Assembly: GCA_963675755.2 (NCBI GenBank)
Contig: CAXXMD010000001.1
Span: forward strand, 32,001-96,000
Source: a bacterium
GTDB lineage: Bacteria; Zhuqueibacterota; Zhuqueibacteria; Residuimicrobiales; Krinioviventaceae
Direction of reading: 5' to 3'
DNA: 64,000 nt
Below are positions 1 to 64,000 of this stretch, in pieces. Position 1 is the first letter of the stretch; every line of letters begins with the position of its first letter. The notes under the pieces were generated by a model, which was not told the origin of the DNA, ran no database searches, and saw only the letters and a list, made by a program, of their open reading frames with translations. A program made the translations under genes and the position numbers.

Positions 1-1249
1 AGAATTCTGCAAAAGCTTCCAGGGACCGCGTCTGGCTGCGTAATAATCTCTGCCGCGATAGCGGTTGTTGCCTTCACGACGCATCCAAAAAACCACGCGT
101 TCAGGATCGCCTGCTTCTTCTTTACCCAAAAGCGCGTTGAGCATACTTTTACCTTCAATTTCGTGAGTTAGCGGTACACCGGCAGCTTCACAAAAAGTAG
201 GAAAGAGGTCCATGGTCAGGGCTACACCTCTGCCGCTGCTACCGGGTTTAATTTTATCTTTCCAAACCGCGCACATGGGTTCACGGATACCGCCTTCGTA
301 CATGTCTTGCTTTGCTCCACGCAGATGATGATGGTCGGGCGCCGAGGTCAACACGGCCGCCATTATCGGATGTAAATACAATGAGTGTATTGTCATACTG
401 ATTTGAATCTTTGAGTGCCTGAATGACCCTTGCCTATGCCGGCATCGAGATGTTCAATGAGTGCAACCAGTTTAACCCGTTTGGCATCCATTTGCGGTTC
501 ACGCTCACGGACTTTGTTCACCCATTCCTCAGGTGGTTGTATAGGGTGTATGCGGAGCATTGTAGGCCAGATAGAGAAAAAAATGGATTGGCTGTTTCTG
601 CCCGGTTTTTTAATATAATCTGCAGACCAGTCAGAGAGAAAAGGTCAGAAGCATGGCCTTTGGGATCAATTTCTTTATCGTTCAAACGCATGTAATTGTT
701 TCCGTGCCGGCGATGGGTATTGTAATCGTCCATCATGTCACCCAAAAAGCCGTGGAAATGGTCAAATCCGCGTTCGTTGGGAGTAGAGGGAGATTCGAGT
801 CCCAAATGCCACTTGCCAACTATTGCAGTGTGATAATCTGCTTTTTTCAGCATTTGTGAAATCAGAACCGCATTGGGATCCAGAGAACCCCAACTGTCGT
901 CTGCATGAGTACGGATTACACCAGGTACACCCACCAGATCGGGATAGCGTCCGGTTAACAGTGAAGCACGGGTGGGAGAGCATACGGGACAATTGGCGTA
1001 AAAGGTATCGAACCGGATACCATCCGCATACATTGCATCAATATGGGGAGTGCGCATGTCTTTTGCGCCCATAGCACCCAGATCGCCATACCCCAGGTCA
1101 TCCACCAGGATCATGAGAATATTGGGTTTGGGAGTTGATGCTTTTGAATTTTGAGTAGTACAAGCTGCAAGGCCGGTTGAAACGGCTGCTGCACCCAGTG
1201 CTGTGGATTTGAGAAACGAACGGCGGGACAAACTACTGGATTGTGACAT
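1..1249 (-). CDS. Tat-exported arylsulfatase-like sulfatase (frameshifted, runs off window start)
   Basis: SRRSFLK twin-arginine leader, DDLGYGD, CSPTRASLLTG formylglycine motif, GKWHLG; sulfatase-like sequence continues in other frames toward position 1. Confidence 0.9.
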
Positions 1250-1480
1250 TTCAGGCTCCGTTTTTTTTTATTTCTAGTATAAGGAAAAATTGTGTTTGGT
1301 AAAAGGTTTTTATTGATTTCTTTTAAAAGATTTTGGATATTAACATATCGGGGTTGTTGACTGATTTAAAAGATCACAGTTTTAATCTCAATTATAATCC
1401 GTGGAATTCGAATTTTTAGAAAATCTCAAATTGATTTATTAATTATTTGTTTTGCAGTTGACATAAACTGAGGGGTCGCT

Positions 1481-2267
1481 ATGAAAATTAAAAAATATTT
1501 AATCATACCCATTCTGTTTCTGATTCTCTGGGGTTGTGAGAACAGATCTGCAATTGTGCAGCCCAATCAAGAAATGCAAACCTATCCGGCAATCAATACG
1601 GTATTGTCACAAAAAGAAATTGACAAATTGCAACGTTCATTTCTGGCAAAATATCCTGAAATGAGCACAACAACCTTTGATGAATATGGATTTTATCAGT
1701 ATGTCGCACAAAAGACCTGATACAAACGAGCCCCTTTGTATGGGATAAAACGTCAGGCCATTGATATGGCAATATCCTTTATTCTCGAAAATACTGAATT
1801 TTTCCATTTGGAAGACAAAAAAGAGTTGTTATTTGATAATGCACGCGTTTACGGCGATCAATGGATTATTACTTTGCAGCAACAGAAACAGTCGGTGTTC
1901 CGGTATATCATAATTTAATACATGTATATACAAGTTATAATGGAGTTAATGCTATCAGCGGGGGTTTTTTATCAAAACATTACAGTGCCTGAAGCACCTC
2001 CTTCTTGATCAAGAAGCCATCGCAAATAAAATTGTTGGTTATGAATTTATCTTTTATTGTTGGGGTCCTGTAAATGTAGTGTTGGATAAAGATATGATGG
2101 GCACAGAACACCAGTTGGTTTTGTATCCGTTGCGAAAGGAAAATTATCGACAGATCCATCTTGCCTGGCAGATTCCGTTGACCGTATCAAACAGCTTTGA
2201 ATTCTTGTTGTTTGTTGATGCAATTACTTTTGAGGTGTTGGCAGTTGAACCGTTGTTTATTTGCTGA
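1481..2267 (+). CDS. Hypothetical lipoprotein, FTP/PepSY propeptide-like (split into 3 ORFs by frameshifts)
   Basis: LWGC lipobox; C-terminal LAWQI...LFVDAITFEVL resembles PepSY; ORFs 1481-1720, 1736-1918, 2079-2267 are collinear. Confidence 0.55.
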
Positions 2268-2294
2268 ATTAATAATTTAAGGATATAGTTTAAC

Positions 2295-3547
2295 GTGAAA
2301 AAAAATACTATTAATAATGATAACTTTTTTTATATGTTTTTACCGGTTGTTCGTTTAAACATGGCTCCATTTCCGGCATGGTAACCGGTCCTAATGGTAA
2401 AGAATTAAAAAAATCCGGGGTATTGATTGAGGGATTTACAAATTCAATCGTTCATCAGTATACTAAAAATAGCAAATTTACGTTTGACAACCTGGAACCC
2501 GGAGTTTACAAAGTCATTGTATATGGATTGCATCATGAAACAATAAATTTTATACCCATAGTGCTGGAAAAAGGAGAGAATATTAATCTGCAAATAAAAC
2601 TTGATCCCGTGTATTTAGAGACGGATGCGAGTTCTCTTGATTTAATTGTTTATGAGAAAAAGTTGGTTCCACCTAATGTTATCCCTATGCCCCAAAAGCA
2701 AGATGGTACATATGCTGCCCAAATTCCTACACCTGGCGATACTATTTATTATCAGGTGGGCGGAATATTCAAGATGAGAGATCACGATATCAATGTCGAA
2801 AAAGTAACTGCCGGAACACAAGCAAATGATTACCTGTTTGTACCGCGTTTGTTTGACCGAAATAGCGGTGCTGTTGCCTCCATTCTTGTCACTCCAAACG
2901 AGTTGACCGAGATCGTGTTTGATCCGCAGGTAATAGAAAGCGTGGAAAAGGTGGGGTCTGTCAAAGTAGTACCGGAAAACAGCCTTGCTGCAAAGGTTTG
3001 TGACAAATGGTCCCGAATCCGTAAAAAGAAACTGGATCTGGATAAAGCAAGATGGGTCAATAACGATACGTTGGATGTTGTGTATAAAAACGAGTATTAT
3101 AAATGGCTAAAGAATCAATACAAGCAGGAAAAAAATAAATTGGTGCAAGATTACCTGTTGCTGTCTATGATGGATAATGAATATTGTAAATATGATTACA
3201 GGTTTTTATACAAGAATATTCAATTAAAGCCTGGTTCGCTGGCATACAGCCTGATAGATATGGATCTGGTGGGAATTCTCGGTAGATTGTATTCATTGTC
3301 AAGGGAACCCAAAGCGATTAATGCTCTTGAAGATATTATTGAAGAAAATCCTAATCCTAACATACAGGCTCAAGTACTGTTGTATTTGGTTTCAGTATTT
3401 TATAAAACGGATAATGAACGGGCAATGGAGTATTATAAACGGCTGGTTGTTTTTTATTTTGATACACATGTGGCCCAGGAAGCCATTCGAAAATACGATC
3501 CTGAAAATAAAATAACCAAAGAGATATTAAAGAACTTTAGTATTTGA
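2295..3547 (+). CDS. Lipoprotein with carboxypeptidase-regulatory-like Ig domain and helical/TPR-like C-terminus
   Basis: ORF 2378-3547 (FTFDNLEPGVYKV); frameshifted signal peptide from GTG 2295 ending FTGC. Confidence 0.6.
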
Positions 3548-3673
3548 AATTTTCTGCCAGGGGAAGTTAAATTTTTTAAAAAAAATTACATATTCGGGAA
3601 TACAGTTGCAACAATTGATGTTTAAACATTTAAATTTGGAAGTAATAATGAATTTAATATAAAGGAGAACATC

Positions 3674-4526
3674 ATGAGTAAAACTGTATTAGTAACAGGA
3701 GCAACTGGAAGTCAGGGTGGTGCAGTAGCACGCGAGCTGTTAAAGAAAAAATTTAATGTACGTGCAATGACCCGTAATCCTGATGGTGAAGCGGCTAACG
3801 CACTCAAAGCTCTGGGTGCGGATATTGTTAAAGCTGATTTTGAAAATACAGAATCTTTAAAGAACGCAGTTGCAGGTGCCTGGGGAGTATTTTCAGTCCA
3901 GAATACCTGGGAAAGCGGCGCAGAAAAAGAGATAGAACATGGAATTAAACTCGCTTCTGTAGCCAAAGACGCAGGAGTTGAACACTTTGTTTATACTTCG
4001 GTGCAATCTGCTGATCGGAATACGGGTGTGCCCCATTTTGACAGCAAGTTTGAAATTGAAAAAGCAGTCAGAAAAACGGGATTCCCCTACATATACAATA
4101 TTACGTCCTGTCTTTTTTATGGACAATTACACCGGTCCCTTTTTTAAACCCGGTTTGGATGAAGGCAAGTTGACTGTAGGCATTAAACCCAATACGCCAT
4201 TGCAGGTTGTTGCTGTTGATGATATAGGTAGATATGCCGCACTTGTATTCGAAAAGAACAACGAATTTAATGGAAAAGCTCTGAGCCTTGCTGGTGATTC
4301 ATTGACCATGCCTGAAACTGTTGAAATTTTATCAGGTATAAATGGCAAGACCTTTACATTTGAGCCAACCCCCATCGAGCAGGTACGTCAGTTTAGCAGT
4401 GACTTTGCATCCATGCTCGAATGGTTTGACAGCGTTGGGTATAATGTAGATATTGATGAATTAACTCAATTAACCGGAGTCAAGCCTGTATCATTCAAAG
4501 AATGGTCTGCAAATAAAAAATGGTAA
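3674..4526 (+). CDS. NmrA/HSCARG family NAD(P)-binding protein (one frameshift)
   Basis: VTGATGSQGG, VPHFDSK, ILRPVFFMDN; frame break at the C-run near 4084. Confidence 0.9.
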
Positions 4527-4546
4527 TCTTTATTACCCAATATATT

Positions 4547-4583
4547 ACGCGTGATGTGCAAATTTAACATCACGCGTTTTTTT
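4547..4583 (+). terminator. Rho-independent terminator
   Basis: acgcgtgatgt / acatcacgcgt 11-bp stem followed by T-run. Confidence 0.8.
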
Positions 4584-4767
4584 GTTTTTCACTTTTTGTG
4601 AAATTTTTTTTCATTTCCTTTGGTTATGTAAAAAACCCTGGAACTGAATTTCTTTCTTATTTTTTCCCGGTAATACCTATCCTTTGATCAAGTCAATCCT
4701 TTGAAAAAATCAGGGTGTAACATCCTGGCCATTTTTATTATTGAATCATTAAACAAGGAGGTTTATT

Positions 4768-5665
4768 ATGATTCTGGTAATAGGTGCAACCGGTATGGTT
4801 GGTGGTGAAGTATGCCGCCAGTTGGCAATGGAAGCTTTGCCTGTACGCGCTATGATCAGAAATTCTTCGGACCCGGCCAAAGTCCGTGATTTAAGTGATA
4901 TGGGTGTTGAATTGGTTCGTGGGGACTTGCGGGACACATCTACTTTTGCACCTGCATTGAAAAATGTGAGTGAAGTTATTATGACCGCTTCTTCAATGCC
5001 TTTTTCGTATGTTGCAAATGTGAATGATATTGAGAATGTTGATAGAAAAGGAGTAATAAATTTTATTGACCGTGCAAAAACGCGATTATATAGAAAAATT
5101 TATTTACTTGTCTTTTTCCGGTCATCTGGATGAAGAATGCCCATTGCAAAAGGCAAAACGTGCTGTAGAAACCCATTTAAAAAAGAGTGGTATGAAATAT
5201 ACCATATTGCGGCCAAGTTTTTTTATGGAAATCTGGTTATCTGCTGCTGTAGGGTTTGATGCGGAGAATCGCCACGTTAATCTATATGGTGATGGCAATA
5301 AACCCATCAGTTATATTTCATACCGGGATGTGGCCCGGTTTGCCATTGAAAGCTTGACGAATCCCGCTGCGAAAAATGCAATTTTAGAGATCGGTGGGCC
5401 TAACCAGTTATCTCAATGGGATGCTGTGCGAATTTTTGAAGAAGTTTCGGGAGCTCATTTTGATATTGAACGGATACCACTGGATGTGCTTGAAAAAACA
5501 ACGCCTGGACGCTCAAGATCCCATGCAGAAATCATTTCCTACCTTGATGATTGATGCTGCCAAGGGGGGACCCTATTGAAATGAATGAATTGTCTAAAAA
5601 ATTCCATGTACCGTTAACTTCGGTACGTCAATTATGCCTCGGTTGTTTTGAACCGAAGACATTAA
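4768..5665 (+). CDS. NmrA-like atypical SDR oxidoreductase (frameshifted)
   Basis: VIGATGMVGG, YTILRPSFFME, ISYRDVA; spread over ORFs 4768-5133, 5066-5554 and start of 5551; end approximate. Confidence 0.85.
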
Positions 5666-5685
5666 GTTTGAATTGGAGGTTTTCA

Positions 5686-6609
5686 ATGAAAAGTATAAAA
5701 ATATTTTGGATTATCGTTGTTTGGATTTTATTTTTTCTGGTTTCCGGGCTACATGCAGAAACCGGTTTGAAAAGTGAAACAGCAGCCAAGCTGGATTCCA
5801 TAGCTATGGAATTTTTTACTCAGGGAGAGTTTGATAATGCAATAGAGAATTATCAAAGCGCTTTAAAAGTGGATCCAAAATATACCAGATCCTTATGGGG
5901 ATTGGCAGCCTCATATGTACTAAAAGATGAAACAAACAAGGCCATTGATATGATTTCAAATCGTCTGGACAATTGTACAGATCCGGATATGAAAATTAAT
6001 TTGAAACTGGAATTGAGCGGTTTGATGTACATAGAAAAGAAAAATGTACAGGCAAATAAGCTTTTAATGGATCTGAAAGACAATCTTGATGAGGTTCCAG
6101 AGCCCTTGGACCAATTACGACTGTTACAAACAATGGGTATGATCTGGCGTGAAGGTGGAGACATGACCCATGCTGAATTGGCCAATCAAAAGCGCTTGGA
6201 CATTGTAAAAACTGCTGATATTGCTGATTCTCTGAAATTACCTCATCATGCAAATGCTTTGTGGGACCTGGCCCATTTTGCAATAATAAGGGGAGATATG
6301 ACCAAAGCTAAAGAATGTGAAATTGCAATGCTAAATCTGGATATTGAAAATCCTGAAGAAACTTTGCCATATCAGAAAATGCAGGCCGTGTTTGCATTAT
6401 ATGGAGGACGCTATGATGAAGCTATAGAATTTTTCAAAACACAAAAAACAAATGTTGGCATGAAACGACTTGCTTTTGCATATACACAAAAAGGTGATAC
6501 TGAAATGGCAAACCAGGTCATTTCTGAATTGGCATCCAACTATCAAAGGGGAATACTTTATCTTATGATCCGTAACAACATGGTTAATGGTTTAAATCCT
6601 GTATTATAA
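5686..6609 (+). CDS. Secreted tetratricopeptide-repeat protein
   Basis: GGAGG RBS before ATG 5686, signal peptide, TPR motifs (GEFDNAIENYQSALKVDPKY; GRYDEAIEFF). Confidence 0.75.
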   Translation: MKSIKIFWIIVVWILFFLVSGLHAETGLKSETAAKLDSIAMEFFTQGEFDNAIENYQSALKVDPKYTRSLWGLAASYVLKDETNKAIDMISNRLDNCTDPDMKINLKLELSGLMYIEKKNVQANKLLMDLKDNLDEVPEPLDQLRLLQTMGMIWREGGDMTHAELANQKRLDIVKTADIADSLKLPHHANALWDLAHFAIIRGDMTKAKECEIAMLNLDIENPEETLPYQKMQAVFALYGGRYDEAIEFFKTQKTNVGMKRLAFAYTQKGDTEMANQVISELASNYQRGILYLMIRNNMVNGLNPVL

Positions 6610-6619
6610 AAATATCAAT

Positions 6620-6660
6620 CCACAAAAGAGCTGATTATGAAAAATTCAGCTCTTTTGTGG
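6620..6660 (+). terminator. Terminator-like hairpin
   Basis: ccacaaaagagctga / tcagctcttttgtgg perfect 15-bp stem just after stop codon. Confidence 0.7.
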
Positions 6661-6745
6661 GTAACCTGAAATTTTTTTATTGCCCTGTGTATTGAATTTG
6701 CTTATGTTAAATCATGGCAAAACACATTAATCAGGAGGTTGGGTA

Positions 6746-8334
6746 ATGAAAAAAGTATTACTGGTTTTATGCGTGTTTTTAAATTTTGCAGTTGTTCAGG
6801 CGGGTACCTCTTTTTCTGTCATGGATTATGGTGCCAAAGGAGACGGAAATACTCTGGATACCCAGGCGATCCAAAAGACAATTGATGCTGTAGCAGAGAA
6901 TGGAGGTGGTACGGTTTACCTTCCGTCAGGCACTTATTTGTCTGGTACAATTTTTTTTAAAAGTCATGTCAGTTTATATCTGGAAGCGGGTGCCACTTTA
7001 CTGGGCAGCACAAATCTGGATGATTATCCGGTAACCATATGTGAATACCGGTCTTATACGGATAATTATACCGTGCGCAGCTTGATTTATGCCGAAAAAG
7101 TTGAAAATGTTTCTATTCTGGGACGTGGTACTCTGGATGGCCAGGGTGCGGCTTTTAAAGATCGTCGTACCAAAGAAAAATCCATACAAAGATCGTCCGT
7201 ATATGATCAGAATGATTGAATGCAAGGACGTAACGGTTAGGGATATAACAATCGTCAATTCTCCCATGTGGGTACAGCACTATATTGCTTGTGATGATTT
7301 GCTGATTGACGGGATTACCGTCAGTAGTTTTGTAGCAGGAAATAATGATGGCATTGATGTTGACAGTTGTCATCGTGTTCGGATTGCCAATTGTGATATT
7401 TACAGTGGTGATGATGCTATTGTGTTAAAAGCAACATCGGCCCGTGCCTGTAAAGATGTTACGGTAACCAACTGTGTATTGTCAACACATTGTAATGCAT
7501 TCAAACTGGGTACCGAATCCAATGGCGGATTCCAGAATATCACTTTTAGTAACAGCACCGTGTTTGATACCAGGTTATCTGCCGTTGCTCTTGAAATGGT
7601 TGATGGCGGTTTGCTGGAGCGTGTAACGGTTAACAATATTGTGCTCAACAATGTGGGTAATGCAATATTTATCCGTTTTAGGGAACCGTGCACGTCCGTT
7701 TTTGTCAAAAGGTCCTGGCGGATCACAGGGAACCTGGGAACGAAAAGCCGAACTTGAACCTCCCGGTATGGGCGCGTTGCGCAAGGTTGTCATCTCGAAT
7801 ATGCAGGGAATTGATGTAGGACCTGTGGGTTGTTCCATCACCGGTTTACCCGGCTATGATGTAGAGGATGTAACCATTTCCAATATCAATCTGGAATGTG
7901 TTGGCGGCGGTACAGCTGATATGATTGATCGGGAAATTCCGGAAAAAGAAGATGCCTACCCCGAGTTCAAAATGTTTGGTGAATTGCCGGCATATGGATT
8001 TTATGTACGTCATGTTGATGATATAAAATTTGACAATATAGAGCTGACATACAAGAATGACGATGTTCGTCCTGTTTTTGTTTTTGATGATGTTAAAAAT
8101 CTGGATCTGTTTGATGTTGACGGTGAATTGGACGCAACAGCACCTGCATTTATGATTATGAATAATATTGATGGTGCTTTTGTGCATGGCAACCGTCCCA
8201 CACGAAATATGGGCGTGTTTATTAAAGCAGAATCTGCTAAAAAAGTAATGGTTATGAACAATGATTTATTGAATGTAAAAACTGTTTTGGATAAATCAGA
8301 TGCTGTGAAAAAAGAAGATATTGTAATAAAATAA
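6746..8334 (+). CDS. GH28 polygalacturonase-like glycoside hydrolase (two frameshifts)
   Basis: DYGAKGDG, NNDGIDVD, GDDAIVLK, KLGTES motifs; breaks at A-run ~7178 and T-run ~7678. Confidence 0.9.
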
Positions 8335-8349
8335 TTTGAATTTTTAGAT

Positions 8350-8429
8350 ACTGATGAAACAAAACACCCTGTCATACACGTAAAAAGAATCACATTATGA
8401 TAATGTCAGGTGGTTTTGTTTTCATCAGT
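8350..8429. repeat. Long imperfect inverted repeat (terminator/stability hairpin)
   Basis: actgatgaaacaaaacaccctgtcat pairs with atgtcaggtggttttgttttcatcagt, followed by T-run. Confidence 0.6.
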
Positions 8430-8452
8430 TTTTATATAAGGAGTGTGAATAA

Positions 8453-8641
8453 ATGGCTGAACCCGGATGTACAGAGTGTCCCTTTAGAGCGAAATATGAC
8501 AATAATCCCAAATCAATACTGGGCAGATTGTGGCGGTGGCATATCAATTTTTGTCCCGGATGGAAAGAGTATTTTACCAACCTGCCCGAAAATGATAGAA
8601 TTGATCTGGCAAAAAAATACAGTTTTAATAAATATCAATAA
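8453..8641 (+). CDS. Small CxxC-containing hypothetical protein
   Basis: AGGAG RBS; CTECPFRAKYD...WRWHINFCPGW, 62 aa. Confidence 0.75.
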   Translation: MAEPGCTECPFRAKYDNNPKSILGRLWRWHINFCPGWKEYFTNLPENDRIDLAKKYSFNKYQ

Positions 8642-9405
8642 AGCAGCACATCTTGTGTTGTAATTTCGTAATCGCTGGTTACTTTTAACGCGATTTTGTA
8701 ATTGTCTACTTTGACAACAGTAGCCGTACCAATAGTAAAACCATTTCTTGATATCGTATACGTATCATTTACATTCATGGGGGTTTTGTCGGTAATCTGG
8801 ACAAGAATATAGTTTTTAACAACATTCACAATTTTCAAGGGGGTTGTGATCTGCATACCCTCATCTTTGACCAGAGGTTTTGACTGTACGGGTTTTTCCT
8901 GGATGGGTGCCGGTTGTGTAGGCTGTACCGGTTGCTCGGGTTTGGATTTGCCCAGGCTGGAACCAAGCTTGTCAAAAAGTGCTTGTTCCAAAACTCCTCT
9001 AGAATTACAATCGTACCAGCTTTTGGTTACCTTGGTTTCATACCCTTCAATTTTTACCGCAATTCGCACAGTTGTCTGTTTCTCTGATAATCTGTACAAG
9101 GTGATGGTGTAACTGTATTCCGCGCGGTTCCAAATACCCATACCTACTCTGGGTTTGTATGCAATTTCGTTCAACCGGGTATCTACATCTCCAACCAGAT
9201 TGATTGATTTGGAAACAAACTGCATGTTGTTTTTGTCTATAGACTCTACCGGTATATCCATCTCAGATATGGCGGATAATAATGCGTTCCAGACTTTGGT
9301 ATAAGACATGTCAAAAGTTTTTGAATTGTTGACAGGTGCAACAGATGTCTGCGTTGCTGCACATCCCAGAAACAAAAGCAAGAGAATTGGAATATATTTT
9401 TTCAT
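8635..9405 (-). CDS. Hypothetical lipoprotein (BamC-like N-domain, Pro/Gln linker, small beta domain)
   Basis: FLGC lipobox; PEQPVQPTQPAP linker. Confidence 0.7.
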   Translation of the reverse strand: MKKYIPILLLLFLGCAATQTSVAPVNNSKTFDMSYTKVWNALLSAISEMDIPVESIDKNNMQFVSKSINLVGDVDTRLNEIAYKPRVGMGIWNRAEYSYTITLYRLSEKQTTVRIAVKIEGYETKVTKSWYDCNSRGVLEQALFDKLGSSLGKSKPEQPVQPTQPAPIQEKPVQSKPLVKDEGMQITTPLKIVNVVKNYILVQITDKTPMNVNDTYTISRNGFTIGTATVVKVDNYKIALKVTSDYEITTQDVLLY

Positions 9406-9445
9406 AACAGTCCCGTGATTTATTGCTATCCTTTTTAAAATTCAG

Positions 9446-9475
9446 AGGGATCCGTTTATCAAAAAACGGATCCCT
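9446..9475 (-). terminator. Terminator-like hairpin after pepF
   Basis: agggatccgttt / aaacggatccct 12-bp stem. Confidence 0.65.
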
Positions 9476-9482
9476 GTTGAAA

Positions 9483-11387
9483 TTATTTGGAAATCAATTT
9501 ATCCAACTCGTCCACGGTTTTATCAAACAGTTCCAGTGCTGATTGAATGGCTTCCGGTTTTGTAAGATCCAAGCCAGCTTCTTGCAGCATGAGAACCGGT
9601 GCGTTTGAATTGCCGCCTTTGAGCATGTTTAGATACGCGTCTCTTGCCGGTTCACCTTCTTCTTTGATCTTTTTAGGCAAATGCAATACCGGATGACAAG
9701 CCCGTCGCATAGGTGAATACATAATATTTGTAATAAAAATGGGGGATATACGCCCATTCCATGTGGTCGTTTTCATCCATGGTGAAACCAGAGCCATAAT
9801 AAGTTTTGATCAATTCCGTGTAAATATCATTGAGTTTGTTTGCTGTAATGGGTTCACCTGCTTCGGCAAGCTGGTGAAAACGGAGCTCAAATTCTGCAAA
9901 CAGAGTTTGACGATAGATGGTTGTACGAATAGTCTCCAACAGTTCACTAAGCAGCCAGGCTTTTTCTTCATCAGACTTGGCATGATCTATCATGTATTGT
10001 GAGAGTAGAGCTTCGTTACAGGTTGAAGCGATTTCTGCCAGAAACGGAACATATCGCCATGACAAATAAGACTGGTTGTTCATGGAATAATAACTGTGCA
10101 TGGCGTGACCATATTCATGTGCAAGTGTAGATACGTCGTTAAAAGAGTTTTGAAAGTTCATCAAAACATAAGGATGTCTGCCATATGTTGAAGATGAAAA
10201 TGCACCGCTGTCTTTATTTTTGTATGGATAAATATCGATCCAACCGTTTGCGGGATCCATAGCGGTTTTTAACATTGTATTGTATTCCTGACCAAGTGGC
10301 GTAAGTGATTGTTGGATATACTGAACACCACTGTCATAATCCATTTCCATTTCAATCTGTTTAACCATGGGTACATAAAGATCGTAAATGTGAATGTCAT
10401 CCAGTTTGAGTGCTTTTTTACGCAACTCTATGTATTTGTGCAGTGGTTTAACATTAGCTTTAACTGTGTTGATGAGATTCATATACACTGCAGGATCGAT
10501 ATCGTCTTTATCCAGGTATGCATCGATAACCGTATTGTATCCTCTGGATTTTGCCAGAAAAAGACTGAATTTTGCCTGTTCACCCAGGGTGGTTGCAAAA
10601 GTATTTTCATAGGTTTTCAGGGTGCTGAACATGGCGTCAACAGCCGCTTTACGAACCTCGCGGTTTGGTGAATGGCGAAGCAATCCGTAATTGGAAAAAG
10701 AAAGTTGCACCTCTTTATCTTCTCCTTTAATCATGGGCAAAGGCATTTCAGAAACCAGTGCGCCAAAAGCTTTTTCAGGAGCGGCGGGCAATTCATTTAA
10801 ATCGATTTGTGCCCAGAGATTATCTCCGGCAAGAGATAAAATGCGCTCTTCATCAGGAGAAAGCACTCTGTCAGCTCTTTTACGAAGACTGTTGATATAC
10901 GGCATAAAGTTTTTAGTTCAGGGGCTTTGGATATTGCGTTTTCAAGTTCCGAATCAGACAAACCCAGTATGGTCTGACGTAAAATTGCGCCTTCCTGCAT
11001 AATCCCTTCAGTGAGTGTTAATGCTGTTTGGTGACGTGCAATTACGGCCTGATTGGTGGTTGCTGTTTCCCGCTGCAGGTTTGCATAAAGGGTCAACCGG
11101 TTAATGCGGTCATCCAGATTGAAATATGCCTGCATGTAATCGGCAATCCCTTTGGGAGATGACAGTGCATTGTGCATTTCAGACAATGCTTTTAGATCAA
11201 GTTCGCACTGATCAATTTCTGTTTGCCATTGCGCATTGCTGCTGCAGAGAGGGGTGAGGTCCCATTTGTATTCATTGGGTACATCAGATGCTTTCATGTT
11301 GGCGTCGGGAGTAAAGGGTGCAGCCTGGATTGTGAAAAAGGAAAGTAGAATCATGGTGATGGTCCAGTGTTCAATTCTTGTTCTCAA
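9483..11387 (-). CDS. pepF: Oligoendopeptidase F, peptidase M3B, with signal peptide (two frameshifts)
   Basis: YKWDLT, SGAFSS, TLAHEYGHAMH, AEIAST, PHFYYKYYVFTYATG; three collinear ORFs. Confidence 0.9.
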
Positions 11388-11492
11388 AATGACCTCCTTG
11401 TTAGAATGTGGAGTAATTTACAGATCAAGATACGTACAAAATATAAAAAAGGGTACAAAAAAAAATGATTTTTGTTTATCCTGATTGTTTCT

Positions 11493-11804
11493 CTAGTCCA
11501 TATGAAAAACTTCTGTCAGTGGTTTGGTGACCGGTGAATTATCCGGATTGGTTTCCATTATATCTTGCATATACGCCCACCATTTTTGAACCAGAGGATT
11601 TTTGCCCAGATCCTGGGATGATGCGCCCGCTACCAGTTGATACCCAAACAGAATGTTTGTTTCGGGATCGTAGAATATACTGTAATCTGAAACTCCAGTC
11701 TCTTTTAATAATTCTTCGAGTTCGGGCCAGATCTCGTTATGGCGCTTTATGTATTCCTGTTCATAACCCGGATTAAGTTTCATTTTAAAAGCAACACGCT
11801 GCAT
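11493..11804 (-). CDS. rhaM: L-rhamnose mutarotase
   Basis: EYIKRHNEIWPEL, DYSIF, QKWWAYMQDIMETNPDNSP, EVFHMD. Confidence 0.95.
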   Translation of the reverse strand: MQRVAFKMKLNPGYEQEYIKRHNEIWPELEELLKETGVSDYSIFYDPETNILFGYQLVAGASSQDLGKNPLVQKWWAYMQDIMETNPDNSPVTKPLTEVFHMD

Positions 11805-11807
11805 GGT

Positions 11808-12584
11808 TTACTCCTGATTATTAATATTTATATCGATTATATTACAATTCCAATTGTTCTGGTTTAGGGCTGCAATTATTATCGCATTTCGGGTATCGGG
11901 GATTTGCGCCAAGCGTGTACCCTGGTTGTCCCAAACCGCACTTTTACCTGCTGTATCAATGCCACCGGTTTTTTCACTGTGATTAGCAAGAAACACCGGC
12001 ATTTTGTATTTTACAGCAATAGACTTAAGGATCTCAGCATCCTTGTCATATCCATTGGGTGTTATAAACGCCCCTGCAAGGTAAAGTGTTGCGCCATTTT
12101 GGGCGGCATCACGTGAGTGTTGAGGATTGGTAAAATCCGCGCATATTGCCTGGGCGATTTTGTGGTTGTTTGTTGAAATCATAATTTGATGATTTCCCGG
12201 AACAAAATATTCCTCTTCACCCGGGTGCAAATAGCGTTTGGTGTGAGTATCTATATTGCCAACAGGAAAGAAACAGAGATTTGCTATATTTAATTCACCC
12301 TTTGAATCCGGAACCGGGGCCCCTGCAAGGATTATGATATTATTTTGAACTGCCAGTTGTTGCAATGTGGTTAATTGAGGATCATCCGGTAATATACAGC
12401 AATCTTGAGCAAGTTTAGGTTCATAACCCGTTAAAGACAATTCCGGAAACAGAATGATATTTGCCCCTTCTTGGGCAGCTTTTTTGATATATTTTGAATG
12501 GATTTTGATGTTTGCGTTTATATCCGCCCTGATGGATGGCGTTTGAGCAATGGCTATGGTTATAGAATACATACAGATTTCCAT
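11808..12584 (-). CDS. Carbon-nitrogen hydrolase family protein
   Basis: FPELSLTGY, TKRYL, ICADF = Glu-Lys-Cys triad. Confidence 0.9.
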   Translation of the reverse strand: MEICMYSITIAIAQTPSIRADINANIKIHSKYIKKAAQEGANIILFPELSLTGYEPKLAQDCCILPDDPQLTTLQQLAVQNNIIILAGAPVPDSKGELNIANLCFFPVGNIDTHTKRYLHPGEEEYFVPGNHQIMISTNNHKIAQAICADFTNPQHSRDAAQNGATLYLAGAFITPNGYDKDAEILKSIAVKYKMPVFLANHSEKTGGIDTAGKSAVWDNQGTRLAQIPDTRNAIIIAALNQNNWNCNIIDININNQE

Positions 12585-12669
12585 TAAACATAGGATTCAG
12601 AGTGAAATATAATAAATTATAAATTGGAAATCATGTTTTTTTACTGTATGTATCCATTAATTTAATGGA

Positions 12670-13284
12670 TTATATAGGTTTTACCCTGTATATGTTATTT
12701 TTTTTAGATATTTTCCCTTTATTGATACCTGTTTTTAAGACTTTTTCATATAATTCCTGATAATCATTACCAAGTGCTATCCCGTTTTGTTCCAAAATTC
12801 CATCTGAATTATTGTCGAAAAATGTGGTCTCGAATCCCGTTCTGTTATCAATTACTGTGAATTTATTAAAAGACTCATTTTGAGAAATTAAATGTGTTTG
12901 AACAATGCATGAACGTACATCTCCGGGACATTTATAAACTCTAATATAAGCAAGTGTGTGGAAACTTTTTTTCAGATTTGCCGATTGGAGCCCCGTATTG
13001 TAAATTTTGTTTGCTTCATCTATGCTCAGGTTGCCAACAATTACCTTGTCGATAGATTTGTCCTGATCATAATCAAAGGCACGTAAAACAACCTTGTTAT
13101 CAGATCGCTGGATCAACATATTACCGCCACCTCCGTCGGTAATGCGAGAGCTTAGTATTTCATAATGATTTCCGTTTATTTGAAAGGCAAACAGTCCAAT
13201 TCCTGTCTGTTTGGGGGGAGTGGATAAGCATCCCAACATAGAGGCGGTAACAAATATGATGATCAATAAATATAATGATCTCAT
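12670..13284 (-). CDS. Hypothetical lipoprotein
   Basis: GGAGG RBS, MLGC lipobox, two DxDxD-like loops (DYDQDKSID, DNNSDGILE). Confidence 0.7.
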   Translation of the reverse strand: MRSLYLLIIIFVTASMLGCLSTPPKQTGIGLFAFQINGNHYEILSSRITDGGGGNMLIQRSDNKVVLRAFDYDQDKSIDKVIVGNLSIDEANKIYNTGLQSANLKKSFHTLAYIRVYKCPGDVRSCIVQTHLISQNESFNKFTVIDNRTGFETTFFDNNSDGILEQNGIALGNDYQELYEKVLKTGINKGKISKKNNIYRVKPI

Positions 13285-13411
13285 TTTAGACCTCCGTAAA
13301 TTGGTAAAATTAAATTTTACCTCCTCTATCGTTTATAACATTTGAAACAAGAATTTCAGTCCAAAAAATATGCAATATTATTAGATTTTAAAATCGGAAT
13401 CATTGGTTAAC

Positions 13412-13765
13412 TCAACAACACGAATTGTTCTTTTCAACAAGAGGATCCGAATTACATTCGCAATTGCAGTCACAAGCAGATAACAATTCTTTAGGTGTGT
13501 TTTTGTAGATTTTAATGCGTTCTTTTCTGATTTCAAGGATATCCGCTCTATTAACAATGATATTCATACCATTTTTTGGTTTTGTACAGCAAGCACTTTT
13601 GATTTCACCGTTTACATCAACTGCGCAGATATTACAACAGCCCATACTTTTTCGGGATCTATAACAAGGTGCAGGAATTCGTATATTTAACCTGTCTGCA
13701 ACATCAACCAGGTTTTTATCATTTGATAATATTTCTGTTTTTATACCTTCAATCAATAGTGACAT
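13412..13765 (-). CDS. Stand-alone 2Fe-2S cluster-binding protein (NuoG/hydrogenase N-terminal type)
   Basis: IPAPCY..GCCNICAVDVNG..SACC..KNGM; Cys-rich tail. Confidence 0.8.
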   Translation of the reverse strand: MSLLIEGIKTEILSNDKNLVDVADRLNIRIPAPCYRSRKSMGCCNICAVDVNGEIKSACCTKPKNGMNIIVNRADILEIRKERIKIYKNTPKELLSACDCNCECNSDPLVEKNNSCC

Positions 13766-13779
13766 GATCTTTCCAATAG

Positions 13780-14610
13780 TTAATTAAAAATTTGTTTTTG
13801 CATGGATGTTGTAAAAATATGACCATTTGAAAACTGGTCCAGAATTTCTGTAATTAAAGATTCTCTATCTTGTTTGGGTAAATGCATAAATATGATTTCT
13901 TTGGGTTTTAAATACGTGTTTAATATTGAAACTGCGTTTTCTGAACGATCATAACGCTCCATAAAAATAATATCAACAGGTTCCAATGTACTGAATATTT
14001 GATTGTTCATATAAAGTGGTGCGTCACCCACATGGAGAATTCTTTTATTATGCAAGGTTACAACAAAGCAAAGGTTCTCAACATTCCTGTGACGATTTAT
14101 TTTTTTACCGGTTTGCGGATTAATGTCATAATATGGACCGTGATGAACTCTGGAAATGGTTATAGGGATATTATTGATGGTTGTATCAACCTTTGCAAAC
14201 AATTCCGGGGTGATCTCAACGATTTGAGCGACAATTTCCGGAAAAGCTTCCAATTCTCGCATTTTTTCCGCTGCCTGTGCAGGACACACCAGTTTGCATT
14301 GTTTGTTGGCTTTTAAAATATTACCTGTCAGCTCTGCATCAAAATGGTCCCTGTGGGAGTGCGTTGCAAAAATTACATCAAGATTATCAAAAGGAGGGTG
14401 GCCTGTTTTCATATTTTGAATAACCTGAGGCGCAGGCACATCGCAGTATGTGATGGTTGAATCATTAAAAGCTGCATCGATCAGGATTTTTTGTGTTGAA
14501 TTGTTGAGCAGAAAACCTTCATTGGCGATATAGGTAATCACTAGAGGATCTTTGGGAGCTGATAATAAATTAACTGAAATGATCATGATGATTAAAATTG
14601 AATTTTTCAT
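13780..14610 (-). CDS. Secreted MBL-fold metallohydrolase
   Basis: ANEGFL, THSHRDHF, HVGDA. Confidence 0.85.
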   Translation of the reverse strand: MKNSILIIMIISVNLLSAPKDPLVITYIANEGFLLNNSTQKILIDAAFNDSTITYCDVPAPQVIQNMKTGHPPFDNLDVIFATHSHRDHFDAELTGNILKANKQCKLVCPAQAAEKMRELEAFPEIVAQIVEITPELFAKVDTTINNIPITISRVHHGPYYDINPQTGKKINRHRNVENLCFVVTLHNKRILHVGDAPLYMNNQIFSTLEPVDIIFMERYDRSENAVSILNTYLKPKEIIFMHLPKQDRESLITEILDQFSNGHIFTTSMQKQIFN

Positions 14611-14619
14611 CTTTTACCT

Positions 14620-15156
14620 CTAGACATTTATTTGTACAATTTCATTTTCAGGAATTTTGAAATCATCTTTGATATATCCAACCTTGAAGCTGCTAGATTT
14701 ATTATTATCAAACTTGACTTTATTTTGATCTCCTCGATATTCCCTTATATGTAAATAGAAACTTTGTTTTCTATATTCATATTTATACATGACAAGCCAG
14801 TCCCACAGATCTTTTTCCAGGCCATGTATGTATTTAAAATATTGGTTCTCTGTTTTGTTTTTGTTTATATCTTCCAGGGCTCTATTAATTTTATGCTCTG
14901 ACCAGCCTTTTTTCTGATATTTCTTTTTTTGCCTCTGAGAATAATCCAATTCTGTATCAGATTCAGTACCATATTCCGGGTCATATAGACCGCATGAGCA
15001 AAATTCCATTATAATATAATAGCTCGAATAATTGTTTGGTAATGCATCAATAAAACATTTATTGTTGGATTGGAAATAAACAAGTTGGTCCGGAAGTTGG
15101 TTCAGCATTATTATATCCGGACCTTTGGGCAGACCGATATTAATAAAATAACACAT
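14620..15156 (-). CDS. Hypothetical protein
   Basis: 178-aa ORF with GAGGGG RBS; CSCGL and KKGWSEHKINRAL motifs. Confidence 0.7.
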   Translation of the reverse strand: MCYFINIGLPKGPDIIMLNQLPDQLVYFQSNNKCFIDALPNNYSSYYIIMEFCSCGLYDPEYGTESDTELDYSQRQKKKYQKKGWSEHKINRALEDINKNKTENQYFKYIHGLEKDLWDWLVMYKYEYRKQSFYLHIREYRGDQNKVKFDNNKSSSFKVGYIKDDFKIPENEIVQINV

Positions 15157-15179
15157 AAACCCCCTCTTGTGGATCGGTT

Positions 15180-16478
15180 TTATTGAATAGTCAGTTTGAT
15201 AACGATAAACGGTGTTACTTTATCAGAGTCCGGCAAACTGATCTCAAGTCCTTTTGGTGTGGATTTGTACGATACTTTATTGCTGTTTGATAATTGAACA
15301 GCAGAAGTAACGGTTTTGTTGTAATCCGGTAAGAGAATTTTTTCCTGCCAATTTATCACATGTACATAGATAAAATTATCTTTATGGGTTGTTACTCCCC
15401 AATCCTGCGGAGGTATGGGGCCGCCGCGCGTACCATAGACAGATACTCCATTCACATCCAGCCATTCACCTATCTCTTTTAGTACATCTATCTGGCGCTG
15501 TTCAATACGACCGTCCATCATGGGACTGATATTGAGTAAAAGGTTGCCACCGCCGCCAACGGTGTTGAGCAGAATGCTGAGGCATTCATCTGTGGATTTA
15601 AGTTTGTCGTTAGGCTTCCAGGCCCATTGCGTGCAAATGGTCATGCAGGTTTCCCAGGGTGTTTCCGGTCTGTATGCCCCAACTGTTTGTTCCGGGGTTT
15701 CAAAATCTCCCGCATAATCCGGGCTTTTGGTAATGCCTTCCATGCCTACCCGGCCTTTATCAACCCGGTTGTTAATTAATAATTCATCGTTCAGGTTACG
15801 CGACCATGTATAGAGATCAATGCCCCTTTCATGGGTCCAGGGCTCTTCCCATTCACCGTCAAACCACAGTACTTGTGTGTCATATTTCTCTACCAGCTCC
15901 GTAAGCTGGTTTTTCATAAACCGGATGTATGATTCCATATCCGGATTTTCTTTCATGATCCTTTTATCACCTCGTCTGACCAGAAACGGATAATCCGGGT
16001 GATACCAGTCAGCAAGAGAGTAATAGGTGCCAAAAAAGATACCCTGTTTGCGGCAGGCATCAGAGAGTTCTTTAACAATATCACGTTTAAATGGACCGTT
16101 CATAATATCGTAATCTGTAAATTCCGAATCCCAGAGAGAAAAACCGTCGTGGTGTTTGGCAACAAGGACGATGTATTTCATGCCCGCGGTTTTGGCTATT
16201 GATACCCATTCATCCGCGTCAAATAGCACCGGATTAAATTCTTTGAAAAGCTCATCGTATTCGTCTACAGGTACCTGAATGCCACGCGACAGGCTTATCT
16301 CGGTACCACGCAATGAAGAGGGACCCCAGTGGATAAACATACCAAAACGCAGATCCTGCCAGGTGTTTAACGATTTTTGGTTCGGTACAAGATCGGGATT
16401 CTTTTCAACCGTACCGACAGGGGATTGGCCTAAAAGCGGGACGCATAAACATAAAAGAAATAAAATTGTCTGTTTCAT
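15180..16478 (-). CDS. Alpha-L-fucosidase, GH29
   Basis: FGMFIHWG, AKHHDGFSLW, LWFDGEW, NLLLNISP; signal peptide. Confidence 0.95.
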   Translation of the reverse strand: MKQTILFLLCLCVPLLGQSPVGTVEKNPDLVPNQKSLNTWQDLRFGMFIHWGPSSLRGTEISLSRGIQVPVDEYDELFKEFNPVLFDADEWVSIAKTAGMKYIVLVAKHHDGFSLWDSEFTDYDIMNGPFKRDIVKELSDACRKQGIFFGTYYSLADWYHPDYPFLVRRGDKRIMKENPDMESYIRFMKNQLTELVEKYDTQVLWFDGEWEEPWTHERGIDLYTWSRNLNDELLINNRVDKGRVGMEGITKSPDYAGDFETPEQTVGAYRPETPWETCMTICTQWAWKPNDKLKSTDECLSILLNTVGGGGNLLLNISPMMDGRIEQRQIDVLKEIGEWLDVNGVSVYGTRGGPIPPQDWGVTTHKDNFIYVHVINWQEKILLPDYNKTVTSAVQLSNSNKVSYKSTPKGLEISLPDSDKVTPFIVIKLTIQ

Positions 16479-16516
16479 CAGATTCTCTTTCTGTTAATGG
16501 TAAGCAATCGTGTTTT

Positions 16517-17164
16517 TTACAGGTCAGATTCATGCCATTTTTGTTCAAGAAACTCTACAGGATGGAAATAATATTTATTTAAATCATCATTGTCATAACA
16601 GACCCCCCAATAGGTACCATAATGCATAAAGGGGCGTTTGTTGTCAGGTTTTCTGGATTTTGGCTTTTTTTTCATTACTTCAAAATGAAAATGATCAAAT
16701 TGCCAGCCATATTTATCCAGTTCGTCTTTGCTCATGTATCTGGCAATCGGTGTTTCGGGATCGACGATTTCTCCCAAAGTGCATTCAATTCCGGCAATAT
16801 GTTCGTACACCGTCCATATTAATGTAGAATCTTTTTGTAAATGTTCAATAATTATTTGAGCATAGGGGCCGTCATCTCTCAGGCTGATCACCTTGCCTTT
16901 AGCAGCCGTATAGACCGGCTCATCCGTATAATTTTTAGATGGGCGTTTAAAATCTACTCCCGTGTGCAGATGTTCAGGCACATTAGGTCGTGCTTTACGA
17001 ACCAAACCGAATTTCCCAATCCCCGTGAGTTTTACAGCCTGGGAGGATTGCCGGTTATCGCTGTTAAAGGGCAGGTACCATTTTAGCGGAGCAGCCGCGA
17101 ATGTTAAATTAGTGTTTATTATTAAACAGATGAATACAGCAAGGAGGCATAATCGTTTTCGCAT
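16517..17164 (-). CDS. M23 family metallopeptidase, secreted
   Basis: HTGVD (HxxxD), YEH, HFH (HxH); start at MRKRL. Confidence 0.85.
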   Translation of the reverse strand: MRKRLCLLAVFICLIINTNLTFAAAPLKWYLPFNSDNRQSSQAVKLTGIGKFGLVRKARPNVPEHLHTGVDFKRPSKNYTDEPVYTAAKGKVISLRDDGPYAQIIIEHLQKDSTLIWTVYEHIAGIECTLGEIVDPETPIARYMSKDELDKYGWQFDHFHFEVMKKKPKSRKPDNKRPFMHYGTYWGVCYDNDDLNKYYFHPVEFLEQKWHESDL

Positions 17165-17180
17165 TTTCTTTTTTCCTTTT

Positions 17181-18056
17181 TCAAATCTTGCTTGTTTTTT
17201 TGATATAGAATGTACTTTCAATAGTATAAATAATTAAAGCCAGCCAGATAAAAGATAAACCCGTTAGCTTTGCTTTATCAAGCGTTTCGTGATAGATCAA
17301 GAGTCCTGTTAAAAAAATCATTGTAGGATATATATATTGCAAAATACCTACTACAGACAAGCTGATGAGTCTTGCGCCTGTAATAAATATTAGTAATGGC
17401 AATCCGCTAATTACTCCTGCACCAATTAACAATAGAGTATATGTTGATGTATCAAAAAAATGAAATGAATTGTCTTGATATAACATAAAAAGATAAGTAA
17501 TGGATAATAGCGACAAGATTAAAGTCTCTAAAGTTAATCCTTCTACAGAGCTGAGTGGCGATTTTTTTCGTAATAGTCCATAAGTACCCCAGGTTACAGC
17601 AAGGTACATGGAAATCCATGGGAATTGACCATATAAAACAGTCATAATAACTACACCAAATGCTGCAATTGATACAGATAACCACTGTATTTTGCGCAAT
17701 TTTTCATGTAGAAAAAAGATGCCGAGAAAAATGCTGACCAATGGGCAGATAAAATAACCAAGACTGGTCTCAATAATATAACCGGTGTTAACTGCCCAAA
17801 TATACATACCCCAATTTGAACCAATTAAAAAAGCAGGAACTATTATGATCCATTTGTTACGGGTAGAGATAAATTTGGAATAGAGTGATTTCCAACCGTT
17901 TTTAGTAGAGATGATTATTGTAAAGAATATAAAAGACCAGAATATTCGATGAGCCAGTATTTCGGTGGCAGGAATACTTTTTAATGTTTTCCAGTAAACG
18001 GGGTGTAATCCCCAGAAAATATATGCACTTGTAGCGTATATTGTTCCTCGGTTCAT
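17181..18056 (-). CDS. rarD: EamA-family transporter RarD
   Basis: EILAHRIFWS, ETSLGYFICPL, GILQYIYPT; ~10 TM segments. Confidence 0.9.
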   Translation of the reverse strand: MNRGTIYATSAYIFWGLHPVYWKTLKSIPATEILAHRIFWSFIFFTIIISTKNGWKSLYSKFISTRNKWIIIVPAFLIGSNWGMYIWAVNTGYIIETSLGYFICPLVSIFLGIFFLHEKLRKIQWLSVSIAAFGVVIMTVLYGQFPWISMYLAVTWGTYGLLRKKSPLSSVEGLTLETLILSLLSITYLFMLYQDNSFHFFDTSTYTLLLIGAGVISGLPLLIFITGARLISLSVVGILQYIYPTMIFLTGLLIYHETLDKAKLTGLSFIWLALIIYTIESTFYIKKTSKI

Positions 18057-18253
18057 TGTTTATTCTTTCAATTCTAGAAAATGATAGTCTAGTATGTTAA
18101 AAAACTGCATCCCCCCGATAGAAAACTAATATAATGCATGAAATTTTGAAAAACAACAAGTGTAAAGAAATGATCAAAAATATTTGGGAAATTAAATGTA
18201 TGATCAGGTGGGACTGGATGAATACCCATATATCAAGTTTTTATAATCAGAAT

Positions 18254-18769
18254 TTATCTGCTAAAAGACATTTTTTTGTTTCTTATGTGGTTAAACCATC
18301 TGTCTAATGCAAAGAGCAGCGCAAGAATAATCAATGCAAGTACAGGTATAGGTGTATTGAATTCTATTGATTGCAATTGATTGCCCAGATTCTGTAAAAA
18401 TGGCTGCAATTCGACCGATTCGGTATGTGGTGTGGTAATTACATCCTGTACCAATTGTTTTGTATCCACATAATAAAAAGAAACATTGATAGCCACAATT
18501 ACTACAAATAAAGCAATAAACATGTGAAGCAGATTGAAATGTACTTTGCCCATTGTTGCGATGTTGGTTTTTTTGATTACATCGCTGGTAAAACCGGTGG
18601 ACAACTGTATGTCCTGGTCGTATTCAAGGGACGCATAGAGTGAACGGTATTGATCAAGAGAATCGCGTAAAGCACGATTTTTACCCAGTTCAATTTCGAA
18701 CCGTTCTTCCATATCCGGAGGCATGTTGCCGTCCAGATAATTCTGTATGTCATGATCTGTAAAGTTCAT
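18254..18769 (-). CDS. Membrane anti-sigma factor
   Basis: IQNYLDGNM..RFE anti-sigma N-domain, two TM helices, overlaps sigma stop codon. Confidence 0.8.
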   Translation of the reverse strand: MNFTDHDIQNYLDGNMPPDMEERFEIELGKNRALRDSLDQYRSLYASLEYDQDIQLSTGFTSDVIKKTNIATMGKVHFNLLHMFIALFVVIVAINVSFYYVDTKQLVQDVITTPHTESVELQPFLQNLGNQLQSIEFNTPIPVLALIILALLFALDRWFNHIRNKKMSFSR

Positions 18770-19347
18770 TCGTTATATAGATCCTCTGTTTTATATTGTG
18801 CCACCAGTTGTTCTTTTAGCATTTTGCGGGCACGAAATAAATAATTTTTAACAGTGCCTTCGGGCATGTTCATGATCTCACCGATTTCGTAATAACTCAT
18901 TTCCTGCAGGTGATAGAGGGATAGTACACTGCGATATTTAATGGGCAGCTTTTTGATTTCCTGCTCTAGTTTATTATGGGCGTCTCTGTTTTCAAGTTCT
19001 GTTTCGGGAGTTGGGCTGTAACCTTGCAGGTGGTCAAGAGTCATGTCTTCCGGGGCAATATCACTATAGAGAGCAGCTTTTTTCTTTTGCAAATAATTGA
19101 TACATGTGTTATATGCAATACGAGCTATCCAGGTGGAGACTTTGCTTTCAAACTGAAAGGTATGTAAATTTTGATATATTTTTACAAAAACATCCTGGCA
19201 TAAATCTTCCCGGTCTTCAGGTATGTGTACCAGTCTGAAAACAATGTGAGATACCAGGTTTTTATAATCATCTACAAAAGCACGAAAAGACCGGGTGCTA
19301 CCCTCCAGTATACTTTTAATGCGCTCTTGTTCCAGGTTTTGTTTCAT
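18766..19347 (-). CDS. ECF RNA polymerase sigma factor (SigW/RpoE-like)
   Basis: EDLCQDVF, STWIARIAYNTCIN, MSYYEIGEIMNMPEGTVKNYLFRAR. Confidence 0.95.
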   Translation of the reverse strand: MKQNLEQERIKSILEGSTRSFRAFVDDYKNLVSHIVFRLVHIPEDREDLCQDVFVKIYQNLHTFQFESKVSTWIARIAYNTCINYLQKKKAALYSDIAPEDMTLDHLQGYSPTPETELENRDAHNKLEQEIKKLPIKYRSVLSLYHLQEMSYYEIGEIMNMPEGTVKNYLFRARKMLKEQLVAQYKTEDLYNE

Positions 19348-19355
19348 ATTATAAT

Positions 19356-19382
19356 AGACCTTCAAGTCTTTATAATGTTGCA
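19356..19382 (-). promoter_or_regulatory. ECF-type promoter TGCAAC-N17-GTCT for the sigma/anti-sigma operon
   Basis: Minus strand tgcaac-attataaagacttgaag-gtct, ending 8 nt before the ATG. Confidence 0.7.
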
Positions 19383-19402
19383 TACGAAATTTAAAAAAAA
19401 TG

Positions 19403-19429
19403 TGCAACCTTTTTTTTGGTTTTCTGTCT
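19403..19429 (+). promoter_or_regulatory. ECF-type promoter TGCAAC-N17-GTCT for the divergent membrane protein
   Basis: tgcaac 19403-19408, gtct 19426-19429, same 17-nt spacing as the opposite-strand copy. Confidence 0.7.
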
Positions 19430-19475
19430 GATATTTATAGAAAGAGCAAAGAAATTTTAAATAAGGAGAATAATC

Positions 19476-19847
19476 ATGGGAATTCTGGTACCTATAATTT
19501 TATTTATTGTCATCGGATGGATTATAAAAATTTTATCTGATAATAATGTTAAGCGTTTATTGATCACCCAGGGTAAACTGGATGAAAATGCCAAATATCT
19601 CTATATTGACAAGCTTGAGCGATATGTACCTACTTCATTAAAATGGGGAATGGTTATGATAGCGCTGGGACTGGCAATATTTATAGGCAAGATTGTTGAC
19701 GCTATGAATATAACCGGTTTTGGCCGTAATGATGAAGAGGCGTTGATCTTTTCTCTCATGTTTATCTTTGGCGGTACTGCTTTGATCATTTATTATGTTA
19801 TTGCCAGCAGAATGGCTAAAAAGGCAGAAGAGGAAGATAAAGCATAA
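19476..19847 (+). CDS. DUF6249-like membrane protein
   Basis: SLKWGMVMIALGLA and MFIFGGTALIIYY; 3 TM segments; divergent from ECF sigma. Confidence 0.75.
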   Translation: MGILVPIILFIVIGWIIKILSDNNVKRLLITQGKLDENAKYLYIDKLERYVPTSLKWGMVMIALGLAIFIGKIVDAMNITGFGRNDEEALIFSLMFIFGGTALIIYYVIASRMAKKAEEEDKA

Positions 19848-19874
19848 TAAAATTTTTCAAATAATCATTTTTAT

Positions 19875-19909
19875 AAAGAGATGGGATACTTTGCCCATCT
19901 CTTTTTTTA
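19875..19909 (+). terminator. Rho-independent terminator
   Basis: aaagagatggg / cccatctcttt stem plus T-run. Confidence 0.8.
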
Positions 19910-19989
19910 TGCCTATCGTGCAGGTTAGTTCTTGATTTATGTGAAAAAAGTTTGTATATATTATGTTTATATAAATTACAGGATTAATT

Positions 19990-20847
19990 ATGAATAAAGT
20001 ATCAGCAATTTTATTGATTTCATGTCCGGACCAAAAGGGAATTGTTGCGGCAGTCTCCCGGTTTTTGTATGAAAATAATGGCAATGTTGTAAGATTAGAC
20101 CAGCATGTGGATTTTGAAGAAAATATTTTTCTTTCCCGTATTGAATGGGAAATGGAAGGATTTGCCATTCCCCGGGAAAATATCAAAAATAGTATTGAAG
20201 AACTGGCTTTGTCTTTTAATATGAAATGGGAATTGAAATTCTCTGATTATAAACCCAAAGTTGCTATTTTTGTATCAAAGTTGAATCACTGCCTGTACGA
20301 TGTATTGTCCCGTTACCAGGCAGGTGAATGGAATATAGATATTCCACTTGTTATCAGTAATCACCCGGATGCTGATCATATTGCGAAAAAGTTTGGTATT
20401 AATTATTTCCGTTTTCCGGTAACCCAGGAAAATAAAGCAGAGCAGGAAAAAAAGCAGATTGAATTACTGCATGCCCATGATATTGATTTTATTATCCTTG
20501 CCCGTTATATGCAAATTCTCTCTCCGGAATTTGTTGATACTTTTCCGAATCAGATCATAAATATACATCATTCTTTTTTACCCGCTTTTCCTGGCGCAAA
20601 GCCCTATCATTCTGCGTACAAACGAGGAGTCAAGATCATTGGTGCCACCAGTCATTATGTAACATCAGAGCTGGATGGCGGGCCGATTATTGAACAAGAT
20701 ACCATACGCGTTACCCATCAGCATACTATATCTGATTTTGTTCGTAAAGGAAGAGATCTTGAAAAGGTTGTACTTGCCAGGGCCATTTGGCTTCATATCC
20801 AAAATAAAGTATTGGTTTACAAAAATAAAACAGTTGTATTTGACTGA
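19990..20847 (+). CDS. purU: Formyltetrahydrofolate deformylase
   Basis: CPDQKGIVA ACT domain, LARYMQIL, INIHHSFLPAFPGAKPY, RKGRDLEKVVLARA. Confidence 0.97.
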   Translation: MNKVSAILLISCPDQKGIVAAVSRFLYENNGNVVRLDQHVDFEENIFLSRIEWEMEGFAIPRENIKNSIEELALSFNMKWELKFSDYKPKVAIFVSKLNHCLYDVLSRYQAGEWNIDIPLVISNHPDADHIAKKFGINYFRFPVTQENKAEQEKKQIELLHAHDIDFIILARYMQILSPEFVDTFPNQIINIHHSFLPAFPGAKPYHSAYKRGVKIIGATSHYVTSELDGGPIIEQDTIRVTHQHTISDFVRKGRDLEKVVLARAIWLHIQNKVLVYKNKTVVFD

Positions 20848-20855
20848 GGTTAACC

Positions 20856-21986
20856 ATGAAACATATTGTTGTGTTAGGAGCGGGTCTGGTAGGCAGTGCT
20901 ATTGCCATTGATCTTGCACAAAAAAGTCAGGTTACTGTAGCAGATAAAAATGCAGATCGCCTTGCAGATTTGAATGAAAATGAAAATATTACTACAGTCT
21001 ATACAGATTTGTCATTCCAGAATCAAATACAGCCCCTTATTATGGATGCCGATATTGTAGTAAACGCATTACCGGGATTTATGGGGTATGAAACGCTAAA
21101 GACAATCATTCAAACAGGCAAGGATGTTGTAGATATTTCATTTTTCCCTCAGGATGCTTTAGAACTGGATGAATTGGCCAGGCAACACAATGTTACAGCA
21201 ATTGTAGACTGTGGAGTAGCCCCAGGATTGAGCAATTTGCTTCTAGGACATCATGCCGAATCCATGGAGATAGACAGCTTTGTATGCTATGTGGGAGGTT
21301 TGCCCATTGAAAGAACATGGCCATATGAATACAAGGCGCCTTTTTCTCCGGTTGATGTAATTGAAGAATATATTCGTCCGGCAAGACTGGTTGAAAATGG
21401 CAAACTGGTTGAACGACAGGCTTTGTCAGAACCTGAGCTGATTGATTTTGGCGAGTTGGGAACCCTGGAAGCGTTCAATACTGACGGACTTCGCAGTCTT
21501 GTCAAAACAATGAATGTACCGAACATGAAAGAGAAAACGCTCCGGTATCCCGGGCATATTGAATTAATGCGCGTATTAAGGGAAACCGGCTTTTTTAGCC
21601 AGAATCCTGTGCAAATTGGTGAAGCTGAAATCAGTCCTCTTGATTTAACCACAAAATTACTATTACCCAAATGGGAATTGAAGCGTGGTGAAAAAGAATT
21701 TACAATTATGAAAATTATCATCAAGGGCAAAGAACAGGGTGAATCCAAAAATATTGAATACCTGTTGTATGATGAATATGATGTTGAAACCGCGACACAT
21801 TCTATGGCAAGAACTACCGGCTATACCTGTACCGCTGCCGTTTCTTTATTGATTGAGGGCAGATATAGTGAAAAAGGGGTATTACCTCCAGAGTTGTTGG
21901 CAAAAGATTCCGGAGCTGTATCACATATATTAAATTATTTAAACGAACGAAAAATTGAACTGCAAAGAAAAGAAGTAGAAAACTGA
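20856..21986 (+). CDS. Saccharopine dehydrogenase / lysine 6-dehydrogenase family protein
   Basis: LGAGLVG, DCGVAPG, EAFNTDGL, EKTLRYPGH, SMARTTG. Confidence 0.9.
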   Translation: MKHIVVLGAGLVGSAIAIDLAQKSQVTVADKNADRLADLNENENITTVYTDLSFQNQIQPLIMDADIVVNALPGFMGYETLKTIIQTGKDVVDISFFPQDALELDELARQHNVTAIVDCGVAPGLSNLLLGHHAESMEIDSFVCYVGGLPIERTWPYEYKAPFSPVDVIEEYIRPARLVENGKLVERQALSEPELIDFGELGTLEAFNTDGLRSLVKTMNVPNMKEKTLRYPGHIELMRVLRETGFFSQNPVQIGEAEISPLDLTTKLLLPKWELKRGEKEFTIMKIIIKGKEQGESKNIEYLLYDEYDVETATHSMARTTGYTCTAAVSLLIEGRYSEKGVLPPELLAKDSGAVSHILNYLNERKIELQRKEVEN

Positions 21987-21990
21987 AATT

Positions 21991-22626
21991 ATGGCAAAGA
22001 ATAAATTGTTCCGATATGCAGAACTACCCACACTTGACAATGTAATTAATAAACCTGAAGTATATAAAGATCATTGGGCATCCGGGTACTTTGGAAATTC
22101 CAAACCCATTGTGGTTGAATTGGGAAGTGGTAAAGCAGAATATACTCTGGGGTTGGCAGAAAGATATCCTGATAAAAATTTTATTGCTATAGATGTTAAA
22201 GGTGCCCGGTTATGGGTGGGCGCCAAAAGTGCAATAGAACACGGACTGGATAATACAGCATTTGTTAGAATGTATATAGAAATGTTGACCGATGTTTTTG
22301 GTGAAAAAGAGTTAGATGAAATCTGGATACCGTTTGCTGATCCTTTTACTAAAAAACCAAATCGTCGTTTGGTTTCTCCCATGTTCCTTGAACGATATCG
22401 ACCCTTGTTGAAAGACGATGCCAAAATTCATTTCAAAACGGATGATACAGATTATTATGAATATGCATTAACCGTGCTTGAAGAGAAAAAATGTACAATA
22501 CATCACAATAATTCTGATATTTATACGGTACAGGAACCCGATGAGTCGGTATATATACAGACAACATACGAGTTAAAACATCTTGCACTTGGTAAAACTA
22601 TAAAGTATATTTGCTTTAGTCTTTAA
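21991..22626 (+). CDS. trmB: tRNA (guanine-N7)-methyltransferase
   Basis: VELGSGKAEY, EIWIPFADP, HFKTD, QTTYE. Confidence 0.95.
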   Translation: MAKNKLFRYAELPTLDNVINKPEVYKDHWASGYFGNSKPIVVELGSGKAEYTLGLAERYPDKNFIAIDVKGARLWVGAKSAIEHGLDNTAFVRMYIEMLTDVFGEKELDEIWIPFADPFTKKPNRRLVSPMFLERYRPLLKDDAKIHFKTDDTDYYEYALTVLEEKKCTIHHNNSDIYTVQEPDESVYIQTTYELKHLALGKTIKYICFSL

Positions 22627-22671
22627 AATACGCCATTACATAATATTTGGGCAATTTGGGATACACCAAAA

Positions 22672-23397
22672 ATGGATCAGGAATCCAAATCTACAATACC
22701 AGAAAATACTATAGAAACACTCGCCAAAAGTTTTTATAAAGAATCTTCAGGGTATGGTTTCAAGCAGGTTGATTATTTAAAATTTGTAAATAATTTGCTT
22801 GATATTGCGATGAAGAACCAAAAGAATGGACAAATTGTAACTGAACCTGTAAAAGCCTGGTTGCAGGCAAATGGAACCGAGCCTGAACGATTTCCCCTCT
22901 GTGGTACACGGTTGTTCATTCGAAAAGCGGCACCGTTGGATGACAAACCGGTGCTGGAAAAATGGTTGAGTGACAGATTTGGTAGATTTTTTCTATTGTC
23001 ACGGGTTACTGCGCAATTTATGAGTCTTGATGAGATGTTGTATGATGAAAAGAATCATATCGGCATTATTACACTTTTGGATGGGACCTCAATAGGGGCG
23101 CTGGCATTTTTGAATTATGATGGAAATCAAAAAAAAGCAGAATTGCGTAAAATGATAGGTGAACCCGAGTTCAGGGGCAAGGGGTATGCTAAAGAAGCAT
23201 CAAAACTCTGGTTACATTATGGATTAACTACTCTGGATTTACGCAAAGTGTATTTGAATACACTTGACACAAATATTAGAAATATTCGATTAAATGAAGA
23301 ACTGGGTTTTAAAGTTGAAGGCATTCTTACAAATGAAATCATGATTGATGATGTTTATCATGATGTTTTGAGGATGGGGCTTCGCTTCAAAGTGTGA
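22672..23397 (+). CDS. GNAT (RimJ/RimL-like) acetyltransferase with N-terminal helical extension
   Basis: IGEPEFRGKGYAKEA, NIRNIRLNEELGFKVEG. Confidence 0.85.
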   Translation: MDQESKSTIPENTIETLAKSFYKESSGYGFKQVDYLKFVNNLLDIAMKNQKNGQIVTEPVKAWLQANGTEPERFPLCGTRLFIRKAAPLDDKPVLEKWLSDRFGRFFLLSRVTAQFMSLDEMLYDEKNHIGIITLLDGTSIGALAFLNYDGNQKKAELRKMIGEPEFRGKGYAKEASKLWLHYGLTTLDLRKVYLNTLDTNIRNIRLNEELGFKVEGILTNEIMIDDVYHDVLRMGLRFKV

Positions 23398-23512
23398 AAT
23401 ACTCTTGACGAATAAAGTTTACAATTAAAAATAGTAAAATTTCAACTTGCTTATCTTGATTTATTATTTTATTATAAATAAAGCATTTTAGTATAATTAT
23501 GGAATTCCCAAA

Positions 23513-23833
23513 ATGATAAAACGATTGCTGATTTGCTACAACTGTGGTGCTGAAATTGAATTTGAAAGAAAAATATTTAGACAAGCAACTTGTCCGGAAT
23601 GTGATTGTTATCTTCATTGTTGTTTAAATTGTGACAATCACGATCCCATGGCACCACATGAATGCCGGGAATCTCAAGCCCAGTGGGCAAGAGATAAAGA
23701 AGCTGCAAACTTTTGTGATTATTTTGAACCTGTTGAAGGAGCCAATCATAAAGTCAGCAGTGCAATGAAACGCCAACAAGATGCCAAAAGTAAACTGGAA
23801 GATTTATTTAAAAAAACAGATACTGAAGAATAG
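23513..23833 (+). CDS. Cys-rich putative zinc-binding hypothetical protein
   Basis: CYNC..CPEC..HCCLNC..C..ANFCDYF. Confidence 0.75.
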   Translation: MIKRLLICYNCGAEIEFERKIFRQATCPECDCYLHCCLNCDNHDPMAPHECRESQAQWARDKEAANFCDYFEPVEGANHKVSSAMKRQQDAKSKLEDLFKKTDTEE

Positions 23834-23862
23834 TGACAACAGAATTGCCATTTTTGACATAT

Positions 23863-23879
23863 TTGGCATAATTATAGCT
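23863..23879 (+). promoter_or_regulatory. Candidate sigma54 (-24/-12) promoter
   Basis: TTGGCATAATTATAGCT, GG-N10-GC, ~90 nt before the kinase start. Confidence 0.45.
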
Positions 23880-23968
23880 TTGTAATTCTTAGTTAATAGT
23901 GCGATTTTTTTCTAAATACAGAAAGATAACAGGTGATGAAATCACATGTGCAGTAATTGGGGAATTGT

Positions 23969-25897
23969 ATGAATGAAAAAGCAAACATAATGGTTGTTGA
24001 AGACGAATTCATTGTGTCTATGGAGATACAAGATCGTTTAAAAGGTTTGGGCTATAGCATAGCTACGGCTGTTGCTTCTGGTGAAGAAGCAATTGAGATG
24101 GCTGAAAAAATTAAACCTGATCTTGTACTTATGGATATTATGTTAAAGGGTCAGATGGATGGAGTGGAAGCTGCGGAGATTATTCGTAACCAGTATGAAT
24201 TACCTGTTATTTATTTAACTGCTCACTCTGATGAAGCAACGTTAACGCGTGCCAAGATTTCCCAACCGTTTGGTTATCTGATAAAACCGTTTGATGAACG
24301 GGGTTTGCATACAACAATTGAAATGGCGTTGTATCGCCATGAAATGGAGAAAAAACTTAAACAAAGCGAACAATGGCTTTCTACTGTATTAACAGGAATT
24401 GGAGATGCAGTAATAGCCACAGATGCCAGTTTATTGGTCAAATTTATTAATCCTGTTGCTGCGACTATCATTGATATTGACGAGAATGATGCGTTAGGCA
24501 AAAACATTAATTCAATCTTTAATCTCCAGTCCGATGATCTGGGTGAATTGAATAAACGCATTATTTCTGTGCTTGACACTGGCAAAGTAGAAACTTTTCC
24601 TTCAGATATTTATATTTATAATAATAATGGGGACCAGGTTCCGGTGGATTGCAGTGTTTCACCAATCCGGGATGATAAGGGCAATATTAATGGTATTGTG
24701 CTCGTATTCAGAGACATAACCGAAAAGATAAAACTTGAAAAGCAACTCACCCAGGCACAAAAAATGGAAAGCATTGGTATGATGGCGGGTGGCGTTGCGC
24801 ATGATTTTAATAATATTTTGGCTGCAATTTTGGGTTACGCCTCATTTATCAAAGTAAAGATACCTACAGATGATCCGAATTTTAAATATGTTGAAACTAT
24901 CGAGCGCAGTGCCCAGCGTGGAGCTGAACTGACTGCTCAATTGTTAACATTTACACGCGGTGGAAAGCAGGACATTAAACCGGTTAATGTTAATAGTATT
25001 GTTAGAGAAACTGTCAAGATTATTTCAAGCACCTTTGATAAAGCGATATCAATAGAAACCCGTTTATTTGATGGATTACCATTCGTTCAGGCAGATGAAG
25101 TCCAGATGCAGCAATTGTTGATGAATCTGTGTGTAAATGCACGAGATGCTATGCCGCAGGGCGGAACGCTATCCATTGAGACGGATATGATCATGATCCA
25201 TGAGCGTGATACTACTTTTTATATGGGCGCCAAGGCTGGTAATTATGTTTCATTGTCTATTACTGATACGGGTATTGGAATGGACAAGGACACACTGGAT
25301 AAAATATTTGATCCGTTCTTTACTACCAAAGAAAAAGGCAAGGGTACGGGTTTAGGACTATCTATGGTTTATGGTGTGGTCAAGAACCATGGCGGTTTTG
25401 AAAAAGTTACCAGTGAACCGGGTAAAGGTACAACCTTTAAAATTTATTTCCCGGCCGGTGACCATATTGAGCAACAAGCAGAAAAACTCAAAAAAGCACC
25501 ACAACATGGTGATGAGGTTATTCTTGTTGTTGATGATGAAGAACCTATACGCCTGTTTGTTAAAGATGTTTTGGAATCTTATGGATACACTGTAAAATTG
25601 GCTGAAAATGGAAATCAAGCCATAGATATTTTTGAAAAAGAGCATAAAGATATCGATCTGGTAATTCTGGATATGATTATGCCCAAAATGGGTGGGTTAC
25701 AAACCTATCTGAAATTGAAAATGATTAATCCCAAGGTAAGAGCATTCTTATCTTCAGGATATAGTCCGGATGGTCAGGCGGGTGAGATTCTTCGCCGGGG
25801 TGTAAACGGATTTTTACAAAAACCTTATGAGATGAATGATCTGCTTATAAAAGTACGTGAAATCCTGGATATGGAACCCGAACATTTAGAAACCTGA
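23969..25897 (+). CDS. Cytoplasmic hybrid sensor kinase REC-PAS-HisKA-HATPase-REC (CckA-like)
   Basis: VVEDE/LMDI receiver, [11 protein letters not shown]-box, DTGIGM, PFFTTK, GTGLGL, C-terminal receiver. Confidence 0.95.
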
Positions 25898-26016
25898 TAC
25901 ATTTTTTAAAAACCTTCCAAGCAACTTGCGTATTCTCTTGTTTGTTATGTTGATCCGCTTTGCTTTATTGTGATTTCTTTGTTATAATCCTAATTCATTA
26001 ATAGAAGGGATTATTT

Positions 26017-27705
26017 ATGTACAGAGAAAAATCAACAGGAATGGTGGCTTTGGTTCTATTTTTAATATTTTCCATTCAATTATTTTCAAAACCCCCGAAC
26101 AATTCTGAAAACAAGATCTGGCAAACCCAGGATATTGATGTAATCCGTTCATTATACAGAGGGAATGATGGGCAGCCATCCCGTAATGTATTTTTGTCTC
26201 AAAATGGTTTGAGTCCAACTCATATACAATATGAAGCGATACCTTGTTTTAGATCAAGTTTCAAAGTTGATGATGTTGAAATAAAAAACAATACTCTTTT
26301 AGTGAAACCCGGCGCAAAACCCGTTCAAACAGATTTTTATATAACATATAAAAAGACATTTTTTACTTCCAATATCGCTATTCCCGTTTGGGATGTGAGG
26401 ATCTATGAACAAGATCGCAAAGTGATTGTTGGAGGGTATTCCTCCAAGTATAATGAGCGACCTGTTGCTGTTATAAATCGTTTTGGTGATTTTGAACAGA
26501 CCCTATCCAATGATTTGGCTGCTGAATTTCCTGTTTTATCAATTCCTTTAGAAAATCTATTATTTGATCCGTTCGAATGGCGTTTATATCATGTTCAACC
26601 CGGTTTAGGAAAAGAGATTACAGAGCAATATAAAGATTTTTTACCTATATCGGTTGCAAATAAAAATCATCAAATTTTGGATGATGCTCATTTTACTATC
26701 AGAGTTGAACAGGATAATTCTATCCATTGTTATCTGTTGAACGGAACAACTGGTACCAAAATAGCCAGTTGTACATTTGATTCACCCTTGTTGCAAAAAA
26801 TTGAAGGATATCAACCAAAGCTGATAAAAGGTTGTGTGCAGCCGGAAGACGGCAAAGTCATAACATTGGTTTTTAAAGGCGTATTGGAAGAAAATATAGA
26901 GCATTTTGAAAATATGTTAATTATAGATTCTCAGAATCAAACAACTCGAAATGAAGTAAAGCCGGAAATTGTGATCGATGGATATTTTGATGAGTGGCGG
27001 AATGTGAGAGGAGTTGATGATCCTGAAGGAGATTATGTCTCTTATTTATATCCTAATCCTGATACGGATATTTTAGAGTTCAAAGTATCGCACGATGATC
27101 AATATTTGTATTTTTATTCAAGGATTGCCGGAGCGCATGGCAGGACAGGTCCAACAGGGCGTTATTACTGGTACACCTATATTGATGTTGATGCTGATCC
27201 CAATACCGGGTATCCGCCAACTCGTGATGATAATTGTTATTTCGGTATAGCTATTGGTGACGACAGTGAAGCCCAGTTTGAATTTGTAGGCAATTCCTTT
27301 ATTAAAACCTTTTTTGGCTTTACCGGTGTAGGTACTGAAAAAGAAGCTCTGGAAGGAAAGTTGAATTTGGGCCCTTCATATTATTCCGCAACTGCTCCGA
27401 ATGGAGATAAACGTGATCGTTACAAAGTGGAATATGTGAATCGAGAAGGTTCCCGGTTTATCACACATGATAATACACCTGGCACCAGTGAAGATATTGT
27501 CATGGCACTATCTGCAGATGGTTCAGAAATGGAAATGCGTGTGGAAATGAAAGGATTTCTTACCAATGTTTTGGGAGAATATCTGGTTAAAAAAGGAAAT
27601 ACAATCAATATTGCAGTAGGTGCTGAAGGTGCAAGCGGTCATTACAATAGTGGTAAATGGGGTGCGGATTCAAGTCCTGTGATATATAATTATACAATTG
27701 ACTAG
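26017..27705 (+). CDS. Secreted hypothetical protein with DOMON/CBM9-like C-terminal domain
   Basis: Hydrophobic N-terminus; IVIDGYFDEW, DDPEGD, YIDVDADPNTGY. Confidence 0.6.
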   Translation: MYREKSTGMVALVLFLIFSIQLFSKPPNNSENKIWQTQDIDVIRSLYRGNDGQPSRNVFLSQNGLSPTHIQYEAIPCFRSSFKVDDVEIKNNTLLVKPGAKPVQTDFYITYKKTFFTSNIAIPVWDVRIYEQDRKVIVGGYSSKYNERPVAVINRFGDFEQTLSNDLAAEFPVLSIPLENLLFDPFEWRLYHVQPGLGKEITEQYKDFLPISVANKNHQILDDAHFTIRVEQDNSIHCYLLNGTTGTKIASCTFDSPLLQKIEGYQPKLIKGCVQPEDGKVITLVFKGVLEENIEHFENMLIIDSQNQTTRNEVKPEIVIDGYFDEWRNVRGVDDPEGDYVSYLYPNPDTDILEFKVSHDDQYLYFYSRIAGAHGRTGPTGRYYWYTYIDVDADPNTGYPPTRDDNCYFGIAIGDDSEAQFEFVGNSFIKTFFGFTGVGTEKEALEGKLNLGPSYYSATAPNGDKRDRYKVEYVNREGSRFITHDNTPGTSEDIVMALSADGSEMEMRVEMKGFLTNVLGEYLVKKGNTINIAVGAEGASGHYNSGKWGADSSPVIYNYTID

Positions 27706-28673
27706 TCAGATATAACTTTATATTCAGCTGCCAGATTAAATGTTTTGGCAGCTTTTTCTTTTTTAGCAAATATGGAAAGATTATATACTCCTTTATGGGG
27801 TAATGCCAGGTAAATAATTAATGTGTTGTTATTGTACTCTATGCTAATATTTTGTTCGGAAATGTCATCGTCTTCAAAGCTTAGACGGACCTTGCACTGT
27901 ACATCATCCGGTATATAGAATTTCATTGTATCCTGTTTATCTGCATGAAATGTGCATTCTTTATGGGTTAATGCCTGCATTCCCAGCTCGAAAAACGTCC
28001 ACTTTACATATATGCTTTTTTCAAATTCATCCAACGTAACTTTTCGAGATAGCAGCTGCCATTGCTGATCTTTTGGGAAATGCGAGTAGATCAATTCTTC
28101 TGGAAGTGTGAGGAAATAATAGTCATTAAATTTGTGTATATATTTTCCATTGTTCATGTATCCCGCGCCCCAGGTGGGATCAATCAGGTGCCAGGTACTG
28201 TCAATTTGTACGGCAATCCATGCGTGATTGGTTGTTTTTCCCTCAAACGATGCCCCCGAAGAGTAATTCACACCTTTGGCCCATCCATTAATCTCGACAA
28301 CCTTTAATCCGATAATATCGGCAAGGCTTTTATACAAACCGGCATATCCACCACAAACTGCTTTGCGGGTCCGCAAAACATCATTTGCAGATACATTGCT
28401 ATGAAAAGATGATACTGTTGGATTCACATTATAATAAATATTTTCTGCCATCCACCGGTATAGCGCCCTGGCTTTATCGGAATCGGATTTTGCTGTCTTG
28501 CCTAAATACATGGCCAAAGATTGTATGCTGGTTTCAACAGAATCCGGTGTATTGAGTGCGATTGTATCCATTCGATTTAATGAATCGGAAAGGGGTTGAC
28601 TGTTATTGCGTATGTATGGCGAACACGCAACAAACATGAACAGGAATGTGATGGAAATGGATTTTTTTATCAT
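27702..28673 (-). CDS. Transglutaminase-like cysteine-protease lipoprotein (KY/Cyk3-like)
   Basis: FVAC lipobox; AVCGGYA, NHAW, IDPTWG Cys-His-Asp. Confidence 0.9.
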   Translation of the reverse strand: MIKKSISITFLFMFVACSPYIRNNSQPLSDSLNRMDTIALNTPDSVETSIQSLAMYLGKTAKSDSDKARALYRWMAENIYYNVNPTVSSFHSNVSANDVLRTRKAVCGGYAGLYKSLADIIGLKVVEINGWAKGVNYSSGASFEGKTTNHAWIAVQIDSTWHLIDPTWGAGYMNNGKYIHKFNDYYFLTLPEELIYSHFPKDQQWQLLSRKVTLDEFEKSIYVKWTFFELGMQALTHKECTFHADKQDTMKFYIPDDVQCKVRLSFEDDDISEQNISIEYNNNTLIIYLALPHKGVYNLSIFAKKEKAAKTFNLAAEYKVISD

Positions 28674-28762
28674 AGAATTCTGTTTGTTTATTCACTTGAA
28701 TTTATTGAAAAAAAAAGACATATTCAATTTGCAATGAATATAACCATGAAATGGAGAGATTT

Positions 28763-29803
28763 ATGTCTGGACGTATGCAAAAAATAAACTTAATGCTTGT
28801 TTTGATTTTTACAGCATCCTGTTTTGCAGGGAATGGAGAGAAAATTGTTATTGCGCATCGGGGTGCCAGCGGATATCTGCCGGAACATACACTAGCTGCC
28901 AAAGCTATGGCTTATGCGATGAAAGCGGATTATCTTGAGCAGGACCTGGTTATGACCAAAGATGATCAACTGGTTGTGATGCATGACATTAATCTTGACC
29001 GTGTTACCAATGTGGATTCAGTATTTCCTGAAAGAAAACGCAAGGATGGAAAATATTATGTAATTGACTTTACCCTGACAGAGTTGCAAGCTCTTTTAAT
29101 GACTGAAGGCTTTGATGTTAAAGATGGGGTAAAAGAACAGAGCTATAAAGGGCGTTTCCCCATGATGACGTCAAATTTTAAAATACATACCTTTCAGGAA
29201 GAGATAGAATTGATTCAGGGATTGAATAAAAGTACGGGAATGAACGTGGGAATCTATCCGGAAATCAAGCAGCCGGCATTGCATCTGGATGAGGGCAAAG
29301 ATATCAGCAAGCAAGTGCTTCAAGTTTTAAAACAGTATGGATATGTAAAGAAAACTGATCTGGTATATTTACAGTGCTTTGATCCCCGAGAGGTTAAACG
29401 CATCCATGACGAGTTGCTGCCCGAGTTTGGAATGGATGTTTCATTGATTATGCTCATTGGAAATGCAGACCGGGACGAAAACGGTAAAGTTGAAAATGAA
29501 TTGATTGCCTGGATGTATGAAAAAGGGGGAATGGACAAAATTGCAACTATTGCGGATGGTATTGGTCCTGATTATAATTTGATTGTAGAATATGATAAAA
29601 CAACAAACAAGATAGAATTGACCGATTGGGTTGAGCGGGCACATAAAGCAGGATTAAAGGTGCATCCTTATACGATCCGTTCTGATAGACTGCCGGAATA
29701 TGTGAATGGTCTGGAGCCATTTGTCAGGCTGTTATATGAAAAAGCGGATGTAGACGGTGCGTTTACGGATTTTCCGGACAGGGTAGTTGAGATTGTTCAA
29801 TAA
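28763..29803 (+). CDS. glpQ: Glycerophosphodiester phosphodiesterase
   Basis: IAHRGASGYLPEHTL, EQDLVMTKD, YPEIK, FTDFPD. Confidence 0.97.
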   Translation: MSGRMQKINLMLVLIFTASCFAGNGEKIVIAHRGASGYLPEHTLAAKAMAYAMKADYLEQDLVMTKDDQLVVMHDINLDRVTNVDSVFPERKRKDGKYYVIDFTLTELQALLMTEGFDVKDGVKEQSYKGRFPMMTSNFKIHTFQEEIELIQGLNKSTGMNVGIYPEIKQPALHLDEGKDISKQVLQVLKQYGYVKKTDLVYLQCFDPREVKRIHDELLPEFGMDVSLIMLIGNADRDENGKVENELIAWMYEKGGMDKIATIADGIGPDYNLIVEYDKTTNKIELTDWVERAHKAGLKVHPYTIRSDRLPEYVNGLEPFVRLLYEKADVDGAFTDFPDRVVEIVQ

Positions 29804-29858
29804 GTTAAGGAGTAATTTTACCCAAATTAAAAAAAATAAATATAAAAGGGGAGTGAAA

Positions 29859-31181
29859 ATGAAAATTACAATGCCAACTTTAGAAATTGAAGAATTTGAA
29901 GGTTTTACAAAAGAAAATGATATTTTTAATCGCGAATATTTTGCGGAGCAATTAACTAATTTAATTGTTAACACTGATGATGAACTTGTTGTTGCACTTG
30001 ATTCACCTTGGGGACAAGGCAAGACAACTTTTGTGAAAATGTGGCGTGGTTTGTTGTATAAAAAGGGGATAAAAAGTATTTACTATGATGCTTTTAAAAA
30101 TGATTATACTCATGATCCATTGTTGACACTTTTAAGTGATGTAAATGAGATAATTATAGATGAACTCAAAGATGCAAAAGGGGCAGAGTTTAAAAAGAAC
30201 GCAATTTCTATTTTAAAGACTGTTGGAAAAGTTGGACTTCGTATAGGATTGAGAACTATTACTTCAGGAATTGTAGATGATACTGTATTCAAAAATGCAG
30301 AAATAGGTGACGAATTAACAAATATTTCAGATGATTTTATTGAAAAAAGATTTAATGAACTACATACTGATAAAAATTTTATTGATAAATTTAAAATTTC
30401 GTTAAATGAAATAGTTGAGGAAATTGGTGAAACAGGGAAATTAGCTTTTTTTATTGATGAACTTGATAGATGCAGACCTGACTTTGCAATTGATTTGATT
30501 GAAAAAATAAAACATTTTTTATCAGTTCCCAATATTGTTTTTGTTTTTGTTATTAATCGGACTCAAATGGAAGAAATAATTAAGATCAGATATGGTTCAG
30601 GAATTGATGGATTGAAATATCTGCAAAAATTTGTCCATGTTTGGACAAGTTTACCTCAAAATTATAATGATTATAAAAGTAACGGCAAAATATATTTAGA
30701 ATACTGTTTAAATAGAATGAACTTTGAACAGAGTAATAGCTCTTATGGAGATGTAATAGATATTTATTCTAATTTATTGAATTATTATAATTTATCATTT
30801 AGAGAGATTGAACGTAGTTTGTCAAATTTTGCTATTATGCAAAATGTAACTAATGGTTTTAACAAATATGATTATATTTGGATTGCAATTTATATATCTA
30901 TTATAAAAGTATTATACCCAGATATTTTTATTAAGTTATTTGATAAAACAATTAATTATCCTGATCTTGTTAAAGATACTAATTTAGAGAATTTGGTTGA
31001 TCAACCACATTTGACAAAATTTGAGTCTCATCGTTTAAAGGAGAAATTAAGAGTTGAACTATCAAGTAAAGAAGAATTAGTGGAATTGAATAAAAAATAT
31101 AGTGATCAACATAGTTCCGGACTATATAAACAAGAAATTATTTCGGAAATTTGTAATTGGTTGGGGAGATTTCAAGTTTAG
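29859..31181 (+). CDS. KAP-family P-loop NTPase
   Basis: DSPWGQGKT Walker A, FIDELDRCRP Walker B, YLQKFV; strongly AT-rich. Confidence 0.9.
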   Translation: MKITMPTLEIEEFEGFTKENDIFNREYFAEQLTNLIVNTDDELVVALDSPWGQGKTTFVKMWRGLLYKKGIKSIYYDAFKNDYTHDPLLTLLSDVNEIIIDELKDAKGAEFKKNAISILKTVGKVGLRIGLRTITSGIVDDTVFKNAEIGDELTNISDDFIEKRFNELHTDKNFIDKFKISLNEIVEEIGETGKLAFFIDELDRCRPDFAIDLIEKIKHFLSVPNIVFVFVINRTQMEEIIKIRYGSGIDGLKYLQKFVHVWTSLPQNYNDYKSNGKIYLEYCLNRMNFEQSNSSYGDVIDIYSNLLNYYNLSFREIERSLSNFAIMQNVTNGFNKYDYIWIAIYISIIKVLYPDIFIKLFDKTINYPDLVKDTNLENLVDQPHLTKFESHRLKEKLRVELSSKEELVELNKKYSDQHSSGLYKQEIISEICNWLGRFQV

Positions 31182-31227
31182 AGATAAAGTGATTATATTA
31201 GCTCATACTTATATTATCTTCATACAT

Positions 31228-31291
31228 ATTACCTCCAGAAGCTGATTTATTAAGAATTTTGAGATGAGATTTGTTTTCTTCTGGAGGTGAT
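31228..31291. repeat. Inverted repeat between convergent genes
   Basis: attacctccagaag / cttctggaggtgat, 14-bp stem with one wobble, 36-nt loop. Confidence 0.55.
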
Positions 31292-31323
31292 TGTAAATTG
31301 TAGAAATGTAACTTAACCAAGGA

Positions 31324-32463
31324 TTATGGGGTAAACAACCAATCCGGAGAATGAGACTCGAACCGGATCATGTCATATCTTTTTCCCTCACCGTACTCGT
31401 ATAAAATTCCAATGTTACCGTTGGCAAGGCGGGTCATGCAGGAATAAGCAGATGGCCCCGCATGAACCAGTTTGGCATTTGACCAGGTTTCGCAATTGTC
31501 AAAGCTGCATTTTATGGTCATGTGTGTGCGTCCTTTGGGTACAGCGGGATTGGAAAATAATATCATGTTTTTCCCATTATACTCTCCAAAATCCAATATC
31601 GATGCCTGACAACGGGACTCTGTCAGTTGATAATCGTGGTTGATTTCACTCCAGGTTTTTCCACCGTCCGTGCTTTTTGAAATTGCCCGACTGTATTCAT
31701 CGTTATAAGAACGCATATTCATGAGTAATGTACCGTCCGATAATTCAACGATCTGGCTCTCATTGCATCCGGGTGTGATGGACTCGCTTTTGTTCCAGGT
31801 TTTGCCATGATCATCACTGTATAGTACGTGTGAACCGTAACCGTAAGGACCATTACGAATCGTACCCTCGGGATCATCATAGCTGTGGTTTGCGGGGATA
31901 ACCAGCCGGTCTTTGAAATTTTCATGTTTCATTTGAATACCAATACCGGGGCCGGTTGCATACCATCCCCATGAAGGATCTTTGAGCGTTTCTGTCATGT
32001 CTACCGGAGTGGACCAGGTTTCTCCATCATCGTCAGAATAACACAGATATACGCGACGGGTATCCAGAGATTCTTTGCGGATGATTTCCCCTTCATCATC
32101 CTGACCCAGGTTCCATGTGAGAAATAGCCAAATTCTGCCTGTGCTTTGATCTATTACCGGACATGGATTGCCGCACGTATTATTCTGATCATTCCAGATG
32201 ATCGATTCATTGCTCCAGCTGACACCATTGTCAAAGGAGCGTTTGACCAGCATATCAATATCACCGGAATCACCACCCTCGCGACCTTCACAGAATGCTA
32301 AAACCGTACCCTGAGTTGTAACAATCAATGCCGGAATTCGGTAATTCTTGTAATTCCCTTTACCATTTTGCCAAAGAATACCGGAGGCTGTTTCGTTTGA
32401 GGTACAACTGCTGAATAGCACACCTGATAGTATCATCAGTATCCATAATGATATACGTTTCAT
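31324..32463 (-). CDS. Sialidase (GH33), lipoprotein
   Basis: FSSC lipobox, YRIP motif, five Asp-boxes (SFDNGVSW, SDDDGETW, SDDHGKTW, STDGGKTW, SFDNCETW). Confidence 0.92.
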   Translation of the reverse strand: MKRISLWILMILSGVLFSSCTSNETASGILWQNGKGNYKNYRIPALIVTTQGTVLAFCEGREGGDSGDIDMLVKRSFDNGVSWSNESIIWNDQNNTCGNPCPVIDQSTGRIWLFLTWNLGQDDEGEIIRKESLDTRRVYLCYSDDDGETWSTPVDMTETLKDPSWGWYATGPGIGIQMKHENFKDRLVIPANHSYDDPEGTIRNGPYGYGSHVLYSDDHGKTWNKSESITPGCNESQIVELSDGTLLMNMRSYNDEYSRAISKSTDGGKTWSEINHDYQLTESRCQASILDFGEYNGKNMILFSNPAVPKGRTHMTIKCSFDNCETWSNAKLVHAGPSAYSCMTRLANGNIGILYEYGEGKRYDMIRFESHSPDWLFTP

Positions 32464-32476
32464 TGTAAGCTCCAAA

Positions 32477-33391
32477 TTAGTTTATCCAATCAAAGAAACC
32501 TATTTTTTTCAACTCCATTTCAAAAGAGACCAATTCTCCCTGACCGAGTGTTCGGTTAGGAAGTCGGTTCGATCCGCAACTCATTCCAATAATTTTCATC
32601 ATTCCTTTTCCGCCTATCAGCCCACCACCGTATTTAATCAGTATTTTAACAAATTCAACAGATCGGCGTTGGTATTCTCGTGCTGTTTCAATATCTCCAT
32701 CTTGAAAAGCTTTAATGATCTGGTTATATACCGGTGCCATATAGTTGTATGTACTGCCCACAGCTCCCTGGGCGCCATAGGTTAATCCGGCAAGTAATAC
32801 TTCATCATATCCGTGTAAAATGTCCCATTTCCCTTCATCCGCATACAGACATTGATACATTTCCATCAGATTATGATGTGTGAATTTGATTCCCGCAAGA
32901 TTAGGGATAAACTCGGAGGCCTGATTCAAGAAATCGGGCATGTTTAACGCAACCCCAGAGATAGAAGGGATATGATAATAATAAAATGGCAATTCGGGTG
33001 CCGCCAGTGCAATAAGCGTACAAAAAGCAACAAGCTCATTGACACTTGAGGGTTGAAGAAAGGGAGGACCCATTGCAGCAATAGCCTGTGCGCCATTTTC
33101 TGCCGCATGTTCTGCCAGTTCGCGGGATTGGCTATAAGAAGTGCTGCCTACATGAACGATGATCTTGAAATTGTCTGTAGCATATTTGCACCATTCTTCT
33201 GTCAGGGCTTTTCTTTCTTCCAGGTTTAACAGCATACCTTCACCACTGGTACCTGCTATAAAAACACCGATAACATTATCATTTTGTAATTTTTTTGCAT
33301 ATTGTTCAATCATATCGAGTTTTATTTCATCATTTTGATTGAACGGTGTAAAAGGCGCTGCAATGAGCCCTTGAGTTTTGATGATTTTCAT
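32477..33391 (-). CDS. nanA: N-acetylneuraminate lyase (DHDPS family)
   Basis: GTSGE, YYYHIP, GIKFT Schiff-base Lys, GYDE, GSTYN; in sialidase operon. Confidence 0.88.
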   Translation of the reverse strand: MKIIKTQGLIAAPFTPFNQNDEIKLDMIEQYAKKLQNDNVIGVFIAGTSGEGMLLNLEERKALTEEWCKYATDNFKIIVHVGSTSYSQSRELAEHAAENGAQAIAAMGPPFLQPSSVNELVAFCTLIALAAPELPFYYYHIPSISGVALNMPDFLNQASEFIPNLAGIKFTHHNLMEMYQCLYADEGKWDILHGYDEVLLAGLTYGAQGAVGSTYNYMAPVYNQIIKAFQDGDIETAREYQRRSVEFVKILIKYGGGLIGGKGMMKIIGMSCGSNRLPNRTLGQGELVSFEMELKKIGFFDWIN

Positions 33392-33413
33392 GGATTCTCC
33401 AAATAAACTGTGA

Positions 33414-36032
33414 TCAATTTTTGCGTTGTAAAAAACTAAACAACCAGCCAGTTATGAAACAGGTTAAAAATCCCGTTGTGGTATAGAGTAAAACATGCAC
33501 GGGTTTGTAAACGCCTACTAGATATTGTACAATAATACTTGCTGCAATTCCCAGAATTGCCCCGGTACCGTTTGCTTTTTTTGAAACAATTCCTAACAAA
33601 AATACACCACCCAGGCTGCCGAGTACAAGCCCCAGTACTTTGTTAAATTCATCCCAGAGGGACTTTATATCCCAGGTTGCCATGAATATTGCAAACAGAA
33701 TTCCCGCAATACCTACAATAAAAGATGCTGTTCTGGCAGCTTTGAGAAAGTGACTGTCACTGCCTTTGCCGAACCGTCTGTGTATATCATTGATATAGGC
33801 AGTCGCTGCCGAGTTAATACTGCTGGATAAACTGGACATGGATGCGGCAAAGATTCCCGCTATGAGCAATCCGCTTACTCCTGCCGGAAGGTTGTTCATA
33901 ATGTACCAGGGAAATATTGCATCCGCTTCTTTTAGCGTAAGACTGATTTGCTGTGGGTTTTGTCGATAGAAAACAAACAATGCCGTACCTATTGTAAAGA
34001 ATAATAATGTGGCGGGTATGACCATAATTGCATTTGTCCAGACGGTTTTTGATGCCGCTTTTGTCGAGTTTACCGTAAGGTAACGCTGTACCATTGTCTG
34101 GTCTGTACCATAAGTGGTTATGTTTGTAAAAATAGAAGCAATGATAACAGTCCAGAATCCGGGTTGTTTAAGATCAAATACCATGTTCAGAATGTTGAAT
34201 TTCTGATAATCAATCCCGGTTTCTACAATGCCTGTTAGCCCGTGGGGTACATGTACAATAATTAAAATTAGAGAAAGCAAAGCGCCTCCCAGCAGGACAA
34301 TGACCTGTAAAACATCCGTCCAGATTACAGCTTCAATACCCCCAATTGCTGTATAAATCAGGCTGAAAATCCCCATAAGCAGGATACAGGTAAAAATATC
34401 AATACCGGTCACAACATTGAGCGCTATGGAAGGGAGGAACAATACAATACCCATACGCCCAATCTGGAATATGATAAATGTCAGACTACCAATCAATCTG
34501 GTAAGCAGATTGAAACGGACTTCGAGATACTCGTAAGCTGTGGTGATATTTAATTTACGGTAATAGGGGACGAACAGAATTACAATGACCGGGGCAATCA
34601 TGAAAATACCCATATTAAGCATAAAATAAGACCAGTCTGTTGTAAATGTTTTTGCAGGGATGGCCATAAATGTAATTGCGCTGAGTGCTGTACCAAATAA
34701 CGATAATCCCGCGGCCCACCAGGGAATACGTCCGCCGCCTTTGAAAAAATCGTTGGTGCTTTTTTGTCGTTTGCTGAAATACCATCCCATTACCGCAAGT
34801 ATGCTAAAATAGATAACCAATACCATGGAATTGATCCAACCGAATTTTTCCGTACCTTCAGGAATGGATATTAAAGAGATTTTAGGCGTTCTTACTCCGG
34901 GGTGAATTTCACCGGAAGGGAGTATAAATTTATCTTTCCAGGGCACGAGTGAAGTCGTGACCTGGGTGGGGACTTGCAGCGTGTCAAACGTGTATAATTT
35001 GGATGTGATGGTATTGTAAACCCGAATTTCTCTGTTGAATCCTTTATGGTTTACCAGATGCTGTTGCAATTGATATTCAAGTTCTTTATAGGCTTTTGAA
35101 CCGGGTCTTTCATTCGCCAATGATTGCTTTATTTTTTGTTCCTTTAACAGGCCTGATCCATCAGCGGCACCGGGAAAGACAATGTTGTTTGCGCCAATGG
35201 CAAAACCTGTTCCTGCCATTACAGGGAATTGCGTTTCTCCGTTGGGGGCAAGATTCTTCCAGGTATTGAAAACCGGATCATAGGCATACCCATCAGTAAG
35301 AACATCAATACCTGCTTTTGTTTCGTTTCGACCGCTGAATAAATATATATTATTGTTCACTCCATTACTTTGTACAACTGCAACGGGGAGTTTGCGTGGC
35401 GGTCCCGGCCAGGGATCCAGGGTTTGCCATTGAAAATCGGTACTATTCATTTTAGACAGATCAAGGCTGTAAAAATGGCGGGTTTGGTCTCCGTTTAATG
35501 TACTTTTTCCTCCAAGTACATATACTGTTTGGTCGATTTGTACTGCTGCATGATTGCAAAGGGGGACAGGTAGATCCGGTAAATCAGTAATTTTAATGGA
35601 TTCCGATTCAGGATCCCACTTCATGATAAATACATTTGCACATATTGAGTTTTGATCATTACCGCCAATGCATAAAACTCCCTGATTGAGAGTGAGGGAT
35701 GCTCCATAAGCCACAGGCAAAGGTAGCGCAAAAGTCTTTGGGTGCCAGTGCGGATTGTTTTCATCTTCAAGATGCAATACATAGATATCGTTATGATAAA
35801 TCTTTGTTCCGCCTTCCCAGGGCAACTTTTTCGGGAAATTTGCCCCTCCGGCAATGAGCAGGGCATTGTTGCTGATTCCTGCAAAGGCACCGGCTACCCC
35901 AGGTTGTGTACCCATATTCTGAAGTGGCGGGATCTCTGGTAGTTGATCAAGCTGGATTTGATTCGCCGCAAAAACTGAAATGTTGATTATAGTTATAAAA
36001 ACGAGTAAAAATCGAAGCGTTTTAATTATCAT
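33414..36032 (-). CDS. Fusion of Kelch-repeat NanM-like (cyclically permuted) mutarotase and SiaT-like sodium:solute symporter
   Basis: AGGANFP..PWEGG, SGEIHPGVRTP; then SAITFMAIPA, AYEYLEVRF, DQTMVQRYL SSS motifs. Confidence 0.9.
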   Translation of the reverse strand: MIIKTLRFLLVFITIINISVFAANQIQLDQLPEIPPLQNMGTQPGVAGAFAGISNNALLIAGGANFPKKLPWEGGTKIYHNDIYVLHLEDENNPHWHPKTFALPLPVAYGASLTLNQGVLCIGGNDQNSICANVFIMKWDPESESIKITDLPDLPVPLCNHAAVQIDQTVYVLGGKSTLNGDQTRHFYSLDLSKMNSTDFQWQTLDPWPGPPRKLPVAVVQSNGVNNNIYLFSGRNETKAGIDVLTDGYAYDPVFNTWKNLAPNGETQFPVMAGTGFAIGANNIVFPGAADGSGLLKEQKIKQSLANERPGSKAYKELEYQLQQHLVNHKGFNREIRVYNTITSKLYTFDTLQVPTQVTTSLVPWKDKFILPSGEIHPGVRTPKISLISIPEGTEKFGWINSMVLVIYFSILAVMGWYFSKRQKSTNDFFKGGGRIPWWAAGLSLFGTALSAITFMAIPAKTFTTDWSYFMLNMGIFMIAPVIVILFVPYYRKLNITTAYEYLEVRFNLLTRLIGSLTFIIFQIGRMGIVLFLPSIALNVVTGIDIFTCILLMGIFSLIYTAIGGIEAVIWTDVLQVIVLLGGALLSLILIIVHVPHGLTGIVETGIDYQKFNILNMVFDLKQPGFWTVIIASIFTNITTYGTDQTMVQRYLTVNSTKAASKTVWTNAIMVIPATLLFFTIGTALFVFYRQNPQQISLTLKEADAIFPWYIMNNLPAGVSGLLIAGIFAASMSSLSSSINSAATAYINDIHRRFGKGSDSHFLKAARTASFIVGIAGILFAIFMATWDIKSLWDEFNKVLGLVLGSLGGVFLLGIVSKKANGTGAILGIAASIIVQYLVGVYKPVHVLLYTTTGFLTCFITGWLFSFLQRKN

Positions 36033-36732
36033 TTTCGTTTTCCTGTTGAATGAATTCCCAATACGGTGCAAGATGTGCTTTTATTGCATGACGATAAGAA
36101 TCAGCGTCTGATTTTTTCAAACAAGCAAAAATATCCCGATGGGTCACAATGCTTTTATTTTTTTCGAGGGTTTCATTTATAGGTCGCAAATATCGTTCAT
36201 AATTGGTTTTAACAAATGCAAAGACAGGATACATGATACTTTGCAGTTGGTTTATAAAGTCGTTTCCGGCGATTTGATGGATGCGCTGATGAAATTCCTG
36301 TTCGCTTTCAATGCTTGTGTAATTGAGGCCAAGGAGTTTTTCACGTTCCAGAATGTGTTCCAGATCGGTTATATCATTCTCATGTAACCGGGCAAAGATC
36401 AAGTCGGTCATACCAATCTCGAGAGCAATACGCATACCCATTAGATTTTTTATAGTCTTTTCGCTGAGCAGTCTTGGTGCAAGTGTGCGTTGAAAACCAA
36501 TAAGCGGTTTGGGTTCAGTAATTATAATACCCCGTTTGGTACGGGATTGTAAAATACCCAACATCCGCAATCTGCTCATTGCCTCCCTGACCACATTTCT
36601 ACTCACGCCAAACATTTCTGTAAAGCGGGCTTCATTTGGCAGCATGTCACCGGGGACAAGGTCTTCTTGCCTGATATATTCAAGGATTTTTTCTTCTATT
36701 TGATCGGCCAGTGGCCTTGAATCTATTTCCAT
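36022..36732 (-). CDS. GntR/FadR family transcriptional regulator
   Basis: GDMLPNE..FGVSRNVVREAM HTH; FCD domain with EFH. Confidence 0.93.
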   Translation of the reverse strand: MEIDSRPLADQIEEKILEYIRQEDLVPGDMLPNEARFTEMFGVSRNVVREAMSRLRMLGILQSRTKRGIIITEPKPLIGFQRTLAPRLLSEKTIKNLMGMRIALEIGMTDLIFARLHENDITDLEHILEREKLLGLNYTSIESEQEFHQRIHQIAGNDFINQLQSIMYPVFAFVKTNYERYLRPINETLEKNKSIVTHRDIFACLKKSDADSYRHAIKAHLAPYWEFIQQENENDN

Positions 36733-36747
36733 GATACAACTCGTTTG

Positions 36748-36771
36748 ATTTGTCCTATTTGTAGGACAAAT
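36748..36771. promoter_or_regulatory. Palindromic operator, probably for the FadR-type regulator
   Basis: ATTTGTCCTA-tttg-TAGGACAAAT perfect inverted repeat 15 nt upstream of the regulator start. Confidence 0.7.
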
Positions 36772-36893
36772 TAAATATTCATACTTAAATTATCAAGGAA
36801 TACTTTTTTTATTTTCTTGTGATTTTGTTATGATTTGGATATTTTAAACTGTTAGCATTCAGTCTAGTTATCTGGTAAATATATGGAGTCAAG

Positions 36894-38318
36894 ATGAGTC
36901 AGCATCCTGTAAATCGAAGATCTTTTTTGAAGTCGGCAGGCTTTATGGGGGGAGCTCTGACATTACCTTTTGTTTTTAGTAAATGCGCGAAAAGACAGAA
37001 ACATAATGTATTATTTATTTCCATAGATGATTTGAACGACTGGGTAGGTTGTATGGGAGGGCATCCTGATGTGAAAACACCAAATCTGGATCGGTTAGCC
37101 AAACGCGGTGTTTTATTCAACAAAGCGTATTGTGCTGCTCCCGCTTGTAATCCATCCCGGGCAGCCCTGATGACAGGAATACGGCCCTCAACCTCGGGTG
37201 TATATATAAACTCGCAACCCTGGCGGACAAGCGAAGTGCTGAAAAATGCGGTGACTATACCTCAGCACTTTATGGCACATGGATATACTGCCAAAGCAAG
37301 CGGCAAGATTTATCATGGAAATTATCCGGACCCGCAATCCTGGCAGGAATACTGGCCGTCCCAGCAACAAAATAAACCTGACGATCCACTGCCACCAGCT
37401 GACACTTTGCCCATTAACGGTATACCTAATACCCGGCATTTTGACTGGGGTCCATTAGAAAATGCCAGTGATGAAATGGGAGACTGGAAGGTAACAGATT
37501 GGGTGATTGATCAATTACAGCAAAAACATGAAAAACCTTTTTTCCTGGGTTGTGGAATATTTAAACCACATTTGCCCTGGTTTGTGCCCAAGAAATTTTT
37601 CCACATGTATCCGCTGGAATCAATTACTTTACCGGAGGTGAATGAAAACGATTTTGATGATATACCCCAGGCTGGCGATGATATTGCGAGACACCATGAC
37701 CATGATAATGTGTTAAAATATCATCAATGGAAGAAAGCTGTACAAGGATATTTGGCAAGTATCAGTTTTGCGGATGAATGTTTGGGCCGTGTTCTGGATG
37801 CTCTGGATAACAGTGCCTATAGGGATAATACCATCATTGTTTTATGGTCTGATCATGGATGGCATTTGGGTGAAAAACTACACTGGAGGAAATTTGCATT
37901 ATGGGAAGAAGCTACTCATAATGTAATGATGTGGGTTGTACCGGGTATGACTTCACCGGGCTTGCAATGTGATTCACCAGTGAACCTGTTGGATATTTAT
38001 CCTACATTAATTGAGCTTTGTGATTTGGGACCCAAACCCGAGCTTGAAGGAACGAGTTTGCTGCCATTACTTGAAAATCCCAGTTCTTTGTGGGAAAGGC
38101 CATCTTTGACGACACATGGCAAGAATAATCACAGTCTTCGCAGCAATCGTTGGCGGTATATACAATATGCAGATGGAAGTGAAGAGTTGTATGACCATGA
38201 TAATGATGGGTTAGAATGGACCAATCTGGCAATGGATGAAAAGTATGGTTCCGTAAAACAAGAGCTGAAACAATGGCTGCCCAAAACCAATGTTGAGCCT
38301 ATTGCGAGTGATCGTTAA
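36894..38318 (+). CDS. Tat-exported sulfatase (iduronate/choline sulfatase-like)
   Basis: NRRSFLK, IDDLNDW, CNPSRAALMTG, KPHLP, SDHGWHLGEK. Confidence 0.93.
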   Translation: MSQHPVNRRSFLKSAGFMGGALTLPFVFSKCAKRQKHNVLFISIDDLNDWVGCMGGHPDVKTPNLDRLAKRGVLFNKAYCAAPACNPSRAALMTGIRPSTSGVYINSQPWRTSEVLKNAVTIPQHFMAHGYTAKASGKIYHGNYPDPQSWQEYWPSQQQNKPDDPLPPADTLPINGIPNTRHFDWGPLENASDEMGDWKVTDWVIDQLQQKHEKPFFLGCGIFKPHLPWFVPKKFFHMYPLESITLPEVNENDFDDIPQAGDDIARHHDHDNVLKYHQWKKAVQGYLASISFADECLGRVLDALDNSAYRDNTIIVLWSDHGWHLGEKLHWRKFALWEEATHNVMMWVVPGMTSPGLQCDSPVNLLDIYPTLIELCDLGPKPELEGTSLLPLLENPSSLWERPSLTTHGKNNHSLRSNRWRYIQYADGSEELYDHDNDGLEWTNLAMDEKYGSVKQELKQWLPKTNVEPIASDR

Positions 38319-38340
38319 TTTGATTGTTCAGAGGTGCTGA

Positions 38341-38976
38341 TTGAAAAATTCTCTTTTTATTATAGGATTCTACCTGCTGTCAGGTTTTTCCTGTATACTG
38401 GGACAAGTTGAGGAACAATCCGATTCAGTTAAAATGCAGATTTTTATCTCATTTCTGCAAGAGCATTTTGATGATATTCATGACGTGACCATGTATTATC
38501 ATCATCAAAATGCGGATTTGAATGGATTAATCGTTCTGAATATGGACTGGCAGGACGGCAGACTGGTTGAAGCAGTGGCTGTTGAAAATAAAGCCGGAAA
38601 TGATCAGCTTGTAAACGATTTAATCACGGTGTTGAAAACATGGGAAATTGATAATTTAGGTCCGTTACAAACGCAACTTCCTCTAAGAGTAAAGATTGTA
38701 GGCAAGGATGATCCTGAATTCCTGCATACAGGGATTATAACCGGAGAAATTATCGATGCCGCGGGCAGTCCGTTAAGCGGAGCGAAAATTTCTTTCAAGG
38801 GTGAGGCATCTGTACCTGATGCCCGGACCAATCGAAAAGGTATATTTGTAAGAACATTGATTCCACCGGGGAAATATGATGTATATTTAACGGTTCAGGA
38901 TAGCGAATCAGTAATGATTAAATCGGTAGACCTGAGTGCTGGTAAACATGAACGAATAAATTATATTTTACAATAA
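38341..38976 (+). CDS. Secreted protein: TonB-C/AgmX-PglI-like domain plus carboxypeptidase-regulatory-like domain
   Basis: Signal peptide; ITGEIIDAAGSPLSGAKI, RTNRKGIF, IPPGKYDV. Confidence 0.6.
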   Translation: MKNSLFIIGFYLLSGFSCILGQVEEQSDSVKMQIFISFLQEHFDDIHDVTMYYHHQNADLNGLIVLNMDWQDGRLVEAVAVENKAGNDQLVNDLITVLKTWEIDNLGPLQTQLPLRVKIVGKDDPEFLHTGIITGEIIDAAGSPLSGAKISFKGEASVPDARTNRKGIFVRTLIPPGKYDVYLTVQDSESVMIKSVDLSAGKHERINYILQ

Positions 38977-38987
38977 TTCTTTTAAAT

Positions 38988-39017
38988 AAAAAAAAGGGGC
39001 AAAAGCCCCTTTTTTTT
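38988..39017. terminator. Bidirectional terminator
   Basis: A8-ggggc-aaaa-gcccc-T8 between convergent genes. Confidence 0.85.
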
Positions 39018-41955
39018 ATTTATTAATGTTGTTGGCAATTACAGAGCGTGCATAATAGAATATAAAAGGATTTTGTTCAAAACAAGATAGATTATGTGCC
39101 AACATATTTTCTATAGTGTTTTTAACAGGTACTGCATCTTTGTTGGATTCTTTGAGCATGTACAAATATTCTGCGTCTTCTAAACCATCACGAAGATTTT
39201 CAAAACGAATTGATGTTACAGGTGGTGCAATCAGAGCTTGTTGTGGTTTATCTCGTTGTGGTGGATAGATCAGACGTCCGTCACCATTACCCCACATACC
39301 GCCATCTTGATTTACAGACATGGCCTGTTCCCATGGATTTTGGCGCCAATATGTAATTCGCCAGTATAAGCATCCATCTGCCTGGTACTTGTCTACCATC
39401 CATGAACGAATACGATGATTGATGGCGGGATGATCAATAAAGTTATTAGGATACGGTGCTTTGGGTCCTGTACATACATACCACCAAACTTTTTCACCCA
39501 ATGTTTGACGTTCAAGGCTGCGTTCGGGATTGAAATGGTTAAAGATCGGGACCCATAAATTTATTGAATCATAAAAATATGGAGCCGGGGCATCTTCATG
39601 GTTAAATGTCAACAGTCTGTGCATATCGGGACATGCTTCTTTTAGTAACTGAAATCCCGGCAAAATATCCGAATAAGATGCTATTGGTGGTTCATCCACC
39701 CAGTACCAGTATACTTTATCAAGCCAGCCTTTTGCTCTTAGGTGCTCCTGGATTTGGCCATAAATCATTTTAAACTGACGATTGTATTCCGGAGAATAAC
39801 GCGGGTTGCCATTCAACTCTGCCGGCAGCCCACCAAATCTGAACGAATTGAAATGAAACTCGTCCAGATAGCGTTCCATTGCAATGTCAAAGTTTGTATA
39901 GTCCATTTCTACCTGGCTGAAATCGCTGGAAAATTTCCAGGTTATGGGAGAGTAGCGATGCGGGCTGTAAGGAGAAATTCGCCGTTTTGCGCAGAATTGC
40001 ATATACAAATCATAGGTTTGCTTTTCTTGTTCTTTTGTCAAGTTACCGTGATAATCTTTATTTATGTGTATTCCATAGGCAGTTTCAGTATGTGTTTCCT
40101 TAGAAAGTGTGAAATCATAAACCTGAACCGTTAACGGAATTTGGGCTATCTTTTTGTTTCGGCTCATAATTTGAATATTTCCAATATAAATGCCTGCCTG
40201 TTGATCAGGATTAGCATAGACAGTTATCCAGAATGGCTGGTTTTGATTTGCATTTAATGTGACAAGAGTGTTCAAGTCGGGCAAAGCATCCGGCCACCAG
40301 CCCCGGCTTCCAAATACATCAGAAGTATCTTGAATTTCTACATATTCAACAAATTGAATGCTAATATTTTCGTTGTTGATTGCAGCGCCATTACTGGTAT
40401 GCAAATCAGAAACGTTGATACTAACATCTGGCAAGATTTTATCAGGATTTATTACAATCTGAAAAGGCTCATATTCATGTTTTGCCAAAGACAAGTTGAT
40501 CCCTTGTAATTCAAAACCGGGAACGGGTTCTACTCGAGATACTTTTTCGATTGAGGGACAATACCAAATATTGGCATTATTTTGTGTTAAAAGTTTGGAT
40601 TTAAGTGTGTATAGACGATCCAACACAGCATATGGATTATTATTAATCAGCTTTTCATCAATTCCTTCAAGTCGTTTAGCTAGGTTCTTTTTTAACCAAC
40701 TCTCGCAATCTTTTTTACGTGATATTTCAAGAGTGTGCTGGTAAAGTGTTTTAGCAGCTTCAATGGGAAGGTCTATTTCGAATTGTTTATTAGCAGGTAT
40801 TTTAAAGCCTTTTCCGTTATTATCTAACAGGTATAGCCTGCGACCCAGATCTGGTGCCTCCAACAATACGTTCAAATAGAAAGTAGAGACATCGGGACGA
40901 AGTAATGTAAATGTTCCATCCCCATTGTCTTTGACACCATTCTCTAATTTAATGAAATTCGAGTCCAGCATTTCAACCAGAGGTTTATAGGTGACTGGGG
41001 TGCCATTGGGGCCATATAGTTTCAATTTTAATTTACTTTCACCCTTGAAAATAAAAATAGGTTCTATCTCTTTTACCTTTTGATTTATTGTAACCTCGCT
41101 TTTGATCCAATAAGGTCCATCGGGTTGATCTTTCCAGGAGAGTGTAACAGGTTTTCCCAAAATGCTGTTTCTTTCAGCGAGAACTGTTCCTTTGCCATTA
41201 ATTAATAATGTTTTATAAACGGGCTTTTTTTCAAGAAGCATTAACCGTGATGTTCTACCAATATTGAGCGTTAACTCTTTATCAGACCATTTTTTTTCAA
41301 TAAGAAAATCAGGATTTGTGTTTTGGGCCAGTTCTTTAATTTTTTCTTCAGGATCAACAACCCGGGCGTAAAATCCCCAACTGCCTCTGCCCTGATCTAT
41401 TTTCAATAAAAGCAGGTTTTTCCCTTTTTTTACATTGGTCCAGACCCAGTCGTTATCTTTTGTTGCCCCGCGTGAACGGTGGTTATCCCAAATCATTTCA
41501 CCATTTAGCCATGCTCTTATTCCATCATTACTACCCAAACCCAGCATAATTTGTTGATCTTTATTTGATTCAAGATAACAGGCGGCATATCCCACTGCGG
41601 GGACTGTGGTGTTGAATATTTTTTTGAGGTCAATATAATCATTATCTTCATTGACAAGGTGCCATTGTCGTATCTGGTTGTCAGGTCCAGTGATTTTTAG
41701 TCCTGGTTCAGGAATTATTCCAGTTTCTCCGCCAGCGGATTTCAAATAGTCAATATAAAAGCCAAGAGTTGTTTCATCATGCAGATATTCTGTAACACCT
41801 TCTTTTAACGGATTGGGGAATGGACCACAAACAATCCATTCTTGAATAAAATCTTTACTGTTGACATTCATTACCGGAATATTATTGCTAAGCGCAGAGT
41901 TGACGAATCCGGCTAGTATAAAAAAATAGATAAATAATTCTGCTTTCTTCCGCAT
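39016..41955 (-). CDS. Secreted GH123-like / DUF4091 glycoside hydrolase with N-terminal PA14-like domain
   Basis: AKHEYEPFQI, WPDAL, WVDEP, VWWYVC, NGDGRLIYP, SIRFENLRDGLEDAEY; AGGAG RBS before 41955. Confidence 0.8.
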   Translation of the reverse strand: MRKKAELFIYFFILAGFVNSALSNNIPVMNVNSKDFIQEWIVCGPFPNPLKEGVTEYLHDETTLGFYIDYLKSAGGETGIIPEPGLKITGPDNQIRQWHLVNEDNDYIDLKKIFNTTVPAVGYAACYLESNKDQQIMLGLGSNDGIRAWLNGEMIWDNHRSRGATKDNDWVWTNVKKGKNLLLLKIDQGRGSWGFYARVVDPEEKIKELAQNTNPDFLIEKKWSDKELTLNIGRTSRLMLLEKKPVYKTLLINGKGTVLAERNSILGKPVTLSWKDQPDGPYWIKSEVTINQKVKEIEPIFIFKGESKLKLKLYGPNGTPVTYKPLVEMLDSNFIKLENGVKDNGDGTFTLLRPDVSTFYLNVLLEAPDLGRRLYLLDNNGKGFKIPANKQFEIDLPIEAAKTLYQHTLEISRKKDCESWLKKNLAKRLEGIDEKLINNNPYAVLDRLYTLKSKLLTQNNANIWYCPSIEKVSRVEPVPGFELQGINLSLAKHEYEPFQIVINPDKILPDVSINVSDLHTSNGAAINNENISIQFVEYVEIQDTSDVFGSRGWWPDALPDLNTLVTLNANQNQPFWITVYANPDQQAGIYIGNIQIMSRNKKIAQIPLTVQVYDFTLSKETHTETAYGIHINKDYHGNLTKEQEKQTYDLYMQFCAKRRISPYSPHRYSPITWKFSSDFSQVEMDYTNFDIAMERYLDEFHFNSFRFGGLPAELNGNPRYSPEYNRQFKMIYGQIQEHLRAKGWLDKVYWYWVDEPPIASYSDILPGFQLLKEACPDMHRLLTFNHEDAPAPYFYDSINLWVPIFNHFNPERSLERQTLGEKVWWYVCTGPKAPYPNNFIDHPAINHRIRSWMVDKYQADGCLYWRITYWRQNPWEQAMSVNQDGGMWGNGDGRLIYPPQRDKPQQALIAPPVTSIRFENLRDGLEDAEYLYMLKESNKDAVPVKNTIENMLAHNLSCFEQNPFIFYYARSVIANNINK

Positions 41956-42033
41956 ATGAGAGGCTCCTTGAAAATGTTTGTAAAAGGGGTTTGTAAATAA
42001 ATTGATCAGGTTTTTTATTATGCCTGTAAAGAT

Positions 42034-42063
42034 GTGAGAACGAGCGTTTTTACCCGTTCTCAC
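42034..42063 (-). terminator. Intercistronic hairpin
   Basis: gtgagaacg / cgttctcac stem just after the 42075 stop. Confidence 0.55.
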
Positions 42064-42074
42064 TTTTGATGGAT

Positions 42075-45000
42075 TTATTTATTTAAATTTTCCAGCAATG
42101 TTATGATTTCTTTTCTTGTTGATTGGATCTTTTGCCAGCGAGCATCTTCAACCTTTCTGAGCACAGACATTCCGTCGTTTGTCGGCTGTGTTCCATCAGC
42201 ATCCCAACCGCAAAAGGCTGCAATTTCAAAGGCATCTGTGGTTAATAATTTTTGTGCTGCCTGTTTTGTTTGTGGATCTGCATCTTTAGCATTATTAACG
42301 GCTTGTTTCAACAATTGCAGCATACTGTAATCTTCAACTCCATCTCGAATGGCTTCCCAGCGTTTGCTTGCAACAACACCAACTCCCTGGTATATCAATA
42401 AATAATCGTTACCGCCGACTGGCGTGAACCATGGATTGTATCGTGATGTACAATAGGACCAAAAACCAATTCCGGTTAGATCGTGATGATCGGCTAACCA
42501 GGCTTGTGCCCGGTAATAACCCAGAGGAGACTGGTGCTTGGCATTACCATCACACGCATAAGTCCAGATGGTTTTATTCGTGGTTTTGATGAATGCCAGC
42601 TTGTCTGCACCTATATCCAGTAAATAATCGTTACGGTTGGGGCACCAGATATCTACATACGGAGCCATTTTTTCAAGATCTTCCATGGATGCTTTACCCA
42701 CAGGGTCGGTATAGATTTGTACCCGTTCATCTACTTTACGAATTACTTTGGAATAGGAGATAAATTTTTCAACCAATCCTTCATGCAAACCCGGCTCATC
42801 AATGGGGTAGAGGGCATAATCTTTATAGTCAATACCCAGCGTTTTCATGTGATTGAACCAGGCTTTAAGCCATTCAGCATGGGCTTTTTCCCAAACCGGA
42901 TCAAACGGCTTTGCCGGTCCACTCAATGAGTGCTGGTAATTAAAAAAGAGTATGGTACCATGAGGTGAATGGGCTTTCATATATTCATCATGTTTGCTAA
43001 AATCAATTTCACCTATAATGTTACCGTTATTATCGAATTTGGCTTTTGGTGAAAAATTATTTGTAGCAACAAAAACATTTGTACCATGACTCACCTGATC
43101 GTCAAGTGCTAATTGTGGGATATCCTTAAGAATAGAAGTATGTACATAACCCCAGTGACACAAATTGAGCTCTTGTTTTGCTGGCAATGCAATTTTTGAA
43201 ACATTCACTACAAGATTGGCAACAGCCTCTTTTGATTCAATTTCCATTGAACGTATACGAATAGCGCTTTTCCAAACTCCGGGATTTAATGCAGTGGTAT
43301 TGATATTAATCCACAATTGACGCAAACCCCATTGTGGAATCATTAATGTTTGTCCCTGTCCAAGAAGCGGCAACGCATCACCGGATTTATCAAGCATTTC
43401 TGTTGGCACATCAATAACTTCATGTAAAGTCATTGCTTTTGAAGCTAGTATGGAACTGGAATCTTTTTCCGAAATAAACGCATCAGGCTCAATTCTTATA
43501 AATATGGGTTTATCACTAAAATTTGCAAGGTTAAATGCAGCGGATTCTGTTTCTCCGGCAAAGGCATATATTGAAACATTGGGTACATCCGTACGACCTT
43601 CAATGATTTCGTCGCAATTCCCAAATGGCGCCCAGGGATTTGCGGCATATACAGCCAAAGATGTACCCGCATTGATTGCTGCCTCTGTCATCTTTTGGAG
43701 GGTCATTGCATCATTATGAAGAGAAGCAACCTGTTCTCTCAATTCAATGCGTTGTAGATTGTCTAGTGTTCCGGCCACCTGAGTTTTTTCTTGTAATGCC
43801 GTAAGACGGAATTCTAATAACTGAGACTGGTTGGCAACAAGTTTTGATTCCGGAAGTTGAGGTAATAAGGATTGAATATCTGCCAGGATAGATTTGATAT
43901 CAGCCATATCTTTAGCATAGGGAATAATATAAAATGATTTTTCAATCTCTGATATTGTTTGCTTGCCTTGTTTTAATTTTGCTATAAATTGAAGGTTTAC
44001 GGCGTTCCGGGCATTCAAAGTATATGCGAGCTTGAAATTAAAACTCGAGTCCTGAAAAGCTGCAGTTTGAAACAGTGGAGTGGAATTGTTTTCAATAATT
44101 GAAAGCTCGATTGTCAGCTTTTTCTTTTCCGGATTTTCAACTGTTACAGTAAAGTTATTTTTTGCTACATACATATCGCCATAGCCAATTGAAGCAATAT
44201 GTGCTGTTTGAGGTTTTTTCAGTTGTTGAGTGGTACCCGTGCGTGCCGAGTTACCACGATACTCGGAGAATTGAATTATAGGTTTTGAAGCGGTTTTTGA
44301 TATTGCCCATGAATAAGCACTTACATCGCTTGCGGAAGGGCATATAACCGCAAGATTGCCGTTGTTTCTAAAGTCTACGATTGTGGGGCTTGAATTACAT
44401 TTACCGGATAACTGGATTTCTTCTACAAGATCTCCTTCGGCGCTAAAGACGTACAGATGCGAGTCATTTCCGGCAATTAATATTTCCAGTTTCGAATCGC
44501 CATCAATATCTGCAATTGTCGGTGAACGTCTCGCTTTTTGATATACATTAGCTGTCCATTGCAGTTTGCCTTTGTTGTCAAGAGTAACAACATTACCCAT
44601 GAGATCCACCGCGATAATTTCTTTTATACCATCTAGATCGATATCACCAATTGAAACACCATCATGAATGGGATGCTCCATGGCATATTGCCATATAATT
44701 TCGCCCTTGTTATCCAGAACAGTTAAATTCTCTGCACAGGCTGTAACGATTTCCGGTTTATTATCATTGTCAAGATCGTATACTTGAGGACTGGTACCAG
44801 AAGATTTTCCTTTTAAATGCCACAGTTCTTTTCCATTGCTGGAAAAACAAATCAGGGGAAATGTTGTGCTACCAGCAAGGATTTCATTTTCTCCATCGCC
44901 ATCTAGATCAGCAATGGCGGGGCAGGTATTGAAATTTCCCTCAATTTTTGTTTGCCAAAGTTGCTTGCCGGAATAATCGAGACAGGTTAAATGGCCCTTG

Positions 45001-45488
45001 CTGTCTACCGCAATGATCTCCATTTTTTTGTCATTTACAAGATTTCCCACTGCAAGACTTGTTGTGCCCCAATTGATTATTGCGGGTAGATCAAAATCCC
45101 ATTTATGTTTACCATTTTTCCCATCAAGACATACCACTTTTCCAGGATTTGTAATTGCCAGGATCTCGAGCTTGTTATCTCCATTCAGGTCAGCAAGGGT
45201 GGAGGGATTACTGATTTGAACATTTGTTTCATAGGTCCATATTTTCTGGCCATTGGAATTAACTGCCATTATCTGGCCGGCAGTTGTACAGAGAACCAGA
45301 TCATTAATACCATCACGATCAAGATCGCCAACACCAGGCGAGGCATCTACATAGCCGTTTGGAGTTTTTAACTGCCATAACCTGGTACCCGCAAAACTAG
45401 TTGAACAGCTAAATACAATACCCAGCAGGATTAACATAGAGTTTTGTAAAAAATTACCAAAACCTGCACGCTTGAATGTCGTTGTCAT
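42075..45488 (-). CDS. Secreted FG-GAP/PQQ-like beta-propeller fused to DUF4091 (GH123-like) domain
   Basis: Repeated DLDxDGxxEI motifs; PIDEPG, VDIWCP, GIGFWSY, SKRWEAIRDGVEDY. Confidence 0.8.
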   Translation of the reverse strand: MTTTFKRAGFGNFLQNSMLILLGIVFSCSTSFAGTRLWQLKTPNGYVDASPGVGDLDRDGINDLVLCTTAGQIMAVNSNGQKIWTYETNVQISNPSTLADLNGDNKLEILAITNPGKVVCLDGKNGKHKWDFDLPAIINWGTTSLAVGNLVNDKKMEIIAVDSKGHLTCLDYSGKQLWQTKIEGNFNTCPAIADLDGDGENEILAGSTTFPLICFSSNGKELWHLKGKSSGTSPQVYDLDNDNKPEIVTACAENLTVLDNKGEIIWQYAMEHPIHDGVSIGDIDLDGIKEIIAVDLMGNVVTLDNKGKLQWTANVYQKARRSPTIADIDGDSKLEILIAGNDSHLYVFSAEGDLVEEIQLSGKCNSSPTIVDFRNNGNLAVICPSASDVSAYSWAISKTASKPIIQFSEYRGNSARTGTTQQLKKPQTAHIASIGYGDMYVAKNNFTVTVENPEKKKLTIELSIIENNSTPLFQTAAFQDSSFNFKLAYTLNARNAVNLQFIAKLKQGKQTISEIEKSFYIIPYAKDMADIKSILADIQSLLPQLPESKLVANQSQLLEFRLTALQEKTQVAGTLDNLQRIELREQVASLHNDAMTLQKMTEAAINAGTSLAVYAANPWAPFGNCDEIIEGRTDVPNVSIYAFAGETESAAFNLANFSDKPIFIRIEPDAFISEKDSSSILASKAMTLHEVIDVPTEMLDKSGDALPLLGQGQTLMIPQWGLRQLWININTTALNPGVWKSAIRIRSMEIESKEAVANLVVNVSKIALPAKQELNLCHWGYVHTSILKDIPQLALDDQVSHGTNVFVATNNFSPKAKFDNNGNIIGEIDFSKHDEYMKAHSPHGTILFFNYQHSLSGPAKPFDPVWEKAHAEWLKAWFNHMKTLGIDYKDYALYPIDEPGLHEGLVEKFISYSKVIRKVDERVQIYTDPVGKASMEDLEKMAPYVDIWCPNRNDYLLDIGADKLAFIKTTNKTIWTYACDGNAKHQSPLGYYRAQAWLADHHDLTGIGFWSYCTSRYNPWFTPVGGNDYLLIYQGVGVVASKRWEAIRDGVEDYSMLQLLKQAVNNAKDADPQTKQAAQKLLTTDAFEIAAFCGWDADGTQPTNDGMSVLRKVEDARWQKIQSTRKEIITLLENLNK

Positions 45489-45575
45489 CGAGTTCTCCCT
45501 TTTTAAAGTGAGGTTGGTGTAACATTATTATGTTTATTTATACTAGAATTTATTTTTTGACTGGTTTAATAAAGA

Positions 45576-45593
45576 TGTCCTATAAATAGGAAA
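45576..45593. promoter_or_regulatory. Second copy of the putative FadR-type operator
   Basis: tgtcctataaataggaaa matches the minus-strand read tgtcctacaaataggaca of 36751-36768 at 16/18. Confidence 0.6.
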
Positions 45594-45642
45594 GAAATAT
45601 ATTTGAAAAATTATATATCCGGGAAAGGATGAGTTACTTTTT

Positions 45643-45672
45643 AAAAAAAAGGGACCCGAAGGTCCCGTTTTT
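45643..45672 (-). terminator. Rho-independent terminator
   Basis: Minus strand gggacc-ttcg-ggtccc-T8, cUUCGg tetraloop. Confidence 0.9.
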
Positions 45673-46574
45673 TATTCTTTAACAGGTTGATCACCAAATG
45701 TTTCATATGACCATGTAAAATCTTCATCTTTAATATTAACCATTACATAACCGGGAGGGAAGCCATCTCTGGCACCTTTCCACCATGCACCGCAAACAGC
45801 ACCACCCGTAATGTAATGAACATCATTGTATACGATTTCTTCTACAACATGTAAATGTCCTTGAAGGACAAGTTTTAAATTATAACCGTCAAAACATTTT
45901 ATAACATCAACAGAGTTGGTAACAACTGCGCCATTACTTAGGGCACTTGTGGCACCGTTTTTCATTTGTTGATAAACCGATGTCAGGGGAATATGCAAGG
46001 AAACAACAATGGGTTTTTGTTTGCCAGTTTGCATGAGGTCTTGGCGCAGCCAATCGATTTGAAGAGAATCAATGTAACCATAATATTCACGGTCATTGGT
46101 AAAGCCAACAGCATCCAAAATAATAAAATGCCATCCTTTATGATCAAATGAGAAATAGGTTTTTCCATCTCCCAGTTTGTTTTTAAACATTTCTTTACCA
46201 AACATTGGGTTTTCAGGTTGGATACCGCTTTTTTTATATAAACCAAAATTTTCATGATTACCCAGTGTATTGTAAACTGGCATCTGGAATATCGCAGATT
46301 TGTCCAAATATAATTGGTATAATTGTTCCGCGCGTTCCTGTGATTGTCCCAATGCGTCCATTATGAGATCACCACCAGTAATCACAAAGTCGGGATTTAA
46401 AGTGTTAACACTGTTTATACATTTTTCAAATCTGGCACCTGCTTGTAATTCGGGTTGAATATGGATGTCTGTTAGAAACGCAAAACTAAACTCTGTACTC
46501 TTATTATTTGTGCATGAAGATAATGTTAATAGAACAATGAAAAGTGTTATTACCGACTTTAGATTTTTGATCAT
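45672..46574 (-). CDS. Calcineurin-like metallophosphoesterase lipoprotein (Icc/CpdA-like)
   Basis: LSSC lipobox; TDIH, GGD, GNHE, HIP, GHLH. Confidence 0.9.
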   Translation of the reverse strand: MIKNLKSVITLFIVLLTLSSCTNNKSTEFSFAFLTDIHIQPELQAGARFEKCINSVNTLNPDFVITGGDLIMDALGQSQERAEQLYQLYLDKSAIFQMPVYNTLGNHENFGLYKKSGIQPENPMFGKEMFKNKLGDGKTYFSFDHKGWHFIILDAVGFTNDREYYGYIDSLQIDWLRQDLMQTGKQKPIVVSLHIPLTSVYQQMKNGATSALSNGAVVTNSVDVIKCFDGYNLKLVLQGHLHVVEEIVYNDVHYITGGAVCGAWWKGARDGFPPGYVMVNIKDEDFTWSYETFGDQPVKE

Positions 46575-46639
46575 TAGAGATTCCTTTCCTTATTTAAAAA
46601 GAGTATACGAAAAATAGACATAATTAGCGAATTATTTTT

Positions 46640-47719
46640 TTAACCGGGTATCAATATCTTGACATGCGTACCATTTTTATTTTCTAATTGTATTGAACCT
46701 CCTAATTGATTGTTCACTAAAAGTGAAACAAGTCGCATTCCCAAAGATTTGCTGTTTTCAATTTTATAATCGGCAGGAATTCCTACACCATTATCCTGAA
46801 TAGTTATATTTAACTGATTTTCTGTATTTGATATTTTAATAAAAATTTCTCCTTTTCCATCATACCCTTCAGGAAAGGCATGTTTGAATGCATTTGTAAT
46901 TATTTCGTTAATAACTAATCCTACCGGAATAGCCCTGTTAATATCAAGATTAATTTTATTTATATCTGTACGTATTGATATCTTGTTCATATCAATAGTA
47001 TATGATTTGATTAAATTGTTAACCAGGTTGGAAATGTAGATATTAAAATCGATACTGCTTAGATCATCGGATTGATATAATTTTTCATGTACCAAAGACA
47101 TGGAGTTGATGCGATTATATGTTTCTTGCAGCATTTCTTTCACTTTGGGATCATTGATCTGATTGGTTTGCAGGCTGATTAGGCTTGAAATAATCATGAA
47201 ATTGTTTTTTACACGATGATGAATTTCTTTTAATAATAATTCTTTTTCTGCCAAGAGTTTTGTTAATTCTTTTTCGGTTGCTTCTTTAATTATTAAACTT
47301 TTTTCCAGTACTTGATTCAGATGTTCAAGTTTAACAAAATCTTTGTGACGTTCAATTGCAATTATTATTGAACGTTCAATTTCTTCGGCCTTGGGGGGTT
47401 TGGTTAAAAAAGCGCCTACACCATACTCACCTGCTTTGTGAATAAATTCAGTAGAATCATGGGCGGTCAAGATAACAATAGGTGTTGATTTAATTTTCTG
47501 TATTTCTTTTGCAGCCGTTAATCCATCCATTTGTGGCATTTGAATATCCATTAAAACAACATCAGGACCAAGTGTTTTAACCATTTCAATAGCCTGTAAT
47601 CCATTTGTTGCAATACCCACATATTGAGAACCTATTTTTTTTATTGATCTTTTTATCTCTTCACAGACCAGGTAATCATCTTCAGCAATTAATATTCTAT
47701 AATTGTCATTACTTTGCAT
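46640..47719 (-). CDS. Receiver domain fused to HisKA_2 histidine kinase
   Basis: IAEDD/LMDIQMP receiver; EIHHRVKNN, NEIITNAFKHAF, DNGVG, SLGMRLV. Confidence 0.92.
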   Translation of the reverse strand: MQSNDNYRILIAEDDYLVCEEIKRSIKKIGSQYVGIATNGLQAIEMVKTLGPDVVLMDIQMPQMDGLTAAKEIQKIKSTPIVILTAHDSTEFIHKAGEYGVGAFLTKPPKAEEIERSIIIAIERHKDFVKLEHLNQVLEKSLIIKEATEKELTKLLAEKELLLKEIHHRVKNNFMIISSLISLQTNQINDPKVKEMLQETYNRINSMSLVHEKLYQSDDLSSIDFNIYISNLVNNLIKSYTIDMNKISIRTDINKINLDINRAIPVGLVINEIITNAFKHAFPEGYDGKGEIFIKISNTENQLNITIQDNGVGIPADYKIENSKSLGMRLVSLLVNNQLGGSIQLENKNGTHVKILIPG

Positions 47720-47732
47720 TCATTAACTCCTG

Positions 47733-50700
47733 TTATTCATCAATATCTGGGTTGGGTATTGTTAAATTTACAACAGCACCTTTTTCATTACTTAATTTTA
47801 TTTTTCCATTCAAACTATGTTCTACTATACCTTTAACAAGTTCAAAACCAATATTCATATAATTTTTATCAAGCTTTAGAATCTGTTTGGGGAAGCCGGG
47901 GCCATTATCTTTAAATTTTAAATTAATTTGATTTTTCCTTTTATGGATTTGTATTTTTAATTTTAAAGATGTTTGTTTTTCATTGGTATGTTTAATTGAA
48001 TTTGTAGCCAATTCGTTCAAAACAATAGATAAATTTTGTGCAATCCTACTATTTACAAGTACTGAAGAATTATTAACATGCAGTAAAATATTTTTAAGAG
48101 TAGGTACACCCTGTATGATATTGGTGATTATTTTTTCACATAATTCGTTCAACAAAATAGGCTGCCATTTATTTTGTGACAACATGGTGTGAACTGTTAA
48201 TAACCCGTCAACACGAATTTTGAGATTGTTTATCAATGGAATGTAATGTTCAAAACCTTTTTGTTCAGCTCTATCCATTTCTTTATGAAGCATGCTAATG
48301 ATTGCTGAAAGATTGTTTTTAACCCTGTGGTTAACTTCTTGTAATAGTATCTTTTGGGTTTCGGCATAATTTCTCAATTTTTCCGCATCACGTACACGAT
48401 GTGTAATATCATCAAATGTTGTAGCTACACTATCAGGTCTTAAATTACCTTCATTGAAAATTGGTTTTGCATTAACCAATATCCATTTATATTCATCTTC
48501 GTTATAGTTATATACTCCCATGGTAACGTTTGTTACACTTTTGCCGGTTCTCAAGGCTATCATTGCCGGATGATTATCACCAGAAAGAGGAGAGCCATCT
48601 TCTTTTATTGCACGCCATTCTTTATAATTGGAGGTTTTTCCCATCATTTCTTCTTCGGTATAGCCTAAAATTAATTCAGCAGCCGGATTTACTGATATAA
48701 TCTCTCCGTTCTTATTTTGATACACTACGCCCTGTGCCATGGTTTCGAAAAGTGTTCTGAATTTTTTTTCACTCGCCAGGATGGCGTTTTCTGTTTTTTT
48801 ACGTTCGGTTATATCTCTAAAAATAGCCATTACATAATTGCCATTGTGAATTTGTAGTTTGTTTAAACTGACTTCTATTAGAAACTCTGAGCCATCTTTA
48901 CTTTTATGGTTCCATTCGGTTAAAATATTTTCACCGTCCATTACACTTTTAATTAGCAATTCACCTTTTGTTTTAGATAGTTGGCCATCAGGTTGATATT
49001 TGGGAGATAAATCTATATGTGGTGTTTTACCAATTATTGATTGTTTGTCATACTGAAAGCGTTCTAATGTTTTTGTATTACAATCTAATATTTTCAAGTC
49101 GTTTAAAATAAATATCGCATCGTTTGCATTTTCAAATAATGTTTTGTATTTATTTTCGCTTTCAAATAATGCATCCTGATTATGTTTTTGTTCTGTTATG
49201 TCCATGACCGAGACAAAAACTCTTGACCATGTATCACTATAGCCGGCAGGGATAATAGCATGAATAATGATCCATTTTTCCTGTCCATCAACGAGTTGTT
49301 TATACATATTACTTTTATATAAAGATTTATCACCACAAAATGTTAGCAACTCCTGTTTGAATATTTTTTCGGCATTTTTGTCAATTACAATTTGATTTGC
49401 TTCCAGAACGTCTTCTTTAGAATGAATGTTTAGAAAATTCAATGTTGCTTTGTTAATATTGATGACTTTGATAGAACGGATGCATTGTTGAAAGATCTTT
49501 GGGTGGTCATTAAAGTATTTTTCAAAATGTTTTACACGCTTTTTTTTCAAACCGTCAATTATTTTTTTAACTTTTGAGAAATCTTCTTCCCAAAGAGGAG
49601 TAGGCGAATTTTCAAACAGAATCCGGTATCGTTCTTCACTGAGTTCCAGTTCTTTGATTGAAGTTTTTAACGGTGAAATGTCTTCATATGTACCAAGAAC
49701 ACCAATTACATTTCCTGTAGAATCTTTTAATGGGATTTTACTGGTTTTATACCAGTGTAATGTGTTATCTTCGGCGTATCGTGTTTCTTCAAAGTTCAAA
49801 CGGGATTTGTTACTATCTATTACAGATTTATCATCCAGTATGAATTTTTCAGCAAACTCTTTCCATGCAAGGTCCCAATCAGTTTTGCCAATAATTTCAG
49901 TTTCTTCTTCCAATCCGGCATCTTGAGCAAAGACTGAATTGCAACCCATGTAGATTGAATCTAAATCTTTCCAAAAAACACGAACATGCAAAGAATCAAG
50001 TATTGTTCTGAGCATTGTTTTAGAATCTTTGAGCGCTTTGGTTGTTTTTTTATTTTCTGTAAAATCATTGATATAAACTACAACTTGAATAACTTTATTA
50101 TTCTTGTCTATTATTGGATAAATGGTGTTAAGATAAAAACGACCCAAGCTTTCATCATGGAATTCGACTGTTTTTTTTGATCTAATGGCTGATTGAATCA
50201 TTGATTTGCGTGTCTTGGCAACATCAAGTGGTAGTAATGAATATAAATTCATTCCTTCTATCTCGGTTGCCGGAAACTGTAATATTTTGGCAGTTGCTTT
50301 ATTTGTAACCAGAATACTACCCTGAGTATCAATTAAAATAAATACCTGCGAAATTGCATTGATTAATGTTCTGAGGTTTTCTTCATTAATATTTGAGGTG
50401 TTTAAAGATCTTGAGGCTAAAGATGATTGCGAATCTTTACTTTCCCATTCTTTTACAAGCATGAGATCAATAAAATCGAAACAGGCATGTACGAATTGAG
50501 TGCAATCGGGTTTATTCATTTTCTTATGACTACATAGTTCAAGATAGATATTTTGAAAGGATTTCATAATTTCCATCAAAGTGGAAAGGGGGACTTTATC
50601 AATATTTGTGGAAATAAAGTAACGAGTAAACTGAACCAGTGAAGAATTTTCTGATAAATTTTGTAAGGTGGGTAAGGTATTATTTGTTTGATTGACTGTT

Positions 50701-50855
50701 TTGGAAATAAATCCGTTAAAGAAGGAAATTATGTATTTAATATCCAGATCGAGACTTTTATAATGGATTTTGTCATGATTTTGGATAAAAAACTGTTCCG
50801 CTTTATGTATCAACCATTCTTCATGAGCTTGTATGGCCTTTACCAATTCTTTCAT
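47733..50855 (-). CDS. Cytoplasmic multi-PAS HisKA_2 sensor kinase
   Basis: About five PAS/PAC repeats, EVNHRVKNNL, NELATNSIKH, DNGPGF; GAGGT RBS before MKELV. Confidence 0.92.
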   Translation of the reverse strand: MKELVKAIQAHEEWLIHKAEQFFIQNHDKIHYKSLDLDIKYIISFFNGFISKTVNQTNNTLPTLQNLSENSSLVQFTRYFISTNIDKVPLSTLMEIMKSFQNIYLELCSHKKMNKPDCTQFVHACFDFIDLMLVKEWESKDSQSSLASRSLNTSNINEENLRTLINAISQVFILIDTQGSILVTNKATAKILQFPATEIEGMNLYSLLPLDVAKTRKSMIQSAIRSKKTVEFHDESLGRFYLNTIYPIIDKNNKVIQVVVYINDFTENKKTTKALKDSKTMLRTILDSLHVRVFWKDLDSIYMGCNSVFAQDAGLEEETEIIGKTDWDLAWKEFAEKFILDDKSVIDSNKSRLNFEETRYAEDNTLHWYKTSKIPLKDSTGNVIGVLGTYEDISPLKTSIKELELSEERYRILFENSPTPLWEEDFSKVKKIIDGLKKKRVKHFEKYFNDHPKIFQQCIRSIKVININKATLNFLNIHSKEDVLEANQIVIDKNAEKIFKQELLTFCGDKSLYKSNMYKQLVDGQEKWIIIHAIIPAGYSDTWSRVFVSVMDITEQKHNQDALFESENKYKTLFENANDAIFILNDLKILDCNTKTLERFQYDKQSIIGKTPHIDLSPKYQPDGQLSKTKGELLIKSVMDGENILTEWNHKSKDGSEFLIEVSLNKLQIHNGNYVMAIFRDITERKKTENAILASEKKFRTLFETMAQGVVYQNKNGEIISVNPAAELILGYTEEEMMGKTSNYKEWRAIKEDGSPLSGDNHPAMIALRTGKSVTNVTMGVYNYNEDEYKWILVNAKPIFNEGNLRPDSVATTFDDITHRVRDAEKLRNYAETQKILLQEVNHRVKNNLSAIISMLHKEMDRAEQKGFEHYIPLINNLKIRVDGLLTVHTMLSQNKWQPILLNELCEKIITNIIQGVPTLKNILLHVNNSSVLVNSRIAQNLSIVLNELATNSIKHTNEKQTSLKLKIQIHKRKNQINLKFKDNGPGFPKQILKLDKNYMNIGFELVKGIVEHSLNGKIKLSNEKGAVVNLTIPNPDIDE

Positions 50856-51017
50856 GAAAACCTCACTTCTATTGATACACAATTATAATTTTTTATTAAT
50901 TATTATATACCACGCTAGTTTCAGTGACAAGTGTTTTTTTTATAATTATATTGTGTGTTTTTTAATATATTTTTTATTTTATGTATTGAAATTGGTGCAA
51001 TATATATAATTAATATC

Positions 51018-51371
51018 ATGGAGAAATCGGTCAGTTTTATGTCAAAGCGAATCGAACGAGAAAAGAAAACTATCCAAGTTATGATCAAAATGTATTGTAT
51101 TGATCATCATAATTCAAATGCTGATGAATTATGTACAGAGTGTGATGCATTGTGGAGTTACGCTCAAAAAAGATTGTTACGTTGTCCATTTGGTGAGGAT
51201 AAACCCACTTGCGCAAAATGTCCTGTACATTGCTACAAGCCTGAAATGCGGAATATGGTCCGTAATATTATGCGTTATGCAGGCCCTAGAATGATCATCA
51301 AACACCCTGTTTTAGCTTTCTGGCACATTGTTGATGGATTTAAAAGAACAGAAAAAAAGTTGAGTGAATAA
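51018..51371 (+). CDS. Nitrous-oxide-stimulated promoter (YgbA) family protein
   Basis: REKKTIQVMIKMYC, CPFGEDKPTCAKCPVHCYKP, MRYAGPRM; start could be 51039. Confidence 0.9.
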   Translation: MEKSVSFMSKRIEREKKTIQVMIKMYCIDHHNSNADELCTECDALWSYAQKRLLRCPFGEDKPTCAKCPVHCYKPEMRNMVRNIMRYAGPRMIIKHPVLAFWHIVDGFKRTEKKLSE

Positions 51372-51408
51372 AGAATACAACACTAAAATATACCTATACT
51401 AATTTTTA

Positions 51409-52626
51409 TTAATTTGGTGATCTTTCGATCAATATATCATCTTCAGTGTTGGTGATTTTGTCTGGTCCTGCACTCCAGAGATAGTAATTGTTATCACCGG
51501 TAAGCTGATATCCATATGGATTGCCATCATACGGATCTATAGGTTCCGGGATTCCCGGACGGTATTGCTGCCAATAAGGAGAAAGCGAATTGTTTTGAGG
51601 TGCGGGAAGTTGTCCGGTTGATCTGTAAATATGGTTTACCAATTGTACCAAATTTTCAAGATCCTGATTTATTTTTTGATTTTGCTGTATACGGGGATTA
51701 AAAGATGTATCTGAATATTCAGTATTCGTTTGTAAATGTTGCAAGCCGCTATGAAATTTGGGTGCAATAACTGCCACACCTATAATACCAATAATCATAG
51801 GTAAAATAATAACCGCACTCAAAATTGCCAGTGCTTTTATTGTTCCACTATTGTCACCGGGTAAATTGGAAGCATACCGGGGATCTATAGCCGCTACCCG
51901 TTCTATCAATGGGGGATAGGTGCTTAACCATTGCCCAATAGTTAAAAAACCTGTATTGATATCAAGTTTCTGGTTAACATATGCATGGAGGTTTACATGT
52001 GGGCCAACTTTGCCACCAGCAGATAAAATTGTTAATCCTGTTAATGCGCCCTTGGGATCATTAGCAAGTGCTACGCCGTATCTGTCACAGGTAAATTCAC
52101 GCGCCCTGGAATAGGCTGAACCCAAAAAGGGAATAATCATTGCGGGTGCAATAAACCACCACCATTTTAAATGTCCCGCTTTGTGATGACCTATTTCATG
52201 TCCAATGACCATATCTCTGGCACCTTTATTAGTGCCACATGCTTCTAAAAGATCTGAATAGAGAATGATTATTTTAGAACGAAAAAATCTTGTTGCCAAT
52301 GCATTCAAACTTCCGCCAGCCTGCATGATATAAGCATCTGGAATATCGGTTAATCCTGCTTTTTCACTCAATTGATTAACACGATTGTATAAATCCGGAA
52401 ATTGATCAGGGCCTAGTTTTACCGCACTTCCTTTTATATGAGTTATAAACAGTAAATGTGAAACAAAGAAAAACATGGCAATAAATAATGCGTAAATAAA
52501 TCCTAAAACAGTTATTAATAGTGTTAACCAAATTAAACTGGATATTATTACCATCACGATGAATAATGGCATTTCTGCCGGATGGTGATTTACATTAATT
52601 GGATCAATCATAGTATTGGATTGCAC
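51409..52626 (-). CDS. M48 (HtpX/Ste24-like) metallopeptidase with C-terminal GspG-like domain
   Basis: GHEIGH, SRAREFTCD, TYPPLIER; then TM and DPYDGNPYGY..WSAGPDKITNTEDDI. Confidence 0.85.
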   Translation of the reverse strand: MQSNTMIDPINVNHHPAEMPLFIVMVIISSLIWLTLLITVLGFIYALFIAMFFFVSHLLFITHIKGSAVKLGPDQFPDLYNRVNQLSEKAGLTDIPDAYIMQAGGSLNALATRFFRSKIIILYSDLLEACGTNKGARDMVIGHEIGHHKAGHLKWWWFIAPAMIIPFLGSAYSRAREFTCDRYGVALANDPKGALTGLTILSAGGKVGPHVNLHAYVNQKLDINTGFLTIGQWLSTYPPLIERVAAIDPRYASNLPGDNSGTIKALAILSAVIILPMIIGIIGVAVIAPKFHSGLQHLQTNTEYSDTSFNPRIQQNQKINQDLENLVQLVNHIYRSTGQLPAPQNNSLSPYWQQYRPGIPEPIDPYDGNPYGYQLTGDNNYYLWSAGPDKITNTEDDILIERSPN

Positions 52627-52651
52627 AGTATTCTCCGGTTTGTATTACATT

Positions 52652-53416
52652 TTAAAATCCATTAATTAAAAAGCCCCCGTCAACTGCAATACATTGACCG
52701 GTAATATAAGAAGATGCCTGCATGCATAAAAAACATACCACTGAAGATATTTCTTCCGGTTCAGCAATTCTTTGCATGGGTGTACGGTCAAGTATTTCAT
52801 TGAGAGACTTTTCATTATCTATCAAAGGGGCTACCAGGGGTGTGCGGGTATACCATGGAGCAACTGCATTGACACGTATATTATCGGAAACCCATTCAAC
52901 TGCCAGGTTTCGGGTTAACTGATTTAAAGCTGCCTTGCTCATAGCATAGGGAGCACCTGTTTTTAAATGCGTGAATCCTGCAACAGACAATACATTGACC
53001 ACTGAACCGGAACCGGATTTTTTTAACAGGGGCCAAGCTTTCTGACAGAAATCAAATGCCGAATGCAGATTTGTATTCATGATGGTGTTATACTCGGCAG
53101 GGGTATATTCTACGGCTTTTTTTCTGATATTTGTCCCAACATTGTTGACAAGAATATCCATTGTTGGCCATATTTCTTTAATCTGGGTGAATAGATTTTC
53201 ACGATCCTGTTCATTGGATACATCAACTGCCATACCCCATGCATTATAACCTTTTTTTTGCCAGTTTTCAACAAGCTGATTTACCTGATCTTTATTTCTC
53301 GCTGTTATAAAAACTTGCCCACCAAGTCCCAGGATCTCGTTTGCAATGGCTAAGCCAATTCCCCTGGTTCCACCCGTAATCAAGGCCCGCTTGTTTTCAA
53401 GACGCCATTTGTTCAT
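52652..53416 (-). CDS. Short-chain dehydrogenase, tropinone-reductase-like
   Basis: [31 protein letters not shown]. Confidence 0.92.
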
Positions 53417-53570
53417 TTTTGCCTTTCAATAGAATATAATGAGAGTTATTAAAATAAAGCATAAATTATGTGTTTTTCAAGAAATATTTACGAGTTATGT
53501 GGAAAAATGTATGAATAGGGAAAATGAGTGCAGATGTTGTTTTTTGATCAAAATATGAATTATTATAAAT

Positions 53571-53594
53571 AAAAGCGGGCCAATTTGGCCCGCT
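53571..53594 (-). terminator. Rho-independent terminator
   Basis: agcgggccaa / ttggcccgct stem, T-run on the minus strand. Confidence 0.75.
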
Positions 53595-53612
53595 GGATTG
53601 ATAACTGGTGAT

Positions 53613-56600
53613 TTATTTAAGCAGAATACATTTGACGGTCCGGTTGTATTCCGGTGTTTGCATTCTGATAAAATACGTACCTGAAGAATGTTGCATTGCG
53701 TTCCAGGTGACTGTATATCGTCCCTGGGATTTTTGTTCATCAACAAGCATTTCAACCACGCTTCCGTTAATGTTGAAAATAGTTATGTTGATATGTTGTG
53801 CTTTTGGTACATCAAATGTGATTTGCGTTTGCGGATTAAACGGATTTGGATAATTAGAATACAGTTCAAACCTGTCTGGTGCCGCATTCATATTTGCTAT
53901 CCCGGTTGGAAACGCGACTTTGATAAAATCGGTTTTGGATAGCTTTGCTGTGCCACCTGGTCCTGATACAGTCAGTGTTACAGTAAATGTATCTGCCGAG
54001 GTATATTGGTGTGATGGATTTTGCTCTGAGCTGGATTCGCCATCTCCAAATTCCCATAACCACGATTCAATATTACCTGACGAACTGTCTGAGAATTGAA
54101 CTGTCAGGGGGACCGGACCTTCCATGACATCCGCTCCAAATTTTGCTACAGGTACAGCTTCTGTTACTATTACTGTATCTGATTTGCTGTCAGTACCATC
54201 ACTGCTGTTAACTGTCAAGGTTACCTTGAATGTGTCAACGTATTGAAAAGTATGTGAAGGATTTTGTTCCGTGCTGGATTCTCCATCTCCAAAATCCCAG
54301 TTCCAACTTGTGATATAACCAGTGGATTGGTCCTGAAAGTTTACTACCAGTGGCGCTTCACCCATATCTGTTGACATGGTAAAGTCAGCAACAGGGGGGA
54401 TTCCTGTTGGAATGTCAAGAATGACAATATATTGACTTTCTGCACCCTCTGCGCCAGCTGCCATGTTTCCGCCCAGTACGAGTTCACCTGCCGGTACCTC
54501 TTTTTGCCAAACATTCATGGGTGTGGAAAAATCACTAACCTGAATTTGATAAGCAGATGATGTGTAGTTTTCGGTTAACCAGTTTGGGGGAGACTCTGCC
54601 CGACGATCATAGGCGATGTAAACTGTTCCGGGATTATCTAAATCCAGAGTAATAAACTCTGTATCGGCATTATTTTTGTCTATATTGTTGGGTACAACCC
54701 ATACAAGATTTTCAAGATCATCCGGAATGCCTTCAAGATAATAATTACGATCAAGATAATAGTTGTCGCCTTCCTGCAGATATTTTAATTGATATTCTGC
54801 AGGTGTATTGATTGTGACCTGGCTAATTTCCTGATCATTGATGATCCGGTATGGTTTTAAACTAAAAGAATCTGGTTTAAGAAATCCTGACAGGTTTTCA
54901 TAGCTGAGCGAATGTCCCGGTGGTGTATTGAATCCAAACCAAAGCGACAATTCACCCGGTACCAGTGTTTGGGGATCATCATTGAGAATGATAAACAGTT
55001 CCTGCGTGTTTGCAAAATCTGAAATATTTTCCCAATTTTCTGTATCAACATTATGCTGATTGTTTATTGCATCTCCAATTGCAGCTTGAGGATTATTTAC
55101 ACCACTTCCCAACCCAATTGCCTGAATAGGTGCCTGGTCTAAATTGAGCTGCATTTTAACCGCGGTAACAATGTCAGAATCACTTTTTAAATACATGTTG
55201 AAAATATAGGGAGCAATCAGAATATCTGAAAAATTTTCTGCTCCATCAAGAACCAACATGCAATCCAGTTCTGTTTTTGTTAATGGAAGGTATCCGAAAT
55301 CGACAGTTTCTGAAAGAATTTCAGTTTGAATGTTGTACCCATCAATTATAAAGTGGGCGGGAGGGGCAGAAAATTCATCAAATAAATCATATAGTAATGT
55401 ATTACCGATAGAATTTGAAAAGCCCATCCACAAATAGACAGTTGATGCATGATGAGTAAACAAACCAATGTCCAATTCCATGTAAACATCTGCTGTTGCA
55501 GCATGAGTTGTCAAGTCTTCCCATGACTCTGAAATGGTATGCGCACTGGCCTGGTTGATACCTACCATAGCATTTGGTGATTCTTCATTCATATACGCAT
55601 AGCCTATGGCAGCATCCGGAATACTTTCAAGATGTGAAATGATTTTTGTGAAATTTTCGTTTTCACCAGATTGACTACTTAGAACAAAACGATAAACATA
55701 CGGTTGGTCAAACAATCCATTAAAAGCAGATGCACCATCCGCATCGAGTAAATCATCCAATTGCTCTTTTGTGATATTGTCATAATTGATAGCAATTTCA
55801 TTTTCTTCAAGCGAGATGATTTCGTATCCCTGTACATTTACAGTGACACCTCCGTCTCCCAGTTCCTGGTACAAAAGCTCTGCACCTAAACTGGAACCAA
55901 AGCCAACCCAAAGATTCAATGTGGCTGCAGAATGTACAACCCAATCTTCATCGAGTTCAACAAAAATATTATTGGCATTACAATATGTGGTAATATCTAC
56001 CCACTGGGCATCTGTTTCGAACTGGTAAGAATCTGCATACAATTCTGTACCGGCAACTGCAAATTCCTGTCCGTTAGTCTGTTCCAGTTGACCGATAATC
56101 ACATCTGCGATTTGTCCGAATTGTAATTTATTTTCAGAATTACCTTCGGTTACATTGGGACCACTCAAAGTGATCTGGTAGCAATATTGTTGATTAAACA
56201 GGTTCGCAAACGCACCGGCTCCCTGATTTTGTAATAATTGTTCCAATCCTGATTCTGTGATTGTTGAATAATTTATTGCAACGGATTGATCGATTGCATC
56301 AACAACATTATAACCATCAACCGTAACTTGTACACCACCTGCGGAAAGTTCCTGGTAAAGCAGATCTTCTCCCAGTGAAGTGTTCAAACCAATCCATAAA
56401 TGCAAGATGGCCGATGAATGTTGAATCCAATCTTCCATGAGACCAACATTTACATCGTTGGCATTACAGTATGTTGTAATGTCAATCCATTGTCCATCAG
56501 TGTCGAACTGATACGAATCTACATAGAGTTCAGTTCCAACCTCTGCCATTTCATTTCCGTTGGTTTGATCAAGTTTCCCAACAATTAAGGGTGCTATTTG

Positions 56601-57323
56601 ATCTAATAAAAGTTTGGTAACTGAGCTGCCTTCTGTTACCAGGGGACCTGTCATCGTAATGTGATAGACAAAATCCTGATCAAATTGATCTGATAATGCA
56701 CCTGCACCCGCATTTTGGAGTTGTTGGATCAATCCTGCAGGAGTTATTTGGGAATAATTGATATTTGCTGTTTTATCTATTGCGTCAACAACCTCATAGC
56801 CCTCAATTTCAACCGTAAATCCCCCGGCAGAGATATCCTGATAGGTAAGTTCTGGACCCAATGTTGAACTGAATCCCAACCATAATGCGATTTGAGCGCT
56901 TGAATGTGTTTGATAGTCTTCGTTTAAATCGACAAAAATATCGTTGGCGTTGCAAAATGTGGTAACATCAACCCAGTTAGACGGATCATCCAATTGGTAC
57001 CGGTTTTGTTCAGATGTGCCGACGAATCCGAATTCCAATCCTTCACCATCTAGTAATTTGCCAATAGCAGCATTGGCGGTGTTGTTGAATTGCAGCTGAG
57101 CGTTGGCAGTTTCTTCAGTAACCTGGGGACCGGTAAGTGTGATTTTGTAAATAAAATCAGAATCATCAAAAAGCCCCATAAAAGTAATAGCCCCGTCATC
57201 AGCGAGTTTGCTGCCCATGCCATCACGAACGACTTGTTCATAGGGAATAGGCATTGTTTCTGCATATACTACTGTAAATGAAAATAGAGATAACAGTAAA
57301 CATGCAACATGAGTTAACTTCAT
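53613..57323 (-). CDS. Large secreted acidic protein: 5 tandem ~160-aa repeats, beta domain, 2 PKD domains, C-terminal sorting (T9SS/FlgD-like) domain
   Basis: Signal peptide, repeated LWxG(F/L) motif, WDFGDGESSTEQNPSH and WEFGDGESSSEQNPSH, NYPNPFNP. Confidence 0.85.
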   Translation of the reverse strand: MKLTHVACLLLSLFSFTVVYAETMPIPYEQVVRDGMGSKLADDGAITFMGLFDDSDFIYKITLTGPQVTEETANAQLQFNNTANAAIGKLLDGEGLEFGFVGTSEQNRYQLDDPSNWVDVTTFCNANDIFVDLNEDYQTHSSAQIALWLGFSSTLGPELTYQDISAGGFTVEIEGYEVVDAIDKTANINYSQITPAGLIQQLQNAGAGALSDQFDQDFVYHITMTGPLVTEGSSVTKLLLDQIAPLIVGKLDQTNGNEMAEVGTELYVDSYQFDTDGQWIDITTYCNANDVNVGLMEDWIQHSSAILHLWIGLNTSLGEDLLYQELSAGGVQVTVDGYNVVDAIDQSVAINYSTITESGLEQLLQNQGAGAFANLFNQQYCYQITLSGPNVTEGNSENKLQFGQIADVIIGQLEQTNGQEFAVAGTELYADSYQFETDAQWVDITTYCNANNIFVELDEDWVVHSAATLNLWVGFGSSLGAELLYQELGDGGVTVNVQGYEIISLEENEIAINYDNITKEQLDDLLDADGASAFNGLFDQPYVYRFVLSSQSGENENFTKIISHLESIPDAAIGYAYMNEESPNAMVGINQASAHTISESWEDLTTHAATADVYMELDIGLFTHHASTVYLWMGFSNSIGNTLLYDLFDEFSAPPAHFIIDGYNIQTEILSETVDFGYLPLTKTELDCMLVLDGAENFSDILIAPYIFNMYLKSDSDIVTAVKMQLNLDQAPIQAIGLGSGVNNPQAAIGDAINNQHNVDTENWENISDFANTQELFIILNDDPQTLVPGELSLWFGFNTPPGHSLSYENLSGFLKPDSFSLKPYRIINDQEISQVTINTPAEYQLKYLQEGDNYYLDRNYYLEGIPDDLENLVWVVPNNIDKNNADTEFITLDLDNPGTVYIAYDRRAESPPNWLTENYTSSAYQIQVSDFSTPMNVWQKEVPAGELVLGGNMAAGAEGAESQYIVILDIPTGIPPVADFTMSTDMGEAPLVVNFQDQSTGYITSWNWDFGDGESSTEQNPSHTFQYVDTFKVTLTVNSSDGTDSKSDTVIVTEAVPVAKFGADVMEGPVPLTVQFSDSSSGNIESWLWEFGDGESSSEQNPSHQYTSADTFTVTLTVSGPGGTAKLSKTDFIKVAFPTGIANMNAAPDRFELYSNYPNPFNPQTQITFDVPKAQHINITIFNINGSVVEMLVDEQKSQGRYTVTWNAMQHSSGTYFIRMQTPEYNRTVKCILLK

Positions 57324-57383
57324 TAATCCTCCCAAAGTTATGGTGTGTTGAATGTTTAAAAAATTCCCTGAATCAAATTCAAT

Positions 57384-57400
57384 AGCAAAACATATACCAG
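57384..57400 (-). promoter_or_regulatory. Candidate sigma54 (-24/-12) promoter
   Basis: Minus strand CTGGTATATGTTTTGCT, GG-N10-GC with TTGC, 60 nt before the start codon. Confidence 0.55.
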
Positions 57401-57495
57401 ATTTTACAAATTGAGCAGAAAATAATTATTAATAATTTTTAAAGGAGTTATAATCCTGTGTGGTTTTTGAACAGAATTTGTTGAACTACATCAAC

Positions 57496-58077
57496 TCAAA
57501 ATCTAGTATTGTGAACTGGTAGTATAATTTGTTGACCGTCATTCAGAACGATAACCAGTTTTTGATAATCCCAGTTTTTTTCTTTTTTATCGGCTATAAT
57601 ATAGGCAATACCTGAATTTTTACTGCCATTTACCCTGAAATGTATCTCCGCATGTCCATTTTGGATAGAACCGTTCCACATTTTGCATTCTATGGGCTGC
57701 CCAAGTGCTTTGATAACGTCCGGATTATGAGAAATCTGTTCAACAGCTTGTTGATAAACTGTTGCTTTTGATAATTCATAGCGGATACCAAAGAATAATG
57801 AAGGTGGAAATATTGCCAGAAACAGTAATAAAATAATTATAATTTTAACAAACTTTTGTTCAAAGTGTGAGTCAATGGGATCGTGCTCTAATTCCAGGGC
57901 ATGAAAACCGATTTGTCTGCATTTTGGGCATCGCCGTAATATCAGTTTTTTCCCAAACGTACCTGCACGTACACCAAATGCACGTATACGTACAATCCCT
58001 GCATTTGCGGCATCCTGTGTGAAACCACATTTCCGGCAGCGAAGCTGCCAGCCAGGCGCGTAACCTTTGATATTCAT
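57496..58077 (-). CDS. Zinc-ribbon + TM + Coa1/Tim21-like domain protein
   Basis: CRKC..CPKC; single TM; YQQAVEQISHNPDVIKALGQPI..VNGSKNSG..W. Confidence 0.7.
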   Translation of the reverse strand: MNIKGYAPGWQLRCRKCGFTQDAANAGIVRIRAFGVRAGTFGKKLILRRCPKCRQIGFHALELEHDPIDSHFEQKFVKIIIILLLFLAIFPPSLFFGIRYELSKATVYQQAVEQISHNPDVIKALGQPIECKMWNGSIQNGHAEIHFRVNGSKNSGIAYIIADKKEKNWDYQKLVIVLNDGQQIILPVHNTRF

Positions 58078-58176
58078 AATATGATAACCATTTCTTGAAA
58101 TATAAAGTGTTGTATAATTAAAACAATTTTGATATTTTTAAATATTTCAATAATTAAAAATAATGGGGACAGTTTA

Positions 58177-59223
58177 ATGCGGGGAATTATTTTAACTGGT
58201 TCGGGATTGTTTTTCAGTATTATTTTTCTATTTAACAGTTCATGCTTTAACAAGCAGGATCACGATATAACAAAGCCTAATGTGCCGGAATATATATTAT
58301 CCGGTTCAACATTGGATTATGTGACAGGTGAACCTGTGTCCAATACCCAAATTCGCGTTCAAGGCGTTGCAATGCTGTATGATATCAGTTTTCCCACTCA
58401 AACGATTACCTCTGACAGTGTGGGTAACTATATTATTGATCCTGTGTATCCCGGTAGTTATACTATACAAATTATAAAAGATGATTGTTTGTTAAAACCA
58501 CAAAATATTCAGATTGGCCACGAGGACCGCGAGTTTTCTTTAAATGTTCCGGAAATTCAATATGGTAATGTGTTTCCCCATGCTATAAAGTATGATCTTG
58601 ATGGGATATTCAGAATGGGAAGTAATAAACATCCATGCTTTGCTATTTATGGATTGCAGTGTTTAATCGTTTCCGAGTTTTGTGATATGGGGATTTCACT
58701 GGGGTATTACTTTTGTATTGCCAACCATACGCCAGCAAGGTGGCTTTATAAATCTTTTACAAAAATTGATTTTAATCCATCTGATATTTGGCAGTTAGAA
58801 GTTGACAGAGACCATTATTATGCAATTAAATATCCGGATTCCTTAATGGTTTTTGACAAATGGTCTATGAGCAGAATTGGGACTCATGCATTGGATATTC
58901 CGGTCAAGGATGTTGCATATAATCCCTATGATAAAGCTTTGTATGCCTGTACGGATTCATTATTATATCATTTGGAAGAAAATACATATAAAGCTGTCCT
59001 CGTTTCAGAATTGCCTCTAACTGGGATATCTGCAATGACATGGAATGATGATAAAGTATATTTATTGCGAAAATATGAGGACCTGGTTTATCAAATCAAC
59101 AAACAAATACAAATAGAAAAAATATATACAGTTGTAAATTCTTCTGATAATACTGTTTTGGACGATATTTATGATATACATTTTGACAGTTCTGACAGAT
59201 TCTGGGGAACGATAATGTATTAA
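58177..59223 (+). CDS. Lipoprotein: carboxypeptidase-regulatory-like Ig domain plus beta-rich (propeller-like) domain, copy 1
   Basis: NSSC lipobox; DYVTGEPV, SDSVGNYIIDPVYPGSY; paralogue of 59749-60777. Confidence 0.8.
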   Translation: MRGIILTGSGLFFSIIFLFNSSCFNKQDHDITKPNVPEYILSGSTLDYVTGEPVSNTQIRVQGVAMLYDISFPTQTITSDSVGNYIIDPVYPGSYTIQIIKDDCLLKPQNIQIGHEDREFSLNVPEIQYGNVFPHAIKYDLDGIFRMGSNKHPCFAIYGLQCLIVSEFCDMGISLGYYFCIANHTPARWLYKSFTKIDFNPSDIWQLEVDRDHYYAIKYPDSLMVFDKWSMSRIGTHALDIPVKDVAYNPYDKALYACTDSLLYHLEENTYKAVLVSELPLTGISAMTWNDDKVYLLRKYEDLVYQINKQIQIEKIYTVVNSSDNTVLDDIYDIHFDSSDRFWGTIMY

Positions 59224-59225
59224 TG

Positions 59226-59253
59226 TTCATCCGGGAAGGGTTTCCCGGATGAA
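59226..59253. terminator. Hairpin terminator
   Basis: ttcatccgggaa / ttcccggatgaa perfect 12-bp stem. Confidence 0.75.
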
Positions 59254-59254
59254 T

Positions 59255-59274
59255 TTATGATTTGATCATGCTGT
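59255..59274. repeat. 20-bp direct repeat copy (duplicate of nfo 3' end)
   Basis: ttatgatttgatcatgctgt identical to 60801-60820. Confidence 0.9.
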
Positions 59275-59406
59275 TAAGGGCTAAATTTTAGAATTGGGTA
59301 GATATTTTTTTGCAAATAGATTAACAAGTTATTAGAAAAATAGTTGATTCTCTTATTTTTTTTTTAAATTTTGTTAGTCTTGGGTGGCATAAAAAGGGGT
59401 TGCAAA

Positions 59407-59682
59407 ATGGATAAAATCAAGTCTTTTGGTATTTTTTTGTTATTAACAATAATTATTTATGGTGGTTTACAGATTGTTAAAGTTGAAACTGCCTTGGCTG
59501 ACATTCCACCAGATGCAGGGTGTGCTGCATGGAATCTATGTGGTCATCCGTGGAGTATTAATGAATGTGTGAGATGTTGGTGTGTTGGCGGTGATAATTG
59601 GTTTTGTGAATGCCATAATACTATTGACGATAGATATTATACTGTTTCTGATCCATATGGTTATACTTGTCCAATTCAATAA
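59407..59682 (+). CDS. Small secreted cysteine-rich protein (8 Cys)
   Basis: AAGGGG RBS, hydrophobic leader ending VETALA, 60-aa Cys/Trp-rich mature region. Confidence 0.75.
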   Translation: MDKIKSFGIFLLLTIIIYGGLQIVKVETALADIPPDAGCAAWNLCGHPWSINECVRCWCVGGDNWFCECHNTIDDRYYTVSDPYGYTCPIQ

Positions 59683-59748
59683 CTAATAAGTTAATTTAAT
59701 TTCACCCAAGACAATTATTTTTATTTCAGACATAATTGGAGCTGAATT

Positions 59749-60777
59749 ATGAGGAAATTGAGTTGTATTTATTTAATACTGTGTTTGATTTGTATGTCCT
59801 GTTTTAACAAACAGGACAATGATATAACAAAACCCAATGTACCGGAATATATTTTATCCGGTTCAACATTGGATTATGTGACGGGTGAACCTGTGCCCAA
59901 TGTTGGTGTAAATATTAAAGCTGTAATGTTAAATTATACAGTTGATTTTCCTGAACAATCAGTTCAATCTGATAGTTTAGGAAGATATGTTATAGACCCG
60001 GTTTATCCGGGTGGGTATACAATCAGCGTAGTTAAAGATAATTACAAGCTACACGAAAAGTCAATTCAAATTGAGCACGAGAATAGAGATCTGCTTTTAA
60101 ATATACCGGATATTTATTTTGGTCAAAAATTTCCTATAAATATGGAGCTTGATTTTAATACCAGTTTTATCCACTCAAACTTCGTTCACCCTTGTTTTGC
60201 AATTTATAATTTAGCTGGTTTATTTCCCTCTGAAAAATGGAGCGGGTTGGATTTTTTAGGTTATCATTTTTGCAAAAGTGGATATTTTGATTATACCTGG
60301 AAATGGCAATCTCATATAAAATTAGATTTTGATCCAACAGTGATTTGGCAGATGGAAATTGATCGAAATTTTTATATTGCTATGAAATATCCTGATTCAC
60401 TAATGATTTTTGACAAATGGACATCATCATTGTTGAATACTTTTTCTACAGGAACCATATTGAAGGACATTGCTTACAATCAGTATGATAATACATTATA
60501 TGCTTGTTCAGATTCAATGCTGTATTCGGTTGACATTGCTGGCAAAACTGTGACTGAATTGGCAAATTTACCTTTAACAGGTATACATTCTATGAGTTGG
60601 AATAATAATTTATTGTATTTATATAACAAGACAGAGAATTTGCTTTATAAAGTCAATTTACAACTACAAATCGATAACATATATGCTGTGATCAATCAGT
60701 CAACCGATTTGTTACTTTTGGATATTTATGATATGCATTTCGACAGCATGGACAGGCTTTGGTGTACAACCCTTTAA
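59749..60777 (+). CDS. Lipoprotein: carboxypeptidase-regulatory-like Ig domain plus beta-rich domain, copy 2
   Basis: CMSC lipobox; 33/35 identical N-terminal residues to copy 1, collinear throughout. Confidence 0.8.
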   Translation: MRKLSCIYLILCLICMSCFNKQDNDITKPNVPEYILSGSTLDYVTGEPVPNVGVNIKAVMLNYTVDFPEQSVQSDSLGRYVIDPVYPGGYTISVVKDNYKLHEKSIQIEHENRDLLLNIPDIYFGQKFPINMELDFNTSFIHSNFVHPCFAIYNLAGLFPSEKWSGLDFLGYHFCKSGYFDYTWKWQSHIKLDFDPTVIWQMEIDRNFYIAMKYPDSLMIFDKWTSSLLNTFSTGTILKDIAYNQYDNTLYACSDSMLYSVDIAGKTVTELANLPLTGIHSMSWNNNLLYLYNKTENLLYKVNLQLQIDNIYAVINQSTDLLLLDIYDMHFDSMDRLWCTTL

Positions 60778-60800
60778 TCATTAGTCAAGAGATAAATCAA

Positions 60801-61646
60801 TTATGATTTGATCATGCTGTAGAGTTTTTTAATCTCGTCTGCCCATACTTCGGGTTTTGGGGTTTCGAGTATCATGGGCATATCTTCAAAGCGCGGATCA
60901 TTCATGATGTACGAGAATGGATCCCATCCCAATGTACCTTCGCCCAGGGGAGCGTGACGGTCCACTCGGCTGCCAAGATCGGGTTTGGAATCGTTAAAGT
61001 GCCAGCCTTTGAGATATTTCATACCCACGATTGAATCAAAGTCGGACATGGTTTTGTCGTATGTTTCTTTTGTGCGAAAGTCGTAACCCGCAGTAAATGC
61101 ATGACATGTATCTATACATACGCCAACCCGTGATTTATTTTCAACTTTGTCAATAATGTATGCCAAATGCTCAAAGCGGTGGCCCACATGGTTTCCTTGT
61201 CCCGCGGTATTTTCAATCACTGCGATAACGTTCTCTGTTTTATCAATCGCCATGTTGATGGATTCAGCAATGTTATCCATAGCTTGTTCGTCGGTGATCT
61301 TGCCGAGTCCGCTGCCGGGATGAAAGTTGAGCAGGGTTAGCCCCAATTGTTCGCAGCGCTGCATTTCATCGAAAAAGGCGTTGCGGGATTTTTGCAGAGC
61401 TTCCGGATCGGGAGTACCGAGGTTTATGAGGTAACTATCGTGAGGAAGTATAAATTCAAGATCATAGCCGGTTTCCTCACAATTGGCTTTGAATTTTTCT
61501 ATATTTTCATCGGTCAGGGGTTTGGCGTTCCACTGACGTTGATTTTTGGTAAACAGGGCAAATGCTTTAGCATCTATTTTCTGCGCGTTGAGGGGTGCGT
61601 TTTCAACACCACCGGCTGCGCTTACATGTGCTCCCACTCGTTTCAT
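60801..61646 (-). CDS. nfo: Endonuclease IV
   Basis: [53 protein letters not shown]. Confidence 0.97.
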
Positions 61647-61686
61647 GGTACGTCCTTTCGTATGTCAATTGGGATTTTCAAAACAA

Positions 61687-62127
61687 TCATCTTTTCCATC
61701 TTCCAACAATGCCGTACGCATATAATATTCCGATTATCAGTGCAACAATGGAAAATACAATATCACGAATGGGCACAGATGCCGGATTTTGAAAGTGCCA
61801 GATGGTCTGGTGCAGTACGGCTAATCCGCGTAGAATAAAAATAGCGGCAATGGTGAAGAGCCCTGTGCGAAGCAGGGGGAGCTTGCGGATTATTTTAGCA
61901 CCGGACAAGGCATAGAGACCCATTATTATGAATATCAGAGTTACAAAAAGTGTAATCCAAACCGGGTACCACGAACCAGATGTTGCCATATCTGCCATTT
62001 TATCCCCGGCTCCGAAATAGATGTACCATGCGGGACCACCGATAATAATAGCAATGTGCAGTGCGGCAATGGTGAACAGGCATATTGCTGCAATCTTGAA
62101 AGCAATGATTTGTTTTTTTGTTGTCAT
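61687..62127 (-). CDS. Four-TM membrane protein (DUF3995-like)
   Basis: LHIAIIIGGPAWYIYFGAG, YALSGA..LPL, FILRG. Confidence 0.75.
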   Translation of the reverse strand: MTTKKQIIAFKIAAICLFTIAALHIAIIIGGPAWYIYFGAGDKMADMATSGSWYPVWITLFVTLIFIIMGLYALSGAKIIRKLPLLRTGLFTIAAIFILRGLAVLHQTIWHFQNPASVPIRDIVFSIVALIIGILYAYGIVGRWKR

Positions 62128-62434
62128 GATTTTCTCTGAATGTTTGAACAATATGGGGATATTTTATTGTTTTTGCAACGGGATTGTTTGAGATGTTCTA
62201 GATTTGATTACACAATATGCAAGAGAGCCTGAGTAGTGCTGAGCTGGAATTGTCATGTGAAAATGAAATGAAATAAAAGATTGAATTGTCTAACCGATAG
62301 AATTTGACAGATTTTGTTTGATTAGAATTTAAAATTTATTTTTTTGACTTTTCTGACATTGGTTTGATCAAGTGTTTCAATATATAATACAGAATTAATA
62401 ATCTGATGTTTTTTATTACTCATAGGAGGAATCT

Positions 62435-62917
62435 ATGAATTTTTTAAAAAGAATCGCTGTAAAACAATTATTAATAAATCTGATTTTGTTAACGGTAATT
62501 GTTTACAGTCAAGATTATAATATGAACATTAAATTAAAAGACGGGACTATTATTACCTATTCACTAAAGGATATTAAAAACCTGCAATTTCGGGATATAA
62601 CCAGTGGAATTAATGATGATACACAGGAACAGGTAATTGAAAATTTTCAGTTAAAACAAAATCATCCAAATCCATTCAATCCGTCTACTGTTATTGAATA
62701 TCAAATTCCACAATCAGGAAATGTGTGTATTAGTGTCTTTGATGTTCGTGGAAATCTTGTTAAGGAATTAATAAATGACTCACAAAACCAGGGAATGCAC
62801 CAGGTTACCTGGGACGGTACAAATCAGCTTGGTTTAAAAGTTTCGAGCGGTATTTACTTTTATTCTCTCCAATTTGGCAATCAACACCTTGCACGTCAAT
62901 TGCTTTTATTAAAATAA
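62435..62917 (+). CDS. Small secreted protein with C-terminal sorting (T9SS/FlgD-like) domain
   Basis: AGGAGG RBS, signal peptide, QNHPNPFNPST..WDGTN..SGIYFY. Confidence 0.85.
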   Translation: MNFLKRIAVKQLLINLILLTVIVYSQDYNMNIKLKDGTIITYSLKDIKNLQFRDITSGINDDTQEQVIENFQLKQNHPNPFNPSTVIEYQIPQSGNVCISVFDVRGNLVKELINDSQNQGMHQVTWDGTNQLGLKVSSGIYFYSLQFGNQHLARQLLLLK

Positions 62918-62930
62918 GTTTGAGGTAATA

Positions 62931-64000
62931 ATGAGAAAAATATATTTTGGTATTTTGAGCGTTTTCGTTTTTACAGTTTGTACATTTGCACAAATTCTTG
63001 ATGTAACTACTACATATGGCGATGTTGAAGAATATAATTTATCTGATATAGATAATATTGCATTTAGTCTGGATACTACTAGTAAATCTGATACTGCACT
63101 TGAACTTTTATCTGTTCATACTAGTGGGGGATTGTACCAGATTCTGGATTCAGAAATAGACAGTATGTATTTTAATACAAACAATACTACTGTTTGCTTT
63201 CAAACTGTTGAAAAACTGGTTCAATTCGACCTGGCAGACATTGACAGTATTACCTTTAGTTCAATATCAGACTCGACGGTTTATATCGCTTTTAATAATT
63301 CGATGGTTTCCGTAATTAATACATTTGATACGGATAGCATTTCTGTTGACATATCAAAAGCAGATGTTACTGTAACGTCAACTTCTGAAACCAGTAATGT
63401 TAATTATGTATTATCAGGTGCGACTAGTGATGGTATGTTTAAAATTTACTCTGATAAAAAGATTGTCTTGACTTTGGATGGCATTGAAATTACAAATAAT
63501 GACGGTCCTGCAATTAACATTCAGACAAGTAAAAAAGTTACCGTTAATCTTGTAGATGGATCTGCTAATGTTTTGTCAGACGGCGAGAATTATTCTGATG
63601 CGGTTAATGAAGAAGACCAGGATGCTGCTTTTTTCAGTGAAGGTCAACTCATTTTTGAAGGTTCCGGTAGTCTGGAGATTAACGGATATGGAACTGATCA
63701 ACATGGTTTGGCAAGTGACGATTATATTGAGGTTAATGACGGTTCAATCACTATCAATAGCGCTGAAAAAGACGGTATTCATGTTAAAGATGGATTTTTT
63801 ATGAATGGCGGTGCTGTTGATATTTCATCCAATGGCGATGGAATTGATGGCGATGAAAATATAATCGAAATCAATGACGGTACCATCACGGTTTTAAATA
63901 ATAAAGAAGATAAAGATGCTATTAAAACAGACAGTACCATTGTTATCACCGGCGGTACAATAGAACTTGAAGTTGAAGGTGATATGGCTAAAGGATTAAC
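62931..64000 (+). CDS. Cthe_2159/DUF4353-like beta-helix carbohydrate-binding protein (partial; absent from the ORF track)
   Basis: My translation from ATG 62931 (GAGG RBS) is open to the window end: YVLSG, GPAINIQ, FSEGQLIFEGSGSL, HGLASDDYI, KDGIH, GDGIDG. Confidence 0.85.
   Translation, partial: MRKIYFGILSVFVFTVCTFAQILDVTTTYGDVEEYNLSDIDNIAFSLDTTSKSDTALELLSVHTSGGLYQILDSEIDSMYFNTNNTTVCFQTVEKLVQFDLADIDSITFSSISDSTVYIAFNNSMVSVINTFDTDSISVDISKADVTVTSTSETSNVNYVLSGATSDGMFKIYSDKKIVLTLDGIEITNNDGPAINIQTSKKVTVNLVDGSANVLSDGENYSDAVNEEDQDAAFFSEGQLIFEGSGSLEINGYGTDQHGLASDDYIEVNDGSITINSAEKDGIHVKDGFFMNGGAVDISSNGDGIDGDENIIEINDGTITVLNNKEDKDAIKTDSTIVITGGTIELEVEGDMAKGL

Follow-up and report, generated by a model that had tools for sequence, protein, structure and literature searches.

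A probable NanR-type operator at a sialic-acid operon and a look-alike site before two GH123-type hydrolases

Genes of the locus

Within the window, the whole stretch of 64,000 nucleotides analyzed here, a sialic-acid operon of four genes lies on the minus strand. Its first gene (36022..36732) encodes a NanR-like regulator in which a winged helix-turn-helix domain (Pfam GntR, residues 8-70, 6e-16) is combined with an FCD domain (residues 98-222, 7.7e-13), the domain pair of the FadR subfamily of the GntR family. The best NCBIfam model for this protein is NanR (NF003011; 97.1 bits, cut-off 260 bits), and Escherichia coli NanR (6on4) is its second-best match in the PDB (E = 6e-10). The second gene (33414..36071; Pfam NANM 2.3e-41, SSF 3.7e-45) fuses a NanM sialic-acid mutarotase to a sodium:solute symporter; its start is likely the ATG at 36032, and a signal-peptide-like N-terminus begins at Met14. 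The operon continues with a NanA-like N-acetylneuraminate lyase (32477..33391; Pfam DHDPS 6e-52), whose best NCBIfam model is N-acetylneuraminate lyase (168 bits, cut-off 281), and ends with a BNR/Asp-box sialidase (31324..32475; Pfam BNR_2 1.8e-40). From its sequence, the sialidase likely starts at Met5 and is probably a lipoprotein, with an N-terminus that runs into LFSSC.

Divergent from the regulator, on the plus strand, lies a Tat-signal S1 sulfatase (36894..38318; Pfam Sulfatase 2.7e-43). Its N-terminus, MSQHPVNRRSFLK, contains the twin-arginine motif RRSFLK, and its best PDB matches are an arylsulfatase entry (6hhm, 1e-61) and iduronate-2-sulfatase. Directly after it comes a gene for a small CarboxypepD_reg-like protein (38341..38976, plus strand; PF13620, 2.4e-11). 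This sulfatase unit is separated from a convergent hydrolase unit by a bidirectional terminator-like hairpin (38988..39017), read as GGGGC-AAAA-GCCCC with flanking A/T runs.

The hydrolase unit, on the minus strand, comprises two large genes. The first (42075..45488) encodes a protein with an FG-GAP/PQQ-like beta-propeller (residues ~35-410) and a GH123-like region (residues ~610-1070). The second (39016..41955) encodes another DUF4091/GH123-like hydrolase, made up of a signal peptide, an N-terminal module of ~450 aa, and a GH123-like catalytic region (Pfam GH123_cat 1.1e-28, GH123 N-terminal domains). The ATG at 41955 is a more probable start for it than the GTG at 42063, because AGGAG lies 8 nt upstream of this ATG and the signal peptide begins there. 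The first-pass annotation had labeled this protein PA14, a label that has to be dropped: there is no Pfam PA14 (PF07691) match even at E ≤ 1, residues 37-300 match no family at that threshold, and residues 301-500 match no relevant Pfam family. The remaining first-pass gene calls (BNR sialidase, DHDPS-family NanA-like lyase, NanM-SSF symporter, sulfatase, and GH123_cat in both large proteins) were borne out by Pfam. In the sister genome (G001) the second hydrolase is a pseudogene, with a 1650-nt gap and stop codons.

Both large proteins exceed the cut-off (23.1 bits) of the GH123 signature PF13320, the second hydrolase with 101 bits and the FG-GAP protein with 27.8 bits. The adjacent Asp-Glu pairs reported earlier (PIDEP and WVDEP) are present and align with the catalytic pair of neighboring Asp and Glu residues (DE motif) in GH123. 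In the FG-GAP protein, YPIDEP spans residues 894-899, of which D897, E898, and P899 are invariant in 23/23 family members. The second hydrolase matches NgaDssm (PDB 8k2j, E = 8e-32) with WVDEP aligned to ADEP, which from its position would be the published catalytic pair. The FG-GAP family profile matches the same entry (E = 7e-16), and hhalign pairs the two neighboring proteins with 95.6% probability, placing DE on DE and YPIDEP on WVDEP. An AlphaFold model of the FG-GAP protein (pLDDT 85) has NgaDssm (E = 1.5e-21, TM 0.70), BvGH123, and CpNga123 as its best Foldseek matches (entries 8k2j, 8p4l, 5l7r, and 5fqe) and shows the beta-sandwich plus (beta/alpha)8-barrel fold in predicted form. The earlier assignment of both proteins to the GH123/DUF4091 type is thus upheld by GH123_cat in each and by the fold match of one, with the motif as given in an excerpt of PMC11087588. 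We propose that both are secreted, substrate-assisted beta-N-acetylhexosaminidases of GH123 type, and the most likely prediction is that they are GalNAc-directed. Terminator-like hairpins bound the pair at 38988-39017 and at 45651-45666, the latter intrinsic-terminator-like and ending an upstream metallophosphoesterase gene; the pair is therefore a putative transcription unit of its own.

The palindrome before the sialic-acid operon

A perfect palindrome at 36748-36771 had been noticed earlier in the gap shared with the divergent Tat sulfatase. We confirm it: the 24 bp of site 1 read ATTTGTCCTA-TTTG-TAGGACAAAT, with perfectly complementary 10-nt arms. Site 1 lies in the 161-nt gap common to the regulator and the sulfatase, its near edge 15 nt from the regulator ATG (36732, minus strand), and can be divided into three hexamers, ATTTGT cct ATTTGT agg ACAAAT.

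Orthologous regulators carry a corresponding site. Of 78 orthologous GntR/FCD regulators, 72 have ATTTGT-N3-ACAAAT with at most two mismatches in the 260 nt upstream (no mismatch in 49 loci, one in 15, and two in 8), a footprint that supports the earlier suggestion that this FadR-type protein autoregulates at a palindrome. Across 963 kb of orthologous loci, boxes with at most one mismatch number 71 in intergenic and 9 in coding DNA. There is usually one such box per locus, and the regulon typical of this family would thus be a single local operator. The right arm, ACAAAT, is as strongly conserved as the left, while the 3-nt center varies freely (13 different centers among 64 sites with at most one mismatch), and the box is found in either orientation relative to the gene. 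As judged from this footprint, the arms ATTTGT/ACAAAT are the conserved determinant of the regulator family. The operator consensus of the FadR subfamily is TnGTnnnACnA, and a palindrome of this type lies near the regulator's own predicted promoter.

On the same footprint, the functional core of site 1 is the 15-bp box ATTTGT-AGG-ACAAAT (36757-36771), which has no mismatch. The palindrome is longer than this box because an additional ATTTGT half-site (36748-36753) precedes it. With a matrix built from other species, this genus left out, site 1 scores 29.9 bits and ranks first in the 6.48-Mb genome; the runners-up reach 18-20 bits, and of 13 examined, 9 fall within genes. Leave-one-out scoring of true sites gives a median of 28.7 bits, with 69/71 scoring at least 16. 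Site 1 is identical at 24/24 positions in the sister genome, where the surrounding intergenic region is identical at 147/162. Site 1 is probably a genuine, widely conserved operator, the putative binding site of a GntR/FadR-type, NanR-like repressor.

The genes beside the orthologous regulators agree with such a role. In 70/79 orthologous loci, nanA, a sialidase, or a nanM-symporter adjoins the regulator, in support of the target set of a NanR in the E. coli sense; a nanA homologue follows the regulator in 58/79, and the NanM-symporter fusion is kept beside it in many. The orthologues (38-59% identity) adjoin nan genes in Bacteroidota and, by entry names, come mainly from marine and sediment members (Prolixibacteraceae, Arenibacter, Kriegella, and others). 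The literature searched yielded no account of a nan regulator of GntR type from Bacteroidetes or Flavobacteria. Sulfatase homologues (39-44% identity) lie inside 4/79 orthologous nan loci, and co-regulation of the sulfatase with the nan operon is plausible.

The look-alike site before the hydrolases

The first-pass annotation had also reported a 16/18 copy of the palindrome 87 nt upstream of the FG-GAP/DUF4091 ATG (45488) and had proposed a shared operator joining the nan operon and the hydrolases. This second site (site 2, TGTCCTATAAATAGGAAA, 45576..45593) is intergenic and lies 8.8 kb from site 1. The count of 16/18 holds only when site 1 is read on the minus strand, TGTCCTACAAATAGGACA; read on the plus strand, it gives 14/18. 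At the 14 arm positions, 13 agree, and sites 1 and 2 are the only places in the 6.48-Mb genome that match TGTCCTA-N4-TAGGACA with at most one mismatch; base composition leads one to expect 0.027 exact and 1.15 one-mismatch occurrences genome-wide. When any 18-mer of the site 1 24-mer is allowed, on either strand, at least 16/18 agreement is found at three genomic places beyond site 1, including site 2, and the look-elsewhere expectation for such likeness is ~0.02-0.03 per 64-kb window. The likeness of site 2 to site 1 is unusual, not overwhelming (p ~0.003-0.03, by search space).

The reading most favorable to site 2 is that the NanR-like repressor also binds there, so that a single sialoglycan regulon takes in both hydrolases and the sulfatase along with the sialidase and the uptake and catabolism of sialic acid; the acquired regulator would then have recruited native hydrolase genes in this lineage. 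Consistent with this are the likeness to site 1, its low chance expectation, and a plausible operator distance before a glycan-degrading operon; site 2 also retains the left-arm GT and the CCT center of the box. A combined attack by sialidase and GH123 on GalNAc-beta1-4(Neu5Ac)Gal epitopes would make biochemical sense (PMC12856340 and PMC11087588, both in excerpt). Site 2 is weak, however, at the arms that the family conserves: they read AGATGT...ATAAAT, wrong at 3/12 positions, and its agreement with the box lies mainly in the variable center. One of the three deviations, ATAAAT in place of ACAAAT, is also seen in natural autoregulatory sites (e.g., loci L047, L049, L056, L072, and L074). On the symmetric matrix site 2 reaches 8.5 bits, below 69/71 true sites and far from their median; ~67 distinct places in the genome equal or exceed this score, and site 2 ranks ~67th. 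On the oriented matrix it ranks 13, a rank that comes from flanking positions; in orthologues these flanks keep their orientation to the downstream gene and probably reflect promoter features, and they are wrongly oriented at site 2. Matches to the core with at most three mismatches number seven in the 1370 nt of local intergenic DNA, i.e., six besides site 2, and three of the seven lie in one and the same promoter region as site 2.

Conservation, judged in one congeneric genome (G001), points the same way. The counterpart of site 2 there, TATCCTGTATATAGGATG, has 4/14 mismatches and scores -8.8 bits; site 2 is identical at 13/18 positions compared with 123/169 for the whole intergenic region, and is thus no better conserved than its neutral-looking surroundings. 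Absence of the site from promoters of orthologues had been named earlier as evidence against the shared operator, and in this one congeneric genome the site is absent from the orthologous promoter. Its loss coincides with pseudogenization of the second hydrolase, and decay after loss of function could account for it. The two gene sets are, moreover, never together among the other loci and relatives examined: the regulator has no GH123-like gene within 8 kb in any of the 79 non-congeneric loci, and neither the regulator nor nanA occurs in 65 loci with FG-GAP-DUF4091 orthologues. Among 40 relatives, FG-GAP orthologues are present in 8 and the regulator in 1. A family whose regulon is typically one local operator also speaks against a second site. 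Because site 2 is weak and not conserved, we regard a shared sialoglycan regulon as unlikely.

Site 2 could instead belong to another element, such as part of a promoter (-10-like) or a different transcription factor's binding site, with a coincidental likeness to the NanR operator. A TCCT-N6-AGGA inverted repeat is present in both species (TCCTATAAATAGGA here, TCCTGTATATAGGA in the sister genome), and the central TA-rich stretch is kept in both while positions specific to the NanR box (the G of TGT and the outer arm bases) are not; with a terminator immediately upstream, the promoter of the operon must fall in this region as well. At 12/14 the identity does not significantly exceed the regional background of 73%, however, and a scan of the gene's strand for a promoter consensus found none, which leaves this reading quite improbable. 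The poorest candidate is that the conservation of site 1 reflects a promoter element, since many orthologous sites read ttatATTTGT and a TATATTTG string overlapping the left arm in Bacteroidota presumably resembles their -7 promoter motif; the equally conserved right arm, the dyad symmetry kept around a varying center, the free orientation, the fit to the FadR-type pattern, and a perfect box in a host with Shine-Dalgarno sequences and without SusD make it scarcely credible.

Site 2 is most likely, on the combined sequence evidence, a fortuitous, non-conserved look-alike and not a working operator. We put the overall reading, an ordinary local NanR-type regulon at the sialic-acid operon, at roughly 70%.

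Proposed regulation and known systems

We suggest that a dimer of the regulator binds the 15-bp inverted repeat at 36757-36771, with the extra ATTTGT at 36748-36753 as a possible second, weaker contact. With its end 24 nt upstream of the regulator ATG, the box when occupied would be expected to obstruct transcription of the four-gene operon (regulator, NanM-symporter, NanA, and sialidase) at its promoter or start point. A consensus scan found no sigma-70-type promoter at sites 1 and 2, so occlusion at site 1 is deduced from position only. Sialic acid or a catabolite would free the repressor, by analogy with E. coli NanR, and the divergent Tat-sulfatase unit may plausibly fall under the same control.

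The nan cassette appears to have been horizontally acquired from Bacteroidota. The host genome uses Shine-Dalgarno sequences, contains type IX secretion signals, and yielded no SusD. It is conceivable, though doubtful, that a Bacteroidota-type NanR cassette entered this SusD-less host of the FCB group, that a degenerate operator copy then arose before two native GH123-type hydrolases, and that the sister species lost this site and one hydrolase. If true, a beta-propeller-fused GalNAc-ase family would be joined to a sialic-acid-inducible regulon for Sda/GM2-like or sulfated sialoglycans, and the operator copy would show a regulon in the course of expanding.

The hydrolases resemble the GH123/DUF4091 beta-N-acetylgalactosaminidases NgaDssm, BvGH123, and CpNga123 in fold, GH123_cat match, and aligned DE pair. 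They differ from known GH123 enzymes in a structural-alignment identity of only 14-17% and in architecture, one protein having an N-terminal FG-GAP/PQQ-like propeller of ~400 aa with a long helical linker and the other an N-terminal region of ~450 aa. According to an excerpt of PMC11087588, 94% of 734 DUF4091 sequences have the DE motif, and most are expected to be beta-NGAs. SiaBb3 of Bifidobacterium bifidum, a GH33-GH123 fusion that degrades Sda/GM2 by first taking off sialic acid and then GalNAc, is a precedent for sequential action of sialidase and GH123 on GalNAc-beta1-4(Neu5Ac-alpha2-3)Gal (PMC12856340, in excerpt). There the link is a covalent fusion, whereas here it is only proximity of 5-9 kb and a weak look-alike site.

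Like the palindromic operators of the FadR subfamily, the core box, as TTGT-N3-ACAA, fits the subfamily pattern exactly, and the dyad occupied by a dimer would span 15-17 bp; FadR and other regulators of the subfamily differ in regulon and in the specificity of the effector domain. E. coli NanR, which represses the sialoregulon and is of GntR/FadR type, recognizes GGTATA repeated three times in direct orientation; three dimers bind cooperatively by means of an N-terminal extension of 32 residues, and Neu5Ac weakens the binding to DNA (PMC8012715, in excerpt). The regulator described here shares with it the winged helix-turn-helix plus FCD architecture, the nearest named model, a place among the top PDB matches, a predicted operator at the promoter of nanA and sialic-acid uptake genes, and hexamers ~9 bp apart (same excerpt). 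Unlike E. coli NanR, it lacks the N-terminal extension, because its alignment begins at residue 30 of 6on4 (residue 6 here); its conserved site is the inverted repeat ATTTGT-N3-ACAAAT, not (GGTATA)3 direct repeats; and its 97 bits fall short of the NCBIfam cut-off of 260. Bacteroides NanR (BT0433) is a ROK-family protein and a local regulator of sialic-acid utilization (PMC3878776, in excerpt). The GntR/FCD regulators would, like BT0433, serve as local regulators of sialic-acid utilization in Bacteroidota, through a protein of a family other than ROK.

The operator of a NanR-like regulator

The sialic-acid (nan) operon of this genome is preceded by a perfect palindrome, ATTTGTCCTA-TTTG-TAGGACAAAT, at 36748-36771 (site 1). 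A stretch of 15 nt separates it from the minus-strand start codon downstream (ATG 36732), which belongs to a 236-aa regulator with GntR and FCD domains (36022..36732, minus strand). The regulator gene heads a tight minus-strand cluster, in which Pfam identifies a NanM-mutarotase/SSF-symporter fusion, a NanA-like lyase of the DHDPS family, and a BNR sialidase. Across a 161-nt gap from the regulator is a sulfatase gene, whose product has an N-terminus with RRSFLK.

We detected 164 database relatives of the regulator (E ≤ 1e-20). The best of these outside its own genus share 50-58% identity with it, and those with names are Bacteroidota (including Draconibacterium, Maribellus, Mariniphaga, Arenibacter, and Kriegella). 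We collected 80 loci around regulator relatives, one from the genome of a sister species in the same genus (G001) and 79 others. A nanA homologue is present in 58 of the 79, mostly directly downstream of the regulator, and at least one of nanA, sialidase, and nanM-symporter in 70 (table count).

The upstream regions of regulator orthologues have in common a 15-bp inverted repeat, ATTTGT-N3-ACAAAT. Among the 78 loci with upstream sequence (L058, which starts at the gene, was dropped), this box is exact in 49 and has one mismatch in 15, two in 8, and three or more in 6. Its conserved part is the arms, not the centre, for which we find 13 different triplets (CCT/AGG and CAG most frequently). Boxes with at most one mismatch are intergenic in 71 cases versus coding in 9 over 963 kb of loci, usually with one per locus. 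FadR-subfamily operators follow the pattern TnGTnnnACnA, which ATTTGT-N3-ACAAAT fits.

In site 1, the core box (ATTTGT-AGG-ACAAAT) occupies 36757-36771, and the palindrome is longer because an extra ATTTGT at 36748-36753 is added to it. Scored with a position matrix built from other species only, site 1 reaches 29.9 bits, and the next-best genomic places score 18-20 bits (9 of 13 inspected fall within genes). The median leave-one-out score of the orthologous sites is 28.7 bits (n = 71), with 69 of the 71 at 16 bits or more. Site 1 is 24/24 identical in the sister genome, where the surrounding intergenic region is 147/162 identical and the flanking coding DNA lower, at ~88%. The first-pass annotation had taken the palindrome for an operator, and both the conservation of the box upstream of orthologues and the matrix score bear this out. 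Site 1 is a genuine operator and an ordinary one, through which the NanR-like, FadR-type repressor would regulate its own operon by binding, and the operator motif of this regulator is now well defined.

Many of the Bacteroidota loci (L013-L091) have TAT before the left arm of the operator, giving TATATTTG, which we take to resemble the Bacteroidota -7 promoter motif. Many also carry a further (T/A)TTTGT hexamer 9 bp upstream of the left arm, so that Bacteroidota sites often comprise three hexamers with 9-bp spacing. Site 1 likewise has three hexamers, yet mirrored relative to the gene.

Other features near the nan cassette, or related to its functions, were also recorded. The GDPD and sialidase genes are separated by a KAP-family P-loop NTPase gene (29787-31181). 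The sister-genome counterpart has a same-sized, 350-aa unannotated ORF (L011, 3410-4462), with the sialidase following nearly at once (4517-5668). This difference suggests an insertion in the genome studied here or a deletion in the sister genome, at the edge of the cassette. N-acylglucosamine 2-epimerase (AGE) catalyzes the step expected after NanA; three AGE-family genes of this genome (C1:309130-310152, C3:2081253-2082374, and C3:206903-207922) are far from the cassette and without a strong operator. One of them contains a core box with one mismatch (C3:207385), probably by chance. Another host-glycan-type enzyme, a GH29 alpha-L-fucosidase, is encoded 15 kb from the operon (15180-16478), without an operator-like site.

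The look-alike site before the hydrolase genes

The first-pass annotation further proposed that a shared operator joins the nan operon, the Tat sulfatase, and two hydrolases into one sialoglycan regulon. The hydrolases are an FG-GAP/DUF4091 protein (42075..45488, minus strand) and a DUF4091/GH123-like protein (39016..41955, minus strand; hereafter the second hydrolase). Terminator-like hairpins close the gene upstream of the pair (45651-45666) and lie beyond the second hydrolase (38988-39017), and we thus regard the two genes as their own transcription unit. The second hydrolase likely starts at ATG 41955, which has AGGAG upstream and where a signal peptide begins, rather than at GTG 42063. 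The 119-nt gap between the genes contains a perfect 9-bp stem, GTGAGAACG ... CGTTCTCAC, with a 12-nt loop and no T-run (42034-42063), which could function in processing or attenuation; the stem includes the GTG at which the long ORF call opens.

The proposed second operator, TGTCCTATAAATAGGAAA at 45576-45593 (site 2), precedes the gene of the FG-GAP/GH123_cat protein (1137 aa) by 87 nt, counted to its ATG. It matches the minus-strand reading of site 1 at 16/18 positions (13/14 on the arms). A scan of the 6.48 Mb genome for TGTCCTA-N4-TAGGACA finds no place other than sites 1 and 2 with at most one mismatch, and five more with two; from base composition, 0.027 exact sites and 1.15 with one mismatch would be expected genome-wide. 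A look-elsewhere count, which allows for free choice of the motif (any 18-mer of the 24-mer, at least 16/18, either strand), returned three genomic places besides site 1, site 2 among them, which corresponds to ~0.02-0.03 expected per 64-kb window and ~0.01 within 10 kb. The resemblance is real, and only moderately improbable.

Read against the family box, site 2 is AGATGT-CCT-ATAAAT, with 3/12 arm positions wrong. It resembles site 1 chiefly in the centre, the part that is not conserved in the regulator family. A symmetric matrix gives it 8.5 bits, a score equalled or exceeded at ~67 distinct genomic places (134 matches over two strands). Core matches with up to three mismatches number seven in the 1370 intergenic bases of 28000-52000, three of them in the promoter region of site 2. 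An orientation-keeping matrix of the closest clade ranked site 2 13th, at 12.7 bits. We rejected this rank as support, since the extra bits derive from flanking positions whose orientation tracks that of the downstream gene in orthologues, and which face away from the gene at site 2.

In the sister genome, the FG-GAP gene is intact (84% identity). The sequence aligned to site 2, TATCCTGTATATAGGATG, has 4/14 mismatches and scores -8.8 bits, with no match at up to two mismatches. Identity between the species is 13/18 within site 2 versus 123/169 across the whole intergenic region, and there is thus no footprint. The first-pass annotation had named absence of the site from orthologous promoters as refuting the shared operator, and the site is absent from the one such promoter available. 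Site 2 may once have been functional and decayed in the sister genome alongside the second hydrolase, which is intact at 39016-41955 here and a pseudogene there, with a 1650-nt gap and several stop codons (L011, about 12170-13617; at least five in-frame stops over three fragments). A metagenome search with a single FG-GAP protein gave no match; a profile search (FG-GAP alignment A5) gave 61 loci without the 65-70% identical relatives, so that no promoter of intermediate distance was footprinted. Three DNA sequencing runs over 36000-46600 represented the same strain only, with no informative variant at either site. No promoter matching the sigma-70 consensus was detected on the strand of the genes at site 1 or site 2, and the operator-promoter geometry is thus a predicted one at both.

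The 79 other regulator loci all lack a GH123-like gene in the 8 kb around the regulator, and neither regulator nor nanA occurs in 65 FG-GAP-DUF4091 loci (61 metagenomic and 4 from relatives); a further DUF4091 homologue is close by in 7 of these 65. Of 40 host relatives, 8 have an FG-GAP orthologue, and only the sister genome has the regulator. Five regulator-bearing Bacteroidota genomes yielded no FG-GAP-DUF4091 orthologue at E ≤ 1e-30 with the window query. A shared-operator regulon is possible but unlikely, at roughly one chance in five. An alternative candidate regulator for this neighborhood is the adjacent pair of sensor kinases just upstream of the hydrolase unit (46640-50882), a receiver-HisKA_2/HWE kinase and a 1049-aa multi-PAS HisKA_2/HWE kinase. 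The link between sulfatase and nan genes has modest support, since 4 of the 79 nan loci (L023, L045, L056, and L082) contain sulfatases 39-44% identical to the one in the window. Among solved structures, the window sulfatase is closest to an arylsulfatase entry and iduronate-2-sulfatase.

Two predicted GH123-type hydrolases

The DUF4091/GH123 beta-GalNAc-ase superfamily, which was recently expanded, includes both hydrolases. The second hydrolase matches GH123_cat (101 bits) and NgaDssm (8k2j; E 8e-32), with WVDEP aligned on ADEP. Its earlier PA14 label is not supported, as no PA14 domain was found even at E ≤ 1. Its N-terminal module (41164-41955, residues 37-300) matches no Pfam family and, at 29-44% identity, opens ~860-aa proteins in several relatives; it appears to be mobile and is probably carbohydrate-binding. 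The protein is a divergent paralogue of a 999-aa gene (C3:1870130-1871659) common to most family members.

The FG-GAP protein represents a large, well-conserved family (~1140 aa, 50-70% identity) with records from KSB1, Bacteroidales, Calditrichaeota, Hydrogenedentes, and Pirellulales. D897, E898, and P899 are invariant in 23/23 family sequences. The family profile matches 8k2j (E 7e-16), and hhalign places YPIDEP on WVDEP with 95.6% probability. In the predicted model (pLDDT 85), the best folds for the C-terminal 600 residues are NgaDssm, Niabella beta-GalNAc-ase, BvGH123, and CpNga123, and those for the N-terminus are beta-propellers. Sumida et al. (PMC11087588) report that 94% of the 734 DUF4091 sequences they surveyed have the DE motif, and show its catalytic role in four new groups in addition to GH123. 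Given these domain matches, the aligned DE motif, the fold matches, and the DUF4091 survey, the suggestion that both proteins are GH123-type enzymes with an Asp-Glu pair stands and is credible; GalNAc specificity is a prediction for both. Since its family is large, conserved, uncharacterized, and present in several phyla, the propeller-fused hydrolase merits its own assay.

There is precedent for a sialidase and a GH123 enzyme acting together, as the annotation envisaged: SiaBb3, a GH33-GH123 fusion, first removes Neu5Ac from Sda/GM2 and afterwards GalNAc (PMC12856340). The genes next to FG-GAP orthologues, surveyed in four relatives, encode GH78, GH3, a heparinase II/III-like protein, and DUF1349/CARDB proteins, and give no consistent substrate clue. 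The proposed link to sialoglycan substrates would be useful if true; it is unproven, with one weak, non-conserved DNA resemblance as its present basis.

Origin of the nan cassette and comparison with known NanR proteins

We infer that the nan cassette came from Bacteroidota, landing beside native hydrolase genes. The 98%-complete host genome has no SusD homologue, and its genes show clear Shine-Dalgarno sequences. Within the window, a 1240-aa PKD-repeat protein (53613-57335) carries a T9SS C-terminal sorting domain. Prepilin-like FTLIELL motifs, which number three in six frames, speak against a PVC-group host, and the lack of SusD speaks against Bacteroidia. The host seems to be a member of the FCB group that falls outside typical Bacteroidia.

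ATTTGT-N3-ACAAAT is a clean, testable predicted operator motif for a widespread GntR/FCD regulator. Many Bacteroidota from marine and sediment habitats have this regulator next to sialic-acid genes, and so does the different host studied here. The best NCBIfam model for this regulator is NanR (97 bits, under the 260-bit cut-off), and its second-best solved relative is E. coli NanR (6on4). That alignment begins at residue 30 of 6on4, and the regulator thus lacks an N-terminal extension of the E. coli type. In E. coli, this extension lets three dimers assemble on (GGTATA)3 (PMC8012715). The regulator described here would bind site 1 as a simple dimer on the dyad; the dyad may overlap its operon's promoter or start site, so that binding would occlude it, and sialic acid would release the dimer.

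A full-text literature search found no description of a GntR-type nan regulator in Bacteroidota. The motif provides an easy means of predicting sialic-acid regulons in genomes that lack the ROK-type NanR of Bacteroides. Bacteroides NanR is of the ROK type (PMC3878776), whereas the regulator described here belongs to the GntR/FCD family.
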